Shown here: one piece after another, positions 1-64,000 of the stretch
Position numbering within the stretch: the stretch's first letter is position 1
How the letters are laid out: every line of letters starts with the position of its first letter
Source of the DNA: Rickettsiales bacterium
GTDB lineage: Bacteria > Pseudomonadota > Alphaproteobacteria > Methylaequorales > Methylaequoraceae
Assembly (NCBI GenBank): GCA_002689325.1
Contig: NZFP01000003.1
Coordinates: 13,217-77,216, forward strand
Reading direction: 5' to 3'
Length of the DNA: 64,000 nt
The notes under the pieces: model-generated
Databases searched by the model: none
Told to the model about the DNA's origin: nothing
The model's input: the letters and a program-made list of their open reading frames with translations, nothing else
Made by a program: the position numbers and the translations under genes

Positions 1-2
1 CC

Positions 3-2585
3 TTCAGATAAATCGTCCCATAACCATATAGCGCTGTTTGTACCATCGCCCACAACAAGAAAAACTTCACTGCCTGTTCCACTTGTAGAATCGGTATATT
101 TTATTGAAGAGACGATGCCTGATCTAAATGACTTTGTATTATAGTTATTAGTATTTTCTGTGAAATTAAATAGGTAGGGTAATTTATTATCACTTCCTAC
201 AGACGAAGTTGAGCTTGTTCCTAATCCAGTAGAACTACTTGTTGGTGAAATACTAAGATTTAATACAAAATCACCTCTTGTGCTTGAATTTCTGTTATAA
301 GGTGCATCTTCAACTAAAAGATAAAATGACTCTGTTGTACTAGTAGTGTAAGTAAAATATGAATCCTCTGTTCCAGAACTACCTGCACCTCCTAAAGAAA
401 TAGCAGAATCGTCATTTTCAGCTACAATAGAAGATAAAGCTTGATTCCACATTGTTACATAAGAATTAAAATCTATACTATAAGAATCACCATAGTCTAT
501 ATCAACAGTTAGCGTCTCGCCAGCTTGTAGGTCTACTTTAAAAATATCAATACCATTATTGATGTATCCACCTTGTATTTTTACCCATGGAATACTATCA
601 TCACCAACATCCGAATTTGTGGCTATTTTAAATCTTGACCTTGCAATTACTTGAGCAGAACCAAAAGTACCATTTGGTTCTGTTTCATTAACTGTTTGTG
701 CAGTTGTTGATGGTTTTGAGTCCCATGAAAGAGAAGATACCGAAGCAGTGCTAGTATATTCATAAAAGTCCGACCTTGTTACAGAGTGAGTTGAGACTGG
801 TTCATCAAAAGTAAAATTAATTGTAAGTGTTTGAGACAAAGAGAAATCAGAAATTGTTCTTCCAAAGTCACTAACTCCGTTAATGTAAAAAGAATTAATT
901 TCAGATGTTTCTGTTTCTTCTTCTTCCATAATAACATTATACAAACTAGGGTCATCAAAGAAAAAAGACTCTTGAAATACTTCAACTTCAGGTTGCGAGT
1001 ATATGTCACCAAAAGATGGTCCTATAGGCGCTCCAAGTAAATCAATTGCAGCTGTTGCTAAAGGTCCTCCGATAGCTGCTGGTCCAGCCGGACCACTCAT
1101 CATATCTGCTGGACCTGTTGATACTGACATCATTCCTGGATAGGAGCCAGGAGCTCCACTTGCAATTATAGCATTTATGGGAGCTATCATTGGATTAGCA
1201 TTTCCAGCCATTGGGTTTGATATAGAATTAGGATTATTTGATTCAATTGAATTTGCCTGTCCTGGGCCATCTAATCCTGCGACTTCAGCTGCCTCAGCCA
1301 TAGCTTGCTCGGGACTAGCACCTGCAGCAAGTGCAGTATCAAAAGCTTCTGCTGCAGCAACTTGTTCCTCTACTGATGCTGACTCTTCTCCAGTAGACGA
1401 TATCTCACCCTCTGGGGATCCACCTGCTCCCTCATCACTTGGTAATGAGTCTCCATCAGAATCTGAAATTGGTCCCTCTTCTCCTTCACCTTCAGGTGGA
1501 CCTTCTTCACCCTCACCTTCTCCTTCAGGAAGACCTTCTTCACCCTCACCTTCTCCTTCTTCAGAACCTTCTTCTGCAACTTGTTCTTCACCACCTTCTT
1601 CTTCAACTTCTTCTTCTGCAGCCTCCTCTTCTTGAGTCTCCTCCTCTTGTGTTTCTTCCTGAGGTGGTGGAGCAGATTGTGGTTGTGGTGCTACCGCTGG
1701 AGTTGGTGGTAATACATTAAGTGCAGAACCATAGTTAGCTTGAATCTGTGCTGCTGATAAAATAATTGGTGCTGGAGGCGCTGCGGTAAAACTTGAAACA
1801 CTGGTTGTAGCTCCCACCTGAGCTAAAACTTGCGTACCTCCATCATTACTTACAGAAATTTGTCCAACCCCACCGTCCGCATCTTGAAGTAACGTAAAAC
1901 TATTTTCATTTCCCTCAACAGCTGCTTTACCAGCAACAGTTGTTCCTCTAATTCCCATTGTAACAACAGGAGTTTCAAGAGTCATGGCATCAGGCCCAGT
2001 TTTTGCTATTTCACCACTTATAAAACTAAATGCTCCTTCAACCATATTTACCACCATGCTACCTGTTGCCGTTGCTGCATCAAAAACCAACTCATCCAAA
2101 ATCATCTTTCCTCCATCAGATAGAGAAAATGTTGTTTTATCTAAAAAAACTAAACCTACAGCTCCAGAGCCCTCGGTCTCAATGGTGTCTCCTTGGAAAA
2201 CAGGGTCTCCAACACTTAAATTAGTGGTTGTACCATCTAATCTTGTTGCTTTTGCCGATCCAGAAACTGTTGAAACTTCACCAATAGAAAGAACATTGCC
2301 ATCAGTAGCTTGAGCGTATTGCCCTTTTGCTAACGGACCTGCTAAATAATCTACAGTATTACCTTTAAGTTGAAGGCCATTTTCAGTGTATATGTTTGGT
2401 AGTTCAAAATTAGTAAAATAATCAACTAATGTGAGCTTCTCACCATTTGGAGATGTTGCTATTAAATCAGTATTGTTTCTAGAAAAATCAGATTTTAATA
2501 GCCAAGAAGGAAGATTATTTACTGCTGTTGAGTTTCCAGCATAAATTGATTCAGATAAATTGTTAGAAACTTTGGTGTTATACAT
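3..2585 (-). CDS. Secreted modular protein, paralog A (partial; C-terminus runs off the left window edge): FecR-like N-domain, acidic Glu/Pro/Gly spacer, PPC-like domain, T1SS-style tail
   Basis: Absent from the ORF track because it has no stop inside the window. I translated the minus strand by hand over 2281-2585 and 3-1740, and checked positions 3-242 triplet by triplet for stops. I found none. The stretch 1741-2280 was inferred from the paralog and from the absence of any track ORF in this frame (861 codons if open throughout). The N-terminal ~330 aa is mostly identical to ORF 2811..5930, e.g. AGPLAKGQYAQA.DGN.LSIGEVSTVSG.AKATRLDGTTTNL..GDPVFQGDTIETEGSGAVGLVFLDKTT. The C-terminal part reads NETEPNGTFGSAQ...DIFKVDLQAGETLTVDIDYGDS...AENDDSAISLGG...ESFYLLVEDA...GDFVLNLSI, a pre-peptidase C-terminal (PPC)-like pattern. 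Confidence 0.85.
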   Translation of the reverse strand, partial: MYNTKVSNNLSESIYAGNSTAVNNLPSWLLKSDFSRNNTDLIATSPNGEKLTLVDYFTNFELPNIYTENGLQLKGNTVDYLAGPLAKGQYAQATDGNVLSIGEVSTVSGSAKATRLDGTTTNLSVGDPVFQGDTIETEGSGAVGLVFLDKTTFSLSDGGKMILDELVFDAATATGSMVVNMVEGAFSFISGEIAKTGPDAMTLETPVVTMGIRGTTVAGKAAVEGNENSFTLLQDADGGVGQISVSNDGGTQVLAQVGATTSVSSFTAAPPAPIILSAAQIQANYGSALNVLPPTPAVAPQPQSAPPPQEETQEEETQEEEAAEEEVEEEGGEEQVAEEGSEEGEGEGEEGLPEGEGEGEEGPPEGEGEEGPISDSDGDSLPSDEGAGGSPEGEISSTGEESASVEEQVAAAEAFDTALAAGASPEQAMAEAAEVAGLDGPGQANSIESNNPNSISNPMAGNANPMIAPINAIIASGAPGSYPGMMSVSTGPADMMSGPAGPAAIGGPLATAAIDLLGAPIGPSFGDIYSQPEVEVFQESFFFDDPSLYNVIMEEEETETSEINSFYINGVSDFGRTISDFSLSQTLTINFTFDEPVSTHSVTRSDFYEYTSTASVSSLSWDSKPSTTAQTVNETEPNGTFGSAQVIARSRFKIATNSDVGDDSIPWVKIQGGYINNGIDIFKVDLQAGETLTVDIDYGDSYSIDFNSYVTMWNQALSSIVAENDDSAISLGGAGSSGTEDSYFTYTTSTTESFYLLVEDAPYNRNSSTRGDFVLNLSISPTSSSTGLGTSSTSSVGSDNKLPYLFNFTENTNNYNTKSFRSGIVSSIKYTDSTSGTGSEVFLVVGDGTNSAIWLWDDLSE
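1000..1660 (-). repeat. Low-complexity acidic/Pro/Gly spacer of paralog A
   Basis: My translation reads PPPQEETQEEETQEEEAAEEEVEEEGGEEQVAEEGSEEGEGEGEEGLPEGEGEGEEGPPEGEGEEGP, then a helical island (AFDTALAAGASPEQAMAEAAEVAGL), then a Gly/Pro/Met/Ala-rich stretch. The plus-strand and alternate-frame ORFs listed here are shadows of this composition. Confidence 0.8.
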
Positions 2586-2607
2586 ACTGCAAAAGACTAT
2601 TTTTTTT

Positions 2608-2628
2608 CCACAGTTTAATAAACTGTGG
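2608..2628. promoter_or_regulatory. Perfect 9-3-9 palindrome CCACAGTTT-AAT-AAACTGTGG upstream of paralog A; candidate operator or 5' UTR hairpin
   Basis: Arms read directly at 2608-2616 and 2620-2628. It lies 23-43 nt upstream of the ATG at 2585. On the minus strand a TTGACA (2645-2640) sits 17 nt before a weak TTTATT that overlaps the palindrome. On the coding strand the hairpin is followed by A8, not T, so it is not a canonical terminator. Confidence 0.4.
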
Positions 2629-2810
2629 ATATATTAGAATGTCAAGGTTTACTTAACTAAATTTAAGCGGAAATCTTTCTAAAATGTTTTTTTTGCAGTT
2701 ACTTTAAAAGTCGATACAAGGTATATTATACAAATTATTTTTGAGAATGCAACTATGCTAATAATTCAGAAAAAATCTGGAATGCAATACAGCTGATTAC
2801 TTTTTTTGAA

Positions 2811-5800
2811 TTACAAGTTTCCAAAAGCAACGTTAGCTGCTGTCATACTATCATTATCATAACTATTAAGTGTAGCTAAACGAACTAACTCAGTCTGCTC
2901 AACAGTACCATTAGTTCCACTATTTTCCCATCCCCAGATACTAGTGTTACCAGAATTTCCAGTTACAATAAGAGCATCTTCAACAGTTGAAATATCAGTG
3001 CTACCATCAGTTGTAATTCTAAAATTACTTAGGAAGTTTGAAACACCAGCAGAAGCAGTGTGATTTGCATTATTAGCTGTAAAGTTAAAAACAATTGGAA
3101 GGTTTCCACTGCTAGCATTAATATTATATACAGAACCATTAGCGCCGTTATCAGATTCAAAAGTTACTGATCTTGAATAATTGTTTGTAAAATTATATCC
3201 AAATTTTAAAGTATCAGCTGCACTAAAAGTTCTTATTGTATCAGCACCCTCCAGAAAATCAGAAAAGTAATAAGTATCACTTCCACCATTTCCGGTTAAA
3301 TCATCAGCTCCTAAGCCACCAAAAAAAGTATCATTACCGCTTCCCCCTTTAAAAGAATCATTACCGCTAAAACCATCAAATCGCCAAGCATCTGATGATG
3401 TTGATTTATCTTCAGAGTCATCATTATTAGTACCAGTTATAGTATTTCCACTTCCTGATCCACTTCCGCCACCACCATTTTCCTCCTCTTCCTCTTCAAA
3501 AAGTTCCGGTTCAAAAAAGCCCATATATAGTGAAGGATCATCAAAAAAATAATTCATAGGTTCTACATAGTTTTCAGAGCCACCCATCATAGGACCACCA
3601 AAAGGATCAGGTCCAAAACCGCCAGGTCCTCCAGGTCCACCCATCGGACCACCAAAAGGATCAGGTCCAAAACCGCCAGGTCCTCCATAAGGATCAGGAC
3701 CAAAACCTCCAGGACCACCCATTGGGCCACCAAGAGGATCACCAAAACCTCCAGGACCGCCCATATGACCACCCATTGGACCACCCATTGGACCAGCATA
3801 AGGATCAGGTCCAAAACCTCCAATAGGGCCTGATGTAAAACCACCTATTGGTGAGCCAAATGCTCCAACTGGACTAAATGTGGCCGCTCCAGGAGGTTGA
3901 GCACCCATAAATTGTCCAGGAACCATGCCACTGGGGCCACCAGTCCCAAAATCTCCAGGACCGCCAAAACCACCAGGGCCACCAGGTCCAAAATCTCCAG
4001 GACCACCTGGACCGCCAAAACCGACAGGTCCTCCCGGACCACCAAATGGGTCACCAGGTCCTCCAGGTCCACCTGGGCCGCCAAAGGGATCACCAAATCC
4101 ACCAGGGTCACCAAATGGGTCACCAGGTCCTCCAGCGCCACCTGGACCACCAAAGGGATCACCAAATCCGCCAGGTCCACCTGGACCGGCAAAGGGATCA
4201 TCAAATCCACCAGGGCCACCAAAAGGATCACCAAAATCTCCAGGACCACCAGGTCCAAAATCTCCAGGACCACCAGGTCCAAAATTTCCAGGCCCTCCAG
4301 GGCCACCAGGTCCAAAACCTCCAGGAGGTGAAGGTAAACCAGCGGCTTCTGCTGCTGCTGCCATAGCTTGCTCTGGGCTTAATCCGTCTGCTAAAGCTGT
4401 CTCAAACGCCTCTCTTGCAACTTCTTCTTGTTCAGGCGATGGTCCGCCAGGTCCACTGAAATCAGCCGAACCGCCAGGTCCAAAGTCACCGGGACCACCT
4501 TCTCCAGATGGTAAGGGTTCTCCATCTGGTCCAAGGGGTGGGCCGCCTTCACCGGGTCCTAAGGGTTCTCCATCCGGACCAATTGGAGGACCACCTTCTC
4601 CAGGTGGTAAGGGTTCTCCATCTGGTCCAAGGGGTGGACCGCCTTCTCCAGGTGGTAAGGGTTCTCCATCCGGACCAATTGGAGGACCACCTTCTCCTTC
4701 AGCTAATACTTCTCCATCAGGTCCAACTGGTGGGCCCTCTTCACCTTCAGGAGGACCACCTTCTTCTCCTTCAGGAGGACCTTCACCTTCAGCAAGAGGC
4801 TCTCCGTCAGGTCCAACTGGTGGGCCTTCTTCTCCTTCAGGGGGACCCTCTTCTCCTTCACCTTCTTCTGCAGGACCTTCCTCAGTTACTTGTTCTTCAC
4901 CGGCTTCTTCTTCACCTTCTTCTTCAGCAGCTTCTTCCTCTTGAGCCTGTTCTTCCTGAGCTTGTTCTTGGGGAGGTGGCGCAGCTTGAGGCTGTGGTGC
5001 TACCGCTGGAGTTGGTGGTAATACATTAAGTGCAGTACCGTAATTAGCTTGAATCTGTGCTGTAGTTAAAATTACTGGTGGTGGTGGTGGTGCAGTAAAA
5101 CTTGAAATACTTGTTGTTGCACCAACTTGAGCTAAAACTTGTGTTCCTCCATCGTTACTTACAGCGATTTGTCCAACTCCTCCATCTGCATCTTGAAGTA
5201 AAGTAAAACTGTTTTGATTTCCTTCAACAGCTGCCTTTCCAGCAACAGTTGTTCCTCTGATACCTATAACTGCAACTGGTGTTTTAACTGACATTGCATC
5301 AGGTCCGGTTTTAGCTATTTCACCACTAACAAAACTGAAAGCACCTTCAAGCATATCAACAGCCATACTACCCGTTCCCGTTGTTGCATCGTAAACTAAC
5401 TCGTCTAAAACCATCTTTCCTCCATCGGATAGAGAAAGTGTCGTTTTATCTAAAAAAACTAAACCTACAGCTCCCGAACCTTCTGTTTCAATAGTATCAC
5501 CTTGAAAAACTGGGTCTCCTGCATTTAAGTTGGTAGTTGTTCCGTCTAATCTTGTTGCTTTTGCTGTTCCAGAAACAGTGGAAACTTCACCAATAGAGAG
5601 AATATTACCATCAGCAGCTTGGGCATACTGACCCTTCGCTAAAGGACCAGCTAGTGACCTTACAAGAGAACCATTTAAAAGCAAACCGTTTTCAGTTAAT
5701 AAAGACGGTAATTCAAAATTACTAAAATAATCAATAAGTATGACTTGATCACCATTATCAGATGTTGCAATTAAGTCACTGTTATTTCTTGAAAAATTAG

Positions 5801-5930
5801 ATTTTGGTAACCAAGAAGGTAAGTTTTCTATCTTAAGAGAATTACCCGAATAAAGGTTTAGTGCTTTGGGTTGACTGTTTGCTAATGAGTCATCGTTAAA
5901 TTTATCAGTAAAGTTAATTTCTTTTAACAT
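2811..5930 (-). CDS. Secreted modular protein, paralog B (1039 aa): FecR-like N-domain, very long Glu/Pro/Gly/Phe/Asp repeat region, four RTX nonapeptides, T1SS-style tail
   Basis: Single uninterrupted 1039-aa ORF. The N-terminus has no hydrophobic signal peptide. The FecR-like core is GDPVFQGDTIETEGSGAVGLVFLDKTTLSLSDGGKMVLDELVYD...GAFSFVSGEI...VKTPVAVIGIRGT (about 5210-5590). The RTX block is GFSGNDSFKGGSGNDTFFGGLGADDLTGNGGSDTYY. The C-terminal tail is ALIVTGNSGNTSIWGWEN...AANVAFGNL. Confidence 0.9.
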   Translation of the reverse strand: MLKEINFTDKFNDDSLANSQPKALNLYSGNSLKIENLPSWLPKSNFSRNNSDLIATSDNGDQVILIDYFSNFELPSLLTENGLLLNGSLVRSLAGPLAKGQYAQAADGNILSIGEVSTVSGTAKATRLDGTTTNLNAGDPVFQGDTIETEGSGAVGLVFLDKTTLSLSDGGKMVLDELVYDATTGTGSMAVDMLEGAFSFVSGEIAKTGPDAMSVKTPVAVIGIRGTTVAGKAAVEGNQNSFTLLQDADGGVGQIAVSNDGGTQVLAQVGATTSISSFTAPPPPPVILTTAQIQANYGTALNVLPPTPAVAPQPQAAPPPQEQAQEEQAQEEEAAEEEGEEEAGEEQVTEEGPAEEGEGEEGPPEGEEGPPVGPDGEPLAEGEGPPEGEEGGPPEGEEGPPVGPDGEVLAEGEGGPPIGPDGEPLPPGEGGPPLGPDGEPLPPGEGGPPIGPDGEPLGPGEGGPPLGPDGEPLPSGEGGPGDFGPGGSADFSGPGGPSPEQEEVAREAFETALADGLSPEQAMAAAAEAAGLPSPPGGFGPGGPGGPGNFGPGGPGDFGPGGPGDFGDPFGGPGGFDDPFAGPGGPGGFGDPFGGPGGAGGPGDPFGDPGGFGDPFGGPGGPGGPGDPFGGPGGPVGFGGPGGPGDFGPGGPGGFGGPGDFGTGGPSGMVPGQFMGAQPPGAATFSPVGAFGSPIGGFTSGPIGGFGPDPYAGPMGGPMGGHMGGPGGFGDPLGGPMGGPGGFGPDPYGGPGGFGPDPFGGPMGGPGGPGGFGPDPFGGPMMGGSENYVEPMNYFFDDPSLYMGFFEPELFEEEEEENGGGGSGSGSGNTITGTNNDDSEDKSTSSDAWRFDGFSGNDSFKGGSGNDTFFGGLGADDLTGNGGSDTYYFSDFLEGADTIRTFSAADTLKFGYNFTNNYSRSVTFESDNGANGSVYNINASSGNLPIVFNFTANNANHTASAGVSNFLSNFRITTDGSTDISTVEDALIVTGNSGNTSIWGWENSGTNGTVEQTELVRLATLNSYDNDSMTAANVAFGNL
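3267..3374 (-). repeat. Four consecutive hemolysin-type Ca-binding (RTX) nonapeptides, GGxGxDxUx
   Basis: Codon-level reading gives GFSGNDSFK / GGSGNDTFF / GGLGADDLT / GNGGSDTYY. Confidence 0.85.
3587..4960 (-). repeat. Multi-tier low-complexity coding repeats in paralog B
   Basis: Tiers from the N-terminal side: poly-acidic QEQAQEEQAQEEEAAEEEGEEE; a 16-aa unit GEGGPP[IL]GPDGEPL[PG][PS] in about 4 clean and 2 variant copies (about 4490-4830); a helical island; GPGGPGDFG / GDPFGGPGG units (about 3925-4335); and GGFGPDP[YF]GGPMGGPGG units (about 3590-3850). Line 4021-4080 counts 41/60 G+C. Confidence 0.9.
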
Positions 5931-5941
5931 TAAATATAAAA

Positions 5942-7276
5942 TTAGTTTTCAACATTTTTTGGTTGCATTAACTGAACGCTATCTAAAGTAAGTCCTCCCA
6001 TTAAACTTAGTAAAGTGTAACTATTTATTAAAACCTCAATTTTTGCTGCTATGGCATCAGCTTGTGCATTTATGAATGCTGTTTCACCATTAAGAACATC
6101 TAAGAGTGTTCTATTACCTGCTTGTCTTTCTGTTCTTGCAAGCTCTAAAAATTCACTTGAAATTCTAGCTTGGTTTGTAAGAAACTGCGCATTTTTCTGA
6201 GCAGTTAATAAACCGTCCCAAGTAGTTCTTAGCATTTGTTTAATCATTGATTCTTGATCCCTTATCCTGGTAGACGTTGCTAAATAAGATTCAACTGCAG
6301 CTTCCTTACCAGCGTATTCAGACAAGCTTAAATTAAGCGGATAGGAAAAATCAACCTTTGCAGAACTTTCTCTTTTAAAACCCACTATTCCTCCAAAATC
6401 TTGTTTCTCAGAATGACTTATTATACCTTTAACGGTTGGAAACAACGTTGCTTTTGCTGTATTAATTCCTTCCTTACTAATTTCTTCAGTAATTCTCGCA
6501 GCTACTAATGAGGGATTTTTTTTCATTGTTAATTTTTCAGCCTCGTCAAGAGATTTGGGTAAAGAATCAAAAACAGATTGTAAGAGAAGAAGACTATTTA
6601 GATTTTTTGGAAAAATTTCAAAAACATATTCAAATTCGTGTTTTGCTGCAGATAAAACACCTTCAAATTGAATTTGTCTTGCTTGAGCACCTGCCAATTG
6701 AGTTTTGGCTTGAAGTACATCAGATGTTAATCCACCACCAGCAGAAACAGCTGCATCTTCTAATTCTGTTTGTTTTTTAATATTCGCAACTGATTGAATA
6801 GCGTATTTTACACTTTCTCGTGACTGAATTACTCTTAAATAAGCAGTTATGGCTCTCAGCAAAATATCATTCTTAATTTGATTTTCCATTGCTCTTGATT
6901 GTTTAAGCGACAACTTCGATGTTTTAACGGTTGATCTTGTAAGACCAAAATCTGTTATTGTTTGAGTTATCTTAGCAGTCGCATCTCTTGCGGCTAATTG
7001 CGTGTTGTTACCAGCACCATATTTAATAATATTTTCATGACCATAATTTGCAGTAACATCTAAAGATGGAAAAAAACCACCTCTAGACTGCTTTAATCTT
7101 AATTTAGCTGCCTCTACGTCATTTTTGGTGGCCTTTATCATCTTATGATTTCTTAAAACACTTTTAAGGGCGGAATCTAAATTAAAATACTCGATTTCTG
7201 GAGTGTTATTTTGATTTTCCTGACTTCCGGCAGAACTAAAACTTAGAACAAATATAAATAATATTAAAAGTCTCAT
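5942..7276 (-). CDS. tolC: TolC-family outer membrane efflux/type I secretion protein
   Basis: 444 aa with signal peptide MRLLILFIFVLSFSSAGSQ. It has the two-repeat OEP-type helical pattern (LKSVLRNHKMIKATKNDVEAAKLRLKQSRGGFFPSLDV...; LTSDVLQAKTQLAGAQARQIQFEG...). Its stop is 11 bp upstream of paralog B on the same strand. Confidence 0.85.
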   Translation of the reverse strand: MRLLILFIFVLSFSSAGSQENQNNTPEIEYFNLDSALKSVLRNHKMIKATKNDVEAAKLRLKQSRGGFFPSLDVTANYGHENIIKYGAGNNTQLAARDATAKITQTITDFGLTRSTVKTSKLSLKQSRAMENQIKNDILLRAITAYLRVIQSRESVKYAIQSVANIKKQTELEDAAVSAGGGLTSDVLQAKTQLAGAQARQIQFEGVLSAAKHEFEYVFEIFPKNLNSLLLLQSVFDSLPKSLDEAEKLTMKKNPSLVAARITEEISKEGINTAKATLFPTVKGIISHSEKQDFGGIVGFKRESSAKVDFSYPLNLSLSEYAGKEAAVESYLATSTRIRDQESMIKQMLRTTWDGLLTAQKNAQFLTNQARISSEFLELARTERQAGNRTLLDVLNGETAFINAQADAIAAKIEVLINSYTLLSLMGGLTLDSVQLMQPKNVEN

Positions 7277-7344
7277 AACAAAAAGTTACCCACAAACTTT
7301 ATATTGTGAATAAATATACGACAAAATACAATATTTTTTTAAAA

Positions 7345-8067
7345 TTAACACGATTTTTTTGACGAATCTAGGTATAAAGACTTATTATCTAAAAATTTTA
7401 AAAAACCAGAAAATAACTGTTTAGATCCTCCTTCAAACCTTAATTCATGCTTTAGTCTACTTGCAAATTCAACACCTACATCTAATCCAAACATAAGAGA
7501 TGCTAAAATGTCAGCATCTAAGATTATTTTTTGGACATGGTCATCAACTTTTTCTGGTTTGATTGGGAAATATGTACTTCTAAATATTTTTTTTATTCTT
7601 TGGTTTTTTTTAAAATTAGGTTTTGCTCTAAATAAATTTCTACTCAATTCACTAAAACTTTTTTCCTCTTGATAAAATGATTGATTTTGAATTCTTCTAC
7701 CCAAATGACCTAAATCATGCGTTAGTGCAATTATTATTAGTAGAAATTTATCTTCATTATTTTTTAAATTTGACAGTTTAGCTAGGAGACATGCAATAAT
7801 AATTACAGACTTAAAGTGATGTGAGTCATGATAAGTGTTGTAAGTTACATTTTTTGAACATAAAGCTGATAGTTTTTTTAAAATTGGTTTCATCTTATCA
7901 ATCTTGTGGACGTTCAAATCATTTAAGCAATTTAAACATAAGTTATATAAATCGGGAAGTTTGTGATTAGATAGGATAAATTTTTTAAGAACATCTTTAG
8001 TTCTCGGCCAATTATTAGCAATGTAAGATATTGAAGGAAAGTTTTTTTCAAAAGTGTAATTTCTCAT
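7345..8067 (-). CDS. HD-domain phosphohydrolase with class I cyclic-nucleotide-phosphodiesterase-like motifs
   Basis: 240 aa. Shows the H...HD...D pattern: YHDSHHFKSV, ALTHDLGHLGRRIQNQSF and LDADILASL. The HDxxHxG...NQ arrangement resembles the PDE class I signature with a 2-residue insertion. Its start codon overlaps the cyclase stop by 4 nt (8064-8067). Confidence 0.6.
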   Translation of the reverse strand: MRNYTFEKNFPSISYIANNWPRTKDVLKKFILSNHKLPDLYNLCLNCLNDLNVHKIDKMKPILKKLSALCSKNVTYNTYHDSHHFKSVIIIACLLAKLSNLKNNEDKFLLIIIALTHDLGHLGRRIQNQSFYQEEKSFSELSRNLFRAKPNFKKNQRIKKIFRSTYFPIKPEKVDDHVQKIILDADILASLMFGLDVGVEFASRLKHELRFEGGSKQLFSGFLKFLDNKSLYLDSSKKSC

Positions 8068-10376
8068 TTACTTTTCATGACCCAAACTCCATCCCAATTT
8101 TTTGGTTTTTCAGAAATGAGCTGGTTACATCTATCAATATAAGTTTCAGATAATTTATCTTCAGAGTTAATTTTTAGACATTCCTTAAATGAAGTAATTG
8201 CTTGATTAAAATCTCCAGAAATATATTTTTTTCTTCCTTCATTAAAATGATTCACTACATCCATAAGGTTAGGAAAGGTTTTTTCACTGTGATAATCCAA
8301 GACTTCATGAACTCCAACAGGTTCAGTTTTGCCCTTAACAACAACATCATCAATGTACCTTATCCTGTATGTGCCTTTCAGTTTTTTGAAGGTAAAATCA
8401 CTAATTAGAATTCTTGCGTTGTACTGCTTACATGCACTTTCAAGCCTAGCGGCAAGATTAACGCCATCACCAATCATCGTATAATCCATTCTTTTTTGCG
8501 ACCCAATGTTTCCTGCTACAATTTTATCAGTATTAAGCCCTAAGCCCATATCCAGGGGAGGTTTCCCATCTTTTTCTCTTTGGTCATTCCAGTCCCAAAG
8601 TCTTTTAATCATATTGATACCGGCTTTAACACCTCTATCCTCATCATCTTCATGAGAAATAGGCAATCCAAAAGCTGCCATAATTGCATCTCCAATAAAT
8701 TTATCAAGCATACCTCCTTGTTCAGAAATACACTCAACCATAATTTCAAAATATTCATTTAAAAGTTTTACTGTTCCTTGAGCACCCAAAGATTCTGTAA
8801 TATTTGTAAAACTTCTCAGGTCAGAAAATAAAAGTGTTGCAGTAGTGTCAAGCCCACCCATTATATCAGCACCATCTTCAAGTAATTGGTCTGCAATTCC
8901 AGGGTCCATATATCTTGACATTGTAGATTTCATTCTTTTTTCTGAAGAAATATCTTCAATCATTAATAGAATACCAAGAAAACTTTCTTTTTCGTCAGTT
9001 CTACCATCACTGTCTTCGTTAATTAAAGGTAATATTGTGAGGTTAACTGAAATAATTTCATTTTTTTCTGTTTCGTGATTAAAAACTTCTATTTCAGCAT
9101 CCATTATTAGTTCTGGTTCCTTAGAATCTCTTACTAAATTAATTTTTTCTTCAATCCATTGATTCTGCTCTATAAAGAATTTATTTGAATCTAAGCCTAT
9201 TAAGTTTTTTTCATTTACTTTAAAAATTTTAAGACCTGATTTATTACAAGTTACAATTTTTCCATCACCATCAATTGTAATTACCCCATTAGACATACTT
9301 GAAAGCATACTTTCATTATATTTTCTGGATTTCGAAACATCATCAAAAAGCTTTGCGTTCTCTAATGCAATTGCAACTTGCTGTGTAAAAGCTTTGAGTC
9401 TTGATTCATCTTCTTCAGTAAACTTCCCCCCTTTTTTGTTTAATACCTGAGTGCAGCCAATAACTTTACCATTTTTATTTGTTACGGGAACACATAAAAT
9501 TGATCTCGTAAAATACCCAGTTTGTTTGTCAAAGGCAGGATTAAACCTTAAATCAGCATAGGCATAAGGAATATTCATAGTTTTACCAGAAGTGAAAACA
9601 CTACCAGCAATACCCGCTGTGTTAGGTAATCTTATTTCCCCCATTCCTTCTCCCATTGCAACTCTAGAAAAAAGTTCATTTGTTTTTTCATCATTTAAAA
9701 ATAATGTAGCTCTATCTGCATTTAGCATTCTCGTTGCTTCTTCCATTACCCTTTTTAGAAGAGCACTTAAATCAATTTCAGCAGTCACATCTGAAACAAT
9801 ACTTATAAATTCCATTTCTTGAGCACGTTTTTTTTCGAAAAATTCGTTGTTTTGAGCATTTTGTATTGAAACTGCTGCTTGAGTAGCTACTGAATTAACA
9901 AATTCTAAGTTGTCCTTTGTAAACCTTCCTTTATTTTTATTTAATACTTGAATTACCCCAATAATTTTTCCATTAACAGTCCTGACTGGTGAACAAATCA
10001 TATTTTTTGTTTTATAACCTGTTTCCTGATCAACATCTTTGTTAAACCTTTCATCTAAATAAACATCATGAATAATCTCCCCAACTTGAGATTGAAAAAT
10101 ACCTCCTGCAATTCCAACTGTATTTAAAATTCTTATTTCTCTTGTCAAATCCCCTTGAGCAACTCTTGAATATAATTCATTAGTTTCTTCATCATTTAAA
10201 AATAATGTCCCTCTATCAGCATCAACATTTTTTGTAACAAACTCAACTATTGTCCACAGAATTTCTGAGAGGTTTTTAATAGAGGCAATTTTTCTTGAAA
10301 TATCTAGCAGTAATTTGGATCTACTTATCTCCGCCTTAAGAGTTTTAATATCTTCAGGTTTTTTATTTTTTTTCAT
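8064..10376 (-). CDS. GAF-GAF-PAS class III adenylate/guanylate cyclase with TPR-like tail (CyaB1/CyaB2-like architecture)
   Basis: Catalytic domain is about 8290-8850: LLFSDLRSFT, DKFIGDAIMAAFGLP, VAGNIGSQKRMDYTMIGDGVNLAARLES. Both metal-binding Asp residues and the Asn/Arg are present. The substrate positions are Lys (DKFIGD) and Thr (YTMIG), as in class IIIb adenylate cyclases. GAF-B carries an intact NK-x4-F-x3-DE motif (NKKGGKFTEEDE, about 9405-9440). GAF-A has NKNKGRFTKDNL. Confidence 0.9.
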   Translation of the reverse strand: MKKNKKPEDIKTLKAEISRSKLLLDISRKIASIKNLSEILWTIVEFVTKNVDADRGTLFLNDEETNELYSRVAQGDLTREIRILNTVGIAGGIFQSQVGEIIHDVYLDERFNKDVDQETGYKTKNMICSPVRTVNGKIIGVIQVLNKNKGRFTKDNLEFVNSVATQAAVSIQNAQNNEFFEKKRAQEMEFISIVSDVTAEIDLSALLKRVMEEATRMLNADRATLFLNDEKTNELFSRVAMGEGMGEIRLPNTAGIAGSVFTSGKTMNIPYAYADLRFNPAFDKQTGYFTRSILCVPVTNKNGKVIGCTQVLNKKGGKFTEEDESRLKAFTQQVAIALENAKLFDDVSKSRKYNESMLSSMSNGVITIDGDGKIVTCNKSGLKIFKVNEKNLIGLDSNKFFIEQNQWIEEKINLVRDSKEPELIMDAEIEVFNHETEKNEIISVNLTILPLINEDSDGRTDEKESFLGILLMIEDISSEKRMKSTMSRYMDPGIADQLLEDGADIMGGLDTTATLLFSDLRSFTNITESLGAQGTVKLLNEYFEIMVECISEQGGMLDKFIGDAIMAAFGLPISHEDDEDRGVKAGINMIKRLWDWNDQREKDGKPPLDMGLGLNTDKIVAGNIGSQKRMDYTMIGDGVNLAARLESACKQYNARILISDFTFKKLKGTYRIRYIDDVVVKGKTEPVGVHEVLDYHSEKTFPNLMDVVNHFNEGRKKYISGDFNQAITSFKECLKINSEDKLSETYIDRCNQLISEKPKNWDGVWVMKSK

Positions 10377-10379
10377 ATA

Positions 10380-11000
10380 TCAATCTTTCTTTAGTTTATT
10401 TTCATAGTTTTGTATTATTTTTTCTATCTCTTCTCTTAATTTTTGACTTGATGATTTAAGTTGTTGAATTTCATTATTTGAGTTAAGTACTGCATTTTGA
10501 ACAGCTTCCTTTTTTTCAAACTTCAAACTTTCAAGTTCGTTTCTTAAATCTGATATAGATAATTTTAATTCTTTTATTTCTTGACTAGATTCCAAAATAG
10601 CTTTTTGGACTGACTCTTGCTTATTAAATTTTAGGTTTTCAAGCTCATCTCTCAATGCTGTACAGGATTTTTTTAATTGATTAATTTCATCTGTAGAGGC
10701 TTGAATTTCTCTTTGAACAGCTTCTTTTTTTTCAAACTTAAGTTTATCTAATTGGCTTCTTTGTTCAGTTATTGTTAGTTGAAGTTGTTTGATTTCATCT
10801 GCTGTTTGAAGTATTGCATCTTGAATTTCTTTGTTTTTTAGAAATTGTTGATTTTCTAATTGATCTCTCAACGAACTTATTGTTGAGTGTAAATTAACTA
10901 ATTCATCGTTATTTTCAAGCCTAATTTTTTGTACAAAGTCATTAAATTCAGCAAGAAAAGCCGGCTTATCTTTTTTTAGTTTGTCTATTAAATTCGCCAT
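10380..11000 (-). CDS. Coiled-coil protein built from 36-aa repeats, function unknown
   Basis: 206 aa. Its stop is 3 nt before the cyclase start. The repeat consensus is L.(L/S).I..LR.ELE.LKF.K.E.VQ.A.L.S..EI.Q, with invariant Phe at residues 53, 89, 125 and 161. Confidence 0.75.
   Translation of the reverse strand: MANLIDKLKKDKPAFLAEFNDFVQKIRLENNDELVNLHSTISSLRDQLENQQFLKNKEIQDAILQTADEIKQLQLTITEQRSQLDKLKFEKKEAVQREIQASTDEINQLKKSCTALRDELENLKFNKQESVQKAILESSQEIKELKLSISDLRNELESLKFEKKEAVQNAVLNSNNEIQQLKSSSQKLREEIEKIIQNYENKLKKD
10416..10892 (-). repeat. 108-bp (36-aa) tandem coding repeat, 4 full copies plus a partial fifth
   Basis: Repeat units start at residues 37, 73, 109, 145 and 181 when counted on the given translation. 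Confidence 0.8.
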
Positions 11001-11028
11001 AACAAAAACTATAAATACATTTTAATAA

Positions 11029-11502
11029 TTAAAAATGATCTAAACAATGATAATATCTAATATTTTTCACTTTGGTTTTGTTAACTACTCTCCAGGAAAT
11101 TTTTCCCCCTACCTTAATGTCTAATTTTTTTACACATCCGTCAGGAATTTCAAGAACACCAATCACATGAGTGACTGAGGAAATTATTTTTTTGGAAAAT
11201 GGCTCCCCTTTCTTAATAAGGACAACTTTATTTTGATCATTTATAAAGATTATATCCAATGGAATTTGTGTATTGTGCATCCAAATTTTTACAATTTTAG
11301 GTTTTTTGTAAAGTAAAAGTAGTCCATTAGTTTTAGATAGTTTATTAACAAACATTAAACCTTTTTGTTTTTCTTCTTCAGTTTTTGCTAATTTAACAAG
11401 TAGGTTGGAGAATGTTTCTGAAAATACTATTGCTTCTTTGGAAATTGAATTTGAAGGCAAAATTATAAGAAACAGAAAAAAACTATAAAGTAAAAACCTC
11501 AC
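11029..11502 (-). CDS. DUF192 (COG1430) family exported protein
   Basis: Signal peptide MRFLLYSFFLFLIILPSNS. Also has QKGLMF...IWMHNTQIPLDIIFINDQNKVV, typical of DUF192. Confidence 0.7.
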   Translation of the reverse strand: MRFLLYSFFLFLIILPSNSISKEAIVFSETFSNLLVKLAKTEEEKQKGLMFVNKLSKTNGLLLLYKKPKIVKIWMHNTQIPLDIIFINDQNKVVLIKKGEPFSKKIISSVTHVIGVLEIPDGCVKKLDIKVGGKISWRVVNKTKVKNIRYYHCLDHF

Positions 11503-11728
11503 CTTTTTTAATTCTTTCTAATGTGACTTTTGCTTCGTCACTTAATTCAGTCTCTTCTTCTTTGGTGTTTTCAATAGATTCCAATGATAAATCATATTTT
11601 TCTCTTAATTGCCTAAAAACTTTTATTTCGTATGAATTTAAACCTTTTTCAAAATTTGATTTTGTTTTTTCTTTAATTAATTTTAACTTTTCTAAACGTT
11701 TAATACTTTTTGTAAGTCTATCTTTCAT
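11483..11728 (-). CDS. Hypothetical small charged protein (81 aa)
   Basis: ORF only. It overlaps the DUF192 start by 20 nt. I recognised no motif. Confidence 0.35.
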   Translation of the reverse strand: MKDRLTKSIKRLEKLKLIKEKTKSNFEKGLNSYEIKVFRQLREKYDLSLESIENTKEEETELSDEAKVTLERIKKGEVFTL

Positions 11729-11781
11729 TTATTTTTAACATTTATGTTTAATCTAATTATTTAGATTCTATAATATCGTTT

Positions 11782-11928
11782 ATGGATGAAAATGAAAATT
11801 ACTTATTAAAAATCAAAGATGAAATGGAAAGTGTCAGAGAATTATATATTAAAGGGTATATTGATAAAAAAATTTATCAAAAAGAAACAAGATCATTATT
11901 TGAAATAGCTGTAAAATATGGAGCATAA
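11782..11928 (+). CDS. Small SHOCT-like ORF (48 aa), below the ORF-track length cutoff
   Basis: Hand translation: MDENENYLLKIKDEMESVRELYIKGYIDKKIYQKETRSLFEIAVKYGA. The segment EMESVRELYIKGYIDKKIYQKET parallels EMAAVRELYVGGYISKGIYISET at the C-terminus of ORF 12150..12524. Confidence 0.35.
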   Translation: MDENENYLLKIKDEMESVRELYIKGYIDKKIYQKETRSLFEIAVKYGA

Positions 11929-12148
11929 AAAAAAAATTACTGATTTAAAAAAATCAATTGAAAAATTTAATGACTTTTCGACAAAAGAAAAGTCGTCACT
12001 TGTTGATTCCATTGAAATGTTATGGCTAAATGCAGGTATTCAAAAGAAAAAAAAGGACATAAAAATTGATGGAAATAATTCAAATGATCACATAAAAAGA
12101 ATCAGACAACTTTTATCAGCAGCATGGTCTGAAGACTTAAAAGATTAA
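11918..12148 (+). CDS. Hypothetical protein (76 aa)
   Basis: ORF only, no recognised motif. Confidence 0.3.
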   Translation: MEHKKKITDLKKSIEKFNDFSTKEKSSLVDSIEMLWLNAGIQKKKKDIKIDGNNSNDHIKRIRQLLSAAWSEDLKD

Positions 12149-12149
12149 A

Positions 12150-12524
12150 CTATAAACCAAAGATTTTTGCTTTTTCATAAAGCCTATCAGTTTCAGATAT
12201 ATATATTCCTTTACTTATATATCCTCCAACGTAAAGCTCTCTAACTGCAGCCATTTCCTCTTCAATAGCAGCTAAGACATCTATAAAATCGTTATCGTCA
12301 TTTATTTTTAGGTTATCTGAATCAATTATTTCATTTAATGACGGCTGCTTTCTTTCTAGTTTACTATTAGATTTTTTAAAAAATAATTTTAAAAGTAGAC
12401 TAAAAAATAAATAAATTAATAAAGTTAGAAAAACAAAAAATAATATTAGATATCCGGTATTGTCTAAATATACAACCAAAGACTCTAATTCAATTTTTTC
12501 CAAAGCTTTTTTAATAAAATCCAT
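12150..12524 (-). CDS. Single-pass membrane protein with SHOCT-like C-terminal motif
   Basis: Hydrophobic segment GYLILFFVFLTLLIYLFFSLLLKLFF. C-terminus AIEEEMAAVRELYVGGYISKGIYISETDRLYEKAKIFGL. Confidence 0.5.
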   Translation of the reverse strand: MDFIKKALEKIELESLVVYLDNTGYLILFFVFLTLLIYLFFSLLLKLFFKKSNSKLERKQPSLNEIIDSDNLKINDDNDFIDVLAAIEEEMAAVRELYVGGYISKGIYISETDRLYEKAKIFGL

Positions 12525-12579
12525 TTCAAAATCTACATATAGTGTTTGATTTTAATTTATAACACTTTATATTGTATTT

Positions 12580-12978
12580 ATGAGTTTATTTAAATTATAT
12601 AATAAATCAAAGAAAAGTATAAACAAATCCTCGATAAATTCAAAGTACGCAATTTCTTTTAAAGCTTACGAGTTGCTAAAAAAATTCATTGTTAGGAATG
12701 TTGTACAAGCTAGAATGTTAGATAATGCTTATCCAAAGAATACAAAATTAAATGTTCTGAAAAATGTTTCCCAAAGATCTATGCAAACTTTTTACAAATT
12801 ATCTGACAAATATCAAACTAATAAATCTGGTGTTCTTTCTCAATTTATTAGTTTTGAAGGCAAACGTCAAAAAAGGAAACTTTCACGAAAAGCAAAAGAC
12901 CTCCTTTTTAAGATCAAGAATGATCTACCCAGATATGAAAGTATTGACTACCTTATTAAAAATTTAAAAACAAAATAG
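12580..12978 (+). CDS. Hypothetical basic protein (132 aa)
   Basis: ORF only, Lys/Asn-rich, no recognised motif. Confidence 0.35.
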   Translation: MSLFKLYNKSKKSINKSSINSKYAISFKAYELLKKFIVRNVVQARMLDNAYPKNTKLNVLKNVSQRSMQTFYKLSDKYQTNKSGVLSQFISFEGKRQKRKLSRKAKDLLFKIKNDLPRYESIDYLIKNLKTK

Positions 12979-12982
12979 TAGT

Positions 12983-13198
12983 CTATTTCTTCCTATAAAT
13001 ACCTTTTTTGACTTTTTCTGCTACACTTATTAAAAATTTCGCTATTTTTTCATCAGTATTTTGTAGCGATAACTCCCTTATTACTTCATCAATAAAAGCA
13101 CCAATTGCTATATACGGATTAATTTTTTTTTTTCTGCATTCAGCTCTTGCTTTCAATACGATTGCTGAAGCTATTTTCTTTTGTTCATCTTCACTCAT
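12983..13198 (-). CDS. Hypothetical 71-aa protein, coupled to the 3' end of umuC
   Basis: Its start overlaps the umuC stop by 4 nt (13195-13198). No recognised motif. Confidence 0.4.
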   Translation of the reverse strand: MSEDEQKKIASAIVLKARAECRKKKINPYIAIGAFIDEVIRELSLQNTDEKIAKFLISVAEKVKKGIYRKK

Positions 13199-14505
13199 AC
13201 TTTTATCTTTGGTATATCACACCAATTAGTAGTATAGCAAGGTGATCTATATTCTGATTTCATTGACCATTTTTCATTTTTTTTTGAATAGAAAGAACCG
13301 TTTTCATCTGAAGATAATCTTAATTTACTATCCCCAAATTTCTTATTAACACTGTCCATTATTTTCATTAATTTTATACTATCACTTTTTTTTTTGTAGT
13401 AGCCCTGATTTCTATCATGAAATAAACTTTTCTGTATATTATCATAATCACAAAAATCAGAAAGGATTACTCCTACTTTACTGTATAAAAAATCAGATAA
13501 ATAAATTTCCTTAAGTAATTTTTGAGACATATTCCATATTACCCTTACATCATTCGTTCCCTCTAAAAAAGAATAGGTTTTTGTATTGTTATATTTTTTT
13601 TTTTGATACTTCGAGGTCTTTAAAAAAACGGTTATAGATTTACAAAAAAAATTATAATTTCTCATCTTAGACGATGCTTTCTGGACATACACTATAAGCG
13701 CACTTCTTATATCTTCATAAGCGTTAAGTTTTGCACCAAAAGATCTGGAGACACATATTGACTTTTTTTTAGCTAATTCTTTTTCAACCTCATTACAGAC
13801 AATACCTTTTAACTCAAGAATTAAACGTTGCAAAATAACTCCTTTATTTTTTCTTGCAAAACTTTCATTGAACTCTTTCAATTCAAAAGCGTTATTTACA
13901 TCATTATCTATTAAGAACTTAGCTAATTTAGTACCTATCCCCCAAATATCATTCACATTTGTTTGTTGTAAAACATAATCTGTGAATTTTTTAGATCTTA
14001 GTTCAAATATACTATGATCATCTATTTTAAAATAAGGATACTGAGTTTTTTTTTTTATAACTCTATTTGCAATTTTCGCTAACGTTTTAGTTTTAGCTAA
14101 ACCTATACTCACTGGAATACCTGTCCATTTTAATATTTTCTTTGCCAATTTATTGCAATAACTAACCCTGTCATTTTTTAAATCTAGAATGAAGAACGCC
14201 TCATCTATTGAATAAACTTCAACAATTGGTAGACTTTTTTTTAATATATTCATTATTCGATTTGATATATCACCGTAAAAAGAATAGTTAGATGATAAAA
14301 CAGAGATATTATTTTCTATTATAAATTTTTTAAGTTTAAAAAATGGTTCCCCCATTTTAATTCCAATTTTTTTTGCTTCTTCAGATCGAGAGATTACACA
14401 GCCGTCATTATTTGATAGTATAACAATAGGTTTTTCTAAAAGCTTGGGGTTAAATAATCTTTCACATGAAACATAAAAATTATTACAATCTAACAGACCT
14501 ATCAT
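13195..14505 (-). CDS. umuC: Y-family translesion DNA polymerase, UmuC (Pol V catalytic subunit)
   Basis: N-terminus MIGLLDCNNFYVSCERLFNPKLLEKPIVILSNNDGCVISRSEEAKKIGIKMGEPFF and SIDEAF are classic UmuC/ImpB motifs. It lies immediately downstream of umuD. Confidence 0.9.
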   Translation of the reverse strand: MIGLLDCNNFYVSCERLFNPKLLEKPIVILSNNDGCVISRSEEAKKIGIKMGEPFFKLKKFIIENNISVLSSNYSFYGDISNRIMNILKKSLPIVEVYSIDEAFFILDLKNDRVSYCNKLAKKILKWTGIPVSIGLAKTKTLAKIANRVIKKKTQYPYFKIDDHSIFELRSKKFTDYVLQQTNVNDIWGIGTKLAKFLIDNDVNNAFELKEFNESFARKNKGVILQRLILELKGIVCNEVEKELAKKKSICVSRSFGAKLNAYEDIRSALIVYVQKASSKMRNYNFFCKSITVFLKTSKYQKKKYNNTKTYSFLEGTNDVRVIWNMSQKLLKEIYLSDFLYSKVGVILSDFCDYDNIQKSLFHDRNQGYYKKKSDSIKLMKIMDSVNKKFGDSKLRLSSDENGSFYSKKNEKWSMKSEYRSPCYTTNWCDIPKIKV

Positions 14506-14509
14506 TACT

Positions 14510-14914
14510 TTAAGATAAATTATGTATTACGTGTGTAGCAACTCCCCAGATAGTTGTCTCCATTTTAGAGTCTAATATTATTTTAGGATAGTTTTCATTC
14601 TCAGATTTTAAATAACATTTTCCTTGTTTATCCTTTAAAAATTTTTTAATTATCAACTCTCCATTCAGAGAAGCAACAACAATAGACTGATTTTTAGGGG
14701 TCAATGATTTATCTACAACCATTATATCATTATTATAGATACCTACATTAATCATTGAGTCACCAGATACCCTGACAAAAAATGTTGATTCAATATTATT
14801 TACTAAATATTTACCTATATCTAAGTTTTCTTCAATATAGTTCTCAGCAGGTGAAGGGAAACCAGCTGCAGCACCGACTATTATTATTTTTTTATTTTTC
14901 AATTTTTTCCTCAT
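14510..14914 (-). CDS. umuD: UmuD, LexA-like S24 self-cleaving peptidase
   Basis: AAAGFPSPAENY cleavage region, SGDSM catalytic Ser, and ELIIKKF Lys. Confidence 0.9.
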   Translation of the reverse strand: MRKKLKNKKIIIVGAAAGFPSPAENYIEENLDIGKYLVNNIESTFFVRVSGDSMINVGIYNNDIMVVDKSLTPKNQSIVVASLNGELIIKKFLKDKQGKCYLKSENENYPKIILDSKMETTIWGVATHVIHNLS

Positions 14915-14919
14915 GGTAT

Positions 14920-14947
14920 ATTATAAGAACAAAGGTAGAACTTTCAA
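14920..14947 (-). promoter_or_regulatory. Near-consensus sigma-70 type promoter of umuDC (TTGAAA-16 nt-TATAAT), possibly giving a leaderless transcript
   Basis: The minus strand reads TTGAAA (14947-14942), GTTCTACCTTTGTTCT, then TATAAT (14925-14920). Only 5 nt (ATACC) separate the -10 from the ATG at 14914, and there is no Shine-Dalgarno sequence. Confidence 0.5.
14927..14941 (-). promoter_or_regulatory. Alphaproteobacterial SOS box (LexA operator), GAAC-N7-GAAC / GTTC-N7-GTTC
   Basis: The plus strand reads GAACaaaggtaGAAC. It occupies the promoter spacer 13 nt upstream of umuD and has the same architecture as the box upstream of lexA at 46514. Confidence 0.8.
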
Positions 14948-15012
14948 GTTAATTAACTTTTTATGTAAATAATAATTAGAAAACGAGATAAAATTATATA
15001 AATTAGGAACGT

Positions 15013-15327
15013 ATGAGAAAAAAGAACTATGACATACTTGACTTATATGAAAGTTATATAGTTGAAAACTATTTGATAGGAAAAAAAAATATTAGAGACA
15101 TAAGAAATACAATTAAAAAATATGGGTATGATTTATTTTTCAAGCCAATTGAAAAAATTACAGAAAAAAATATCAAATCTTGCTTAGAATCTAATGATTT
15201 AATAGGGAAAAAAAAAGAGTCAAAAAAATTGACAGTATATCTATATATTTTACTAAATTTTGCTAAAAAAAAGTCAATAATAAAAAATAATCCAGTTTCA
15301 AATATTTTATTTAAAATAAAAAATTAA
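15013..15327 (+). pseudogene. Truncated tyrosine recombinase (integrase) N-terminal SAM-like fragment
   Basis: 104 aa only. The ending LTVYLYILLNFAKKKSIIKNNPVSNI resembles the L..if.yA...g.i..NP helix of the phage-integrase N-terminal domain. No catalytic R..HxxR..Y domain follows, because the rhomboid gene starts 30 bp later. Confidence 0.4.
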
Positions 15328-15357
15328 GAAACTTTATTATTCTAAATTAAAAATATA

Positions 15358-16053
15358 ATGATACCCCTGAAGGACGAAAATAAAACCCAAAAAAAATGCT
15401 ACATCAGGCTAGTTATTTTAATAGTTTGTGCATTAGTTTTTTTTTCTCAAATACTATCTACTAACAATAATTACTGGATTTATTATTTTGGATTCAAACC
15501 GTTAAGTTTATTCCAAAATTTAACATATCCTTCATTTCCTGGCTATTTAACTCTTATAACCTCACTTTTTCTCCATGGAGGATGGATGCACTTTCTTGGA
15601 AATATGTTATATTTATGGATTTTTGCGGATAATGTTGAAGATAAACTTGGTGCAAAAAGATTTGTTTTTTTTTATTTGATATCTGGAGTTTTTGCTTCAT
15701 TAACACAAGCTTTTTTCAATTTTAATTCTGAGGTGCCCATGATAGGTGCATCAGGTTCTATAGCTGGTGTGTTAGGAGCTTATCTGTTTTTCTTTCCAAG
15801 AGCTAAAGTTTTGGTTTTAATTCCTTTTTTTATTTTTTTTACTGTTAAAGTTCCTGCTTATATTCTTCTTATTTTCTGGTTTCTATACCAATTTTTAAAT
15901 CTTTCTAACATTGACTCCTCTGTAGCCTGGTTGGCTCATATTGGTGGCTTTATTTTTGGTTATTTCTTTGCCGTCTTCAGTAAGAGTTACAATGTGGAGA
16001 AAAAAGGTAAAACAGTTTTTTTGGATAAGGACGATAAAGGTCCATGGGACTAA
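15358..16053 (+). CDS. Rhomboid-family intramembrane serine protease
   Basis: HGGWMHFLGNMLYLWIFADNVE, GASGSIAGVLGAY (catalytic Ser) and AHIGGFIFG (catalytic His). Confidence 0.9.
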   Translation: MIPLKDENKTQKKCYIRLVILIVCALVFFSQILSTNNNYWIYYFGFKPLSLFQNLTYPSFPGYLTLITSLFLHGGWMHFLGNMLYLWIFADNVEDKLGAKRFVFFYLISGVFASLTQAFFNFNSEVPMIGASGSIAGVLGAYLFFFPRAKVLVLIPFFIFFTVKVPAYILLIFWFLYQFLNLSNIDSSVAWLAHIGGFIFGYFFAVFSKSYNVEKKGKTVFLDKDDKGPWD

Positions 16054-16056
16054 AAT

Positions 16057-17202
16057 TTAGTTAAATTTTTTTAATATTTCTAATTTATTTTCATTTAAAT
16101 CTGGGGATTTTTTTACATTACTATTGATATCCATGAAGGAAAATTTTAGAGGATTACCTGAAATTTTTAAATCATTAATTGCATTAAAATTATAATCTAA
16201 AATCATCTTTCTATTTTTAACCTGTTTGTTTTTAATCACATCTTTAATATTGTTGATCTTTGAATGCGGAATTTTTTTTTTTGCAAAAACTTTACACCAA
16301 TAATCTGTTTTTTTTTTTTTCATTTCGGATTCAATATCTTTCCTGAGAGCCGAAAGGTTTCTATTTCTTTTTTCATTATTTTCATATTTTTTTTTTTTAT
16401 ATAATTTTTCATTTTTAATTGCGTAACAAAAATCTTTAAACATTTTATTATTTCCAACAGCTATTGCCAATATCCCATCTAAGGTTTTAAATGTTCCGAA
16501 TGGAGTTATTGACGGATGATCATTTCCAAGGGGACATGGAATTTTTTTTTCAACCGAATATCTAGCTATAGCATTTTCAAGAATTGCAACTTGGCAATCC
16601 AGCATACTTAAATCTAACCTTGATCCCTTTTTTGATTTATTTCTAAAAATAATTTGTGTCAAGACGCCAATTACTGCGTAAAGTCCAGCCACTATATCAC
16701 CTATTGACGAACCAACTCTGTAAGTTTCGTTTTTATTTTTCCCAGTAATACTCATTATTCCTCCCATAGCTTGAACTATCATATCGTATGCTGGGTTTTC
16801 CTTAAATGGACCTGTTTCACCAAAACCACTGATTTTTGTTTGTATGAGTGATGGAAATTTTTTTTTTAAAAAGCTAGAGGAAAATCCATACTTTTCAAGT
16901 GTTCCCGGTTTAAAGTTGTCAATGAGAACGTCTGAAATAGAGAGTAACTTTTTAAATAGTTTTTTATCTTCATCTTTTTTAAAATCTATTATTATGCTTT
17001 TTTTACCCCTATTAAGTGAAATAAAATATGATGATCTTTTTTTTATAAACGGACCAAACTTTCTAGAATCATCACCATCAGGTTTTTCAACTTTAATTAT
17101 CTCAGCACCAAGGTCTAATAATATTTGCGTCGCAAAAGGTCCAGACAGTACATTTGTTAAATCTAAAATTACAATATCACTTAGGGGAAGATTTTTATTC
17201 AC
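16057..17202 (-). CDS. Family III CoA-transferase (CaiB/BaiF family)
   Basis: N-terminus LSDIVILDLTNVLSGPFATQILLDLGAEIIKVEKPDGDDSRKFGP. Confidence 0.85.
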   Translation of the reverse strand: MNKNLPLSDIVILDLTNVLSGPFATQILLDLGAEIIKVEKPDGDDSRKFGPFIKKRSSYFISLNRGKKSIIIDFKKDEDKKLFKKLLSISDVLIDNFKPGTLEKYGFSSSFLKKKFPSLIQTKISGFGETGPFKENPAYDMIVQAMGGIMSITGKNKNETYRVGSSIGDIVAGLYAVIGVLTQIIFRNKSKKGSRLDLSMLDCQVAILENAIARYSVEKKIPCPLGNDHPSITPFGTFKTLDGILAIAVGNNKMFKDFCYAIKNEKLYKKKKYENNEKRNRNLSALRKDIESEMKKKKTDYWCKVFAKKKIPHSKINNIKDVIKNKQVKNRKMILDYNFNAINDLKISGNPLKFSFMDINSNVKKSPDLNENKLEILKKFN

Positions 17203-17249
17203 TTAAACATACTTTTCTTATATTTTATATCAGTGGAGTATATTTGTTA

Positions 17250-19835
17250 ATGATGAATTTTGAACTATTTAGTGAAAAAAGTAAAATTTTAATTAATGAT
17301 TCTCAGAATAAGGCTATTGAGAATAATCATCAGCAAGTAACTCCTGAACATTTGGTTACAACTCTTTTTGATCAAAATGATGAATATATTCAAAATATTT
17401 TAAATGATTGTAGTATCAATATATCACAAATAAGAAAAGAACTTGAAGATGTAATTCAATCTTTTCCTACAATTTTAGGCAATAACGTTAACATTTATTT
17501 TTCTAGTGAAATGGTGCAGGTTTTTCTTAAATCTAAAGATTTAATTAGAGAATTTAATGATGACTTTATTTCACCAGAGATTTTATTGTATTCTATTTTA
17601 AATTGTGAAAAAATTAAAATCTTTGATTTACTGTTAAAAAATGGCTTAAACAAGGATAAATTTAAACAATCTGTTTTTAAGTTAAGAAAGGGACAAACAA
17701 TAGGCAGTTCAAATAAATCAATAAATACTGATGCTTTAAAAAAGTTTTCAGTTGACATAACTGAGTTAGCCAGAAATGGAAAGTTAGATCCTGTTATCGG
17801 AAGAGAAGAGGAAATAAGAAGAAGTATTCAAGTTCTTTCAAGAAGAACTAAAAATAACCCTGTTCTTATAGGTGAACCTGGAGTAGGTAAAACAGCAATT
17901 ATTGAAGGACTAGCTTTAAGAATTGTTAATGACGATGTACCAGATTCTTTAAAATTAAAAAAAATACTTTCATTAGATCTAGGATTAATTATCGCTGGTG
18001 CAAAGTTTAGAGGAGAATTTGAGGAAAGATTAAAGGCAATACTCAAGGAAGTATTAGAAAATCAAAATTCAATAATTTTATTTATTGATGAAATTCACAC
18101 ACTTGTTGGAGCAGGCAAAGCCGATGGATCTATGGATGCATCAAATCTTCTAAAACCAGCACTAGCAAGAGGTGAATTACATTGCATAGGTGCAACAACA
18201 CTCAATGAATATAGAGAAAATATTGAAGCAGATGCGGCTCTAGCCAGAAGGTTTCAACAAGTATTAGTGGAAGAACCATCAATTGATGATACGATTTCAA
18301 TTTTGAGAGGTTTAAAACAAAAATATGAAGCATATCACGGAGTAAAAATACTTGATTCAGCAATTGTATCGGCTGTTGAATTATCAAATAGATATATTAA
18401 TGATAGGTTTCTTCCAGATAAAGCCATTGATTTGATGGATGAAGCTGCCTCGAGAATTAGATTACAAATTGACTCAAAACCTGAAGATCTTGATAAAATA
18501 GAAAGAAAACTTTTACAAAATAAAATTGAATATGAAAGTTTAAAAAAAGATGATGATAAAAAATCTACTGAAAGATCGAAGGACTTAGAAAAAATAATAA
18601 ATGAGCTCGAAAATCAATACAATAAGCTCAATCAAAAATGGTATAAGGAAAAAGAGAAAATAATTGAAATACAAAAAATTAAGTCTGAGGTAGATCTTCA
18701 AAGAAATCAGTTAAATATTTTACAAAGAGATGGAAAACTTTCAGAGGCTGGAGAACTAGCATATGGAAAAATACCTGAATTAGAAAAAAAGCTATCTCAT
18801 TTAGAAGAAACTAAAGAAAATACTGTTTTAAATAAAGAAGTAACGTCGAATGAAATAGCTCAAGTTATATCAAAAATTACTGGCGTACCTGAGGAAAGGA
18901 TGCTTGAGCAAGAAAAATATAAAATACTAAATATGGAAAAAATTCTAGCCAGTAAAGTTATTGGACAAAAAGAGGCTATTGAAAAAATTTCAAAAGCTGT
19001 TTTAAGATCTAGAGCAGGAATACAGGATCCTGATAGACCAATTGGTATTTTTCTTTTTTTAGGGCCTACTGGTGTTGGAAAAACAGAACTCACAAAAACT
19101 CTTTCTAATTTTCTATTCAATCAAAGTAATTCCTTTTTTAGATTAGACATGTCTGAATATATGGAAAAACATTCTGTGTCAAAATTAATTGGATCACCTC
19201 CAGGTTATATTGGCTTCGAGAGTGGAGGACTACTTACAGAATCCATTAGGAGAAAGCCGTACCAAGTTATTCTTTTAGATGAGATTGAGAAAGCACATTC
19301 TGATATTTACAACATTCTTTTACAAGTTTTTGACGAAGGAAGACTTACTGATTCGCATGGAAGAACAGTAAATTTTAAAAATACAATAATTATAATGACA
19401 TCAAATATTGGTGCAGAATTAATCAATTTTTCCGAGGATCAGAAAAATAAAATTGAAATTTTTACGCAAGAAAAAATACTTGATCAGGTTAAACAAACAT
19501 TTAAACCGGAATTTCTTAATAGAATTGATGAAGTAATTGTCTTTAACAGACTTTCAAAAAAGGAAATGAATAAAATTCTCAAACTACAAATCTCTCAAAT
19601 AGTCAATTTTCTTAAAATAAAGAAAATTCAAATAGAGCTTGATGAAAAGGCAGAAAACTGGTTGATTGAAGAAGGCTTTTCATCCTCCTATGGTGCTAGA
19701 CCACTTAGAAGAGTTATTCAAAATCAAATTGTTGATAAAATTGCACATATGCTAATGAGCAATGAAATAAATGAAAAAAATAAGGTTTTTATCTCAACAA
19801 AAAATAGTGAATTAGATTTTAAAATTAAAATATGA
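17250..19835 (+). CDS. clpB: ClpB protein disaggregase (AAA+ chaperone)
   Basis: Two AAA modules ([20 protein letters not shown]; [19 protein letters not shown]) and a middle coiled coil. I moved the start to the in-frame ATGATG at 17250 ([12 protein letters not shown]...). This gives 861 aa and removes the overlap with the convergently listed 5' extension. Confidence 0.93.
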
Positions 19836-20707
19836 AAAAAATAGGTTTCATAGGTTTAGGAATAATGGGTAGTAACATTGCTTACCATCTTTTAAAAAAA
19901 TATAAGAACATAAACATTATTAATAGAAACTCAGTTAATACTAAAAAATTTCTGAAAAATTTTGCTAACAAAGGAAAAATTAATTTATTTGAAAATTATA
20001 AGGAATTAGCAGAAAATTCAGAGCTTATAATCTCTTGTGTTGGTAATGATAATGATCTTAAAGATATATATTTTAAAAAAAACAAAATTTTAGATGGTGT
20101 AAAAAAAAATACTATTATAGTAGACCACACCACCGCATCTTTGGATGTAACAATTAAACTTTTTAAAAAATTTAGGAATAAAGATGCTTTTTTTTTTGAT
20201 GCACCTTTAAGTGGTGGAGAAATTGGAGCAATTGAAGGTAATTTAGCAATTATGGTTGGAGGAGACAAAAAAAAATTTTCTACCTTAAAAAAATATTTAG
20301 ATTGTTATTATAAGTCAATAATTTACATGGGAAAGTCAGGTAATGGACAGCTTGCAAAAATGGTTAATCAAATTTGTGTTGCATCAATTATTCAAGGTTT
20401 AGCAGAGGGTTTAAATTTTGCTAAAAAAAAAAAACTAAATGTAGAGAAATTGTTAGAAGTGGTGCGAAATGGAGCTGCACAATCTTGGCAACTTGAAAAT
20501 AGATCGTTAACAATGTGGAAAAATCAATTTAATTTTGGCTTTATGAATAAGTTAATGCTTAAAGATCTTAAAATTTTATTAGAAGAATCTAAAATCTCTA
20601 ACATTAAGTTACCAATAACAAAGCAAATAAAAAGTTTTTATTTAAAGCTAATTAAAAAAGGCTATTCAAAAGAAGATACATCAAATTTAATAAGATTATT
20701 AAAATAA
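19832..20707 (+). CDS. NAD(P)-dependent 3-hydroxyisobutyrate dehydrogenase family oxidoreductase
   Basis: IGFIGLGIMGSNIAYHL Rossmann motif, and GKSGNGQLAKMVNQ. There is a 4-nt overlap with the clpB stop. Confidence 0.8.
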   Translation: MKKIGFIGLGIMGSNIAYHLLKKYKNINIINRNSVNTKKFLKNFANKGKINLFENYKELAENSELIISCVGNDNDLKDIYFKKNKILDGVKKNTIIVDHTTASLDVTIKLFKKFRNKDAFFFDAPLSGGEIGAIEGNLAIMVGGDKKKFSTLKKYLDCYYKSIIYMGKSGNGQLAKMVNQICVASIIQGLAEGLNFAKKKKLNVEKLLEVVRNGAAQSWQLENRSLTMWKNQFNFGFMNKLMLKDLKILLEESKISNIKLPITKQIKSFYLKLIKKGYSKEDTSNLIRLLK

Positions 20708-20708
20708 A

Positions 20709-21785
20709 CTAGATAATTTTGTCAGCTATTATAGTTTTAAGTTCTTCAATACCCTCACCACTTAGTGCTGACACATAAACTGATTGATTATTAAAAGAAT
20801 TATGGAATTTGTTAAGGTTTTTCATTAAGTCAACCTTATTAATAACTTCTATTATTCTTTCGTCGTCATCATAAATACCAATTTCATATAAAATTTTTAT
20901 CACCTCATTTCTTTGTTCTAGATAGTATTGACTCGATATGTCTCTAACATGAAGTATTAAATCGGAATAAATTATCTCATCTAATGTAGACTTAAATGCT
21001 TCAATAAGTGTAGTTGGAAGATCCCGAATAAATCCTACTGTATCAACAAAAAGAAAATTAACATTTTTAAAAAAAGACTTTCTTATTGTTGAGTCTAAAG
21101 AGGCAAAAAGCATGTCTTTAGATAAAACATTAGATTTTGTTAATTTATTAAAAAGAGTTGACTTACCAGAATTTGTATAACCAATAAGTGAAATTATTGG
21201 AACTTTATTTTTCTTCCTTCTATATCTTTGGTTATTTCTGCTTAAAATAATATTTTTAATTTTTTTTTTTAACCTGTTTATTTTTACTGTCAGTTGTCTT
21301 CTATCAGATTCAATTTGTTTTTCACCTGGTCCACCCATAAAACCAGCACCACCCCTTTGTCTTTCAAGGTGTGTCCATGATCTAACAAGTCTACTCTTTT
21401 GATATTCAAGACTTGCCAACATTACACTTAATTTTCCTTCGTTTGATCTAGCTCTAGAACCAAAAATTTCTAATATTAAATTTGTTCTATCCAAAACTTT
21501 ACAATTTAATTCTTTTTCAAGGTTTCTATGCTGAATTGGTGATAAAGTGGTATTTATAAGTAAAAGGTCTATTTTGGTATTAGTAGTTTCAAGTTTAATT
21601 TTTCTTATAAAGCCTTCATTAAAGTAAGTTTTTGAACTTATTTTATCCAAACCCACTAACAAACTGTCGACACAATTTAAGTTAATAGCTTTAACAAGGT
21701 TTACAGCCTCCTCAAGGAAGTAATCTTTATTTATTCTTTTTCTTTTTAAATAAGGATGAATTACTATAATGTCTTTATTATTCAT
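20709..21785 (-). CDS. hflX: GTPase HflX
   Basis: HflX N-domain (LILEIFGSRARSNEGKLSVMLASLEYQKSRL) and G-domain (GYTNSGKSTLFNKLT, DTVGF, NKVD). Confidence 0.9.
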   Translation of the reverse strand: MNNKDIIVIHPYLKRKRINKDYFLEEAVNLVKAINLNCVDSLLVGLDKISSKTYFNEGFIRKIKLETTNTKIDLLLINTTLSPIQHRNLEKELNCKVLDRTNLILEIFGSRARSNEGKLSVMLASLEYQKSRLVRSWTHLERQRGGAGFMGGPGEKQIESDRRQLTVKINRLKKKIKNIILSRNNQRYRRKKNKVPIISLIGYTNSGKSTLFNKLTKSNVLSKDMLFASLDSTIRKSFFKNVNFLFVDTVGFIRDLPTTLIEAFKSTLDEIIYSDLILHVRDISSQYYLEQRNEVIKILYEIGIYDDDERIIEVINKVDLMKNLNKFHNSFNNQSVYVSALSGEGIEELKTIIADKII

Positions 21786-22629
21786 AAATTTGCTTATTTA
21801 AGTAATCTTCTAATTTCTTCATCAAAGTTTTCGTAATCAAACCAATTTCTTTTTTATTAATAATTATATCTTCAATTTTAGTAACTGGAACAACACCTAA
21901 AGTTGTACTTGTTAAAAATGCTTCATTACATTTTTTTATATCATCAATATCAAATTCTTTTTCAATAACTTTTAAGTTATTTTTCGATGCAATCTCAATA
22001 ACACAATCTCTTGTTACTCCCCCAAGAATTAAATTATTTTTAGGATGGGTATAAATATGATTATTTTTTTTTACGATAAAGGCATTTGACGTAGTTCCTT
22101 CTGTTATTAGGTTTTTTCTTAGCTGCCAAACTTCAAAAAATCCTTTTTCAAAACCTCTTTGTTTATCTAAAACATTTGCTAACAAAGATATAGACTTAAT
22201 ATCACAGCGCATCCATCTTTGATCTTTTGTAAGACCAATATTCACGCCTTTTTTAATTTTATCCAAACCTCCTTTTGAAAAGGTAGAAATAACGATATTA
22301 GGTTCAACTTTATAAGGGAAAAGATGATTTCGTTTGGCCGTCCCTCTTGTTATTTGTAAGTATAAAAAACCATCATCAACGTCGTTTAACTTCAAAAGAT
22401 GGTGTATAATTATCTTTAAGGAGTTTTGATTACTAAATGGTATTCTGATTTGTAAATCAATTAGTGATTTACTTAATCTTTTTGAATGTCTTTCAAAGTT
22501 TAATAATTTTCCCTTGCGGAAAGCTATCACTTCATAAACACCATCTGAAAAGTTAAATCCTCTATCTTCAACTGAAATCGAAGCGTCAATATTATTTTTA
22601 TAAAAACCATTAATATAACAGAATGACAT
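21778..22629 (-). CDS. Class IV aminotransferase (D-amino-acid / branched-chain family)
   Basis: RGFNFSDGVYEVIAFRKGKLLNFERHSKRLSKSL and the fold-type IV pattern. It overlaps hflX by 8 nt. Confidence 0.8.
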   Translation of the reverse strand: MSFCYINGFYKNNIDASISVEDRGFNFSDGVYEVIAFRKGKLLNFERHSKRLSKSLIDLQIRIPFSNQNSLKIIIHHLLKLNDVDDGFLYLQITRGTAKRNHLFPYKVEPNIVISTFSKGGLDKIKKGVNIGLTKDQRWMRCDIKSISLLANVLDKQRGFEKGFFEVWQLRKNLITEGTTSNAFIVKKNNHIYTHPKNNLILGGVTRDCVIEIASKNNLKVIEKEFDIDDIKKCNEAFLTSTTLGVVPVTKIEDIIINKKEIGLITKTLMKKLEDYLNKQIYE

Positions 22630-24011
22630 TAAAAGAACTCTATATTTACCTCAGAATACTTTTCGATATCTTTTATTGATGAAGGAATAGAAAAAATTAT
22701 TAGCTTATCCTTTACCTGAAGTATTGTTTCTTCTTCAGTCAAAATTAATTCGTTATTTCTAACAACACCTCCAATAACTACTCCTTTCGGCATAGTGAGA
22801 TCTGAAATTTTTTTATCAGAAAATTTTGTGGTTGGAAGAATTTCAATTTCCATAATTTCACCACGATCATTCCCAAAATCATGTACTTCTCTAACTTTTC
22901 CTCGTCTTACGTATTGGAGAATTGCAGAGGTGGTAATATTACCTGGATTAATTAGAACATCTAAGGTTAATTTTTTTGATAATCTTCTATAGTTTTCATT
23001 ACTTACAATTGCCATTGATCTTTTGCATCCTAAATCTTTTGCTAATAAAGATGAAAAAATATTTGTCTCATCGTCGTCTGATACAGAAATAATCGCTTCT
23101 GCTCCTGATACACCAGCCTCTTTAAGAATTGCAGTATCTAATGCGTCACCATATAAAATAGTATTTTGGTTTGAAAGTTTAGACGAAACTGACTTAGTTT
23201 TTTCAAGATTATTATCAATTATTTTACAACTAATCTCAGGATAGTCTCTCTCAATTATCTTAATTATGTTAAAACCAACATTTCCGGCACCCACAATTAC
23301 AACTTTTCTATTTTCCTGTGATTTAATACCAAATACTCTTAATGCTCTTAATAAATCTTTATTTTTAATACATATATAAATATCATCTCCAGGGTAAATT
23401 TCTACTTTTCCAGTTGGAATAATGATTTCATTGTCTCTAAATATAGATAAAATTTTTACTTCTAACCCAGAAAAAATTCCTGGCAACATCCTTAACGGAG
23501 TATTAACAATAGGACAGGATTCATCTATGGACATTCCAATAATTCTTGCAACTTTATTACCTAAATAGAAAGAGTCAAATGCACCAGGAGTATTAAGTTG
23601 TCTTATAATTGCCTTAGCTACCTCTAGTTCTGGAGAAATTACGGCATCTAAATCAATTTTATTTTTAACAAAGAGGTTATCATAGTATTTAGGGTTTAAA
23701 AAACCTGACTCCTTAATTCTTGCAACTTTAGTAGGTATATTAAAGATAAAGTTAGCTAGTTGACAGCAAAGAATATTAGATTCATCTTCATCTGAAACGG
23801 CAATAATTATATCAGCTTCATTGGCTCCGGCTTTTTCGAGTATTTCAGGAAGAATTATTTTGCCGCATATACTTTTAAGGTCTAAAGTTTTATTCAAGGA
23901 TCTTAATCGTGACTCAGAATCATCTATTATAGTAACATCATTATCTTCATAAACTAGCTGTTTGGCAATATTAGCCCCAACTTCTCCAGCACCACAAACA
24001 ATAATTTTCAT
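22629..24011 (-). CDS. trkA: Potassium uptake protein TrkA (two NAD-binding/RCK modules)
   Basis: MKIIVCGAGEVGANIAKQL and a second VVIVGAGNVGFNI motif. Confidence 0.9.
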   Translation of the reverse strand: MKIIVCGAGEVGANIAKQLVYEDNDVTIIDDSESRLRSLNKTLDLKSICGKIILPEILEKAGANEADIIIAVSDEDESNILCCQLANFIFNIPTKVARIKESGFLNPKYYDNLFVKNKIDLDAVISPELEVAKAIIRQLNTPGAFDSFYLGNKVARIIGMSIDESCPIVNTPLRMLPGIFSGLEVKILSIFRDNEIIIPTGKVEIYPGDDIYICIKNKDLLRALRVFGIKSQENRKVVIVGAGNVGFNIIKIIERDYPEISCKIIDNNLEKTKSVSSKLSNQNTILYGDALDTAILKEAGVSGAEAIISVSDDDETNIFSSLLAKDLGCKRSMAIVSNENYRRLSKKLTLDVLINPGNITTSAILQYVRRGKVREVHDFGNDRGEIMEIEILPTTKFSDKKISDLTMPKGVVIGGVVRNNELILTEEETILQVKDKLIIFSIPSSIKDIEKYSEVNIEFF

Positions 24012-24017
24012 AAAATT

Positions 24018-25397
24018 TTAACTATCTGAATTAATTTTAAGTGACTTTAACTTTCTATAAAGCGCGGTTCTTTCCATTCCAATTTTTGAAGATACTTGTG
24101 ATATATTATTATTATATTTTTTTAAGTTATAGATTAAATAATTTTTTTCAAAAGATTCTCTCGCTTGTTTTATATTATAATCTAAGTATTCAAAGTTTTG
24201 TTTTTTTTCAATTTGACTTCCCTCATTTAAAAAACCATTAAGTAAATTAATTACTCTTTTTTTAGTTATTTTTTTACTTTTACTTTCAGATAACATAAAA
24301 ACACTCCACTCAATAAATTTCTTTAATTGTGCAATACTATTAACACAAATTAATTCAGAAAAGAATAGAATAGCATCATTTGAAACGTTTTCTATATGGA
24401 TTTTATGAAAACCTAAAGATGAGCTTAGAAATTCATTCACAAGAGCATTTATATCCTCAGATCTTTGTTTAATTGATGGCACAATGATTTCAAAAAAATT
24501 AATTTTGTTTAAAAGATCATTTCTAAATGTATTACATCTTTTAAAATCATTTAATGGCATTTTTGAAGAGGAAATAACCCTAAAATCAACATTATTAGGA
24601 CTAACACTTCCTATCCTGTAATACTTTTTTTCTTCTAAAACTCTTAAAAATTTACCTTGAATTTTTGAATTCATTTTGTCAATATTTTTTATAAATAATG
24701 AACCACCGTTGACTTCCCCAAGTATACCTAACGATTTTATTATACCTTTTTCCTCATTTCCAAATAATTCATTTTCAGTTTTAATTCTATCCATTACAGA
24801 AAAATCTACTACTTTAAATCTTTTATTATATCTATTTGATTCGAAATGAATTTTTCTAGCTAAAAACTCTCTTCCACTTCCTTCTAAACCACTCAGTAAA
24901 ATTGAAGAGTCTGTTTTTGATATTTTATTGAGAGAATTTAATACCTTCTTTGATGCTTCTGAGTTTGCAATATAATTGTTATCTTTTGATTGATAAAAAT
25001 TATTAACTCTATTTTTTAAATCATAATTTTCCAAGCCTTTTGAAACTTTAAAAATCAATAAATCTCCATCTAGTGGTTTTTCGATAAAGTCGTAGGCACC
25101 TTTTTTAATAGAACTAACTGCAGTTTCTATATTACCATGACCACTTATCATTATTATCGGAACAGTTTCACTTTGTTCTTTAATTTTTTCAAGAGTTTGA
25201 AAACCATCAAATTTTGAATCGTTTAACCAAATATCAAGGATAACAAGTGAATACGTGTTTTTTTTAAATTCTTTAATTCCTTCCTCAGAGGACACACAAT
25301 ATTTTGTTCTAAACCCTCTATCATTTAATAAGCCAGATATTTGTTGGCAAATATCAACTTCATCATCAATTATTAATATTTTTCCCTCAATGTTCAT
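24018..25397 (-). CDS. ntrX: NtrX-type response regulator (receiver + degenerate AAA+ + HTH)
   Basis: Receiver KILIIDDEVDI...LVILDIWL. The AAA+-like region has GLEGSGRE and LFIKNID in place of Walker A/B, and there is no GAFTGA. It sits downstream of ntrY in the conserved dusB-ntrBC-ntrYX-trkA order. Confidence 0.8.
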   Translation of the reverse strand: MNIEGKILIIDDEVDICQQISGLLNDRGFRTKYCVSSEEGIKEFKKNTYSLVILDIWLNDSKFDGFQTLEKIKEQSETVPIIMISGHGNIETAVSSIKKGAYDFIEKPLDGDLLIFKVSKGLENYDLKNRVNNFYQSKDNNYIANSEASKKVLNSLNKISKTDSSILLSGLEGSGREFLARKIHFESNRYNKRFKVVDFSVMDRIKTENELFGNEEKGIIKSLGILGEVNGGSLFIKNIDKMNSKIQGKFLRVLEEKKYYRIGSVSPNNVDFRVISSSKMPLNDFKRCNTFRNDLLNKINFFEIIVPSIKQRSEDINALVNEFLSSSLGFHKIHIENVSNDAILFFSELICVNSIAQLKKFIEWSVFMLSESKSKKITKKRVINLLNGFLNEGSQIEKKQNFEYLDYNIKQARESFEKNYLIYNLKKYNNNISQVSSKIGMERTALYRKLKSLKINSDS

Positions 25398-27526
25398 TAT
25401 TTCATCTTTACAAAAAGTTTAATTCGTACCAATGCTCCTCCTAGTAATTCACTATCTAAAAGTTCAATATGACCATTATGATCTTCAACAATTTTTTTAC
25501 ATATAGCTAAACCTAGTCCTGTTCCATTAGTTTTTTTTGTCATGTAAGGCTCAAAAAAGTTATCTCTATTATTATCATCAAAACCTACTCCATTATCCTC
25601 AACATCAATAATTACAAACTTTCCTTTTTTATTTAAATTAACTAATACTTCTTTTTTGTTTTTTGTTGAGGCCTCAACAGAATTTTTTAAAATATTCATT
25701 AACAATCTACTAATCTGATCATAATCACAAAGTATTTCTATTTTTTTTTTATTAGATAAAAATTTAAAATTCACATCATTGTTGGCTATTTTTTGAGCAT
25801 CAATTTGAGTTTCAATTAATTTATTTAATTTTATTAACTCTAAATTAGCCTCAGGCATTCTTGCAAAATTTGAAAATTCAGAAACTAACTTTTCAATATT
25901 ACTTACTTGTCTAATTATTGTCTCAGTACAATTTTTTAAAGATGATGAGTTATTCTGTTTTTTTTCTTTTATAGAATGACTTATCCTTTGCGCTGATAAT
26001 TTAATTGGTGTGAGCGGGTTTTTAATTTCGTGAGCCATATATCTAGCAACGTTAGACCATGCTGCACTCTTTTGTGCAGAGATAAGTTCAGTTATATCAC
26101 TTATACTAAGTATCATTCCTCTAAATTGTTTTTTTTCAAAAACTTTGGAGAGTTTAATGTTTAATATCTTTATTTTTTTCTCTGAGATATATTTAAGCTG
26201 AATTTCATTTAAGAATGTTTCATCCTCTTTAAAATTTCTGATAAATTGAGAAATTTGTAAATTTTTTTTTTGAAAGTTTTCTTTAAAATTTTTTCCAAAT
26301 ATTTCTTGGGATTTTTTATTATATAGTAATATTTTTTCATTAGTGTCCAAGTATATGATACCATTACTAACTTCATTAATAATTTTCTCTGTAAACTTTC
26401 TCCTTAAATTTATAGTTTCTTTTGCTTTGATTAATTTATTTTTTTGAACGGCAAGAGTATCAAGAATTTGATTAAGTAATTTTGATAAAAAATTAAATTC
26501 ATTTTTTCCTTCAATAATGTTTATTCTATATTTAAAATTATTACTAATAATTTTTTGTGAATCAAGAATAATGCTTACAATTGGGTTAAGAATTTTATTA
26601 GAAAAACTTAATCCAAACCAAGTTGATAAAAGTATCATAAGAAAATTTATAGCAAGAAAAAGTTTATTAAACTGAAATTGAAAATTATTTAGTCTTTGGG
26701 TAATATTTACATACTCATCAGCAGTCTTATTTACAGACTCAACTCTACTTAAAACATTAGCATCGACATCTTTACCTATATAAAGATATGTTGGTATCGC
26801 TCGTTGAAGTTTTGTTAATGCTCTAACCTTAGTTTGATCTGAATTTGGAAATATTGCAATTTCACCATCATCAGCAATGAGAAATGTCCATAGAGGTGGC
26901 CTATTTTCAGACTCAACTAAAAAGCTGCCAACTTTAGCTAACAATTGTCCAGAACTTTCAAAAATTACAGCTTCATCTAAATTTCTAACTTCCGCAAAAT
27001 AACTTAAATACTCTGTAATTTTTATTTTATCACTAAAGTAAAAGACTTTATCCGTTGCAAATTCGTCATTGATAAAAATAATATCATTTTTAATATTTTT
27101 TTTATGTTCATTAAAGTATGACTCAGAAATTTGTTTTGATTCGTAAATAACTTTTTCTAGTTTTTCATTGAACCAAATTTTAACTCCTTGATCAAAAAAA
27201 ATAAGTGAAAACAATGTTATCAAGGTAGTTGGTATGAAACTTATTATTATAAACAGTGATGTAAATTGAACTCTAAATTTAGATTTAAATTGCTTTTCCT
27301 TAAAAATTTTATAAATTTTATTCAAAGAAATTAAAATCAAACTAATAATAAAGATATAATTAACAAAAATTAAATTTGAAATTTCCTCTACTTGCTCTAA
27401 ATTAGAAAAATTCCCAGATAGTGACAAAAAAATTATTAAACTTAATGATAAAGAAGCAAGAAAAATGAATAAAAATAGAAAATTTTCAAAACTTAAACCA
27501 ATTTTTTTTTTGAGACTTAATAACAT
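25397..27526 (-). CDS. ntrY: NtrY-type membrane sensor histidine kinase
   Basis: N-terminal TM segments, HAMP/PAS region, H-box MAHEIKNPLTPI, and ATPase GTGLGLAICKKIVEDHNG. Confidence 0.85.
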   Translation of the reverse strand: MLLSLKKKIGLSFENFLFLFIFLASLSLSLIIFLSLSGNFSNLEQVEEISNLIFVNYIFIISLILISLNKIYKIFKEKQFKSKFRVQFTSLFIIISFIPTTLITLFSLIFFDQGVKIWFNEKLEKVIYESKQISESYFNEHKKNIKNDIIFINDEFATDKVFYFSDKIKITEYLSYFAEVRNLDEAVIFESSGQLLAKVGSFLVESENRPPLWTFLIADDGEIAIFPNSDQTKVRALTKLQRAIPTYLYIGKDVDANVLSRVESVNKTADEYVNITQRLNNFQFQFNKLFLAINFLMILLSTWFGLSFSNKILNPIVSIILDSQKIISNNFKYRINIIEGKNEFNFLSKLLNQILDTLAVQKNKLIKAKETINLRRKFTEKIINEVSNGIIYLDTNEKILLYNKKSQEIFGKNFKENFQKKNLQISQFIRNFKEDETFLNEIQLKYISEKKIKILNIKLSKVFEKKQFRGMILSISDITELISAQKSAAWSNVARYMAHEIKNPLTPIKLSAQRISHSIKEKKQNNSSSLKNCTETIIRQVSNIEKLVSEFSNFARMPEANLELIKLNKLIETQIDAQKIANNDVNFKFLSNKKKIEILCDYDQISRLLMNILKNSVEASTKNKKEVLVNLNKKGKFVIIDVEDNGVGFDDNNRDNFFEPYMTKKTNGTGLGLAICKKIVEDHNGHIELLDSELLGGALVRIKLFVKMK

Positions 27527-28965
27527 TATTTCTTGTTAAATTTAGTGAGTATTTTATATTTTTGAATCTTAGATCTAAGAGTATTTCTATTTATACCCAA
27601 AAGTTTAGAGGATTTAATTTGGTTTCCAGAATAGTATTTGAGTGTCTTAAATATTAGTTGTTTTTCTATTTGTGATATAAATTTTTCAAACAATTGAATT
27701 TCTGTTTCATTTTCTAAAGTTTCAAATAATTTATCTAAGAATTCTTGTATAAAAACATTTAAGGTGCTGTATGAATTAACATTGTAGTTTTCTAAATTTA
27801 AATTTTTTTCTGAAATATAATTATTTTCCTTGTCTAAAAATTCTGACAAAATTTCATCAGTAATTATTTTTTCTGTTGCAAGAGCACATACTCTTTTTAA
27901 TAAATTCTCAAGTTCTCTTATATTACCTGGCCAACTATAATTTTTTAATAATTCTAGTGCACTAATATCAAACGATTTTTTATTATCAGAGAACTTTACT
28001 AAAAAGTTCTTTGCAATATCTACTATATCATTTTCCCTATCTCTTAACGGAGGCAAATCAATATTTATTACGTTAAGCCTATAGTATAAATCCTGTCGGA
28101 ATAAATTTTGATCTATAGAATTAAGTAAATTTTTATTAGTAGCTGAAACAATTCTGACATCTGTCTTTATTACCTCTCTACCACCTACTCTTGAAAACTC
28201 TCCAAACTGAAGTACTCTTAACAATCTAGCTTGAATATCAATTGGCATATCTCCAATTTCATCTAAAAAAAGAGTTCCTCCATTAGCTTTTTCAAAAAGA
28301 CCTAAAGTTCTTTTTTCGGCTCCTGTGAATGCACCTTTTTCGTATCCAAAAAGTTCGCTTTCAATCAAGTTTTCAGGTAATGAGGCCATATTTATAGGAA
28401 TAAAAGGTGAGTGCGAGCGAGGACTATAGTCGTGTATGACTTTTGCCACAAGCTCCTTTCCGGAACCTGACTCACCCGTAATTAAAACAGTATAGTTTGT
28501 TTTTGTTATCTTAGCTATGTTTTTAAAAACACCTTGCATAACTGATGATGTTCCAATTATTGGAAGTTTTTCATCAATTATGAATTGCTGATTTTGAATT
28601 GTCTGACTTTTCAAACATCTATCTACAGTAATAATAAGGTCATTTAAATCCAAAGGCTTCGGTAAATAGTCAACTACGTCAAGTTGATTAGCTTTGATAG
28701 CCGTTAGCAGGTTGTTTTTTGCACTAATTATTATGAAAGACTGAGAACTTTTTTTTAACTTAACTTTTTTAACTAGCTCCAAGCCGTCTCCATCGGGCAA
28801 GACAACATCACATATAATTAAATCAAATTCATTCTTCTCAATGTCAACCCATGCTTGAGAAATTGTTGAAACACCTTTAACATTAGTCTTGGAGTTTTTT
28901 AAAGCTTTTTCCATGACTCTTCTTAAAGAAAAGTCATCATCAATAATTAAAATATTTTTATTCAT
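27526..28965 (-). CDS. ntrC: NtrC, sigma-54-dependent response regulator
   Basis: Receiver ILIIDDDFSL...DLIICDVVLPDGDG. Intact GESGSGKE, ELFGYEKGAFTGA and LFLDEIGDMP. C-terminal HTH. Confidence 0.9.
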   Translation of the reverse strand: MNKNILIIDDDFSLRRVMEKALKNSKTNVKGVSTISQAWVDIEKNEFDLIICDVVLPDGDGLELVKKVKLKKSSQSFIIISAKNNLLTAIKANQLDVVDYLPKPLDLNDLIITVDRCLKSQTIQNQQFIIDEKLPIIGTSSVMQGVFKNIAKITKTNYTVLITGESGSGKELVAKVIHDYSPRSHSPFIPINMASLPENLIESELFGYEKGAFTGAEKRTLGLFEKANGGTLFLDEIGDMPIDIQARLLRVLQFGEFSRVGGREVIKTDVRIVSATNKNLLNSIDQNLFRQDLYYRLNVINIDLPPLRDRENDIVDIAKNFLVKFSDNKKSFDISALELLKNYSWPGNIRELENLLKRVCALATEKIITDEILSEFLDKENNYISEKNLNLENYNVNSYSTLNVFIQEFLDKLFETLENETEIQLFEKFISQIEKQLIFKTLKYYSGNQIKSSKLLGINRNTLRSKIQKYKILTKFNKK

Positions 28966-28974
28966 ATTATAATA

Positions 28975-30027
28975 CTACAAAGGTAATTTTATTCTAAATG
29001 ATGTAAGATTATCTATACAGCTGACTGATATTCTTCCGTCATGAAGATTAATTATTCTTTTTACCAAATACAAACCTATTCCTGAACCTCTTTTTTTTGT
29101 TGAGAAAAAAGGTAAAAAAATTTTACTTAATTCACTTTTTTTTATTCCTGAACCATTATCCTCAATTCTAACTAATAAGTAATTTTTTTTTTGACTTTCT
29201 CTAATATTAGGTATCTTGATAGTTTCACCATAAACAAATTTTGTTGACAGTTTTATAAATGAATTTTTGGTATAACTTGATGCTTCACAAGCATTGTTTA
29301 GTAAATTTTCAAAAGCTTGTATTAATAAGCTTTTATCAATTAATATTTTTGGTAGTGAAGGATCAAATTCTTCAGATATTTTAATTTGGTTCTTTTGATT
29401 CTTAATTTTAAATAAACTATATCTTAAAATTTCGTGAATATTTTCTAGGCTTTTATTTTTAAGCACAAGTTTACTTGATATTTGAGAAATAGAATTAATC
29501 ACTTTATTAATCCTATTGCATTCATTATTTACTATTCCTATCAGTTCTGAATCATAAACTTTTGATTTTTCTAATAGTTGTGAAGCAATTTTTATAGAAC
29601 TTAGCGGATTTGTAATTTCATGAACGAAAATAGAAAAAAAATGCTCATATGCACTATAATCATCTAGTAAATCATCTGTAATTGCCTCGGTTTCCTTTTT
29701 TACCATAATCAACATATTTTTATTTTTTCTTTCCGTTACTATACAAATAACTGAAAATTTTATGTTCTTTCTTATTATTGCCTCTCTAAGAAAGTAAATA
29801 CCTGATTTTTTTGAAATTTCATTTAAATTACTGAGAAAAAATAAATCATCATTTAACAACTCATTTAAGTAAGTGTTTTTAATAACTGAGAAACTTTTTT
29901 TTACGAAGTTTTGAAATTCTTGATTTACATAGTAAATTTCAAATGATTTTTTGTTAACTATCGCCAGTGGATCAGGGATTAAATCAAAAAAATCTCTGAA
30001 GTAACCATAGTCATTTTCATTTTTCAT
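28975..30027 (-). CDS. ntrB: NtrB-type sensor histidine kinase
   Basis: PAS-like N-terminus, H-box HEITNPLSSIKIASQLL, and GSGIGLYLVKRIINLHDG. Confidence 0.85.
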   Translation of the reverse strand: MKNENDYGYFRDFFDLIPDPLAIVNKKSFEIYYVNQEFQNFVKKSFSVIKNTYLNELLNDDLFFLSNLNEISKKSGIYFLREAIIRKNIKFSVICIVTERKNKNMLIMVKKETEAITDDLLDDYSAYEHFFSIFVHEITNPLSSIKIASQLLEKSKVYDSELIGIVNNECNRINKVINSISQISSKLVLKNKSLENIHEILRYSLFKIKNQKNQIKISEEFDPSLPKILIDKSLLIQAFENLLNNACEASSYTKNSFIKLSTKFVYGETIKIPNIRESQKKNYLLVRIEDNGSGIKKSELSKIFLPFFSTKKRGSGIGLYLVKRIINLHDGRISVSCIDNLTSFRIKLPL

Positions 30028-30032
30028 TTTGA

Positions 30033-30980
30033 TTAAAAAAAATCTTTTATTAATGATTTAAGTTGGTATTTATCTAGGCAATTATTAATTTTACACCTAA
30101 ATTCGTTCGAATTCTCCAATGATTTAGAATACCAACCAAGGTGTTTTCTAAAAGATTTAATTCCTACTTCTTCCCCATAATGGTCCAAAGAATTTGAAAA
30201 ATGCTCCAAGATTATATCTTTTTTATAGGAATTCAAAAACTTATAATTCTTATTTGTTGACAAATTTTCTGATATCTCTTTAAAAATCCACGGTCTTCCA
30301 TAAGATCCTCGACCAATCATAACTCCATCTGCACATGATAAACTTTGAGCTTTTTTAAACTCCAATATATTTGTAATATCACCATTCACTATAACAGGAA
30401 CTTTCACAGCTTTTTTTACATTTTTAATAAATTTCCAGTCTGATTTCCCTTTGAACATTTGGCATCTAGTTCTTCCATGAATAGTTATCAATTTAATCCC
30501 TGCCAATTCAGCCATAACTGCAAGCTTTACGGCATTTAAACTTTTCTCGTCCCAACCTTTTCTCATTTTTAATGTTACTGGAGTATTAACAGAATTAACA
30601 ACAGACTCAATTATTGATATAGCTAAAAGTTCATCCTTCATAAGAGCTGAACCTGCATATCCATTTACAACTTTTTTCACTGGGCAGCCCATATTTATAT
30701 CAATAATATCAGCTCCAAAATCTTCACACATTTTTGCTGCTTCTCCCATTACTTTTGGATCACATCCAGCAATTTGAATAGCATAAAGATAATTAGAATC
30801 TTTCTTGATCATTTTAAGTGTTTTACGATTCTTTTCAATTAAAGCTCTACTGGCTATCATTTCTGAAAAAACTAAACCAGGACCAAATTTTTTAACTATT
30901 TCTCTATATGGATAATCAGAAATACCTGACATTGGGGCTAAAAAGACTGAATTTTTTAATTTTAACTTACCTATATTCAT
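30033..30980 (-). CDS. dusB: tRNA-dihydrouridine synthase B
   Basis: LAPMSGISDYPYREIVKKFGPGLVFSEMI, DINMGCPVKKV and TIHGRTR. Confidence 0.92.
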   Translation of the reverse strand: MNIGKLKLKNSVFLAPMSGISDYPYREIVKKFGPGLVFSEMIASRALIEKNRKTLKMIKKDSNYLYAIQIAGCDPKVMGEAAKMCEDFGADIIDINMGCPVKKVVNGYAGSALMKDELLAISIIESVVNSVNTPVTLKMRKGWDEKSLNAVKLAVMAELAGIKLITIHGRTRCQMFKGKSDWKFIKNVKKAVKVPVIVNGDITNILEFKKAQSLSCADGVMIGRGSYGRPWIFKEISENLSTNKNYKFLNSYKKDIILEHFSNSLDHYGEEVGIKSFRKHLGWYSKSLENSNEFRCKINNCLDKYQLKSLIKDFF

Positions 30981-30983
30981 AAA

Positions 30984-31790
30984 CTAACCTGTAATCTTAA
31001 TACCAAAATATGCGAGGTTTATAAATACATATGATAATAAAATTAGTTTAAAGGTAGCTGTATTAGAAATACCTCTTATTTTTTTGTATATAAAAAAAAA
31101 TATTATTAATGCCAAACTTGTAATACTTAAAATTACTTTATTATTAAAAAAATAATCAAAATTACTGTATTCAAAAAAATGATAATAAAACCCACTAAAC
31201 AAAGATAACGTCAAAAAAAGCATTGTAAAAAATAAAAACTTAATGGAAATATTCTCACTTTCGTAGATTGAAGGTAACAAGTTCAGTAATATATTATTAA
31301 ATCGAACTTGTTTTAATATTTTACTCTTTAAAAAAACACAAACAGAACTAATTGCACTAATTGTTAACATTGAATATGAAAATAATGAACTAAATATGTG
31401 AATCAATAAAGAAGTATCATCAAAAAGGGAATGTTGTATTTCTTGACCGTCCATACTCAAAGAAATCAAGAACCTAAATAATAATAATATTAAAAAAAAA
31501 GGTAAGAATAATAATCTTAATCTAACATACTGTGAGGAAAATATTGATATCAAAAAATGTGAGAAGAAAAAAACAAGAAGTAATAATGTAGTGACTAAAC
31601 TTAAAACAGAAACAGGGTTTAAAATAATAAAATTATAGTATATTACATTAATAAAAATAATAAAAAGTAGATTAGTTAGATATATTATTTTATTTATTTT
31701 GCTGTTGCTCTCTATGTTTAAAAAGTTTGTAACAAAATATACAAAAAAACTCATTAATGATAAGAATTCAATATAAAAATTTATATTCAT
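30984..31790 (-). CDS. Polytopic inner-membrane protein, cytochrome c assembly family (YpjD/COG4137-like)
   Basis: About 8 hydrophobic segments. IHIFSSLFSYSMLTISAISSVCVFLKSKILKQ...LLPSIYESE resembles the YpjD/CcsA-family core. I saw no Trp-rich heme motif. Confidence 0.5.
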   Translation of the reverse strand: MNINFYIEFLSLMSFFVYFVTNFLNIESNSKINKIIYLTNLLFIIFINVIYYNFIILNPVSVLSLVTTLLLLVFFFSHFLISIFSSQYVRLRLLFLPFFLILLLFRFLISLSMDGQEIQHSLFDDTSLLIHIFSSLFSYSMLTISAISSVCVFLKSKILKQVRFNNILLNLLPSIYESENISIKFLFFTMLFLTLSLFSGFYYHFFEYSNFDYFFNNKVILSITSLALIIFFFIYKKIRGISNTATFKLILLSYVFINLAYFGIKITG

Positions 31791-31809
31791 TTTTTCTCAA
31801 GGTTTAAAA

Positions 31810-32967
31810 GTGAAAGTTATAGCATTAATTGTAAGTGGTGGTGAAGGAAAAAGATTTGATAAATACTTGCCTAAACAATTTTTCAAGATTAATAGTAAAT
31901 CAATATTAGAACAATGCGTTAAAAAATTTGTAGATTCTAGTTTATTTTATAAAATTGTTGTTGTCTGTAATAACGAATTTATTAGTGAATCAAAAAAAGT
32001 TTTAGATAAATATAATGTCTCTTTTGTTAATGGAGGAAAGAGTAGACAAGAATCCGTTTATAACGGATTAAAATCAATAAAAAAAGATTCTCCCAGTAAA
32101 GTGTTGATTCATGATGCAGTCAGACCCTTTTTTTCAACAAATCTAGTAAATGAAATAATTAAAAAATTAAAAACTAATGATTCTGTAATACCAAGTCTAA
32201 AAATCTTTGACTCAATAAGATTGTTTAAAAAAAGAGAATATAAAAACCTGAATAGGGAAAGTATTAAACTAATTCAAACTCCACAAGGTTTTGATTTTAA
32301 AAAAATTTATGATGCACACAAACGATTTAAAAAAGAGATTTACACAGATGACTCTTTGCTTTTTTATAATAATGGAAATAAAATTAAAATCATTTCAGGT
32401 GAGATAATGAACATTAAAGTAACAGAAAAAAAAGAGTTTCAAGAATTAAAAAAATTTTATGAAAAAAAAAATAATGACATAAATTTTAGAATTGGAAATG
32501 GATTTGACGTTCATAAATTTAGGAAAGGAGGTAAACTCAAACTACTTGGAGTTAATTTACCTTTTAATAAAAGTTTGATTGGACACTCAGATGCAGATGT
32601 TGGAATTCATGCTTTAGTTGATGCAATTCTTGGTGCTATATCACAAGGAGATATAGGTGAACACTTTCCACCAACTGACGAAAAATGGAAAAATAAAAAT
32701 TCAGAATTTTTTTTAGATTACACAAAAAATTTGATGGAAAAAAATGGGTTTTCAATAAACAACATTGACATTACACTTATTTGCGAAAGACCAAAAATTT
32801 CAAAGCACAAAGAAAAAATGAAAGTGAAAATATCCAAAATTTTAAATATAAAAAAAAATAACGTGAACATTAAAGCTACTACTACAGAAAAATTGGGTTT
32901 TTTAGGAAGAGAAGAAGGAATTGCATGTCAGGTTTCAGTTTTAGTTTTTAAAAAAAATGAACACTAA
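31810..32967 (+). CDS. ispDF: Bifunctional IspD/IspF (MEP cytidylyltransferase / MEcPP synthase)
   Basis: GTG start. IspD motif ALIVSGGEGKRF. IspF motifs IGNGFDVHKF and GHSDADVGIHAL. Confidence 0.92.
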   Translation: MKVIALIVSGGEGKRFDKYLPKQFFKINSKSILEQCVKKFVDSSLFYKIVVVCNNEFISESKKVLDKYNVSFVNGGKSRQESVYNGLKSIKKDSPSKVLIHDAVRPFFSTNLVNEIIKKLKTNDSVIPSLKIFDSIRLFKKREYKNLNRESIKLIQTPQGFDFKKIYDAHKRFKKEIYTDDSLLFYNNGNKIKIISGEIMNIKVTEKKEFQELKKFYEKKNNDINFRIGNGFDVHKFRKGGKLKLLGVNLPFNKSLIGHSDADVGIHALVDAILGAISQGDIGEHFPPTDEKWKNKNSEFFLDYTKNLMEKNGFSINNIDITLICERPKISKHKEKMKVKISKILNIKKNNVNIKATTTEKLGFLGREEGIACQVSVLVFKKNEH

Positions 32968-33406
32968 AAAAATTTCTTATCTTTTTTCCTCTAGTTTTGG
33001 GATTGGTAATTCAAAAATTTTTCCAGGAACAGTTGCTTCATTATTAACGTTACCTATTGTCTGGTTTATTAGAGATTTTTTTTCATTAAACTTTTTTTTA
33101 ATAACTTTACTTATTTATTCAATAACATCATTTATTTTTATTAAAGTATGCATTAAAAATCTCTCTGACAAAGATCCTAAATTCATTGTTGCAGATGAGC
33201 ATATTGGGCAATCAATATCATTGATTTTCTGTGAACAACAAATTCTTGATTACCTAGTTTCTTTTTGCCTATTCAGATTTTTTGATATTGTAAAACCTTT
33301 CCCTATAAACCTAGTTGATAGACATTTAAAAAATACAGTAGGAGTTATCTTAGATGATGTTTTAGCTGGTATATTTGTTTGTGTCATAATTGCCTATGTT
33401 TTCTAA
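32957..33406 (+). CDS. pgpA: Phosphatidylglycerophosphatase A
   Basis: FPGTVASLLTLPIVW, DEHIGQ and FDIVKPFPI. Confidence 0.85.
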   Translation: MNTKKISYLFSSSFGIGNSKIFPGTVASLLTLPIVWFIRDFFSLNFFLITLLIYSITSFIFIKVCIKNLSDKDPKFIVADEHIGQSISLIFCEQQILDYLVSFCLFRFFDIVKPFPINLVDRHLKNTVGVILDDVLAGIFVCVIIAYVF

Positions 33407-33875
33407 TAAAAACAAATCAGAATTTATTAAAAAACTAAAAAAGAAAAAAATAAAGCTTTATATTGCTGAATCAATTACTGGTGGAAAATTTACTTCTGAA
33501 TTAGTTGAAATTGAAGGAGCATCAAAATTTTTGGATTACTCAATAGTAACTTACAGTAATAAATCAAAAATAAGTTTTTTAGGAATTGAAAATGTTATCA
33601 AAAAACATGGTGTTGTAAGTTCTGAAGTTGCCACTCAAATGGCAGAAAAAATAAGTTATAAATCAACCTTCAAAAACAAATTATCAATTGCTTGTACTGG
33701 TTTTGCGTCCAAAACAATTCATTCGAAAAAAAATCAACAAGGAATTGTTTTTATTGCAATAAATTATAAAAAAAAAAACACTGTAATAAAAAAAGTTTTT
33801 AAAAAAAAAAAAAGACAAGATATAATTAATTTAACTGTTAAAGCAATGTTCGAACAAGGAAACTCAATCATCTAA
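33390..33875 (+). CDS. pncC: CinA C-terminal domain protein / nicotinamide-nucleotide amidohydrolase
   Basis: LYIAESITGGKFTSELVEIEGASKFLDYSIVTYSNKSKISFLGI. Confidence 0.7.
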   Translation: MPMFSNKNKSEFIKKLKKKKIKLYIAESITGGKFTSELVEIEGASKFLDYSIVTYSNKSKISFLGIENVIKKHGVVSSEVATQMAEKISYKSTFKNKLSIACTGFASKTIHSKKNQQGIVFIAINYKKKNTVIKKVFKKKKRQDIINLTVKAMFEQGNSII

Positions 33876-34151
33876 ATTATAAAATATTACTTTTTCTGAT
33901 TTATGTTTAAAAAACAGTTTTTCTTTGATTATCAGCTCTCTAAATTCTTTTTTATTCTCAAAATCATCTATTTTTTCAAGTAATTCCTTTTTCTTATTTT
34001 TATTATTTGCCAGTAAAAGGCTCATATTTTTAATGGTTTGAATATTATCAAAAAATACAAAAATATTCTTTTTGTTTAATATAAAAAAAAGAATTAAAAA
34101 AATTATAGAAAAAAAAATAAAGATTTTATTTCTTTTACTTTTTTGAATCAT
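33864..34151 (-). CDS. ftsB: Septum formation initiator FtsB/DivIC-like protein
   Basis: 95 aa with one TM segment (IFIFFSIIFLILFFIL) plus a short coiled coil. It sits in the conserved position downstream of eno. Confidence 0.55.
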   Translation of the reverse strand: MIQKSKRNKIFIFFSIIFLILFFILNKKNIFVFFDNIQTIKNMSLLLANNKNKKKELLEKIDDFENKKEFRELIIKEKLFFKHKSEKVIFYNLDD

Positions 34152-35427
34152 TTAAAAATTTTTTGATTGGTTCTTTTCCTGAAAATCTTATTGATTTATT
34201 TCTATCTTCAATTCTTATCAATTGATTGTATTTTGCGACTCTTTCTGACCTTGAGAGAGAACCAGTTTTTATTTGGCCAGCATCTATTCCAACTGAAAGG
34301 TCTGATATAAAAGTATCTTCAGTTTCACCAGAACGATGAGAAATTATTGTTGAAAAATTATTTTTTTTTGCAAGGGTTACAGTATCTACTGTCTCTGAAA
34401 GTGTTCCAATTTGGTTTAATTTTACAAGAATTGAGTTTCCACAAAAATTGTTTATACCTTTTTTTAATCTATCAACAGAGGTAACAAATAAATCATCACC
34501 AACTAACTGACATTTACTTCCAATTTTCTTTGATAATTCAGACCAACCAGTCCAATCATCTTCATGCAAACCATCCTCAATTGATATTATTGGATATTTA
34601 CTTATTAGTTCTTGATAATATTCTATCAATTGATTTGTGGTAAGTGATTTAGATTCACCTTTAAGAATATATTTTTCTTTTTCAAAAAATTCTGATGATG
34701 CTATATCTAGAGCAATAAAAACATCCTCACCTGGTTTATAGCTAGATATTTCTATTGCTTTAATGATGTAATCTAAACACTCTTTGTTAGACTTAAATTC
34801 TGGTGCAAATCCACCTTCATCTCCCACTGAAATCGAAAAATTATCTTTGGATAATAACTTTTTTAAGGAGTTAAATATTTCGCACCCAGCTCTTAAAGCT
34901 TCCTTAAATGTTTCAAAACCACAAGGGATAATCATAAATTCTTGAAAATCTAAACTATTATTAGCATGACAACCACCGTTCACTATATTCATCATAGGCG
35001 TAGGTAAACTATTGTTGATACCACCAATATAACTAAACAATGAAACGTTATGGAATTTAGCTGCAGCACGAGCAGTAGCAAGAGATACTGCAAGCATAGA
35101 GTTTGCCCCTAGCCTTGATTTATTTTTTGTACCATCAAGTTCAATTAATATATTATCTATGGTTTTTTGTTCTCTAACATCTATCCCCTTTATAGTTTCT
35201 CTTATTTCAGTATTTATGAAATTAATTGACTTAAGAACACCTTTTGAAAAAAATCTTTTTTTATCATTATCTCTTAATTCATGTGCCTCGAAAGATCCAG
35301 TTGAAGCACCCGAAGGCACTGATGCTAATTCTGCTATTGAATTGTTTAGTGTAATCTCAACCTCTACTGTTGGGACCCCCCTACTATCAATAATTTCTCT
35401 TCCAAAAACATTCGTAATAATAGACAT
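34135..35427 (-). CDS. eno: Enolase
   Basis: GREIIDSRGVPTVEVE, SHRSGETED and IKTGSLSRSERVAKYNQL. Confidence 0.97.
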   Translation of the reverse strand: MSIITNVFGREIIDSRGVPTVEVEITLNNSIAELASVPSGASTGSFEAHELRDNDKKRFFSKGVLKSINFINTEIRETIKGIDVREQKTIDNILIELDGTKNKSRLGANSMLAVSLATARAAAKFHNVSLFSYIGGINNSLPTPMMNIVNGGCHANNSLDFQEFMIIPCGFETFKEALRAGCEIFNSLKKLLSKDNFSISVGDEGGFAPEFKSNKECLDYIIKAIEISSYKPGEDVFIALDIASSEFFEKEKYILKGESKSLTTNQLIEYYQELISKYPIISIEDGLHEDDWTGWSELSKKIGSKCQLVGDDLFVTSVDRLKKGINNFCGNSILVKLNQIGTLSETVDTVTLAKKNNFSTIISHRSGETEDTFISDLSVGIDAGQIKTGSLSRSERVAKYNQLIRIEDRNKSIRFSGKEPIKKFLNDSKK

Positions 35428-35429
35428 AA

Positions 35430-36260
35430 TTAAATTAATTCATTTTTTGATAAATTATCATAAAGTTTAATTGAATGTATAAGTTTTCCTAATTTTTTTA
35501 AAGGAACCATGTTAGGTCCATCAGAGGGAGCTTTTTTAGGGTCGTCATGTGTTTCCATAAAAATACCGGATATTGCTGCAGTCACTGCTGCTTTAGCTAA
35601 AACACTAACAAATTTTGATTGACCGTCAGAGGAATTTCCTTTTCCCCCTGGTAATTGAACTGAATGTGTCGCATCAAAAATAATTGGTAATTTAGTTTTT
35701 TTCATTATTACCAATGATCTCATATCTGATACTAAATTATTATAACCGAATGAGGTGCCTCTTTCAGTTAATAAAATTTTTTTATTTCCAGTTGAAAGTA
35801 TTTTATTTGCTACATTTTCCATATCCCATGGTGAAAGAAACTGTCCTTTTTTTACATTAATTGTAAGGTTTGATTTTCCTGCCTCAGTTAATAAGTCAGT
35901 TTGCCTACATAGAAATGCAGGAATTTGTATTATATCAATATACTCTTTTACTTTTTCAATTTGTCTAGCATCATGAACGTCAGTTGTAACTGCACAACCA
36001 AACTTCTCGCCAACCTCTGCTAAAATATCTAATCCTTTTTTTAATCCAACTCCTCTCTTGCTCTTATGACTAGTTCTATTTGCCTTATCGAAAGAACTTT
36101 TATAAACATATTTAAAGTCTAATTTTTTTGATAAAATATCTATTTCTGAACAAATATCAAATGCATGAGACCTACTTTCAATTTGACAAGGACCAAGTAT
36201 AAATTTTATTTCCTCTGAATTGGAAAAAAAAAGGTCATTTTTTATTTTTACCTTTCTCAT
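35430..36260 (-). CDS. kdsA: 3-deoxy-8-phosphooctulonate (KDO8P) synthase
   Basis: GPCQIES, FKSSFDKANRTS, IFDATHSVQLPGG and FMETHDDP. Confidence 0.95.
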   Translation of the reverse strand: MRKVKIKNDLFFSNSEEIKFILGPCQIESRSHAFDICSEIDILSKKLDFKYVYKSSFDKANRTSHKSKRGVGLKKGLDILAEVGEKFGCAVTTDVHDARQIEKVKEYIDIIQIPAFLCRQTDLLTEAGKSNLTINVKKGQFLSPWDMENVANKILSTGNKKILLTERGTSFGYNNLVSDMRSLVIMKKTKLPIIFDATHSVQLPGGKGNSSDGQSKFVSVLAKAAVTAAISGIFMETHDDPKKAPSDGPNMVPLKKLGKLIHSIKLYDNLSKNELI

Positions 36261-36261
36261 T

Positions 36262-37890
36262 TCAGTTATTACAATTTTTAAATTTTAATACAGCTGAAAT
36301 AAATGAATTAAAAATTGGATGAGGATTAAAAGGCGTAGATTTTAACTCAGGGTGAAACTGAACACCAATAAACCAAGGATGTTTTGCTCTTTCAATTATT
36401 TCAACAAGTTTTCTATTAGGTGACATACCAGACAGTGTTATACCACTCTTTTCAATAGATTTTAAATAATTATAATTTACTTCATATCTATGCCTATGTC
36501 GCTCAAAGATTTTTATTTTTTTATATATTTTAAAAATTAATGTATCCTTTTTTAAAATTGATTCGTAAGAACCTAATCTCATACTACCACCAAGGTTATC
36601 TAAATCTTGTTTGTGAATTTTCTTATCTTTTTCCCATTCATGCATCATACAGATAGCCGGGAAATCAGTTTTGCCAAATTCAGTTGAAGACGACTTTTCA
36701 TATCCTTTTAGATCCCTTAACGATTCAATAATGGCTAATTGCATTCCAAAACATATTCCTAAAAAAGGTACATTGAATTTTTTTGCAAATTTAATTGCAT
36801 TTATTTTTCCAAGAGAACCCTCTTTTCCAAAACCACCAGGCACTAAAATTCCATGAAAATTTTTAAGAACTTTCTGTGTTTTATTTAAATCAACAATTTT
36901 TCTAGAATCTATCCAAGAGATATTAACTTTGGTATTATTATAGATACCACTATGAAATAGCGCCTCATTTAAAGATTTATATGATTCTGATAGATTTGTA
37001 TATTTTCCTACGATAGCAATATCTATCTCCTTGTTTAAATTTATAAACTTTTGATGAAATTTATTCCAAAAATCTAAATTTGTTTTTTTTTTTTTTAAAG
37101 AAAAATGTGAGTTTAATTTTTTTAAAAGACCTTCATTATGTAACTTTAGAGGAACTTCGTAAATTGTTTGAGCATTCTCAAGCATCAATACAGAATCAAG
37201 AGATAAATTACAAAAAAGAGATATTTTTTTTTTAGAGTCTGATGAAAACTTTTTTTCAGTTCTACATATTAATAAGTCTGGTTGAATTCCTAATCCTAGT
37301 AATTCTTTAACAGAATGTTGTGTAGGCTTTGTTTTAAACTCATTTGCAGATGAGATGAAAGGTACAAGAGTAATGTGAATGAAAAGTGATCTATCTGTAC
37401 CAAGTTCATTTCTCAATTGTCTTAGAGCTTCTAAAAATGGTAGGCTTTCTATATCTCCAACTGTTCCACCGATTTCACAAATTACGAAATCCTCATTCTT
37501 AAGATCTTTTTTAATAAATTTTTTTATTTCTTCTGTTACATGAGGTATGACTTGAACAGTTGAACCTAAATAATCACCTTTTCTTTCCTTTCTTAAAACT
37601 TCAGAATAAACTTTCCCAGTTGTAATATTATCATTTTTTTTTGAAATTATTCCTGTAAATCTTTCATAATGTCCTAGATCCATATCAGTTTCTGCTCCAT
37701 CATCTGTAACAAAAACTTCGCCATGTTGAGCTGGGTTCATGGTTCCAGGATCAATATTTAAGTAAGGGTCAAGTTTTCTTATTCTTAATTTAAATTTAGA
37801 TAATTTTAATAATGATGCTAAAGAAGAGGTTACAATACCTTTACCAAGTGAAGAAACAACTCCTCCAGTAATAAAAATATATCTAGTCAT
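36262..37890 (-). CDS. pyrG: CTP synthase
   Basis: YIFITGGVVSSLGKG, GICFGMQ and HRHRYEVN. Confidence 0.97.
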   Translation of the reverse strand: MTRYIFITGGVVSSLGKGIVTSSLASLLKLSKFKLRIRKLDPYLNIDPGTMNPAQHGEVFVTDDGAETDMDLGHYERFTGIISKKNDNITTGKVYSEVLRKERKGDYLGSTVQVIPHVTEEIKKFIKKDLKNEDFVICEIGGTVGDIESLPFLEALRQLRNELGTDRSLFIHITLVPFISSANEFKTKPTQHSVKELLGLGIQPDLLICRTEKKFSSDSKKKISLFCNLSLDSVLMLENAQTIYEVPLKLHNEGLLKKLNSHFSLKKKKTNLDFWNKFHQKFINLNKEIDIAIVGKYTNLSESYKSLNEALFHSGIYNNTKVNISWIDSRKIVDLNKTQKVLKNFHGILVPGGFGKEGSLGKINAIKFAKKFNVPFLGICFGMQLAIIESLRDLKGYEKSSSTEFGKTDFPAICMMHEWEKDKKIHKQDLDNLGGSMRLGSYESILKKDTLIFKIYKKIKIFERHRHRYEVNYNYLKSIEKSGITLSGMSPNRKLVEIIERAKHPWFIGVQFHPELKSTPFNPHPIFNSFISAVLKFKNCNN

Positions 37891-37909
37891 TATTTTTTAA
37901 AAAAATTAC

Positions 37910-38269
37910 TTACTCCGTTGGAACAGTTAGATCATTATCATCTGATTTTTCAACATCAAACTCTTCCGGTATCAAATCTAATCTGTCAATTATGGAATCA
38001 TCTGAAGAATCAATTATCGACTCTTGATTATAATTTGAATTGGTAATGAATACTAAAGAAAGACTTGTTAAAAAAAAGCAAAAAGCAAGAAAAGAGGTGG
38101 TTTTAGTTAAAATATTAGAAGTACTTCTAGCAGTTAGAAAGTCACCAAGTCCGCCTGAGCCACCAGCCTGACCTATGCCTAATCCACCTCCTTCAGATCT
38201 TTGAAGTAAGATTAAAATTATAAGAAAAACACAAATAATTATATGGATTGATAAAATTACAGCAAACAT
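37910..38269 (-). CDS. secG: Preprotein translocase subunit SecG
   Basis: ILILLQRSEGGGLG motif and a second TM segment. Confidence 0.85.
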   Translation of the reverse strand: MFAVILSIHIIICVFLIILILLQRSEGGGLGIGQAGGSGGLGDFLTARSTSNILTKTTSFLAFCFFLTSLSLVFITNSNYNQESIIDSSDDSIIDRLDLIPEEFDVEKSDDNDLTVPTE

Positions 38270-38304
38270 GATCTAAACAATATTGAAAATTTGAAAAAAA
38301 TCAA

Positions 38305-39039
38305 TTAAAAATCTCCTTTTAGAATTTTTGTAATTTCTCTTTCTAATAAACTTGCTCCACCAATGAGCGCACCATGAACTTGACATTTATCTCTTATTTC
38401 AAAAAAATTTTGAGAATTTACTGACCCACCATATAAAAACTTAATTTCATTAATTTTTTTATTTTTTTTTAAGAAGTTTATACAACTCTCTTTAACTTCT
38501 ATTATATCCTCAATAGTTGGTGTTAAGCCTGAACCAATAGCCCAAATTGGTTCATAGGCAATTATTAATTGTTTCAAATTTTTTGGTATACATTCTTCTA
38601 ACTGTTTACAGATAAACTTCAAATATGATTTTTTTTGTCTAAGTAAAAACGACTCCCCCACACAAACAATAGGAATAATATTATTTTTAATTGCAATATT
38701 GATTTTTTTTTTAACATCAAAATTTTCTTCTTTATGATACTCTCTTCTTTCTGAATGCCCTACAATTACATATTTACAACCATATTCTTTGATCAGTGAA
38801 ATACTCGAATCTCCAGTAAAAGATCCTTTTTCCTCAGAATGACAATCTTGAGCACCTAAAATAATTTGAGATGATTGAATTAAGTCTCTTACATGAGGTA
38901 TAAGTAAATATTGAGGACAAACGATATTTTTTATATTTTTTGAAATTTTCAAACTTTTAAGCTTAGAAATTAATTTTTTAGCATTAATTAAATTTAAATT
39001 CATCTTCCAATTTGAAACAATTAATGTATTTTGTGCCAT
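38305..39039 (-). CDS. tpiA: Triosephosphate isomerase
   Basis: SNWKMN, VGHSERR, AYEPIWAIGSG and GGASL. I prefer the ATG at 39039 (MAQNTLIVSNWKMN) over the TTG at 39054 listed in the track. Confidence 0.93.
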   Translation of the reverse strand: MAQNTLIVSNWKMNLNLINAKKLISKLKSLKISKNIKNIVCPQYLLIPHVRDLIQSSQIILGAQDCHSEEKGSFTGDSSISLIKEYGCKYVIVGHSERREYHKEENFDVKKKINIAIKNNIIPIVCVGESFLLRQKKSYLKFICKQLEECIPKNLKQLIIAYEPIWAIGSGLTPTIEDIIEVKESCINFLKKNKKINEIKFLYGGSVNSQNFFEIRDKCQVHGALIGGASLLEREITKILKGDF

Positions 39040-39075
39040 ATATATGTTATACAACTTTTTTAATATCTTTAAAAC

Positions 39076-40962
39076 ATGTTAACAACCTTAAGAAACACAT
39101 CTAAAAATATTGTTCTCAAGTTTGTTCTTGGAACCCTTCTTACAATACTAATAATAAGTTTTGCTATGTGGGGAACCGAGGATCTAGTTGGTATAACAAA
39201 GAAACAAAACACAGTGGCTTCTGTTGGTAAACTTGATGTTTCGGCTCAAGAGTTTTACTCCCTTTATTCTAGACAAACTGAAGAAATTCGAAAATTATTA
39301 GGAGCCTCACTCGATATAAAGAAATCAAGAGAGTTTGGATATGTGGACAGAGCATTAAGTTCTTTAATTAATAGGGCCTTATTTAATAATGAAGCTTTAG
39401 AATTAGGGTTATCTGTTAGTGACAGAAATGTTAAGGATAAAATTTTAAATGACGATGCATTTAAAGATGATTTAGGCCAATTCAGCGAACTTTTGTTTAG
39501 ACAATTAATTTCAGAATCCGGTTACACTGAGGCTAGTTATGTTGAGGGAACACGTCAAGACCTTGCAAGAGAGCAAATGGTAGAAACTATTAGGTCAAGC
39601 TTAATTATACCCAAGATAATTGAAAATAAACTAGGTGAATACAATTTACAAGAGAGAGCAGTCGACTACGTTGTCATTGACTCTCAAAAAGAAAAAATTG
39701 GAAACATTACAGATCAAGAAATAAAAAAATATTATGAAGAAAATAAAAAAACATTTCTTTCTACTGAATTCAGAAGTGCCCAAACACTTCTACTGGATGC
39801 AAAAAAATATGCAAAAAAATCAACTGTCACTGAAGATGAAATTCAACTTTTATATGAAGAGAGAAAAGAAACGTTAATAGAACCGGAACGAAGATATCTA
39901 AAACAAATATTGGTTCAAGATGAGAAAAAAGCTAGTTCAATATTTGATGTTTTAAAAAAGAGTGATTTTACAAAAATTGCAAAAACAAAGGCAAACTTAA
40001 CAGAAGCTGATATAGATCTTGGCTGGAATACCAAAAATGAATTACCTGATGAAATTGTTGATGCAGTTTTTACTTTAACAAAGAATGAAATTTCAAAACC
40101 CATCGAAAGTACTTTCGGATGGCATATAGTAAAACTGATTGATATAAAAAAGAAAAAAGAAGTAACTTATAAAGAAGTAAAAAATAGTTTTAAAAATGAA
40201 ATTTTACTCGATAAAGGTAAGGAGGCTGTTTTTGACTTGCAAGATGAATTAGAAGATCTTCTGTCATCAGGCAGTACGTTTGAAGAAATATCAGAAACAT
40301 TGGACGTAACTTTAATTAAAGCTCAAATGATAAACAGATCTGGAATTGATGAAAATGGAAAAGTAAACTCAAAATTTCAGGATGAAAGAATTTTAAGAAC
40401 CATTTTTAATCAAAGTTTAAATGAGGAGGGAAATATAATAAATATTGATAAAGATGAAGGTCTTGCAATAAGTATTGTTACAGAGATAGTTGAACCGAAA
40501 CAACTCTCCCTCGAAGAATCTTTGGAGGAGGTTAAAAGTCAACTGTCAAATAAGTTAAAAAAAGAAAAGGCAATGAAAAGGGCCAATGAAATACAAAGAA
40601 CAATTAAAACTGATAAAGATTTTAGTATTATGGCCAAAAAGAATAATCTTGAAATAAAAGGAGTTAAGCCTTTTACAAGAATTCTTCCAGATAGTAGTGA
40701 CCTACCAATCCCACTTATTAGTAAAATATTTGAGTCCAGGTTGTATGATGTAAACATTGAAACAAGAGGACCTAATGAGATTATTTTAGCTCAGACGGTA
40801 GAAATCATTGATAGTTTGGTAAAAGATAAAAAGGAACTAGATGATTTTAGTTCAAGGATTAAAGATGATATAACTATCGATCTTTTAGCTCAATTTTCTG
40901 AAGCTTTAAGAAAAAAATATAAAATTACAATTAATGATGATGTAATTGATCAATTAAATTAA
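39076..40962 (+). CDS. ppiD: Periplasmic chaperone / peptidyl-prolyl isomerase PpiD-like
   Basis: N-terminal anchor VLKFVLGTLLTILIISFAMWG, a SurA-N-like region, and the parvulin motif FGWHIVKL. Confidence 0.8.
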   Translation: MLTTLRNTSKNIVLKFVLGTLLTILIISFAMWGTEDLVGITKKQNTVASVGKLDVSAQEFYSLYSRQTEEIRKLLGASLDIKKSREFGYVDRALSSLINRALFNNEALELGLSVSDRNVKDKILNDDAFKDDLGQFSELLFRQLISESGYTEASYVEGTRQDLAREQMVETIRSSLIIPKIIENKLGEYNLQERAVDYVVIDSQKEKIGNITDQEIKKYYEENKKTFLSTEFRSAQTLLLDAKKYAKKSTVTEDEIQLLYEERKETLIEPERRYLKQILVQDEKKASSIFDVLKKSDFTKIAKTKANLTEADIDLGWNTKNELPDEIVDAVFTLTKNEISKPIESTFGWHIVKLIDIKKKKEVTYKEVKNSFKNEILLDKGKEAVFDLQDELEDLLSSGSTFEEISETLDVTLIKAQMINRSGIDENGKVNSKFQDERILRTIFNQSLNEEGNIINIDKDEGLAISIVTEIVEPKQLSLEESLEEVKSQLSNKLKKEKAMKRANEIQRTIKTDKDFSIMAKKNNLEIKGVKPFTRILPDSSDLPIPLISKIFESRLYDVNIETRGPNEIILAQTVEIIDSLVKDKKELDDFSSRIKDDITIDLLAQFSEALRKKYKITINDDVIDQLN

Positions 40963-40968
40963 ACTTCA

Positions 40969-42468
40969 ATGGATATATTAAAACCTGATCTTAAACTGTT
41001 TAAAGAAAAGTATGATTCAGGAATTAAACAAGTTTTATTTACATCATTTGCTGCTGATGTCCACACCCCAATTTCCACTTTACTAAAACTTCAAAAGGAA
41101 AAATACCTATTCTTATTCGAATCTGTAGAAAGAGGAAGTCAAAAAGGCAGATATTCTGTAATTGGATTGAAACCAGATTTAATTTGGGAATGTAAAGATG
41201 GTATTTCTAAAATAAAAAAAACAAATGAGAAAGTTGTTAGAAAAAAGGTTTATTCTGATCCACTGGATAGCCTAAGAAAAGTTATAGAAGAAAATAAATT
41301 AAAAATTCCACATAAATTACCTTCTATTGCTTGTGGTTTATTTGGATACCTTGGGTACGAAATGATTAAATACTTTGAAAATGTTGAAATGATTAAAAAG
41401 GATAGACTTAATTTGCCTGAATCAATTTTTATAAGACCGTCTTTAACGTTAGTTTTTGATAATGTGAATGATAAACTTTACATAAGTAAAATCATCTCTC
41501 CTAATCAAAAAAATGCATTAGAAACTTTCAAAATAGCCAAATTAGAAGTCACAAATTTGATTCAAAGAATAACTAAACCTCTAAAGAAAAATAACTTGAA
41601 TCTTCACAACTTAAACAGTAAAGCAGATATTTTTAAAAATGTAAAATCCAACACAACTTACTTAGAATTCAAAAAAATGGTTGAGAAAGCCAAAAAATAC
41701 ATTTTTGAGGGTGAGATTTTTCAAGTTGTTTTGTCGAGACTTTTTAAATCAAAAATAAAATCAAGCCCAATGTCAATTTACAGAGCTTTAAGACACTTAA
41801 ATCCATCACCATATCTCTTTTTCATGAATTTTAAGGATTTTGTAATCGTTGGCTCAAGCCCGGAAATTTTGATTAAGTTAGAAAATGATAAAGTTACAAT
41901 TAGGCCTATTGCAGGAACAAGAAAAAGAGGTCAAACAAAACAAGAAGACAAAAAACTTGAAAGAGACTTACTCAGTGATCCCAAAGAAATATCTGAACAT
42001 TTAATGTTACTAGATTTAGGAAGAAATGATATTAGTAGAGTCACACAAGCTGGCACCGTTGAAGTTACTAATAAAATGTATATTGAATATTTTTCTCACG
42101 TAATGCATATTGTTTCAAATATCGAAGGAAAAATTAACAAAAAAAAAAATAGTACAGATGTTTTGTTTAGTGGATTTCCTGCTGGAACAGTCACAGGTGC
42201 TCCAAAAATACGGGCAATTGAGATTATCGAGGAATTAGAAAAAAGTAGAAGAAACATTTATGCGGGTTCAGTTGGATACATTTCAAATAATGGTAACATC
42301 AATACTTGCATAGCATTAAGAACTGCGTTAATTAAGGAAAAACAAATATATGTGCAAGCAGGTGCAGGTATTGTTGCTGACAGCAAACCCTTAAACGAGT
42401 TCAAGGAAACAGAAAATAAAGCCTTAGCAATATTAACAGCATGCAAATATGCAGATAATCTAAAATAA
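40969..42468 (+). CDS. trpE: Anthranilate synthase component I
   Basis: LFESVE, NPSPYLFF, GTVTGAPKIRAIEII and IYVQAGAGIVADS. Confidence 0.95.
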   Translation: MDILKPDLKLFKEKYDSGIKQVLFTSFAADVHTPISTLLKLQKEKYLFLFESVERGSQKGRYSVIGLKPDLIWECKDGISKIKKTNEKVVRKKVYSDPLDSLRKVIEENKLKIPHKLPSIACGLFGYLGYEMIKYFENVEMIKKDRLNLPESIFIRPSLTLVFDNVNDKLYISKIISPNQKNALETFKIAKLEVTNLIQRITKPLKKNNLNLHNLNSKADIFKNVKSNTTYLEFKKMVEKAKKYIFEGEIFQVVLSRLFKSKIKSSPMSIYRALRHLNPSPYLFFMNFKDFVIVGSSPEILIKLENDKVTIRPIAGTRKRGQTKQEDKKLERDLLSDPKEISEHLMLLDLGRNDISRVTQAGTVEVTNKMYIEYFSHVMHIVSNIEGKINKKKNSTDVLFSGFPAGTVTGAPKIRAIEIIEELEKSRRNIYAGSVGYISNNGNINTCIALRTALIKEKQIYVQAGAGIVADSKPLNEFKETENKALAILTACKYADNLK

Positions 42469-43049
42469 TGCTAATTCTAATAGATAACTACGATAGCTTT
42501 ACCTATAATTTGGTTCACTATTTTCAAGAAATAGGTCAGTCAGTGAAAGTTTTCAGGAATGATGAGATTTCTGTTGAAAAAATATTTAAATTAAAACCAA
42601 AATTTCTTGTTATTTCTCCTGGACCTAGCTCACCAAAAAATTCTGGAATTTGTTTGGAATTAATAAAAAAAAATTCAAAGTTACCAAAACCAATTCCAAT
42701 GCTCGGCGTTTGTCTTGGTCACCAAGCAATAGCAGAGGCATTTGGTGGAATAGTAATACAAAGTGGAAAACCCGTCCATGGAAAGGTAAGTGAAATTTAT
42801 CATGAAAACACTAATCTTTTTAAAAATATTAACAATCCATTCAATGCTACTAGATATCATTCATTAATTGTAAAAAAAAATAGTATTCCAAAAAATTTCA
42901 ATATAACTGCAACAATCAAAGATGGCACAGTTATGGCAATTGAACACTCAAATATCCCTATTTTTGGAGTTCAATTTCACCCAGAAAGCATTGCCACAGA
43001 TTCTGGACATCAGTTATTAAAAAATTTTATAAGCTTTAATACTAAATAA
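42468..43049 (+). CDS. trpG: Anthranilate synthase component II (glutamine amidotransferase)
   Basis: IDNYDSFTYNLV, GVCLGHQ and FGVQFHPES. Confidence 0.95.
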   Translation: MLILIDNYDSFTYNLVHYFQEIGQSVKVFRNDEISVEKIFKLKPKFLVISPGPSSPKNSGICLELIKKNSKLPKPIPMLGVCLGHQAIAEAFGGIVIQSGKPVHGKVSEIYHENTNLFKNINNPFNATRYHSLIVKKNSIPKNFNITATIKDGTVMAIEHSNIPIFGVQFHPESIATDSGHQLLKNFISFNTK

Positions 43050-43068
43050 TTAAAATTGGAGAATCAAA

Positions 43069-44067
43069 ATGAAAACAATTTTTAATAATCTTTTAAATGA
43101 AAAAGATCTCTCCTTTTCAGAAGCAAGTCTTTTAGTAGAAAACATTTTTAATTCAAATATTAGTAATATTCAATTATCATCAATTTTAACTTTACTACAC
43201 AAAAAAAAAGAATCTTTTAACGAAATACATGCATTTACTAATTACTTAAAAAAAAAATGTAAAAAAATAAACATTGAAGATGAATTTATGGACACTTGTG
43301 GCACAGGCGGTGATAACAAAGGAAGCTTTAATTTTTCGACAGCGACCTCAATCCTTCTCTCTACATTTAATGTTAAAATTTCTAAGCATGGAAATAGAAG
43401 TATTACATCAAAATCTGGGAGTTTTGATGTTTTAGAATCACTAGGAATTAATACATCATCTGAATTAAGTCATATAAAAAAAACTCTAAAAACTAATGGT
43501 ATTTGTTTTCTATTTGCTCCAAATTTTCACGGTTCGTTAAAACAAGTTGCAGAGGTTAGAAAATCTTTACCTTTTAAAACAATTTTTAATCTTTTAGGTC
43601 CACTTTTAAACCCATTAAAATTAAAATATCAACTTTTAGGTGTCAGCAATTATGAAAATTTGCTTACTCATGCAAAGTGTCTGAGTAAAATGAACTTAAA
43701 AAAGGCATGGGTTGTATTTGGAGAAAAAGGATATGATGAATTAACCACGACCTCAAAAAATTATATTATTGAAGTAAAAAAAAATAAAATTAGCAAAGTT
43801 AAGATACTTGACCCAAAAGAGATTGGTTTTAAAATAAGAAAACAAGGTGAGTTAAAAGGTGGGACTCCCGAAGAAAATGCATTCATTATGCGGCGCTTCT
43901 TTGAGGGTGAAAGTGGTGCAATAAGGGATAATGTTATATTAAATACCGCTGCAGGCTTATTTATATGCGATAAAGTTAAAAATATAAAAGAAGGTGTTTC
44001 TAAAGCCACTATGAATATTGATAATGGTCTAGGTCTTAAAAAATTAAATTCATTAATTACATCATAA
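43069..44067 (+). CDS. trpD: Anthranilate phosphoribosyltransferase
   Basis: DTCGTGGDNKGSFNFST and KHGNRSITSKSGSFDVLE. Confidence 0.95.
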   Translation: MKTIFNNLLNEKDLSFSEASLLVENIFNSNISNIQLSSILTLLHKKKESFNEIHAFTNYLKKKCKKINIEDEFMDTCGTGGDNKGSFNFSTATSILLSTFNVKISKHGNRSITSKSGSFDVLESLGINTSSELSHIKKTLKTNGICFLFAPNFHGSLKQVAEVRKSLPFKTIFNLLGPLLNPLKLKYQLLGVSNYENLLTHAKCLSKMNLKKAWVVFGEKGYDELTTTSKNYIIEVKKNKISKVKILDPKEIGFKIRKQGELKGGTPEENAFIMRRFFEGESGAIRDNVILNTAAGLFICDKVKNIKEGVSKATMNIDNGLGLKKLNSLITS

Positions 44068-44068
44068 T

Positions 44069-44836
44069 ATGAATATTTTAGACAAAATATGTCAACTTAA
44101 ACGTAAGGAAATTAATCTTTTAAAAAAAAAAGTTAACCCCTTTACACAAAAAATAAAAACCAGAGATTTTTTTAAACATTTAATTACTAATGACAATAAT
44201 AACTTTAATTTAATCGCTGAAATTAAAAAGAGCTCTCCAAGTAAAGGGCTAATTTGTAAGAAATTTGATCCTATTCAAATTGCTATTGATTATGAAAAAG
44301 CTGGAGCAAAATGCCTTTCTGTTTTAACTGAAAAAAACTACTTCGGTGGAAATATCAATTACATTTCACAAATAAAAAAATCTGTAAACATCCCAATTTT
44401 AAGAAAAGATTTTATCATTGATGAATGGCAAATCATTGAAAGTTACCACGCGGGTGCAGACTGTATTTTACTGATTTTAGCAATCCTAAGTGATTTACAA
44501 GTAAAAGTTTTTTATAATCTATCAAACAAATTAGGAATGGATGTAATATGTGAAGTACATAATGAAGAGGAGTTAAAACGTGCCGTAAAGTTGGAAGTAA
44601 ATTGTATTGGAATTAATAATAGGAATTTAAAAACCTTAGATGTTGATAAGAATACATTTCATTTACTTTCAAGCAAAATCCCTAGTAAAACAATTAAAAT
44701 TTGTGAAAGCGGATTAACCTGTAATGATGACTTGAAAAAGTTTACTAAAAGTGGAGCTAATGCTTTTTTAATTGGAGAGACCTTAATGAAATCGTATAAT
44801 ATTTATGAAGAAACAAAAAAAATAATTAAAAAATGA
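44069..44836 (+). CDS. trpC: Indole-3-glycerol phosphate synthase
   Basis: IAEIKKSSPSKG, LRKDFIIDEWQI and IGINNRNL. Confidence 0.95.
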   Translation: MNILDKICQLKRKEINLLKKKVNPFTQKIKTRDFFKHLITNDNNNFNLIAEIKKSSPSKGLICKKFDPIQIAIDYEKAGAKCLSVLTEKNYFGGNINYISQIKKSVNIPILRKDFIIDEWQIIESYHAGADCILLILAILSDLQVKVFYNLSNKLGMDVICEVHNEEELKRAVKLEVNCIGINNRNLKTLDVDKNTFHLLSSKIPSKTIKICESGLTCNDDLKKFTKSGANAFLIGETLMKSYNIYEETKKIIKK

Positions 44837-45303
44837 CATTTTCACACCTAAAAAATAATAAAATTTCTATGGTTGATATTTCAAAAAAAAAACTTACGAA
44901 TAGAGCTGCCATGGCTACATTAAGTTTAAATTTCTCAGAAAAAACCTTCAAAAAAATTATTAATAATAATTCACCGAAGGGTGAAATATTTAATATTGCT
45001 AGATCAGCAGGAATTTCTGCTGCTAAAAAAACTTCAGAATTGATTCCTTTATGTCATAATTTACCAATATCCTTCATTGATATTGATTTTAAAGTTGATA
45101 AAAAAAATCTATCCGTTCAAATATTATCAGAGATTAAAACTCAATTTTCAACAGGTGTTGAAATGGAAGCATTAACAGCTTGTTCAATTGCTGGATTAGT
45201 AATCTATGATATGTGCAAATCATTAGATAAAAAGATAATTATGAGTGAGTTAAAACTTTTATCTAAAAAAGGTGGTAAATCAGGTACTTTTAAAAATGAT
45301 TAG
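44833..45303 (+). CDS. moaC: Cyclic pyranopterin monophosphate synthase MoaC
   Basis: MVDISKK, LIPLCHNL and TGVEMEALTA. Confidence 0.92.
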   Translation: MTFSHLKNNKISMVDISKKKLTNRAAMATLSLNFSEKTFKKIINNNSPKGEIFNIARSAGISAAKKTSELIPLCHNLPISFIDIDFKVDKKNLSVQILSEIKTQFSTGVEMEALTACSIAGLVIYDMCKSLDKKIIMSELKLLSKKGGKSGTFKND

Positions 45304-46498
45304 TTTTGAAAGTGCACTAAATTTAATACAGAAAAATGTATCAAAATCTTTAAATTCTGAATTTATCGATGTTTATGAAAGTTTAGGGAGAATACTTGCA
45401 TCTGATTTACATTCGAAATGTGATTATCCACGGGAAAATCTTTCCTCAATGGATGGAGCTGTAATATTTAAATCGGATTTACAATTAGAAGAAATTAAAA
45501 TTGTGGGTGAAATCAAGGCAGGAGATGGTTTTACAAATGATTTTAGTAAAGGTGAATCTAAACTAATTTTCACTGGGGGAATTATTCCAGGTAAAAACAA
45601 AATTATAATTCCAAAGGAACAATTTTTAATTTCTAGAAATAAATTAATAATTAAAGAAAGAAAATTTCAAAATTATATAAGAATTAAAGGAAGTGATTTT
45701 AAAAAAGATGAGTTGTGTATTAGTAAAAATACAAAAATGAGTTGCAGAACAGTTGCTTTAGCTGCAACAATGAGAATAAAAAAAATCAAAGTTTTCAAAA
45801 AACCAGATGTGATAGTAATAATAACTGGAGATGAGCTAATATCATACAAGAATAAAAGTCCACTAGTTATATCAACAAATCAAATAATGATAAAAAAAAT
45901 AGTTGATGAGTTTGGAGGTAATCTTAAGAATATTTATGCTGTGAAAGACAAAACTGAAGACTTAGAAAAATTAATTAAAAAACTTGGTAACTTTGACATC
46001 CTTATTACCTCAGGAGGTATTTCACAAGGTAAGTATGATTTAGTTAAAAAAGTTATGTTTAAACAAAAAATGAAAATTTTATTTGATAGGGTCACAATAA
46101 AACCAGGAAAACCAACAACTTTCGGAAAATTTTCAAAAAATAGATTTTTTTTGGGTTTACCAGGTAATCCTGTTTCATGTTTTACATCATTAGTTTTTTT
46201 TTTTTCTAAGTTCGTTAACTGTTTTTATGGTAGCGACTACCTTAATATTTCAAAGACAAGACTTATTATTAATAAGAATTTAAAAAAAAATAATCACTTA
46301 ACATTATTTTTAAGAATTAAAACATTAAAAACTAATCCTAAACTATTTAATGTTTATTCAAAACAAGATAGTGGGCAAATGAAAATTTTAAGTGAATCAA
46401 ATGGAATTCTTGTTAGAAAACCTTATGAAGAAAAATTAAAAAAAGGCATGAAATGCGATGTACTACTATATGATGATATAATTAACAATAAGATATGA
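45296..46498 (+). CDS. moeA: Molybdopterin molybdenumtransferase MoeA
   Basis: ISFESALNLI, SSMDGA, SGGISQGKYD and KPGKPTTFG. The in-frame ATG at 45296 is preferred over the GTG at 45272. Confidence 0.88.
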   Translation: MISFESALNLIQKNVSKSLNSEFIDVYESLGRILASDLHSKCDYPRENLSSMDGAVIFKSDLQLEEIKIVGEIKAGDGFTNDFSKGESKLIFTGGIIPGKNKIIIPKEQFLISRNKLIIKERKFQNYIRIKGSDFKKDELCISKNTKMSCRTVALAATMRIKKIKVFKKPDVIVIITGDELISYKNKSPLVISTNQIMIKKIVDEFGGNLKNIYAVKDKTEDLEKLIKKLGNFDILITSGGISQGKYDLVKKVMFKQKMKILFDRVTIKPGKPTTFGKFSKNRFFLGLPGNPVSCFTSLVFFFSKFVNCFYGSDYLNISKTRLIINKNLKKNNHLTLFLRIKTLKTNPKLFNVYSKQDSGQMKILSESNGILVRKPYEEKLKKGMKCDVLLYDDIINNKI

Positions 46499-46513
46499 CT
46501 TGACTAACCGGTA

Positions 46514-46528
46514 GAACTTATGTAGAAC
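46514..46528 (+). promoter_or_regulatory. Alphaproteobacterial SOS box GAAC-N7-GAAC upstream of lexA (autoregulation)
   Basis: Reads GAACttatgtaGAAC and ends 8 nt before the lexA ATG (46536). A TTGACT lies at 46500-46505, 17 nt before TAGAAC. No Shine-Dalgarno sequence is visible. Confidence 0.8.
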
Positions 46529-46535
46529 ATTTATT

Positions 46536-47138
46536 ATGTTAACTTTAAAACAAAAAAAGTTATTAGACTTTTTAATTGATTATCACAATAAAAATCGTGT
46601 CTACCCTACTTTTGACGAGATGAGAGATTTTTTGCAAATTAAATCAAAATCAGGTATTCACAAACTATTGTTAAGTTTAGAAGAAAAAGGTTTTGTTAAT
46701 AGGCTTCCTCATAAGGCCAGAGCACTGAGTATCAATACAAATGTTAATGAAAAAGAAAAAGATCTACCATTCCTCGGAAGAATTGCTGCTGGCAATCCTA
46801 TTGAAGCCATTACGGAAAGTTTTGAGTACATTTCAGTACCTAATTATCTTGTAAATAACAAAGACGAACATTTCACTCTAGAAGTTACTGGAGATTCAAT
46901 GATTGATGCCGGAATTTATGACGGTGATATTGTTGTTATAAGAAAAACAGAAGTTGCTAATTCTGGCGATATTGTAGTAGCTTTAATAGATCAAAATGAA
47001 GTTACTCTAAAAAGATTTAGATCTTTCAAAAATTCTAAAGCTCTTGAACCTGCTAATAAAAATTATAAAATTAGATTATTCGGAGAGGATAGAGTTAAAA
47101 TACAAGGCACGTTGGCAGGGTTAATCAGAAAATTCTAA
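46536..47138 (+). CDS. lexA: LexA SOS repressor
   Basis: Winged-helix N-terminus (LTLKQKKLLDFLIDY), cleavage site RIAAGNPIEA, GDSM Ser and VTLKRF Lys. Confidence 0.95.
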   Translation: MLTLKQKKLLDFLIDYHNKNRVYPTFDEMRDFLQIKSKSGIHKLLLSLEEKGFVNRLPHKARALSINTNVNEKEKDLPFLGRIAAGNPIEAITESFEYISVPNYLVNNKDEHFTLEVTGDSMIDAGIYDGDIVVIRKTEVANSGDIVVALIDQNEVTLKRFRSFKNSKALEPANKNYKIRLFGEDRVKIQGTLAGLIRKF

Positions 47139-47141
47139 AAA

Positions 47142-48506
47142 ATGGAAACTGTAACTAGATTTGCGCCATCACCTACAGGCCTTCTTCACCTTGGTGGAAT
47201 TAGAACAGCTCTATTTAATTTTATTCATGCTAAGTCTAGCGGTGGAAAATTTAAAATAAGAATTGAAGATACTGACCAAACAAGAAATAAAAAAGAATCG
47301 ATAAATTCAATTTTAAAGGGGCTTGACTGGTTGGGTATAAAGTATGATGGTAAAATCATTTATCAGAGTAAAAATGTCAAAGAACATAAGAAAATTATCA
47401 ATCAATTAATTGATAATAACTCAGCATATAAATGTTTTCATACTGAGGACGAAATTCTAGAACTAAAAAAAAATAATATAAAATTTAAAAGCAAATGGAG
47501 AGATAAAATAGATCATCCTAAAAATGCTCAGTTCTGTATTAGAATAAAATCACCAATAGACGGGCAAACAATAATAAATGACAAAATTCAAGGAAAAGTA
47601 AAAGTTCAGAATAAAGAACTTGATGATTTTGTGATAATGAGATCTGACGGTTCACCTACATTTCTTCTATCTTCAGCTGTTGATGACTTTTTGATGTCAG
47701 TGACTGATATTATTCGTGGTGATGATCATTTAACCAACTCTTTTAGACAGATGGTAGTTTTTAAATATTTAGATTATCAGCCAACATTTTCGCATATGCC
47801 ACTAATTCATAATGAAAATAATGAAAAGTTGTCAAAAAGGCACAATGCTCTGTCAATTGAGGGATATAAAAATAAAGGTTTTTTGTCAGAGACTATGATA
47901 AACTACCTTTTGAGATTAGGTTGGTCTCATGGAGATAAAGAAATTATTTCCTTAAATGATGCAATAAAAAACTTTAAAATAGAAAGTATAGGAAAGTCAC
48001 CATCTAAACTTGATGAAAAAAAACTACTTTTTTTAAATAATTTTTATTTAAAAAACAAAAATGATGATTTTATTTTTGATGAAATTAAAAATGCCGAAAG
48101 ATTTTTAAAAATTAACAATACAAAAGAAAGTGTCAAAAAGACAAAAAATCTAATTAATATTTTTAAGAAAAGATCAAATACATTAAACGAACTTATAGAT
48201 GATCTTAATTCAATTAATAATGAAGTTTTTTTTTATTCTGAAGTTGAAAAGAAAATTTTAAATAGTTCTTTGAATTTAAAAAGTACGCTTATTAATAAAT
48301 TATCTTTAATAGAATCTTGGGATGATTATATATTAGAAAATGTTATAAAAGAGATTGTAGAAAGTATGAGTTTAAAATTCAAAGATCTAGGTCAACCCTT
48401 AAGATTAGTTTTATTTGGAACCATGAATGGACCATCTGTTGCTAAGGTAATGCAAATTATTGGCAAAGACACAACAATTAAAAAAATAATAGCCAACTGG
48501 AACTAA
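47142..48506 (+). CDS. gltX: Glutamyl-tRNA synthetase
   Basis: [14 protein letters not shown] (HIGH) and KLSKR (KMSKS). Confidence 0.95.
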
Positions 48507-48508
48507 AA

Positions 48509-49846
48509 TTGAAAAATAAAGACACCATTACAGTTGTTGATAATAGAAATAACAACAAATTTGAGTTCAAAATAAAAAGAGGATCTTTTGGACCCGATGT
48601 TGCTGACCTTACTGCTTTTTATTCCAAAACCGGCATGTTTGTTTATGATCCTGGATTTACTTCAACTGCAAGTTGTTCTTCAAAAATAACTTTTATTGAT
48701 GGAGAGAAGGGAATTTTACTTCACAGAGGTTACAGAATTGAAGACTTAGCAGAAAAATCTGATTACCCAGAAGTTTGTTATCTTCTTTTAAATGGTGAGC
48801 TACCTGACATTGAAAATAAAAAAAAATTTATTAAGATCTTAACCAATCATACTATGTTACATGAACAGCTATTGAGATTTTATAGTGGCTTTCGACGTGA
48901 TTCCCACCCAATGGCTGTAATGGTCGGCATTGTTGGAGCTTTATCATCATTTTATTCTGAAAAAAATTATAACTTTTCTTCCACTGAAGGAATGTGGGTT
49001 GCTGTTAGTAGACTGTTAGCCAAGTTACCAACAATGGCTGCTATGGCCTATAAATATTCCTTAGGTCAGCCATTTATTTATCCAAAAAATAATTTAAGCT
49101 ATAGTGAAAATTTTCTTCACATGTTATTTTCAACTCCCTGTGGTGAGTATCATCCGTCAAAAGCTAGTATAGAGGCCTTAGATAAGCTTTTAATACTACA
49201 TGCTGATCATGAACAAAATGCCTCAACATCTACAGTTAAAATGGCAGGATCCTCAGGAGCTAACCCGTTTGCATGTGTAGCAGCGGGCGTGGCTTCATTA
49301 TGGGGTCCAGCACATGGTGGAGCAAATGAATCCGTAATAAGAATGCTTAATGAGATAGGCTCTGTTAACAATATTCAAAAGTTTATAAAAAAAGCAAAAG
49401 ATTCAAAAGATTCATATAGATTAATGGGGTTTGGACATAGAGTTTATAAAAATTATGATCCACGGGCAAATGTACTTAGAAAATACTGTCATAATTTACT
49501 GAGGGAGATAGATACTTTCAACCTACCATTATTCAAACTAGCAACAAAGCTTGAAGAGATTGCGCTTAATGATAGTTATTTTATTAAAAAAAAACTATAT
49601 CCAAATGTAGATTTTTATTCAGGAATAATTTTAAAAGCACTTGGAATGCCTGAATCAATGTTTACAGTTATTTTTGCAGTTGCACGAACAGTTGGTTGGA
49701 TATCTCAATGGAAAGAAATGACTGAATTAACAAATACAAAAATTAGCAGACCTAGACAGCTTTATACAGGAAAAAATAAGCGTGAATTTATTGAGATTGA
49801 TAACAGGAAAAATGTCAAAAAAATGTATCCTGGGGAAATAAAATAA
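48509..49846 (+). CDS. gltA: Citrate synthase
   Basis: TTG start. [31 protein letters not shown] and [14 protein letters not shown]. Confidence 0.95.
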
Positions 49847-50935
49847 TTATTTTTTAATAATTTGATTAATCATTAATTTTGCTGGGTTTTCATTATTAAG
49901 CATTTTTTTAGAAAAAATTTTCATATATTCCACTTGTTTGTCTCTCAACTTCTTATTATCTAGCAAATTTCTCATTTCACTAATAACTAATTTATAATTA
50001 AATTTTTCAAAAACAAATTCAGGAACAACTTCTTTATTAAAAAAAATATTTATCAAGGAGCAAAATTTAACTTTAACAAAAATTTTAATTAAAATTCTAG
50101 TCAAATAATTAGTATCATATACAACAACCATAGGAGTTAGATATTTACTTAACTCTAATGTCACACTTCCAGAGGCGGCCAGTGCAAGTGAAGACTGCAT
50201 CATAATTTTTTGTTTCAAATCATGATTCGTTATAATTGTAATCTTAGTGCTTTGTAAAATTTTTTTGATAATTTTTTTATGGTGATTGAAACCTAGAATA
50301 TAGAATTTATAATCTGGATATTCACAAATAATATCATCTAAAATATTTTTCATTTTTTTTAGGTTTTTCTTTATTTCAATTTCTCTTGACCCAGGAAGAA
50401 AGATAATTATTTTTTGGTTTCTAACTTTAGGTTTTTTAAAAAAAATTTGATGTCCAACCCAATGAGTTTCTAATCCGTGATCAACAAAAAATTTTTTTTC
50501 AAATTTGAAAAGTATAAATAACTTATCATACAATTTAGCAAAAATTTTAGCTCTATATCTTTTCCATGCCCAAACCGTTGGAGCAACATAATGAATCATT
50601 TTTACTTTTTTTCTCATGCCTTGTAATTTTTTTGCGAGTCTGTAACTAAAACTTGGTGAATCAATTGTAATAAGAATATCAGGAGGATTTTTTTTAATAA
50701 TATTTTCTACTTTTTTAAAAATTTTATAAAACTTTCGTATTCTAATTAATACTTCAATTAATCCAATTGTATTAAACTTTTCAATTGGAACCCAAGAATT
50801 AAAACCTTCTATTTTCATGAGATTTCCTCCAATACCTTCAATTGATTTAATTTTTTTTTTTTTTAGTTCTTTAATTAAACATGAGCCTAAGTAATCACCA
50901 GAAGCCTCAGTTGCAATAATATAAATTTTCATCAC
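49847..50935 (-). CDS. lpxB: Lipid-A-disaccharide synthase
   Basis: MKIYIIATEASGDYLGS and DSPSFSYRLAKK. It lies in the lpx cluster. Confidence 0.92.
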   Translation of the reverse strand: MMKIYIIATEASGDYLGSCLIKELKKKKIKSIEGIGGNLMKIEGFNSWVPIEKFNTIGLIEVLIRIRKFYKIFKKVENIIKKNPPDILITIDSPSFSYRLAKKLQGMRKKVKMIHYVAPTVWAWKRYRAKIFAKLYDKLFILFKFEKKFFVDHGLETHWVGHQIFFKKPKVRNQKIIIFLPGSREIEIKKNLKKMKNILDDIICEYPDYKFYILGFNHHKKIIKKILQSTKITIITNHDLKQKIMMQSSLALAASGSVTLELSKYLTPMVVVYDTNYLTRILIKIFVKVKFCSLINIFFNKEVVPEFVFEKFNYKLVISEMRNLLDNKKLRDKQVEYMKIFSKKMLNNENPAKLMINQIIKK

Positions 50936-51735
50936 AAACCATATAAAAAAAAATTTTTCTGTTTACAAAAGCTTAATATTTTCTCTTTTTCTAAAAAAAT
51001 AGTCTTGTTTGCGCTGTAGGCAATTCCCACAACTCCACTTTTATAACAATTTATTAAGGTTTTAAGCCCAATAGTTGGTAAATCAGCTCTTAAATCTTGT
51101 TTGACCTTAATAAGTTTAATTAAAACACCTTTTTTAACTTTTTGTAAATATGGTAGGGACTGTTTGATTAAATTATCAGTACCTTGAACAGCTTCAATTC
51201 CAATTACATTTCCTTCTTGAATTAAAATTGATTGTCCTATATCAAATTTAGAATTATTTTTTAAAATTAACGAACCTTTATGTATATCTTTAAAATTATT
51301 TTTTGAAATTTTTACTTTAGTTTGGTTTCCAGGACCAAGGAATAAATCTGGAAAGGTTTTGTGAATATACAAAATTTTATAATCTAGATTTTCTAGCTCA
51401 GTTATTACAAATTTTAGTAAATTGTTATCCCCCCCTTCAAATAGAGTTTTTGTAAATTTAGGTAGTAACTTTAGACTATTAAAGTCAGGCTTAATATCTG
51501 ATAATCTAGGCCTATTGATTGACCCTGCCATAAGAATTTTTGAATAGCCTTTTTTTTTCAACCCATTTAGTTCAGTTATAATTTTTCCTAATTTTACTGA
51601 CTTAGAATTATGTGATTTAAATAAATTTTTTTCACTAATAGATAAAATTTTAAATTCTAAATTAGAGTTCTTTATTTTTTTTATAATAAGTCTTGGTAAA
51701 TTACCGTTTCCAAAAATAAATATAATCTTATTCAT
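50932..51735 (-). CDS. lpxI: UDP-2,3-diacylglucosamine pyrophosphatase LpxI (DUF1009)
   Basis: Sits between lpxA and lpxB as in alphaproteobacteria. IFGNGNLPR and DLPTIG motifs. The start at M16 (51735) abuts the lpxA stop (51737), so I prefer it to 51780. Confidence 0.8.
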   Translation of the reverse strand: MNKIIFIFGNGNLPRLIIKKIKNSNLEFKILSISEKNLFKSHNSKSVKLGKIITELNGLKKKGYSKILMAGSINRPRLSDIKPDFNSLKLLPKFTKTLFEGGDNNLLKFVITELENLDYKILYIHKTFPDLFLGPGNQTKVKISKNNFKDIHKGSLILKNNSKFDIGQSILIQEGNVIGIEAVQGTDNLIKQSLPYLQKVKKGVLIKLIKVKQDLRADLPTIGLKTLINCYKSGVVGIAYSANKTIFLEKEKILSFCKQKNFFLYGL

Positions 51736-51736
51736 T

Positions 51737-52522
51737 TTATATATCTGGCATGCAATAAGATCTATCAGATTGGTTATCAAGAAATTTTAGAAGCTTTGAA
51801 ACAATATGATTTTCATGTTTTTTTTTTATAACTTCTGATATTCTGTCTCTAAAGGTTAATTCTTTATCAAAAAAAATATATTTAAAAGTTTTTCTAAATT
51901 CTGATATTTCTCTTTTTTTTACATTCCTTCTTTTTAAACCCAGTATATTAATTCCTGATAATTTAGCACGGTTTCCCATCACTGTTGAAAAAGGTATTAC
52001 ATCAGCTGTAACTCCTGACATTCCTCCAATCATTGCACCCTCTCCAATTCTACAAAATTGATGTATTGCACTAAGTGCTCCTACGACAACATTATCTTCA
52101 ATTATAACATGCCCTGCTAAGGTTGAATGATTTGCAAAAATAACGTTATTTCCAATTCGACAGTCATGTGCAACATGAGTTCCAATCATAAGAAGACAAT
52201 CGTCACCGACTGAGGTAATCTTCCCTCCTCCATCCGTACCTGGGTTAATTGTTACATATTCACGTATTCTGCAATTTTTACCAATTTTTATGGTAGTGGG
52301 TTCTCCCTTATATTTAAGATCTTGAGGTGATGATCCAATTGAAGCAAATGGAAAAATTTCAGTATTCTCACCAATAGTTGTGTTACCAGTGATACTCACA
52401 TGGTTATGAATATAACAATTTTTTGCTATATTTACATTTCTACCGATAAAGCAAAATGGCCCAATCTTAACGTTTTTTGCAATAGTAGCGTTTTTATCAA
52501 TACAAGAAAGTTTGTTAATCAT
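51737..52522 (-). CDS. lpxA: UDP-N-acetylglucosamine O-acyltransferase
   Basis: Hexapeptide repeats throughout, and THVAHDCRIGN. Confidence 0.93.
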   Translation of the reverse strand: MINKLSCIDKNATIAKNVKIGPFCFIGRNVNIAKNCYIHNHVSITGNTTIGENTEIFPFASIGSSPQDLKYKGEPTTIKIGKNCRIREYVTINPGTDGGGKITSVGDDCLLMIGTHVAHDCRIGNNVIFANHSTLAGHVIIEDNVVVGALSAIHQFCRIGEGAMIGGMSGVTADVIPFSTVMGNRAKLSGINILGLKRRNVKKREISEFRKTFKYIFFDKELTFRDRISEVIKKKHENHIVSKLLKFLDNQSDRSYCMPDI

Positions 52523-52586
52523 TATTCAAATTTAAAGATTGTTGTGTTAAGAACAAATAAAAAAAAGTTTCAATATATTTCAATAA

Positions 52587-53033
52587 TTAAGGAGTATTTA
52601 AAATTGCTGATATTTCTGCTTGTGATACTAATTCATTATTCACGTACGATCTACAAGTAAATTTCCAGATATTTTTTATTTGTTGTTTTTTTTCAACTTT
52701 ATTCATTAATACATCACCGGGAATTACAGGTTTTCTAAATTTGGCTTTATCAACAGTTAATAAATAAACAGATGTATTTTTAGATTTTTTTTTTAAACTA
52801 AACATAACCAATGTTCCAGCGGATTGAGCCATTGACTCAATAATTAGTGCCCCAGGCATTACTGACATTGACTTAAAATGTCCCTGAAAAAAATTTTCGT
52901 TAAAAGTCACGTTTTTAATACCTGTCGCACTGGTATCAGGAATGATGTCAATTAATTTATCAATTAATAAAAATGGATATCTATGTGGAATTAAATCTTT
53001 GATTTCTTCTATATTAAGTTCTTTTTTTTTCAT
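52587..53033 (-). CDS. fabZ: 3-hydroxyacyl-ACP dehydratase FabZ
   Basis: LIPHRYPFLLIDK, FFQGHF and MPGALIIESMAQ. Confidence 0.95.
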   Translation of the reverse strand: MKKKELNIEEIKDLIPHRYPFLLIDKLIDIIPDTSATGIKNVTFNENFFQGHFKSMSVMPGALIIESMAQSAGTLVMFSLKKKSKNTSVYLLTVDKAKFRKPVIPGDVLMNKVEKKQQIKNIWKFTCRSYVNNELVSQAEISAILNTP

Positions 53034-54010
53034 TATCTTTTTTTATTATTTAAAATAGTACTTCTATGCCAGTCTATTATATTGAAGGCAGGATAACCTC
53101 CAACACTTGAATTATCAGGAATATCCCTCATAACCCCACTTTTTGCAGCAATTTTAACATTATTTCCAATTTTTAAATGACCACTTATACCTACCTGACC
53201 ACCAATCATAGAATTACTTCCTATTTCACAGCTTCCAGAAATTCCAGTCATTGCTGCAATAATTGTATTTTCACCTATCTTAACATTATGCGCAACATGA
53301 ACAAGGTTATCAATCATAACATTCTTTGAAATTATTGTATCACCGATTGATCCCCTATCTACAGTTGAATTACAACCAATTTCAACATTTTCTTCAATAA
53401 TAACTCGTCCTAATTGAGGAATCTTTTTAAAATAAGTTTTGGCAGATATAAACCCAAATCCCTCACCACCAATTTTGACACCATTGTATATTTTAACATT
53501 ATCAGAAATAACCGAATAATATATACTTACATTATCCCCAATGATACAGTTTGATCCAATTTTAACTCCAGGTCCAATTTTAACAAATGAACCTATAATA
53601 CAATTATTACCAATTTTAGAATCTTTATGTATAAAACAATCTTCAGAAATTGATTTATTATTATTCGAAATGGAAAATGAAAAATTTGGATATTCACAAT
53701 CCGGGTAGAAAATTGAAGCAATTTGCGCCATCGTTAAATAAGGATCATCTGAAAATAAAAATTTTTTTTTAAAATTAACTTTTTTTTTTTCAGTTTTTTT
53801 TAAAACTACAACCCCAGCTTTGGTATTATTAAGTTGATTTCTATATTTATTTTTATGAAAAAAACTTATTTCATTAGGTAAGGCCGCATCAAGCGTTGCT
53901 ATATCTTCGATCTTAAAATTAGGGTCACCAGAAAATTCTAAATTTAATTTTGAAGCAATATCTGATAGAGTAAAAGGACCAACGTTATTATAAAAGCAGT
54001 TATCTATCAA
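53033..54010 (-). CDS. lpxD: UDP-3-O-acylglucosamine N-acyltransferase
   Basis: Hexapeptide repeats, and VHVAHNVKIGEN. Confidence 0.92.
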   Translation of the reverse strand: MIDNCFYNNVGPFTLSDIASKLNLEFSGDPNFKIEDIATLDAALPNEISFFHKNKYRNQLNNTKAGVVVLKKTEKKKVNFKKKFLFSDDPYLTMAQIASIFYPDCEYPNFSFSISNNNKSISEDCFIHKDSKIGNNCIIGSFVKIGPGVKIGSNCIIGDNVSIYYSVISDNVKIYNGVKIGGEGFGFISAKTYFKKIPQLGRVIIEENVEIGCNSTVDRGSIGDTIISKNVMIDNLVHVAHNVKIGENTIIAAMTGISGSCEIGSNSMIGGQVGISGHLKIGNNVKIAAKSGVMRDIPDNSSVGGYPAFNIIDWHRSTILNNKKR

Positions 54011-54028
54011 ATTTATACTCTTTTAAAA

Positions 54029-54583
54029 CTAATCTTTGGTTATTTTTGGTAATATTTTATTTAATTCTTTGATGGCATCCTCAGTTAAATCAATATCTCT
54101 TCCTACCAGAAGAAGTTGGTTTTTTGCCATAACAATATCCAATTTATTTTTATTTGCTATCATAGAAAGAACATCGATAAGGGCTCCTTGAATTTTATTG
54201 GTTGATTTTTCAAATTCCCTTTCAAATTTTTGAGCCTCACTAGTTTGTTTAGATTTAAGTTCATTAATTTTTTTATTAAGGTCTTTTAGTTTTTGGGCAT
54301 ACACCTCTCTGGAAAGCACACCTTTTTGTTTTGTTAATTTACTCTCCTCATCTCTAATAACATCTTCGATTTTTGTAAACTTATTTCGATGTTTTCTTCT
54401 TTTTTCTTCAAATTTGTCAACCAGAGCTTGATATGCAGTAGAATCTTGAAGAATTTTTTTCATATCAACAACCCCTACCCCGGATTTAAAGGATCTTTCT
54501 TTTGGGTTTTTAGCAGCTTTTTCTTGCGCATTAGTTTCTACAAAAAAGAATGAAACTACAATTAATAATAATAATCTAATCAT
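54029..54583 (-). CDS. skp: Periplasmic chaperone Skp/OmpH
   Basis: Signal peptide plus a long Lys/Glu-rich helical region. It sits in the conserved position between bamA and lpxD. Confidence 0.85.
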   Translation of the reverse strand: MIRLLLLIVVSFFFVETNAQEKAAKNPKERSFKSGVGVVDMKKILQDSTAYQALVDKFEEKRRKHRNKFTKIEDVIRDEESKLTKQKGVLSREVYAQKLKDLNKKINELKSKQTSEAQKFEREFEKSTNKIQGALIDVLSMIANKNKLDIVMAKNQLLLVGRDIDLTEDAIKELNKILPKITKD

Positions 54584-54606
54584 AATACTCCTTATAATTT
54601 AATTGT

Positions 54607-56958
54607 TTAATATGTTGTACCAAAACTAAATCTAAAAATCTCTTTTTTATCATAATTTTCTTTTAGAATAGCTTTAGACAAGTAAAACTTTACTGGTCCA
54701 AAAGGAGAAAGCCATGAAATTCCAATACCTGCAGATGCACGTGGTTTATTTTCATCTAATATATCAGATCCAGACTCCGACAAACTGAATAAAGAGCCAA
54801 TATCGCCAAATATTAATCCAGAGACACCTAGATCATCTGGCAAGCCTAGCGGGAATGTTAATTCATTCCTACTCAAATAATAAATTTCACCTCCAAGGGC
54901 ATCTGTTGTTGATGAGTCTCTTGGACCAACTCCTAGGTTTTTAAAACCTCTTAATCTGTCTCCGTTGATAAAAAATCTGTCATTAATCTTTACATCTTTA
55001 ATTGGAAGAATATAGCCTCCTTCAATAAAGTTTCCTAAAACAACTCCATCCGCTATTCTAAAAAAATTTGCTATTTTCAATTCGCTTTGAAAATGTTCAG
55101 AGTCTCCTATTAGTCCATAATAATCTAAATCCAAACGAACTCTCGTTCCTTCAGTAGGGTTAATTCTATCATTTAAAGAACTATATTGAACTGCCTGACC
55201 AATTATTGATGTAACTCTTTTTCCTTCTTGACCTTGGATGTATCTCGAAGTGCTATTACTTATATCATGTATTTTATCGCGCTTTAGTGTATAACTAGAA
55301 AAATGCCTTACATCGTTAATTATCTCATATCCAGATCGAAGTCTAAAACCAAGAATGTTATGTTTATATCCACTGTATCTTTTATTATTTCTTCTCACAT
55401 TAAATAAATCTATACCAGCAGCCACATCTTTGTCTAAAAAATATGGGTTTGTATAAGATAAATCAATTTCCTGTCTTCTAGTGGATATACCAAGCGCAAG
55501 TGAAATTTCTTTGGCTTCGCCGAAAAGATTAGATTCCTTAATCGAAACATTCCCAATAGCTCCATCTAAAGATGAAAAACCACCTCCAACAGAAAATTGT
55601 CCAGTGGCTTTTTCTTTGACCTCTACCTCAACATTAGCTTTGTTTGCATCTGATGATTCTTCAAGTTTAATTTCAACTCCCTCAAAAAGAGCTGTATTAT
55701 TAACATTTCTTTCACTTTGTCTTAATTTAACAGAATTAAATGGATCACCATCCACAAGTTCTAATTCTCGTCTAATTACTTTGTCAACAGTTTTGAGGTT
55801 TCCAGATATGTTAATTCTATTAATAAATATCTTTTTCCCCTCCTCAATTTCAAATGTTAAATCCACAAAACCCATCCTTTTTTTTATTACTGGGTATACT
55901 TCAACAAAGGCATAGCCAAGCTCACTTGCTTTTTCTGTTATGTTATTTATGGATTCATCAATATCTACAGAGCTGTACCAATCACCTTTTGAAATTTCAA
56001 TTAAGTTGGAAACATCTAATTTTTGTAAATTTCTAATATTTGATCGCACATTAACATCTGAAACTTTGTACCTATTTCCTTCATATAACGAAAAGTTAAC
56101 TACAAAATCTTTCCTGTTATCTACTAAACTTGAATTTACTGAAATTATTCTAAAATCTATATATCCGTTATCATAGTAATATTTTTTTAAAAGATCCTTA
56201 TCGTAATTTATTCTATCTTTATCAAATTTATCATTACTACCCCAGAATTCATACCACCTGAACTCAGTCGAACTAATAACATCTTTAAGTGTTGAGTCAG
56301 AAAAAACTTTGTTGTTAATGAAATTAATCCTTTTAATTTTTGCTTCTTTTCCTTCATATACTTCAAAAACAAGGTTTACTCTACCATCATCAATTTTTAT
56401 AATTTTTGGTTCTACATATGTAGAAAAAAAACCTTGTCGTTTATATAATGTCTCAATCGTATCGGCATCAGATTTTATGACATCAATAGAATAGACATTT
56501 CTAGTCTTAATAGTTAGTTCTTCTAAAATTAACTCGTCCGAAATCTCTGTGTTTCCTTCAACAGAAATTAAATCGATAACCGGGTTTTCTTTTACATTAA
56601 TGTAAATATAATTTTTATCTTTAAAAATTTGAACATCTTCAAAATAACCAGTTTTATATAGATTCTTTACCGCTTTGCTCAGACTTTTCTCATTAACACC
56701 TAGTGATTCAATTTGAGATTCATTAATGATTAAATTAGATTCTAATCTTTTGTTACCTTGAACTATTATATTAGTAACTGCGTTAAAATTTTCTTCTAAA
56801 ATATTAAGGTCCTGACTTTCATTTTTTATTCCTTTAGAATGGTAATCAAAATTATAACTTGAAGATGGGGTTCCAGGTGACTGAGAGTTTGCAAAATTGC
56901 ATAAAAAAAATTGACTTAAAAAAAAAAAAGTAAAGAAATATATAAAGTAATTTTTCAT
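54607..56958 (-). CDS. bamA: Outer membrane protein assembly factor BamA
   Basis: 783 aa with a signal peptide, POTRA repeats (I.V.GN.R....I), and a C-terminal barrel ending RFSFGTTY. Confidence 0.95.
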   Translation of the reverse strand: MKNYFIYFFTFFFLSQFFLCNFANSQSPGTPSSSYNFDYHSKGIKNESQDLNILEENFNAVTNIIVQGNKRLESNLIINESQIESLGVNEKSLSKAVKNLYKTGYFEDVQIFKDKNYIYINVKENPVIDLISVEGNTEISDELILEELTIKTRNVYSIDVIKSDADTIETLYKRQGFFSTYVEPKIIKIDDGRVNLVFEVYEGKEAKIKRINFINNKVFSDSTLKDVISSTEFRWYEFWGSNDKFDKDRINYDKDLLKKYYYDNGYIDFRIISVNSSLVDNRKDFVVNFSLYEGNRYKVSDVNVRSNIRNLQKLDVSNLIEISKGDWYSSVDIDESINNITEKASELGYAFVEVYPVIKKRMGFVDLTFEIEEGKKIFINRINISGNLKTVDKVIRRELELVDGDPFNSVKLRQSERNVNNTALFEGVEIKLEESSDANKANVEVEVKEKATGQFSVGGGFSSLDGAIGNVSIKESNLFGEAKEISLALGISTRRQEIDLSYTNPYFLDKDVAAGIDLFNVRRNNKRYSGYKHNILGFRLRSGYEIINDVRHFSSYTLKRDKIHDISNSTSRYIQGQEGKRVTSIIGQAVQYSSLNDRINPTEGTRVRLDLDYYGLIGDSEHFQSELKIANFFRIADGVVLGNFIEGGYILPIKDVKINDRFFINGDRLRGFKNLGVGPRDSSTTDALGGEIYYLSRNELTFPLGLPDDLGVSGLIFGDIGSLFSLSESGSDILDENKPRASAGIGISWLSPFGPVKFYLSKAILKENYDKKEIFRFSFGTTY

Positions 56959-56962
56959 TAAA

Positions 56963-58003
56963 TTATTTTATTATTCTTAAAACATCATTGTATGTAGCAA
57001 ATACCATTAATGAAAGAAGTAAAACTAAGCCAACCATATGAAGTAATTCGAGTGATTTTTTGTTAAGCGGAGATCCTTTAACAAATTCAATCAAATTGAG
57101 GAGTAAATGTCCACCATCTAGCATCGGAATTGGAAATAAATTTATTAGGCCAAGATTTAGGGAAATAATCATCATAAACCAGAGAGTACTTTGAATTCCT
57201 TTGCTCCAAAAATCTCCAGAAAGTTCAGCAATACGTATTGGTCCACCTAAGTCTTCCGCACCCCTTTGACCAGTTATCATTTCATAAATACCAATAAGAG
57301 TCATCTCAATAAAATTATAAAATTGCTGAACTGAAGTAATGAATGAGCTAACGATATTTAATTTTCGTGTTTCTATAGTGCCTTTGATTCCAATTTTACC
57401 ACTCAAGGTTTTTATATTGGTGACCATGATTTTATCATTACGGCTAAATGTAACTTTTACATTTTTATTAGAAGAAATTATTGACCTAAGCTGAGAAAAG
57501 TCAGATATATTTTCTTCGTTGATTTTAAGAATAGTGTCACCCACTTTTAATCCAGAAAGATCAGCTGGCATATTTTTTTCTATTTCACTAATTATTGGTT
57601 TAGTTGAAGTAAAGCCATAAAAACAGTTTATAAATACAAGTAAAATTATTGAGAAAATAAAATTTGCAGCCGGGCCTGCAAATAAAATAATTGATCTTTG
57701 TCTAATTGACTTATTATGAAAGGATTTTTTGGGGTCTATATTTTCTTCACTTTTCTTTGCACTTGCTTCATCAGCATCTCCATGCATTTTCACATAGCCA
57801 CCCAATGGTAAAAGAGAAAATTTCCATCTTGTTCCTGAGTTATCGGTAAAACCGAATAACTCTTTTCCAAAACCAATAGAAAAAACTTCAACCTTTACAT
57901 TATTTTTTATAGCAGCAAGATAATGACCAAGTTCATGCACGAAAACAAGTATTGTGAGAATAATAACAAAAGGAATTATCGAATTGAAAATTACATCTAA
58001 CAT
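56963..58003 (-). CDS. rseP: RIP site-2 zinc metalloprotease RseP
   Basis: HELGHY, a PDZ region (LKVGDTILKINE) and NLFPIPMLDGGH. Confidence 0.93.
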   Translation of the reverse strand: MLDVIFNSIIPFVIILTILVFVHELGHYLAAIKNNVKVEVFSIGFGKELFGFTDNSGTRWKFSLLPLGGYVKMHGDADEASAKKSEENIDPKKSFHNKSIRQRSIILFAGPAANFIFSIILLVFINCFYGFTSTKPIISEIEKNMPADLSGLKVGDTILKINEENISDFSQLRSIISSNKNVKVTFSRNDKIMVTNIKTLSGKIGIKGTIETRKLNIVSSFITSVQQFYNFIEMTLIGIYEMITGQRGAEDLGGPIRIAELSGDFWSKGIQSTLWFMMIISLNLGLINLFPIPMLDGGHLLLNLIEFVKGSPLNKKSLELLHMVGLVLLLSLMVFATYNDVLRIIK

Positions 58004-58008
58004 GAAAA

Positions 58009-59169
58009 CTAATACTTCCCAGAAATAACCATACTTGTAGCTATTTGCCTTGCGTCTTTATCTATTTCTAATACATCTTTTATACTATTGATATTGGAAA
58101 ATGAAGCTTTATTTAAAGTTTTTTCTACTAATTTAGGGATTGATAAATACTTAATTCTATTAGATAAAAAAGCATCAACGGCCACCTCATTTGCCGCATT
58201 AAGAATTGTTGGTGCACTTTTTTTTATTTTTAAAGACTCATAAGCAAGTTCTAAACATGGAAATTTTTCAAGATCTGGTTCAAGAAAGGTTAGTTTTTTT
58301 ACTTTTCCTAATTCAAGTTTTTTTACCGAGTTAGAAATTCTATCTGGATATGCAAGAACGTAAGAAATTGGTATTCGCATATCTGGAGTTCCCATCTGAG
58401 ATAAAATTGAACCATCCGCATACTCAACACAAGAATGAATAATAGATTCAGGGTGAATTATTACATCAATCTTTTTATAAGGCATTTCAAACAAATAATG
58501 TGCTTCTATCAATTCAAGACCTTTATTCATCATGGTTGCAGAGTCAACAGAAATTTTCTTTCCCATTGACCAATTAGGATGTTTAATCGCCTGTTCTGGA
58601 GTGATATTAGTTAGATCTTCAGTTTTAATGTTTAAAAAAGGGCCACCAGAAGCTGTTAGAATTAATTTGGAAACTTTTGAACGATTTTTTGCATCTAACA
58701 CTTGAAAAATTGCATTATGCTCTGAATCAACTGGAAGAATAATTGATTCATTTTTGTCTGCAATTGATGTAATTAATGACCCAGAACAAACTAAACTTTC
58801 TTTATTAGCTAAAGCAATAGAAATTCCTTTTTTTGCAGCCTTAACTACTGGCATTAATCCAGCAGAACCTGTAATGGCAGCAACAACAAGATCTGTTTCA
58901 TAGTCAAGTATCTCATCATAACAATCATTTCCATTAACTACCTTTAGAGATTTATTTAAATTAATCTCCTTAAATTCTTCAAAAGATTTTTTATTGTTAA
59001 TAGATACTATCTTTGGTTTAAAGTTATTTACCTGTTCTATTAATTTTTTATAATTGTTGTTTATAGTCAAACCGACTATTTCATACTTTTCAGGATGGTT
59101 TTTTATAAGATCCAGTGTTGAATCACCTATTGAACCCGTTGAACCAAAAATTGTAATTTTTTTTTTCAT
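58009..59169 (-). CDS. dxr: 1-deoxy-D-xylulose 5-phosphate reductoisomerase
   Basis: ITIFGSTGSIGDST, LANKESLV, PVDSEHNAIFQ and HPNWSMG. Confidence 0.96.
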   Translation of the reverse strand: MKKKITIFGSTGSIGDSTLDLIKNHPEKYEIVGLTINNNYKKLIEQVNNFKPKIVSINNKKSFEEFKEINLNKSLKVVNGNDCYDEILDYETDLVVAAITGSAGLMPVVKAAKKGISIALANKESLVCSGSLITSIADKNESIILPVDSEHNAIFQVLDAKNRSKVSKLILTASGGPFLNIKTEDLTNITPEQAIKHPNWSMGKKISVDSATMMNKGLELIEAHYLFEMPYKKIDVIIHPESIIHSCVEYADGSILSQMGTPDMRIPISYVLAYPDRISNSVKKLELGKVKKLTFLEPDLEKFPCLELAYESLKIKKSAPTILNAANEVAVDAFLSNRIKYLSIPKLVEKTLNKASFSNINSIKDVLEIDKDARQIATSMVISGKY

Positions 59170-59175
59170 CTAACT

Positions 59176-60012
59176 TTATATTATAAAAAAAAAATTAAAA
59201 TTTAGAATTTTTAAAATAAAAATTACTATAACCAACAAAAATAACCCATCAAATCTATCTAACAAGCCGCCGTGCCCGGGAATTAAGTTACTGCTATCTT
59301 TAACATCACACAATCTTTTAAAGTATGATTCAAGAAGATCGCCGAGTTGAACAACCATTGAAAATAATATTGAAGTAAATAAAACTAAATATATATCAGC
59401 TCTATTAAAAAACATAGTATATAAAAAGATACATGGAAATAAAATTCCTCCAATTGTACCAGAAAAAGTTTTACCAGAACTTATTGAAGGAAAAATCTTC
59501 TTACCTTTTATTATTTTTCCACAAAAATATGAGAAAACATCAGTTAAAATTGCAAAAAAGAATATATAAAATAAAAATTCATCATAATTTTCATCGTTTC
59601 TTAAATTAAGTAATATAAAAAAAGGCGCTGAACAATAAACTATTCCTAAAACCTTTTCAAAATTAAATTTTAAAATAAAATAGAGATAAAGGATAAAAAA
59701 AATTAATATTAAAATAATTAGAATATAATTTAGATAATAAAAAATTAATGATAGTATATTAATTTTAAATATTACAAGAAAATCTAAGCTACTTATTTTT
59801 TGTCTACTGATTAATAAACAGGGCTCTATTTTTCTATTCCCTCTCAAAAGGTCTCTAAAACTTTTTAATCTTATAAACTCCCATAAACTTAATGAAAGTA
59901 AAATTTGTATAATAAATAAAAAAATTAAATCGTTTTTTGAAAAAAGTAGGAATAAAGAAAAAAAAAGAAAAATTGAAGAAACAAATCTTAATTGAAAATC
60001 CTTAATCATCAA
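59176..60012 (-). CDS. cdsA: Phosphatidate cytidylyltransferase
   Basis: Polytopic protein with the C-terminal signature GDLLESYFKRLCDVKDSSNLIPGHGGLLDRFD. Confidence 0.93.
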   Translation of the reverse strand: MMIKDFQLRFVSSIFLFFSLFLLFSKNDLIFLFIIQILLSLSLWEFIRLKSFRDLLRGNRKIEPCLLISRQKISSLDFLVIFKINILSLIFYYLNYILIILILIFFILYLYFILKFNFEKVLGIVYCSAPFFILLNLRNDENYDEFLFYIFFFAILTDVFSYFCGKIIKGKKIFPSISSGKTFSGTIGGILFPCIFLYTMFFNRADIYLVLFTSILFSMVVQLGDLLESYFKRLCDVKDSSNLIPGHGGLLDRFDGLFLLVIVIFILKILNFNFFFII

Positions 60013-60713
60013 TCTCCTCCATATCTTCGTTTTCTATTTACAAAATTTTTTAAAGCAGTCATATATCTTTTTACATCAAAATCAGGCCATTGAGTTTTAG
60101 TAAAGTAAAGTTCTGAGTAAGCAATTTGCCACAATAAAAAATTTGACAATCTTTTTTCTCCAGATGTTCTTATAACCAAGTCTGGATCAGGTAAGTGACT
60201 GGTCATTAAATTTTCAGAAATATTTCTTTCAGTAATTTCAGTTTTATTTGCTTTTAATAGTTTATTAATTGAACCTAAAATTTCCCCTCTTGATCCATAA
60301 CCCAAAGCTAGAGTAAAAAAAAGATTATCGAAGACATTGGTAACTTCTTTTAAATTATAAAGTTTTTTCCTTATTGGTTCATCAAATTTTTCAACGTTAC
60401 CTATAAATGAAAAATTTATTCTATTTTCTATAAAGTTGGGAGTTTCTGAATCTAAATAGTATTTTAGTAATGTTTGTAGTTGAACGATCTCTTTTTTACT
60501 TCTATTCCAATTTTCACTTGAAAAACCAAAAAAAGTCAGATACTTAATCTTCAATTTGATTGATTTATTTACAATTTTCTTAATTACCTCAGCACCTTTT
60601 TTGTGTCCATCAATAATTGGGAAATTATTTTTTTTTGCCCACCTTCTGTTTCCATCCATTATAAAGGCAACGTGGGAAGGAAATAAATTTTGAATATCAA
60701 TTCCATTATTCAT
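60009..60713 (-). CDS. uppS: Undecaprenyl diphosphate synthase
   Basis: HVAFIMDGNRRWA, FSSENW and RTSGEKRLSNFLLWQ. Confidence 0.95.
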   Translation of the reverse strand: MNNGIDIQNLFPSHVAFIMDGNRRWAKKNNFPIIDGHKKGAEVIKKIVNKSIKLKIKYLTFFGFSSENWNRSKKEIVQLQTLLKYYLDSETPNFIENRINFSFIGNVEKFDEPIRKKLYNLKEVTNVFDNLFFTLALGYGSRGEILGSINKLLKANKTEITERNISENLMTSHLPDPDLVIRTSGEKRLSNFLLWQIAYSELYFTKTQWPDFDVKRYMTALKNFVNRKRRYGGD

Positions 60714-60723
60714 TAGTAATTGA

Positions 60724-61278
60724 TTATACTCTTAATATATCTTTTTCCTTATCCGCAAATAAAGTATCTATTTTTTCTATCAAATTATCAGTCATTTTCT
60801 GAACCTCATCCGAAAATTTGAATGACTCATCTTGTGAAATTTCTTTATTTTTTTCAAGAGTTTTTATTTTTTCCATTGCATCTCGACGAATATTTCTGAT
60901 TGAAATCTTTGAATCTTCTGAATATTTTGAAGCAATTTTTACTATCTCAATTCTTCTTTCTTCAGATAATTCAGGGATAGGAATCCTTATCAAACTTCCC
61001 TCAATCATTGGATTTAGTCCAAGATTAGAGTTTCTTATTGAGTTTTCTACAGTATTAACAAGTGAATCATCCCAAACCTGAACAGTCAACAACCTTGATT
61101 CCGGAACACTAATATTAGAAACTTGGTTTAACGGTACCTTTGAGCCATAAGCTTCAATAGAGATAGAGTCTAATAGAGATGTAGAAGCTCTTCCTGTTCT
61201 AAGTCCAGAAAATTCTCTTTTTAAAACATCGATTGCTTTTTCCATTTTTTCTTCATGTATCTTTAAATCAAACATCAA
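60724..61278 (-). CDS. frr: Ribosome recycling factor
   Basis: FSGLRTGRAS, IPELSEERR and IRNIRRDA. Confidence 0.96.
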   Translation of the reverse strand: MMFDLKIHEEKMEKAIDVLKREFSGLRTGRASTSLLDSISIEAYGSKVPLNQVSNISVPESRLLTVQVWDDSLVNTVENSIRNSNLGLNPMIEGSLIRIPIPELSEERRIEIVKIASKYSEDSKISIRNIRRDAMEKIKTLEKNKEISQDESFKFSDEVQKMTDNLIEKIDTLFADKEKDILRV

Positions 61279-61279
61279 T

Positions 61280-61996
61280 TTAACCTTTTATAATCGTGAA
61301 AGAACCTTTTCCATTTATTATCTCAGTTAAAGAATCCTTTTGCAATATTGAAAAAACTACAATAGGAATTTTATTTTCCTTAGCTAAAGTTATTGACGTA
61401 GTATCCATCACTTTTAATTTTTTACTAATTACATCGTCATAACTCAAATTATCAAATTTTTTTGCTTTAGAGTTTTTTAATGGATCAGAATCGTAAATAC
61501 CATCTACCTTTGTTGCTTTAAGTAAAAAATCACATTTCATTTCAGAAGCTCTTAATGTTGCTGCAGTGTCAGTCGTGAAAAAGGGATTTCCTGTACCTGC
61601 AGCAAAAATAACAATTCTATTTTTTTCTATATGTCTAATTGCTCTTCTCCTTATGTAAGGTTCACAAACTGTATCCATTTTTAAAGCAGATAAAACTCTA
61701 GTTTGTATACCTTTTTGCTCAAGTGAATTCTGAAGAATCAAAGAATTTATTACTGTAGCCATCATCCCGGTATAATCAGCTGATGATCTATCCATTCCAA
61801 AAGAAGATGCAGAAACACCCCTAAAAATATTCCCCCCACCTACAACAATTGAAAGCTTAGTACCGACCTTATGAATTTTTGAAATTTGTTCAGTTATAGA
61901 ATTAATTGTATCAAGGTCTATTCCAAAATCATTATTTCCCATTAATGATTCACCTGATAACTTAAGTAAAATATGCTTTTTTTTTAAATTGATCAA
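61280..61996 (-). CDS. pyrH: UMP kinase
   Basis: LLKLSGESL, VVGGGNIFRG and GTGNPFFTTDTAA. Confidence 0.96.
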   Translation of the reverse strand: MINLKKKHILLKLSGESLMGNNDFGIDLDTINSITEQISKIHKVGTKLSIVVGGGNIFRGVSASSFGMDRSSADYTGMMATVINSLILQNSLEQKGIQTRVLSALKMDTVCEPYIRRRAIRHIEKNRIVIFAAGTGNPFFTTDTAATLRASEMKCDFLLKATKVDGIYDSDPLKNSKAKKFDNLSYDDVISKKLKVMDTTSITLAKENKIPIVVFSILQKDSLTEIINGKGSFTIIKG

Positions 61997-62012
61997 AGTG
62001 AAATAATTCTTC

Positions 62013-62879
62013 TTATAGACCTAATTTGAATATTAAATAATTGTTGATATTAAAGTCTAGATTATTATTTTTATTGAACTCCGAAATTATATCTTTTATC
62101 TTTTTTTTATTGTCAATAACAAAGAGTTGTTCTAATAAACAAACATCTTCGTAAAATTTTTTAATCTTTCCATCTATAATTTTTTCAATAATATCATCAG
62201 GCTTTCCTGAGGATTTAAGTTGCTCTTTATAAATATTTTTTTCTTTTAAAATTAATGAACTATCTAAAGAATCAATATCTACTGACTTAGGCTCAGTTGC
62301 AGCAATATGCATACAAATTTGTTTTGAAAGATCACTTACATTACTATTAATTTCTTTTACATCAAACGATAAAAGAACACCAAGTTTGCCTGAATTTTCT
62401 GACACAGAATTATGTAAATATTTTTGTAGCTTAAGTTTTTGATCATTTACAAGTTTCAATTTTTTAATTACTATATTTTCACCAAGCTTGGAAATAAGGT
62501 TTGTAAGTTCAACTTTTACATTATTATCAGAATTCTCAAATGATGACTCAAAAAGATCATCAATATTTTGAATCTTGTTTTTAACACAAAGTGTAGATGT
62601 ATTTTCACAAAACTCTTGGAAGTGTTCATTTTTAGCAACAAAGTCTGTTTCAGAGTTTATTTCTAAAATTACCCCAGTGTTATCTTCAATTTTAATAGTA
62701 ATCAAACCATCTGTGGCTGATCTTTCAGATTTTTTTTGAGCAGTATTTATACCTTTTTTTCTCAACCATTCAACTGCTTTTTCAATATCATTAGTTTCAT
62801 CCAAAGCTTTTTTACAATCCATCATTCCAGCACCAGTCTTAATTCTTAATTTTTTGATATCCTCTGATGTGATTGACAT
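62013..62879 (-). CDS. tsf: Elongation factor Ts
   Basis: IKKLRIKTGAGMMDCKKAL and EINSETDFVAKN. Confidence 0.96.
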   Translation of the reverse strand: MSITSEDIKKLRIKTGAGMMDCKKALDETNDIEKAVEWLRKKGINTAQKKSERSATDGLITIKIEDNTGVILEINSETDFVAKNEHFQEFCENTSTLCVKNKIQNIDDLFESSFENSDNNVKVELTNLISKLGENIVIKKLKLVNDQKLKLQKYLHNSVSENSGKLGVLLSFDVKEINSNVSDLSKQICMHIAATEPKSVDIDSLDSSLILKEKNIYKEQLKSSGKPDDIIEKIIDGKIKKFYEDVCLLEQLFVIDNKKKIKDIISEFNKNNNLDFNINNYLIFKLGL

Positions 62880-62880
62880 T

Positions 62881-63591
62881 TTAACCCTTAGTTTCAGTAT
62901 TATTTTCTTGATTAATACTTTTGTTGTTTTTTATTGTTTCAGCAACAGCACTACAATAAAATTCAATTGATCTTATGGCGTCATCATTTCCAGGAATTGG
63001 ATAATCAATTCCCTCTGGATTTGAATTAGAATCTAGAATTGCAGCAATTGGTATTCCAGATTTATTAGCTTCCTTCACAGCAAGGAATTCTTTGTTTGTA
63101 TCAACAATAAATAACAAGTCGGGTTTTGAATTTAAATCTTTTATTCCACCAATTGATTTATTGAGTTTATCAGCCAAATTTTGGAATTTAAGAAGTTCTT
63201 TTTTTGTATAGGATTGTGTATGATTTTCTAAAATATCTTCGATTTTTTTTAATCTTTTAATAGAGTTTTGTATAGTACTCCAATTAGTGAGAATTCCACC
63301 AAGCCACCTTTTATTTATAAAAAATTGATTACAAGACTTAGCGTATTTTTCTATTAAATCTGAAGCTTGTCTTTTAGTTCCTACGAATAAAACGGTTTTA
63401 CCTTGTAGGGAAAAATCTTTGATAACCTTCAATGCTTCAGTAAATAAAACCACGGTTTTTTGAAGATCTATAATATGAATGCCGTTTCGATGACCGTAAA
63501 GAAACTCTGACATTTTTGGGTTCCACCGATTGGTTTTATGACCAAAGTGGGCTCCTGCATCTAAAAGATCTTTTATTGAAACGACTTGCAT
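62881..63591 (-). CDS. rpsB: 30S ribosomal protein S2
   Basis: LLDAGAHFGHKTNRWNPKM. The start moves to the ATG at 63591 (MQVVSIKDLL), which has a GGAG 5 nt upstream (minus strand ...aaaccGGAGaattATG). The track start at 63609 lacks one. Confidence 0.95.
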   Translation of the reverse strand: MQVVSIKDLLDAGAHFGHKTNRWNPKMSEFLYGHRNGIHIIDLQKTVVLFTEALKVIKDFSLQGKTVLFVGTKRQASDLIEKYAKSCNQFFINKRWLGGILTNWSTIQNSIKRLKKIEDILENHTQSYTKKELLKFQNLADKLNKSIGGIKDLNSKPDLLFIVDTNKEFLAVKEANKSGIPIAAILDSNSNPEGIDYPIPGNDDAIRSIEFYCSAVAETIKNNKSINQENNTETKG

Positions 63592-63610
63592 AATTCTCCG
63601 GTTTAACATT

Positions 63611-63642
63611 CACGCAACAAAAAACACCAGAGATGTTGCGTG
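63611..63642 (-). other. 8-bp stem hairpin (CACGCAAC ... GTTGCGTG, 16-nt loop) in the rpsB upstream leader
   Basis: Arms read directly at 63611-63618 and 63635-63642. It lies between the upstream gene stop (63695) and the rpsB Shine-Dalgarno sequence. On the minus strand it is not followed by a T-run. Confidence 0.35.
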
Positions 63643-63694
63643 TTTGAAATTTATATAGAAACTACATATTAAAAAATATAAATCAATACTTTTT

Positions 63695-64000
63695 TTAATT
63701 AATTTCTTTTATATCTAACACTCCTTCTGTACTTTTTAATGAAATTAAAAAATCCATATTTACATTGAATTTATTTTTACTTGCGATCTTTATTTCATGA
63801 TCAGAGTGTGAAACTTTAAAAAAAAACTCACTATTACCATTTTTATTTTCATTTAATAATGATTTTAACTTTTGATAATTTAACTTATCTTTATCTAACA
63901 AGATTAAATATTTTAATTGGTGATCAGAATCATTCAATGAATTTACAGAAGAAACAACAAATCTACTTGAATCTTTAAAGTTTTGAAAAACAAGCCTTAA
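63695..64000 (-). CDS. 3' end of a longer gene running off the right window edge; possibly the DNA polymerase III alpha subunit C-terminus
   Basis: The frame stays open from 63937 to 64000 (my translation LRLVFQNFKDSSRFVVSSVNS precedes the listed TTG). The tail pattern (alternating L.L.L block, L..L..LL, G...F.F.V, then ...G.L.I.E) resembles the DnaE C-terminal region. The family call is weak. Confidence 0.45.
   Translation of the reverse strand, partial: LRLVFQNFKDSSRFVVSSVNSLNDSDHQLKYLILLDKDKLNYQKLKSLLNENKNGNSEFFFKVSHSDHEIKIASKNKFNVNMDFLISLKSTEGVLDIKEIN

What the first reader, a model, noticed from the sequence alone, without database searches (positions are those of the whole stretch)
3..11728. 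Candidate new system: a cyclic-nucleotide module linked to a TolC-dependent surface or secreted fibril pair
Eight consecutive minus-strand genes form one block with gaps from -20 to 225 bp. In order they are a small ORF, DUF192, the coiled-coil repeat protein, the cyclase, the PDE-like HD protein, TolC, paralog B and paralog A. T1SS substrates are exported C-terminus first. In the Pseudomonas LapA/LapE/LapD/LapG system, a folded N-terminal retention module keeps the adhesin plugged in the TolC-like channel until a c-di-GMP-controlled protease releases it. By analogy, the conserved FecR-like N-domain could act as a retention plug. The disordered spacer would be the stalk and the PPC or RTX module the exposed tip, with cAMP/cGMP as the controlling signal instead of c-di-GMP. 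This is a hypothesis built only on architecture and adjacency.
Basis: inference. Interest (0 to 1): 0.75.

Follow-up and report, generated by a model that had tools for sequence, protein, structure and literature searches.

The report
cAMP-linked type I secretion fibril cluster
A marine alphaproteobacterium encodes two surface-fibril proteins with their type I export pump beside enzymes that make, break and sense cyclic AMP, and this pairing recurs in distant bacteria, which suggests a cAMP-controlled counterpart of the known c-di-GMP-controlled adhesin systems.

Summary
The eight minus-strand genes exist exactly as described, with gaps of -20 to 225 bp. They are only the right half of a roughly 29-kb cluster.

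A 99.93%-identical scaffold shows what lies left of the window. Paralog A is followed by a T1SS ABC transporter and a HlyD-type adaptor. A convergent operon then carries a CHASE2 adenylate/guanylate cyclase and two cNMP-binding proteins; sister genomes add a second exporter whose adaptor has a cNMP-binding domain.

The paralogs' conserved N-domain is FecR-like. It contains a segment homologous to the periplasmic TolC-plug domain of the Marinomonas ice adhesin (PDB 5IX9) and weakly matches the LapA retention module.

The window cyclase is of the Anabaena CyaB1/CyaB2 type, a cNMP-GAF, class IIIb adenylate cyclase. The HD protein has a class I PDE fold.

The full gene order holds throughout the low-GC clade. 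In other lineages, CHASE2-cyclase orthologs sit inside T1SS operons with giant FecR-N-domain RTX proteins: 23 of 43 lineage clusters have T1SS or N-domain neighbours.

The link between cyclic-nucleotide signalling and secretion is therefore real at the comparative level. The mechanism is inferred. No LapD/LapG analogue was found, and the PPC domain was not confirmed.

The parts
1..2585 (-). Paralog A. It is 894 aa in full; the last 33 codons and the stop lie left of the window. Layout: FecR-like N-domain, acidic/Pro-rich spacer, unassigned C-terminal domain, then a C-terminal region shared with paralog B.
   Evidence: Translation. Full gene on L171 11943-14627. FecR 3e-4. retention_LapA 8e-6. 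No Pfam hit for the C-terminal 334 aa.
1722..2498 (-). Conserved N-domain of paralog A. The RIN/retention-like segment is at about 2088-2282.
   Evidence: phmmer map; NCBIfam stretch aa 102-166.
1275..1346 (-). Conserved helical motif AFDTALAAGASPEQAMAEAAEVAG in the spacer of paralog A.
   Evidence: Present in all close-clade paralogs. Fusing it in silico to the retention-like segment raises the retention_LapA score from 32.7 to 42 bits and extends the match to profile positions 4-119 of 145.
2811..5930 (-). Paralog B, 1039 aa. Layout: FecR-like N-domain, about 500 aa of Pro/Gly/Glu-rich low-complexity spacer, RTX repeats, C-terminal secretion region. There is no N-terminal signal peptide.
5031..5813 (-). 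Conserved N-domain of paralog B. It is an all-beta, FecR-like fold. The RIN/retention-like segment is at about 5400-5591.
   Evidence: AF2 model, pLDDT 84 and pTM 0.82. Foldseek hits to PupR/BDI_1681 FecR-type domains and to 5ix9. Profile hit to 5ix9_A at E=3.2e-9.
3531..5030 (-). Low-complexity Pro/Gly/Glu spacer of paralog B, the proposed stalk. It reaches 57% GC in a genome of 27-30% GC and carries internal DNA repeats. The motif AFETALADGLSPEQAMAAAAEAAG is at 4338-4409.
   Evidence: Composition, translation, repeats, motif.
3273..3377 (-). RTX nonapeptide repeats of paralog B.
   Evidence: HemolysinCabind 27.2 bits, above the cut-off of 23.
2814..3194 (-). C-terminal region of about 125 aa shared by paralogs A and B. 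It is the probable T1SS secretion signal region.
   Evidence: Cross-hit between the A and B C-termini at 1e-8. Shared motif read directly from the sequences.
5942..7276 (-). TolC-family outer-membrane factor, 444 aa, with a signal peptide.
   Evidence: Pfam OEP 5e-50. TIGR01844 188 bits, below its cut-off of 225.
7345..8067 (-). HD-domain protein, 240 aa, with a class I cyclic-nucleotide phosphodiesterase-like fold. Its start overlaps the cyclase stop by 4 bp.
   Evidence: HD 4.5e-6 and PDEase_I 5.7e-3. All PDB sequence hits are class I PDEs, though weak. All top-50 Foldseek hits are PDE5/4/2/10/9. The H/HD/H/D metal-ligand pattern is invariant.
8064..10376 (-). Cytoplasmic GAF-GAF-PAS class III cyclase, 770 aa, predicted to be a class IIIb adenylate cyclase of the Anabaena CyaB1/CyaB2 type. 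Sub-regions: GAFs 9342-10301, PAS 8937-9326, catalytic domain 8277-8891.
   Evidence: Pfam. GAF tandem against 1YKD at 1e-45. Catalytic domain against 2W01/3R5G, with Lys in DKFIGD and Thr in MDYTMIG.
10380..11000 (-). Coiled-coil protein, 206 aa, with four ~36-aa repeats. It is a conserved upstream partner of the GAF cyclase.
   Evidence: Orthologs lie directly upstream of GAF-cyclase orthologs in 10 distant loci.
11029..11502 (-). DUF192 protein, 157 aa, with a predicted signal peptide and so probably periplasmic. Its association with the cluster is clade-specific.
   Evidence: Pfam 2.8e-25. No DUF192 hits in distant loci.
11483..11728 (-). Small Lys/Glu-rich ORF, 81 aa. It is conserved in the clade and marks the first gene of the block.
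   Evidence: phmmer hits of 1e-8 to 1e-25 in L007-L013 and L088-L089. No family match.

Best explanation
The block is the right-hand operon of a two-operon, roughly 29-kb cluster that couples type I secretion with cAMP signalling.

Shown:
- Operon 1 covers the window plus about 3 kb to its left. In order it encodes a small ORF, periplasmic DUF192, a coiled-coil protein, a CyaB1-like GAF-GAF-PAS adenylate cyclase, a class-I-like PDE, TolC, two cargo paralogs, an ABC transporter and a HlyD-type adaptor.
- Operon 2 is convergent. It encodes TolC2, an ABC transporter with a C39-like domain, an adaptor with a cytoplasmic N-terminal cNMP-binding domain, a CHASE2 cyclase, two single-domain cNMP-binding proteins, DUF1538 and a P-II-like protein.
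- The cargo N-domain is a FecR-like beta domain. It includes a homolog of the periplasmic TolC-plug domain of RTX adhesins.

Inferred:
- The paralogs leave the cell C-terminus first. Their disordered Pro/Gly/Glu spacer stays threaded through TolC. The folded N-domain of about 260 aa stays in the periplasm as a plug, so they act as short surface fibrils with variable tips.
- The periplasmic CHASE2 domain reads the state of this FecR-like plug, as FecR-CHASE2 gene pairs elsewhere suggest, and produces cAMP.
- The GAF cyclase amplifies the signal through cNMP-binding GAF domains, as described for CyaB1, and the PDE resets it.
- cAMP then acts post-translationally on the cNMP-binding adaptor and the small receptors to gate secretion or retention.
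For: - T1SS completeness. L001 and L171, 99.93% identical to the window, carry an ABC transporter (528 aa) and an adaptor (TIGR01843, 302 bits, above cut-off) directly after paralog A.
- Plug homology. 5ix9_A is hit at E=3.2e-9. Foldseek gives TMt 0.78 and rmsd 0.8 A. retention_LapA scores about 1e-5 in both paralogs, and 42 bits once the spacer motif is joined on. RIN is periplasmic and too large to pass through TolC (PMC5550230).
- Clade synteny. The full gene order is kept in L007-L015 and L088-L090, down to 52% identity of the HD protein.
- Same-genome CHASE2 operon and its composition.
- Other lineages with the cyclase inside T1SS operons. L155, L149, L112 and L028 have ABC-MFP-CHASE2 cyclase(-TolC) plus a giant FecR+RTX protein, all on one strand. 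L116 has the cyclase between TolC-cargo and MFP-ABC.
- L017 has a cNMP-binding adaptor next to a giant N-domain protein.
- GAF-cyclase plus coiled-coil orthologs lie beside the CHASE2 cyclase and ABC-MFP in 14 loci, which fall into 6 clusters.
- 23 of 43 non-clade cyclase clusters have T1SS or N-domain neighbours, across loci of 33-69% GC.
- Enzyme assignments.
- FecR-CHASE2 gene pairs are known elsewhere (PMC5192318, PMC5498481).
Against: - About half of the CHASE2-cyclase orthologs have unrelated neighbours.
- Only 2 of about 70 distant N-domain loci show a cyclase within 10 kb. Many of those cargo genes are over 3,600 codons long and fill the downstream flank, so this count is weak evidence either way.
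- The HD/PDE, DUF192 and small ORF occur only in the window's clade. This is a streamlined lineage where synteny is generally conserved.
- The retention_LapA and PDEase_I scores are below the curated cut-offs.
- ABC1 lacks the C39-like domain typical of adhesin T1SS.
- Paralog A has no RTX repeats.
- cNMP_binding domains can bind other ligands. HetC, for example, binds ppGpp.
- There are no expression, localisation or binding data.
Confidence: 0.55

Rival explanations
1. The two modules are independent and merely adjacent. The GAF cyclase, PDE, coiled-coil protein and DUF192 form a general cAMP switch, perhaps sensing bicarbonate or energy status. They happen to sit beside a T1SS operon in a streamlined lineage with frozen synteny and do not control secretion.
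For: - The HD/PDE, DUF192 and small ORF are never found with T1SS outside the clade.
- In distant N-domain loci, TolC is preceded by unrelated genes; L006, for example, has hfq, hflX and groESL.
- There is a 68-bp gap between the HD and TolC genes, and the promoter scan is uninformative.
- Class IIIb cyclases are general sensors (own knowledge).
Against: - The GAF cyclase plus coiled-coil protein recur next to the CHASE2 cyclase and ABC-MFP in six other lineage clusters, in different orders.
- The CHASE2 cyclase is embedded in T1SS operons of the same ABC/MFP type.
- A cNMP-binding domain is fused to a T1SS adaptor.
- No intergenic terminator-like site lies within the block.
Confidence: 0.2
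2. The paralogs are ordinary released T1SS exoproteins, for example matrix, S-layer-like or nutrient-binding proteins. The FecR-like N-domain then acts after release, or only as a periplasmic signalling ligand, and not as a plug.
For: - ABC1 is short (528 aa) and has no C39-like domain, like the exporters of released proteases and lipases (own knowledge of T1SS classes).
- No LapG/LapD genes lie in the cluster.
- retention_LapA scores are below cut-off.
Against: - Sequence and fold homology to the RIN TolC-plug domain.
- The N-domain is the most conserved part of a family that is otherwise highly variable and often giant and adhesin-like, with RTX and Calx-beta domains.
- A folded beta domain of about 260 aa is larger than RIN, which already cannot pass through TolC.
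Confidence: 0.15
3. This is a Lap-type system whose release step uses an unlinked LapG-like periplasmic protease. The protease would cut at the conserved Ala-rich motif in the spacer, and the cNMP genes would play only an indirect role, such as a transcriptional one.
For: - The conserved motif AF(E/D)TALAAG.SPE(E/Q)AMAEAA..AG occurs in every clade paralog.
- Joining it to the retention-like segment extends the retention_LapA match to profile positions 4-119 and adds about 9 bits.
Against: - The motif alone gives no hit.
- It is largely absent from distant family members.
- No BTLCP/LapG or LapD gene lies in about 29 kb of the cluster or in the 64-kb window genes that were examined.
- The genome as a whole could not be searched.
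Confidence: 0.1

Closest known systems
Lap system of Pseudomonas fluorescens (LapA adhesin, LapBCE T1SS, LapD/LapG) and the related Marinomonas MpIBP adhesin
   Same: - The cargo is exported by a T1SS.
- Its N-terminal beta domain is homologous to the RIN/retention plug.
- A TolC-family pore gene lies in the locus.
- RTX repeats and a C-terminal signal are present in paralog B.
- A nucleotide second-messenger system is encoded with the secretion genes.
   Different: - The messenger machinery is cAMP-type (class III cyclases, a class-I-like PDE, cNMP-binding domains), not c-di-GMP.
- No LapD or LapG was found.
- The plug is a full FecR-like domain of about 260 aa.
- The stalk is a low-complexity Pro/Gly/Glu spacer rather than Ig-like repeats.
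- The proteins are small (0.9-1.0 kaa).
- ABC1 lacks a C39-like domain.
- The retention_LapA score is below its cut-off.
FecR-domain protein / CHASE2 sensor gene pairs: the Burkholderia LysM-FecR + CHASE2 histidine kinase 'BiofilmReg' operon, and Sinorhizobium smc02177 (FecR) + cyaD1 (CHASE2 adenylate cyclase)
   Same: A FecR-domain extracytoplasmic protein is encoded with a CHASE2 sensor. In several loci it lies directly upstream of a CHASE2 adenylate cyclase (L110, L113, L130, L157). The published pairs are described in PMC5192318 and PMC5498481.
   Different: - Here the FecR-like domain is the N-terminus of a T1SS-exported protein, not of a Sec-exported periplasmic protein.
- T1SS genes are part of the neighbourhood.
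- No paper linking CHASE2 with T1SS, RTX, TolC or HlyD was found.
Anabaena CyaB1/CyaB2 adenylate cyclases (GAF-GAF-PAS-cyclase; cAMP-binding GAF; a self-activating switch)
   Same: - The domain order is identical.
- The best PDB hit of the GAF tandem is CyaB2 (1YKD, 1e-45).
- The Lys/Thr substrate residues are those of class IIIb adenylate cyclases.
   Different: - It is encoded in an operon with a PDE, a coiled-coil partner and T1SS genes.
- Ligand binding and autoactivation are untested.
cNMP-binding-domain ABC exporters, such as Nostoc HetC and the annotated 'cyclic nucleotide-regulated ABC bacteriocin exporters'
   Same: A cytoplasmic cNMP-binding domain is fused to a component of an ABC export machine. 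In HetC the domain is required for function (PMC10986499).
   Different: - Here the domain is on the HlyD-type adaptor, not on the ABC protein.
- The ABC partner has a non-catalytic C39-like domain.
- A cyclase is encoded in the same operon.
FecR/PupR anti-sigma regulators of cell-surface signalling
   Same: The fold matches the periplasmic FecR domain. Foldseek gives 6OVK at 2e-5 and 4M0N at 2e-5, and Pfam FecR is above cut-off in paralog B.
   Different: There is no anti-sigma domain, no transmembrane helix, and no ECF sigma factor or TonB-dependent transducer nearby.

Membership tests
LapA-type retention-module T1SS adhesins (NCBIfam NF033682; Lap system) | N-terminal retention module scoring above the NF033682 cut-off of 50 bits | tested here: not met
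   Both paralogs score 26 bits (E 6-8e-6). The isolated segment scores 32.7 bits, and the segment fused to the spacer motif scores 42 bits.
LapA-type retention-module T1SS adhesins (NCBIfam NF033682; Lap system) | Periplasmic beta-sandwich plug homologous to MpIBP RIN | tested here: met
   Profile against 5ix9_A gives E=3.2e-9. Foldseek gives TMt 0.78, rmsd 0.8 A and 31% identity over 62 columns.
LapA-type retention-module T1SS adhesins (NCBIfam NF033682; Lap system) | LapG (BTLCP protease) and LapD (c-di-GMP receptor) partners | tested here: not met
   No such domains occur among the genes of the roughly 29-kb cluster. The rest of the genome was not searchable.
LapA-type retention-module T1SS adhesins (NCBIfam NF033682; Lap system) | Di-alanine LapG cleavage motif after the retention module | tested here: inconclusive
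   A conserved Ala-rich motif sits about 200-300 aa downstream and extends the profile match when joined to the retention-like segment. It gives no hit alone.
Type I secretion system (ABC + MFP + OMF + C-terminal-signal cargo) | HlyD-family T1SS adaptor | tested here: met
   TIGR01843 scores 301.9 bits against a cut-off of 208.65.
Type I secretion system (ABC + MFP + OMF + C-terminal-signal cargo) | T1SS-type ABC permease/ATPase | tested here: inconclusive
   The best hits are the LssB, PrtD and HlyB T1SS models (201, 165 and 160 bits), but all fall below their cut-offs. The protein has no N-terminal C39 or C39-like domain.
Type I secretion system (ABC + MFP + OMF + C-terminal-signal cargo) | TolC-family outer-membrane factor | tested here: met
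   Pfam OEP scores 170 bits with two repeats. TIGR01844 scores 188 bits, below its cut-off of 225.
Type I secretion system (ABC + MFP + OMF + C-terminal-signal cargo) | Cargo with RTX repeats and a C-terminal signal, and no Sec signal peptide | tested here: met
   Paralog B has RTX repeats above the cut-off. A and B share a C-terminal region. Neither has an N-terminal hydrophobic signal, read directly from the sequence. Paralog A lacks RTX repeats.
FecR-type anti-sigma regulators | PF04773 domain together with an N-terminal anti-sigma domain, a transmembrane helix, and ECF sigma / TonB-transducer partners | tested here: not met
   The FecR domain is present (B 30.9 bits, above the cut-off of 24; A 21.6 bits, below it). 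No anti-sigma domain, transmembrane helix, sigma factor or transducer gene is present.
CyaB1/CyaB2-type class III adenylate cyclases | GAF-GAF-PAS-cyclase order, with cNMP-type GAFs and adenylate-cyclase substrate residues | tested here: met
   Pfam domain order. 1YKD at 1.4e-45, followed by PDE5/2/10 GAF domains. Lys in DKFIGD and Thr in MDYTMIG, read from the alignments to 2W01 and 3R5G.
CyaB1/CyaB2-type class III adenylate cyclases | cAMP binding to the GAF domain and autoactivation | not testable with these tools
   This needs biochemistry.
Class I cyclic-nucleotide phosphodiesterases | PDEase_I profile above its cut-off | tested here: not met
   16.8 bits against a cut-off of 24.8.
Class I cyclic-nucleotide phosphodiesterases | PDE catalytic fold with H...HD...H...D metal ligands | tested here: met
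   All top-50 Foldseek hits are PDE catalytic domains, with prob 1.0 and TMq 0.43-0.59. H80, H84, H117, D118 and H121 are invariant, and D184 and D186 are at least 90% conserved. The HDLGHLG motif aligns to the PDE5 HDLDHRG motif.
FecR-CHASE2 sensor neighbourhoods | A FecR-domain protein encoded beside a CHASE2-domain signalling protein | tested here: met
   The two are directly adjacent in L110, L112, L113, L130 and L157, and share an operon in L028, L149 and L155. In the window's genome they are about 9 kb and 7 genes apart.

The most novel reading that the evidence does not exclude
The FecR-like N-terminal plug of a T1SS-anchored surface fibril is the physiological partner of the orphan CHASE2 sensor domain. 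Fibril, TolC and CHASE2 cyclase would form an outside-in sensor of adhesion or load. The sensor converts the occupancy or pulling of the fibril into cAMP. A self-activating GAF cyclase amplifies that signal and a PDE resets it. The cAMP then gates a second T1SS through a cNMP-binding adaptor. This would be a cAMP-based, protease-independent counterpart of the Lap inside-out circuit.
Probability: 0.2. Interest if true: 0.9.

Novelty: new variant of a known kind. Interest (0 to 1): 0.7.

Why it matters
Second-messenger control of T1SS adhesins is known only for c-di-GMP (LapD/LapG and relatives). These loci point to a cAMP-based version that is spread across Alphaproteobacteria, including an abundant, streamlined, low-GC marine plankton clade where surface fibrils and dense signalling clusters are unexpected.

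The finding also gives a concrete, testable candidate for what CHASE2 domains sense. Their ligands are still unknown, and here a FecR-like periplasmic domain is delivered by a T1SS cargo next to the sensor.

It further identifies a T1SS adaptor with a cytoplasmic cNMP-binding domain, which suggests direct nucleotide gating of a type I secretion machine.

Cultured relatives carry N-domain family members (Novispirillum itersonii, Magnetospirillum, Terasakiella), so experiments are feasible.

Tried and rejected
- Rfam and tRNA scans of the window found nothing.
- Promoter and terminator scans of 1-13000 gave counts no different from shuffled sequence. All minus-strand terminator-like sites lie inside genes, so they say nothing about operon structure.
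- Pfam at E<=1 on paralog A's C-terminal domain gave no hit, so the 'PPC' module is rejected.
- Pfam and NCBIfam gave nothing for the small ORF, for p98, or for the 137-aa L140 protein.
- An HD-family HMM found no members outside the window's clade, so reverse co-occurrence of the PDE could not be tested.
- The Magnetospirillum XM-1 locus (L005) is a 392-aa fragment in an IS-rich region and is uninformative.
- A literature search for DUF192 returned nothing useful.
- Searches for CHASE2 together with T1SS, RTX, TolC or HlyD found no paper holding both.
- The last homolog search, with the cNMP-binding adaptor, listed only close-clade members. It did not show how widespread the fusion is.
- Neighbours of CHASE2 cyclases that lack T1SS hits were checked by Pfam and are unrelated housekeeping genes. 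The association is therefore partial, not universal.
- I considered and rejected a FecR anti-sigma role, because there is no transmembrane helix, sigma factor or transducer.
- I considered and rejected a bacteriocin-type exporter for ABC2, because its N-domain lacks the catalytic Cys context and resembles the HlyB C39-like domain. This rests on my own reading.
- The taxonomic placement of the clade beyond NCBI's label 'Rickettsiales bacterium' was not resolved.

Full report
**Observation**

- small ORF, 11483-11728
- DUF192, 11029-11502
- coiled-coil protein with four repeats, 10380-11000
- GAF-GAF-PAS-cyclase, 8064-10376
- HD protein, 7345-8067
- TolC/OEP, 5942-7276
- paralog B, 2811-5930
- paralog A, from 2585 off the left end of the window

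The gaps are -20, 28, 3, -4, 68, 11 and 225 bp. Pfam confirms the domain calls. The exception is 'PPC': the C-terminal 334 aa of paralog A match nothing at E<=1.

The rest of the window is ordinary alphaproteobacterial chromosome: ClpB, TrkA, NtrX, a sensor histidine kinase (probably NtrY), NtrC, PyrG, TrpE, GltX and BamA. The source is a marine MAG that NCBI labels 'Rickettsiales bacterium', with 27-30% GC.

**What lies beyond the window**

A TARA scaffold (L001/L171) is 99.93% identical to window 1-14527. It shows that paralog A (894 aa) is followed by an ABC transporter (528 aa) and a HlyD-family T1SS adaptor (TIGR01843, 302 bits against a cut-off of 209). That completes a T1SS operon.

A second operon converges on it. 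It carries p98, a P-II-like protein, DUF1538, two single-domain cNMP-binding proteins and a CHASE2-Guanylate_cyc protein of 787 aa.

In sister genomes that operon begins with three further genes (L095 and L096):
- a second OEP
- an ABC transporter with a C39-like N-domain
- a 573-aa adaptor whose N-terminal cNMP-binding domain precedes its transmembrane helix and is therefore cytoplasmic

**The cargo**

The paralogs' N-terminal regions (about 300 aa) are 78% identical. They belong to a family with at least 533 members in species-representative genomes, almost all of them Alphaproteobacteria. Many members are giant, with more than 3,600 codons, and carry RTX and Calx-beta domains.

The AF2 model of the N-domain is confident (pLDDT 84) and all-beta. 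Foldseek places it with the FecR-type periplasmic domains PupR and BDI_1681. It also superposes a 62-residue part on 5IX9 at 0.8 A rmsd.

An HMM of the family hits 5IX9 at E=3.2e-9. 5IX9 is RIN, the periplasmic N-terminal domain of the Marinomonas ice adhesin. RIN was shown to be too large to pass through TolC and was proposed to act as a plug (PMC5550230).

Both paralogs also hit NCBIfam retention_LapA at about 1e-5, which is below its cut-off. A conserved Ala-rich helix motif in the spacer extends that match when joined to the retention-like segment in silico.

Membership in the Lap family, however, is not established.

**The cNMP enzymes**

The cyclase has the CyaB1/CyaB2 architecture. Its GAF tandem matches cAMP-binding CyaB2 best (1YKD, 1e-45), followed by the GAF domains of PDE5, PDE2 and PDE10. 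Its catalytic domain carries Lys and Thr at the substrate-defining positions, as in class IIIb adenylate cyclases.

The HD protein overlaps the cyclase stop codon by 4 bp and has invariant H/HD/H/D ligands. Its sequence hits are weak but are exclusively to class I PDEs. Its predicted fold gives only PDE catalytic domains among the top 50 Foldseek hits.

**Co-occurrence**

Within the low-GC clade the whole gene order is conserved, down to 52% identity of the HD protein. Upstream of the small ORF the context differs between genomes: umuDC in the window, and a rotamase and mfd elsewhere.

In distant lineages, N-domain genes recur with TolC, ABC and MFP genes but not with the GAF cyclase, the HD protein or DUF192.

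The decisive result came from scanning metagenomes with the CHASE2 cyclase. Its orthologs at 39-54% identity come from loci of 33-69% GC. They are frequently flanked by T1SS genes, N-domain proteins and orthologs of the window's GAF cyclase with its coiled-coil partner. Specific arrangements:
- L155, L149, L112 and L028 have ABC-MFP-CHASE2 cyclase(-TolC)-FecR/RTX giant protein on one strand.
- L116 has the cyclase between TolC-cargo and MFP-ABC.
- L017 has a cNMP-binding adaptor next to a giant N-domain protein.

After clustering the cyclases at 70% identity, 23 of 43 non-clade clusters show T1SS or N-domain neighbours. Of these 43 clusters, 17 have ABC/MFP, 10 have TolC, 9 have an N-domain protein and 6 have the GAF cyclase. 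The remaining clusters have unrelated neighbours, so the link is frequent but not obligatory.

**Interpretation**

The best reading is a cAMP-coupled T1SS surface-fibril system. What is shown is the gene content, the homologies and the recurrent co-location. What is inferred is the following:
- the plug topology
- sensing of the FecR-like plug by CHASE2
- amplification and reset of the signal by the GAF cyclase and the PDE
- gating of secretion through the cNMP-binding adaptor

FecR-CHASE2 gene pairs are documented elsewhere (PMC5192318, PMC5498481). A cNMP-binding domain on an ABC exporter has a precedent in HetC, although that domain binds ppGpp in vitro (PMC10986499). I found no paper connecting CHASE2 with T1SS.

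The rival readings cannot be excluded without experiments. They are independent adjacent modules, fully released exoproteins, and an unlinked LapG-type protease.

**Verdict**

The finding is a new variant of second-messenger-controlled T1SS adhesin systems. It is of substantial interest because it makes the function of CHASE2 and cAMP control of type I secretion testable.

Noticed in passing
window 11729-14914: Between the small ORF and the next conserved genes the window carries several short unassigned ORFs plus umuC (13195-14505) and a umuD/LexA-like gene (14510-14914). Sister genomes (L007, L088, L089) instead have a rotamase gene, preceded by mfd in L088 and L089, directly upstream of the block. 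This is a variable junction.
   Followed up: partly
window 3500-5030: The Pro/Gly/Glu spacer of paralog B reaches 57% GC in a genome of 27-30% GC and contains internal DNA repeats of about 80% identity. Database homologs of the N-domain are nearly all fragments of 530 aa or less, which suggests that assemblies or gene calls break in this repeat.
   Followed up: partly
L171 17560-19933 (left of the window); L095 7872-10252: A DUF1538 membrane protein, a P-II-like protein and a 98-aa protein are conserved between the cNMP-binding proteins and the T1SS adaptor. The neighbouring cyclase is of class IIIb, a class that is often bicarbonate-responsive, so this might be a regulated transporter. Its function is unknown.
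   Followed up: no
L017 7451-9058; L140 3300-4976: MotA/ExbB-like and MotB/OmpA-like gene pairs sit next to the ABC-MFP genes in two distant loci. This recalls the SiiA/SiiB accessory proton channel of the Salmonella SiiE adhesin T1SS (own knowledge).
   Followed up: no
window 8064-8100; L009 18989-19030: The GAF cyclase and the CHASE2 cyclase end with the same C-terminal motif, NWDGV(W/Y)V..SK, after a TPR-like segment. Their catalytic halves cross-hit at about 1e-45, so they are paralogous over the catalytic and C-terminal part.
   Followed up: no
L110 11602-13401; L126 6159-7415: GAF-HD_5 (HD-GYP-type) proteins lie next to CHASE2 cyclases in other lineages. They may fill the phosphodiesterase role that the clade-specific HD protein plays in the window.
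   Followed up: no
L140 11682-17387: In a high-GC lineage the GAF-cyclase/coiled-coil pair is flanked by a stand-alone receiver domain and a PAS-GGDEF protein. This hints at cross-talk between cAMP and c-di-GMP signalling at these loci.
   Followed up: no
L090 2443-3252: In one SAG contig the OEP gene between the HD gene and the cargo gene is called as only 269 aa. This may be a frameshift or a truncated pore gene. Several long-read 'pilon' contigs (L007, L008, L088) show many frameshifted genes across the cluster.
   Followed up: no

Follow-up and report, generated by a model that had tools for sequence, protein, structure and literature searches.

Does a compact gene cluster in an uncultured marine alphaproteobacterium encode both the enzyme that makes a cyclic nucleotide and the enzyme that removes it? 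The cluster lies within the 64,000-nucleotide stretch of DNA analysed here (the window), from a Rickettsiales bacterium, and contains genes for a coiled-coil repeat protein (CC), an adenylate cyclase (AC) and a small protein of the HD superfamily. Our preferred reading, to which we assign a probability of about 0.6, is that these three genes constitute a single, translationally coupled transcription unit through which cAMP is produced, sensed and removed. A cassette in which cAMP is made, amplifies its own synthesis and is degraded is plausible, and the evidence for each of its parts is considered below.

Organisation and conservation of the locus

The open reading frames are located on the minus strand, exactly where the initial annotation had placed them, and encode CC (10380..11000, 206 aa), the cyclase (8064..10376, 770 aa, also recognised by Pfam and PDB matches) and the HD protein (7345..8067, 240 aa, with a Pfam HD match). 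The tight packing proposed for these genes can be read directly from the DNA. A 3-nt spacer (tat; 10377..10379, minus strand) separates the CC stop codon TGA from the cyclase start codon ATG ('...gat TGA tat ATG aaa...'), and the stop codon of the cyclase overlaps the start codon of the HD gene by 4 nt (ATGA; 8064..8067, minus strand; '...agt aaA TGA gaa...'). This ATGA overlap is a signature of translational coupling, and no terminator-like site was found between the three genes.

Of 25 related loci in marine Alphaproteobacteria, all from different species-level genomes, 23 share the order CC-AC-HD, and the juxtaposition is therefore not a product of chance; conservation in relatives had been put forward as a check on the original proposal, and it holds at this level. 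The hosts are uncultured low-GC marine Alphaproteobacteria. Among loci with an uninterrupted cyclase ORF, 19 of 20 preserve the 4-nt overlap between the cyclase and HD genes; between CC and the cyclase, the distance in orthologous loci varies from an overlap of 1 nt to a gap of 24 nt. Two divergent lineages (L024 and L025) carry an intact HD gene between the flanking DUF192 and TolC genes, with both CC and AC absent from the DUF192-HD-TolC-RTX locus, so the HD protein is not strictly dependent on this cyclase.

The description of the first gene product as a coiled-coil repeat protein was borne out by four 36-residue repeats (residues 37-180) followed by a partial fifth. Neither a signal peptide nor a specific domain was detected in CC, which gave only generic coiled-coil matches below the Pfam and NCBIfam cutoffs. 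Its orthologues span 160-209 aa, implying that the number of repeats varies; no relative turned up beyond the clade, and at any one locus CC and the cyclase are either both there or both missing. CC may act as a scaffold or regulator associated with the cyclase, which is the weakest step of the proposal.

The cassette is embedded in a conserved string of genes, all on the minus strand. Upstream, 28 nt from CC, lies a gene for a DUF192 (COG1430) protein with a hydrophobic leader at its N-terminus (11029..11502; Pfam DUF192, 2.8e-25). Downstream, 68 nt after the HD gene, is a TolC-family outer-membrane channel (5942..7276; OEP, 5.1e-50; TIGR01844, 2.5e-55). Both of these genes are syntenic in 25/25 clade loci. 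The next gene, also syntenic, encodes a 1039-aa protein with a FecR domain, Pro/Gly/Glu repeats and RTX repeats (2811..5930; Pfam FecR, 3.9e-7; HemolysinCabind, 3.9e-6) that is likely to be a type I secretion substrate. The position of the cassette within this DUF192 ... TolC - FecR/RTX string allows the speculation that its output is an envelope function or type I secretion. A simple motif scan of the 64-kb window, together with Pfam annotation of the neighbouring genes, found no cAMP effector.

The cyclase and its tandem GAF domains

The 770-aa protein consists of GAF-A, GAF-B, a PAS domain, a cyclase homology domain and a short helical C-terminus, in that order, and Pfam recovers the GAF-GAF-PAS cyclase architecture first described for it (two GAF domains, 1.6e-39; PAS, 4e-8; Guanylate_cyc, 4.1e-22). 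The cyclase homology domain (8322..8840, minus strand; aa 513-685), whose best PDB matches are the cyclase domains of Cya2, CyaB and PAC, possesses the complete class III catalytic set, including the Lys/Thr pair of class IIIb, that had been reported: the metal ligands D519 and D563, the substrate pair K559/T633 and the transition-state residues N640 and R644. All six are invariant in 21 orthologues. The domain matches and this complete, invariant hexad identify the protein, by its sequence, as a soluble class IIIb adenylate cyclase of the CyaB1/CyaB2 type. The orthologues are 81-98% identical, and the cyclase domain and GAF-B are the best conserved parts of the protein (mean identity to the window protein of 96% and 94%, respectively), followed by GAF-A (81%). 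The least conserved folded domain is the PAS domain (8949..9314, minus strand; aa 355-476; Pfam PAS, 33.7 bits; PAS_9, 31 bits), at 73%.

The two GAF domains differ in the NKFDE motif. GAF-A (9858..10271, minus strand; aa 36-173) reads N146-K147-x4-F152-x3-N156-L157 and has thus lost the Asp-Glu of the motif. GAF-B (9363..9773, minus strand; aa 202-338) retains the full NK-x4-F-x3-DE motif ascribed to it (N313-K314-x4-F319-x3-D323-E324), which is invariant in the 21 orthologues. The best PDB match of the tandem is 1YKD, the cAMP-bound tandem GAF of Anabaena CyaB2 (E = 3.4e-44), followed by the GAF domains of PDE5, PDE2 and PDE10, and GAF-B is ~42-46% identical to its CyaB2 counterpart. NKFDE is the signature of cNMP-binding GAF domains, and the activity of CyaB2 is raised by cAMP binding (PMC4411481). 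[quoted passage not shown] GAF-B is a candidate cAMP-binding regulatory domain. The cyclase, as a homodimer, would convert ATP to 3',5'-cAMP; by analogy with CyaB1 and CyaB2, GAF-B, possibly together with GAF-A, would bind this product and stimulate catalysis, generating positive feedback, with the PAS domain adding a further input.

It is possible, if doubtful, that the cyclase and the PDE-like enzyme operate as proposed but without positive feedback, the GAF domains binding cGMP, another small molecule or nothing at all. In this case, they would serve in dimerisation or receive a different input, and the cyclase would be regulated by the PAS domain, by bicarbonate/CO2 or by CC. The Lys/Thr pair places the enzyme in class IIIb, members of which are known to be responsive to bicarbonate/CO2, and the missing Asp-Glu of GAF-A also fits such a scheme. 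In addition, the NKFDE motif marks a subfamily but makes no contact with the ligand itself, and which ligand a domain prefers is difficult to predict (PMC4411481). However, conservation of GAF-B is on a par with that of the catalytic domain (94% versus 96%) and its motif is invariant, the CyaB2 tandem, which binds cAMP, is the nearest relative of known structure, and the domain architecture is identical to that of CyaB1, self-activating in the account of Kanacher 2002 given by PMC4411481.

The HD protein and class I phosphodiesterases

The initial annotation likened the HD protein to cut-down class I cyclic-nucleotide phosphodiesterases (PDEs), and the searches support a specific resemblance to these enzymes rather than to HD proteins in general. 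The generic Pfam HD model matched with 27.4 bits (cutoff, 22), whereas PDEase_I scored 16.8 bits, below its gathering cutoff of 24.8. When the PDB was searched, on the other hand, class I PDEs were matched by the single sequence (E = 6e-3), by a close-family profile (E = 8e-4) and by a wide-family profile (E = 2.5e-11). The single sequence matched 35 PDEs and then four chance entries with E of at least 1, which were the only non-PDE proteins among the matches listed for any of these searches. The alignments with PDEs begin at residue ~29-37, within the helices that precede the YHN motif, and the alignment with 5VYD continues through E134, T165, D186 and E208. An AF2 model of the protein (pLDDT 82, 12 helices) has as its best Foldseek matches in the PDB the catalytic domains of PDE5, PDE2 and PDE9 (TM 0.55-0.63, with weak E-values of about 1e-2); YpgQ-type small HD hydrolases follow with a TM of 0.45-0.51, normalised by query. 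Within the HD family, PDEase_I matches 32 of 47 members and the generic HD model 21, and seven distant relatives exceed the PDEase_I cutoff, although they match only positions 1 to ~55 of its 238. Similarity of the HD protein to the PDE domain is likewise weak past the first ~60 residues, and PDE catalytic domains exceed the protein in length by ~90 residues. Together, the sequence searches and the predicted structure support its assignment as a shortened and strongly diverged version of the class I 3',5'-cyclic-nucleotide PDE catalytic domain. According to PMC10865986, class I PDEs are eukaryotic enzymes of which bacteria and archaea offer 'a few examples'; we found no characterised bacterial member in the literature.

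Three motifs underlie this resemblance, and all of those originally reported (YHDSHH, HDLGHLG and DADI) are present; only the '...NQ' extension of the second is one residue out of register. Y79-H80-D-S-H83-H84 (7816..7833, minus strand) aligns with the class I Y-H-N-x-x-H, such that H80 corresponds to the general-acid His and H84 to the first Zn-ligand His. H117-D118-L-G-H121-L-G123 (7699..7719, minus strand) aligns with H-D-[LIVMFY]-x-H-x-[AG], which contains the metal-ligand His and Asp. In the D184-A-D186-I motif (D184-A185-D186, 7510..7518, minus strand), D186 corresponds to the Asp of A-D-L in the 'TADLHNP' of 5VYD and is a candidate fourth metal ligand. Across the wide family H80, H84, H117 and D118 are invariant, and conservation reaches at least 90% at Y79, H121, G123, E134, T165, D186 and E208. 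In the individual family alignments, D186 shows no variation in A3 and is conserved to at least 90% in A2, and the L024 and L025 proteins retain D186 and not D184. The seven-residue core H-D-x-x-H-x-G occurs in 115 of 118 close relatives, and the spacing H-x3-H-x33-D conforms to the class I rule. None of these 118 carries the full PROSITE class I signature, which in the HD protein fails at the [NQ] position, and the purine-selecting Gln of class I PDEs has no conserved counterpart in the family. A GYP motif is absent from the HD protein.

Distant HD relatives are found in several signalling contexts. In an unrelated Alcaligenaceae MAG (L026), an HD homologue lies 42 nt downstream of a membrane cyclase, and the gene for a cNMP-binding protein is two genes away. 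Partner-switch operons of the GAF-PP2C / STAS / HATPase_c_2 type contain further homologues; one such operon adjoins a cNMP_binding gene and includes a GAF domain whose best match is PDE2A GAF-B (8.8e-11). One homologue is fused to a HATPase_c_2 kinase. Beside some distant relatives such signalling neighbours are absent.

A different substrate for the HD protein, such as a 2',3'-cNMP, a nucleotide or an alarmone, is unlikely but deserves to be weighed. In this scenario, the HD gene belongs to an older DUF192-HD-TolC backbone and adjoins the cyclase only because a two-gene CC-AC unit was inserted or retained beside it. This would account for L024 and L025, where DUF192, HD, TolC and RTX genes occur without CC or AC, and it is compatible with the incomplete PROSITE signature, the lack of a conserved Gln, a PDE similarity concentrated in the metal-binding core, the YpgQ-type hydrolases among the structural neighbours and the fact that, for the window protein, only the generic HD model exceeds its Pfam cutoff. 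Against it, class I PDEs are the only HD-superfamily structures in the PDB among the sequence and profile matches listed, and these matches take in the N-terminal helices specific to PDEs; the family has kept the general-acid motif Y-H-x-x-H; the overlap with the cyclase gene is kept in nearly all loci; and HD homologues are independently linked to a different cyclase in L026 and elsewhere to cNMP-type GAF and cNMP_binding genes. It is very improbable that the HD protein is catalytically inactive and regulates the cyclase or a partner-switching kinase by binding cNMPs or proteins, as its small size and its recurrence beside, or fused to, HATPase_c_2 anti-sigma-type kinases might suggest, since its presumed catalytic and metal residues remain invariant or nearly so in a family diverged to ~20% identity, a conservation typical of active enzymes.

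Under the preferred cAMP reading, homology and residue conservation lead us to infer that the HD protein would hydrolyse cAMP to 5'-AMP, as it retains the general-acid His (H80), the metal ligands H84, H117, D118 and D186, and H121 and E134 in supporting roles. Through the ATGA overlap, synthesis of the PDE would be linked to that of the cyclase, such that a self-amplifying cyclase would always be accompanied by its off-switch, and the outcome would be a pulse or threshold rather than a runaway signal.

Comparison with known systems

The cyclase shares with CyaB1 and CyaB2 of Anabaena sp. PCC 7120 the GAF-GAF-PAS-class III cyclase order, the Lys/Thr pair and the NKFDE motif of GAF-B. Unlike those enzymes, it is found in a low-GC marine alphaproteobacterium rather than a cyanobacterium, its GAF-A lacks the Asp-Glu pair, its autoactivation is proposed by analogy, and it is coupled to an upstream coiled-coil protein and a downstream PDE-like HD protein. 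To our knowledge, neither coupling has been described for cyaB1 or cyaB2.

In common with the class I PDE catalytic domain (PF00233; human PDE8A, PDE5A, PDE2A and PDE9A; 5VYD), the HD protein has a predicted all-helical HD-superfamily fold, with Y-H-x-x-H, H-D-x-x-H-x-G, a downstream Glu, (A/S)-T and an Asp ligand in matching order. It differs in being bacterial, in its size (240 aa and 12 predicted helices, compared with ~270-330 aa and 16 helices) and in the absence of regulatory domains and of a conserved glutamine switch. If the inference holds, it would represent a very small bacterial counterpart of the animal-type phosphodiesterases that degrade cAMP and cGMP. YpgQ-type nucleotide pyrophosphohydrolases and HD-GYP c-di-GMP phosphodiesterases share the HD metal-binding core, but are absent from the sequence and profile matches listed for the HD protein, whose long helical region before the first His aligns instead with PDEs.

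The role proposed for the HD protein, removal of the cAMP made by a bacterial cyclase, resembles that of CpdA/Rv0805 (class III) and of class II enzymes (e.g. in Vibrio fischeri), although their folds and catalytic motifs are unrelated to it: class II PDEs carry HxHLDH and class III PDEs are calcineurin-like metallophosphoesterases (PMC4222275). The pairing itself has a parallel in CAPE of Marchantia polymorpha, in which a class III adenylate cyclase is fused to a PDE domain (PMC5159850), so that enzymes for making and degrading a cyclic nucleotide also constitute one expression unit, there as a single eukaryotic polypeptide and here as two proteins from overlapping genes.

Organization and conservation of the cassette

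Three genes on the minus strand encode a 206-aa coiled-coil protein (CC; 10380-11000), a 770-aa GAF-GAF-PAS cyclase (AC; 8064-10376) and a 240-aa phosphodiesterase (PDE)-like HD protein (HD; 7345-8067). The tight packing that the initial annotation had claimed for this trio is reproduced in the ORF table, with the same coordinates on the same strand, and both junctions were read in the DNA: a spacer of 3 nt separates the CC stop codon from the AC start (gat TGA tat ATG), and the stop codon of AC overlaps the start codon of HD as ATGA. A scan found no terminator-like hairpin between the three genes, and a promoter scan gave 34 sites against 34.8 expected from shuffling, which in such AT-rich DNA amounts to no signal. 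The window has a G+C content of 25-30% and contains no tRNA or Rfam matches. Its other annotated genes are alphaproteobacterial housekeeping genes (ntrBC/ntrYX, trkA, hflX, clpB, trpEGDC, eno, pyrG, lexA and umuDC), and the ordinary character of these surroundings indicates that the cassette lies in chromosomal DNA. Neither a scan of the window for CAP-type cyclic nucleotide (cNMP)-binding motifs nor Pfam searches with 30 further window genes found an effector.

A clade scan, covering one genome per GTDB species and locating neighbours by tblastn with the window proteins, yielded 26 loci with an HD relative. The related-clade sources are single-cell genomes and metagenome-assembled genomes (MAGs) of uncultured marine Alphaproteobacteria, some of whose records are labelled Pelagibacteraceae or Rickettsiales. 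The order CC-AC-HD, proposed as a point to check in related genomes, recurs in 23 of these loci (L001-L023), embedded in the longer string orf81-DUF192-CC-AC-HD-TolC-FecR/RTX. By tblastn, the cyclase of the clade loci is 81-98% identical to that of the window, HD 48-91% and CC 47-94%; conservation of the cyclase is thus far above that of HD and CC, and the neighbouring genes are about 50-60% identical. The ATGA overlap between AC and HD is found in 19 of the 20 loci that have an intact cyclase ORF. In three MAG loci (L006, L015 and L021) the AC ORF is interrupted, at about 5700-8000 in each, with tblastn segments still 81-87% identical and no runs of N present at the interruptions, which may represent assembly or frameshift errors, or else decay and pseudogenisation.

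The two most divergent loci, L024 (7492-10124) and L025 (3530-6105), read DUF192-HD-TolC-RTX and have neither CC nor AC, with an HD gene that is intact and keeps all catalytic residues. Since both genes are absent together, CC-AC appears to be a two-gene unit that was inserted or deleted between DUF192 and HD, and HD does not strictly require this cyclase. These two loci supply the chief argument for a rival explanation, according to which HD hydrolyses a substrate other than a 3',5'-cNMP and belongs to an older DUF192-HD-TolC backbone, the adjacency of the cyclase being incidental.

Several features of the wider surroundings were also recorded. Two kilobases upstream of the cassette (13195-14914, minus strand) are umuC, with IMS, IMS_C and DUF4113 domains, and umuD, with Peptidase_S24; this pair is syntenic with the cassette in many related loci, and lexA is present in the window too (46536-47138, plus strand). 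TolC is followed by tandem genes for paralogous giant proteins (2811-5930 and ~3-2585, both minus strand), the second copy running off the start of the window. Both proteins possess an N-terminal FecR domain and a long Pro/Gly/Glu low-complexity region, whose local G+C reaches 47% against a background of 26-30%, and the complete copy has C-terminal RTX repeats. Similarity to the LapA-type 'retention module' is weak and sub-threshold (26 bits against a cutoff of 50). These giant FecR/RTX proteins probably serve as adhesins or as substrates of type I secretion.

The cyclase and its coiled-coil neighbour

Pfam assigns to AC two GAF domains (1.6e-39), a PAS domain and a Guanylate_cyc domain (79.1 bits against a cutoff of 21.9), with only faint TPR-like matches in the last 60 residues, and cyclase domains in the PDB, including Cya2, CyaB and photoactivated cyclases, match at 1e-36 to 1e-22. 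In class III cyclases, a substrate pair of Lys and Thr (Thr in place of Asp marking subclass IIIb) specifies adenylate, while Glu/Cys or Glu/Gly specifies guanylate. The complete catalytic set with a Lys/Thr pair that had been read from the DNA is confirmed: the metal ligands D519 and D563, the transition-state residues N640 and R644, and the substrate pair K559/T633 are all present, and these six residues, together with the GAF-B motif, are invariant in 21 of 21 sequences (the window AC and 20 intact orthologues). The mapping of K559/T633 to function draws on established knowledge of class III cyclases. AC is accordingly placed in subclass IIIb, with a CyaB-type regulatory module and a predicted specificity for adenylate, and a guanylate cyclase identity is ruled out by the Lys/Thr pair.

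The second GAF domain contains a complete NKFDE motif (N313-K314-x4-F319-x3-D323-E324), as originally described; in GAF-A the motif is incomplete (NK-x4-F-x3-NL). NKFDE, or NK-x(n)-F-x3-DE, is the signature of cNMP-binding GAF domains (PMC4411481). The best solved relative of AC is 1YKD, the cAMP-bound tandem GAF of Anabaena CyaB2 (3.4e-44), to whose GAF-B that of AC is ~42-46% identical, and the next PDB matches of the AC GAF domains are PDE5 (2.5e-32), PDE2A (5.5e-29) and PDE10A GAF-B (9.6e-25). The cNMP-binding GAF subfamily takes in PDE2, 5, 6, 10 and 11 as well as CyaB1 and CyaB2. Mean identity to the window AC, calculated per domain over the 20 intact orthologues from related genomes, is 96% for the cyclase homology domain, 94% for GAF-B, 81% for GAF-A, 76% for the C-terminus and 73% for PAS, a pattern to be expected if GAF-B, as in CyaB1, serves as the functional site for a regulatory ligand. 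The activity of CyaB enzymes is raised by the cAMP that they make (PMC4411481, citing Kanacher et al. 2002), and by analogy AC may be autoactivated by cAMP.

The CC protein is built of four regular 36-residue repeats (residues 37-180) and a partial fifth, has no signal peptide, and matches only generic coiled-coil models, all below their cutoffs. Its orthologues range from 160 to 209 aa, which implies a variable number of repeats. No relatives were found outside the clade in a search that returned 10 matches, all from the same clade, and whose candidates were saturated by low-complexity words. That CC and the cyclase are gained or missing together is the sole functional clue for this protein. 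In P0268, a 321-aa database protein from a 1.9-kb metagenomic contig, the DUF192 frame reads on, free of stops, into CC; this may stem from an error in sequencing or be a real read-through or fusion, and a genuine fusion would tie CC to the DUF192 protein, which bears an N-terminal hydrophobic leader.

The HD protein and the class I phosphodiesterases

The initial annotation regarded HD as resembling a cut-down class I cyclic-nucleotide PDE, a reading that the comparisons support. The only model passed is Pfam HD (PF01966), which scores 27.4 bits (cutoff 22) and spans residues 83-189 with the H...HD...D residues. Against PDEase_I (PF00233) the score is 16.8 bits, under the gathering cutoff of 24.8, and covers model positions 1-49 of 238; NCBIfam has no match. 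In the PDB, the similarities nonetheless point clearly to class I PDEs. A phmmer search against all PDB sequences returned 35 of these as its top matches (best E = 6e-3) and no other HD families; all the matches listed for a profile of 24 close relatives were PDEs (E = 8e-4), and once distant relatives had been added all those listed were again PDEs, with PDE8A best (E = 2.5e-11). The alignments with PDEs begin at residue ~29-37 and so cover the helices that precede Y-H-N-x-x-H, which are found in PDEs and are missing from small HD hydrolases. In the alignment with the phosphodiesterase 5VYD, similarity extends through E134, the (A/S)-Thr motif (T165), the Asp ligand D186 and E208.

The family itself is small: when 1.84 billion representatives were searched exhaustively with the profile, just 181 HD relatives came up at E <= 1e-3. 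Aligned members match PDEase_I in 32 of 47 cases and the generic HD model in 21 of 47. When distant members were run singly against PDEase_I, seven of ten scored above the cutoff, among them P0195 (38.3 bits), P0177 (32.7) and P0183 (32.3), yet only over positions 1 to ~55. Direct comparison with PDE4D2, using a template sequence 100% identical to PDB 1OYN, was less productive. An hhalign of the close-family alignment gave a probability of 1% over 47 columns, a result that is uninformative, and not counter to homology, because the template profile consisted of one sequence; hmmsearch with the close, wide and distant family alignments (A1, A2 and A3) aligned the YHxxH...HDxxHxG core only, apart from an extra weak match of A3 (-0.8 bits) at the conserved A-T motif (VLATDM in PDE4D2). 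A tblastn search of PLSDB plasmids with two distant HD relatives gave no match.

At the residue level, H80-x3-H84-x33-D118 fits the class I metal-binding motif H-x3-H-x(25-35)-[DE] (PMC4222275), and H-x3-H followed 25-40 residues on by H-D occurs in 111 of 118 close relatives. The metal ligands H84, H117, D118 and D186 and the general-acid H80 are present in the alignment. Identity within the wide family falls to ~20%; across it, H80, H84, H117 and D118 are invariant, and Y79, H121, G123, E134, T165, D186, S190, E208 and F222 are conserved in at least 90% of members. Aligned with class I enzymes, these conserved positions match the general-acid His, the His/His/Asp/Asp ligands and supporting residues, the ligand and general-acid roles being those described for class I PDEs (PMC13095499). 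The full class I signature, H-D-[LIVMFY]-x-H-x-[AG]-x2-[NQ]-x-[LIVMFY] in PROSITE-type form (taken from PMC10865986), is found in none of the 118 close relatives, failing at [NQ], with its first seven positions kept in 115 of them; the window protein reads H117-D-L-G-H-L-G-R-R-I126-Q-N, with Ile at the [NQ] position. The family also has no conserved Gln C-terminal of D186, the purine-selecting 'glutamine switch', Q217 of the window protein being variable; the conserved F222 could serve as a clamp residue. In the close family the C-terminus (window 7345-7362, minus strand) is near-invariant, ...L-Y-L-D-S-S-K-K-S-C, at least 90% of members keeping the last Cys, and this tail is missing from distant relatives.

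The family alignment gave a confident AlphaFold2 model (mean pLDDT 82, pTM 0.84), which contains 12 helices in 240 aa, compared with 16 in the class I catalytic fold, and whose C-terminal subdomain is ~90 residues shorter. In the PDB, Foldseek ranks PDE5, PDE2 and PDE9 highest, with TM scores of 0.55-0.63 (query-normalised), an rmsd of 7-9 A and weak E values of about 1e-2; YpgQ-type HD hydrolases score lower (0.45-0.51). An HD-GYP c-di-GMP phosphodiesterase was rejected, the GYP motif and any HD_5 match being absent, and RelA/SpoT-type and YpgQ-type identities were discarded likewise, there being no profile matches to them. Judged by these sequence features, the protein would not be filed under PF00233 as now defined, owing to its departures from the PROSITE-type signature, the glutamine and the C-terminal length. 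We regard it as a divergent, minimal branch of the class I catalytic-domain lineage, one that most probably works like a class I PDE.

Distant relatives and the proposed circuit

The neighbourhoods of distant HD relatives bear on whether HD acts on cyclic nucleotides. In an Alcaligenaceae MAG locus (L026, 86-4074), a different cyclase, a 637-aa membrane sensor, is followed after 42 nt by an HD homologue of 289 aa that scores 24.2 bits against PDEase_I, and a CAP-type cNMP-binding protein of 166 aa is encoded two genes away on the opposite strand; this is an independent cluster of cyclase, PDE-like enzyme and receptor. The same opposite strand carries a 185-aa ORF that is nucleosidase-like by eye. 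The nearest outgroup members close partner-switching operons of STAS, GAF-PP2C and HATPase_c_2 genes, and relatives in such operons (STAS, GAF-PP2C/SpoIIE, HATPase_c_2) are found in L027 (926-4063), L028, L030 (3866-6792), L035 (72-3639) and L045. At L035 the HD gene lies between those for GAF-PP2C and the kinase and a cNMP_binding gene adjoins; the best PDB match of the GAF domain is PDE2A GAF-B (8.8e-11), followed by the GAF domains of PDE5, PDE6, PDE10 and CyaB2, which suggests a partner switch under cNMP control that has a PDE-like enzyme of its own. In P0156, a 430-aa metagenomic protein, an RsbW-like HATPase_c_2 anti-sigma kinase domain is naturally fused to a PDE-like HD domain. Some other relatives have no informative neighbours. 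Co-occurrence of HD relatives with cNMP-type GAF domains, cyclases and cNMP-binding proteins is thus a recurring theme, and these independent linkages count against a non-cNMP substrate and an incidental cyclase, the explanation favoured by the intact HD genes of L024 and L025.

What the comparisons establish is an apparently intact class IIIb cyclase, a conserved HD hydrolase of class I PDE ancestry that is predicted to be metal-dependent, and their tight and conserved coupling. In the circuit that we propose, cAMP would bind GAF-B and stimulate the cyclase in positive feedback, the HD enzyme would hydrolyse cAMP and so bound or reset the signal, the ATGA overlap would hold cyclase and HD co-expressed, CC would scaffold or modulate the cyclase, and the output might concern the adjoining TolC and FecR-RTX secretion genes. 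We put the probability of this full make, amplify and degrade model at roughly 0.6, and the interpretation first offered for the trio is supported to the reach of sequence analysis. The host comes from a marine lineage of low G+C whose examined region contains few signalling genes, and at this locus the cyclase ranks with the best-conserved genes, which together suggest that cAMP signalling matters to the host, possibly in connection with those same secretion genes.

A broader proposal, which we advance tentatively and with the odds somewhat against it, is that HD and its ~180 cluster-level relatives form an uncharacterised, bacteria-wide class I-type PDE branch, reduced to a bare catalytic core without the glutamine switch and acting as the dedicated off-enzyme for GAF-read cNMP signals, whether in operons with a CyaB1-like cyclase or in partner-switching modules of GAF-PP2C, STAS and anti-sigma kinase. 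If true, this would be the first bacterial class I-type PDE with a defined role, would place the pairing of GAF and class I PDE domains in bacterial operons, and would bring partner switching and an envelope or type I secretion locus under cNMP control in abundant, streamlined marine bacteria. The literature covered, which is incomplete and so no proof, held no account of the HD family, of the operon or of a role-defined bacterial class I/HD-type cAMP PDE, nor any description of cAMP signalling in SAR11/Pelagibacter-type marine lineages.

Every component of the cassette comes from a known class, AC itself adding a further member to a known cyclase type, and the logic of making, self-amplifying and degrading a signal is what a specialist would expect; what is new, as a variation on known types, is the HD family together with its placement in operons alongside cNMP-type GAF proteins. 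Among the PDEs, class II enzymes are metallo-beta-lactamase-like, class III enzymes are of the CpdA/Rv0805 kind, and the combination of GAF domains with a class I PDE is the hallmark of animal PDE2, 5, 6, 10 and 11. Bacterial cAMP PDEs have been described as class II or class III (PMC4222275), and the class I enzymes as a eukaryotic group to which bacteria and archaea contribute 'a few examples' (PMC10865986). A minimal class I-like HD family wired to cyclases and cNMP-type GAF domains would give bacterial cAMP removal a fourth route, offer a simple model of the catalytic core in a major drug-target family and bear on the origin of the eukaryotic combination of GAF and PDE. A eukaryotic analogue of the pairing of cyclase and PDE is CAPE of Marchantia, where the two are joined in a fusion protein (PMC5159850).
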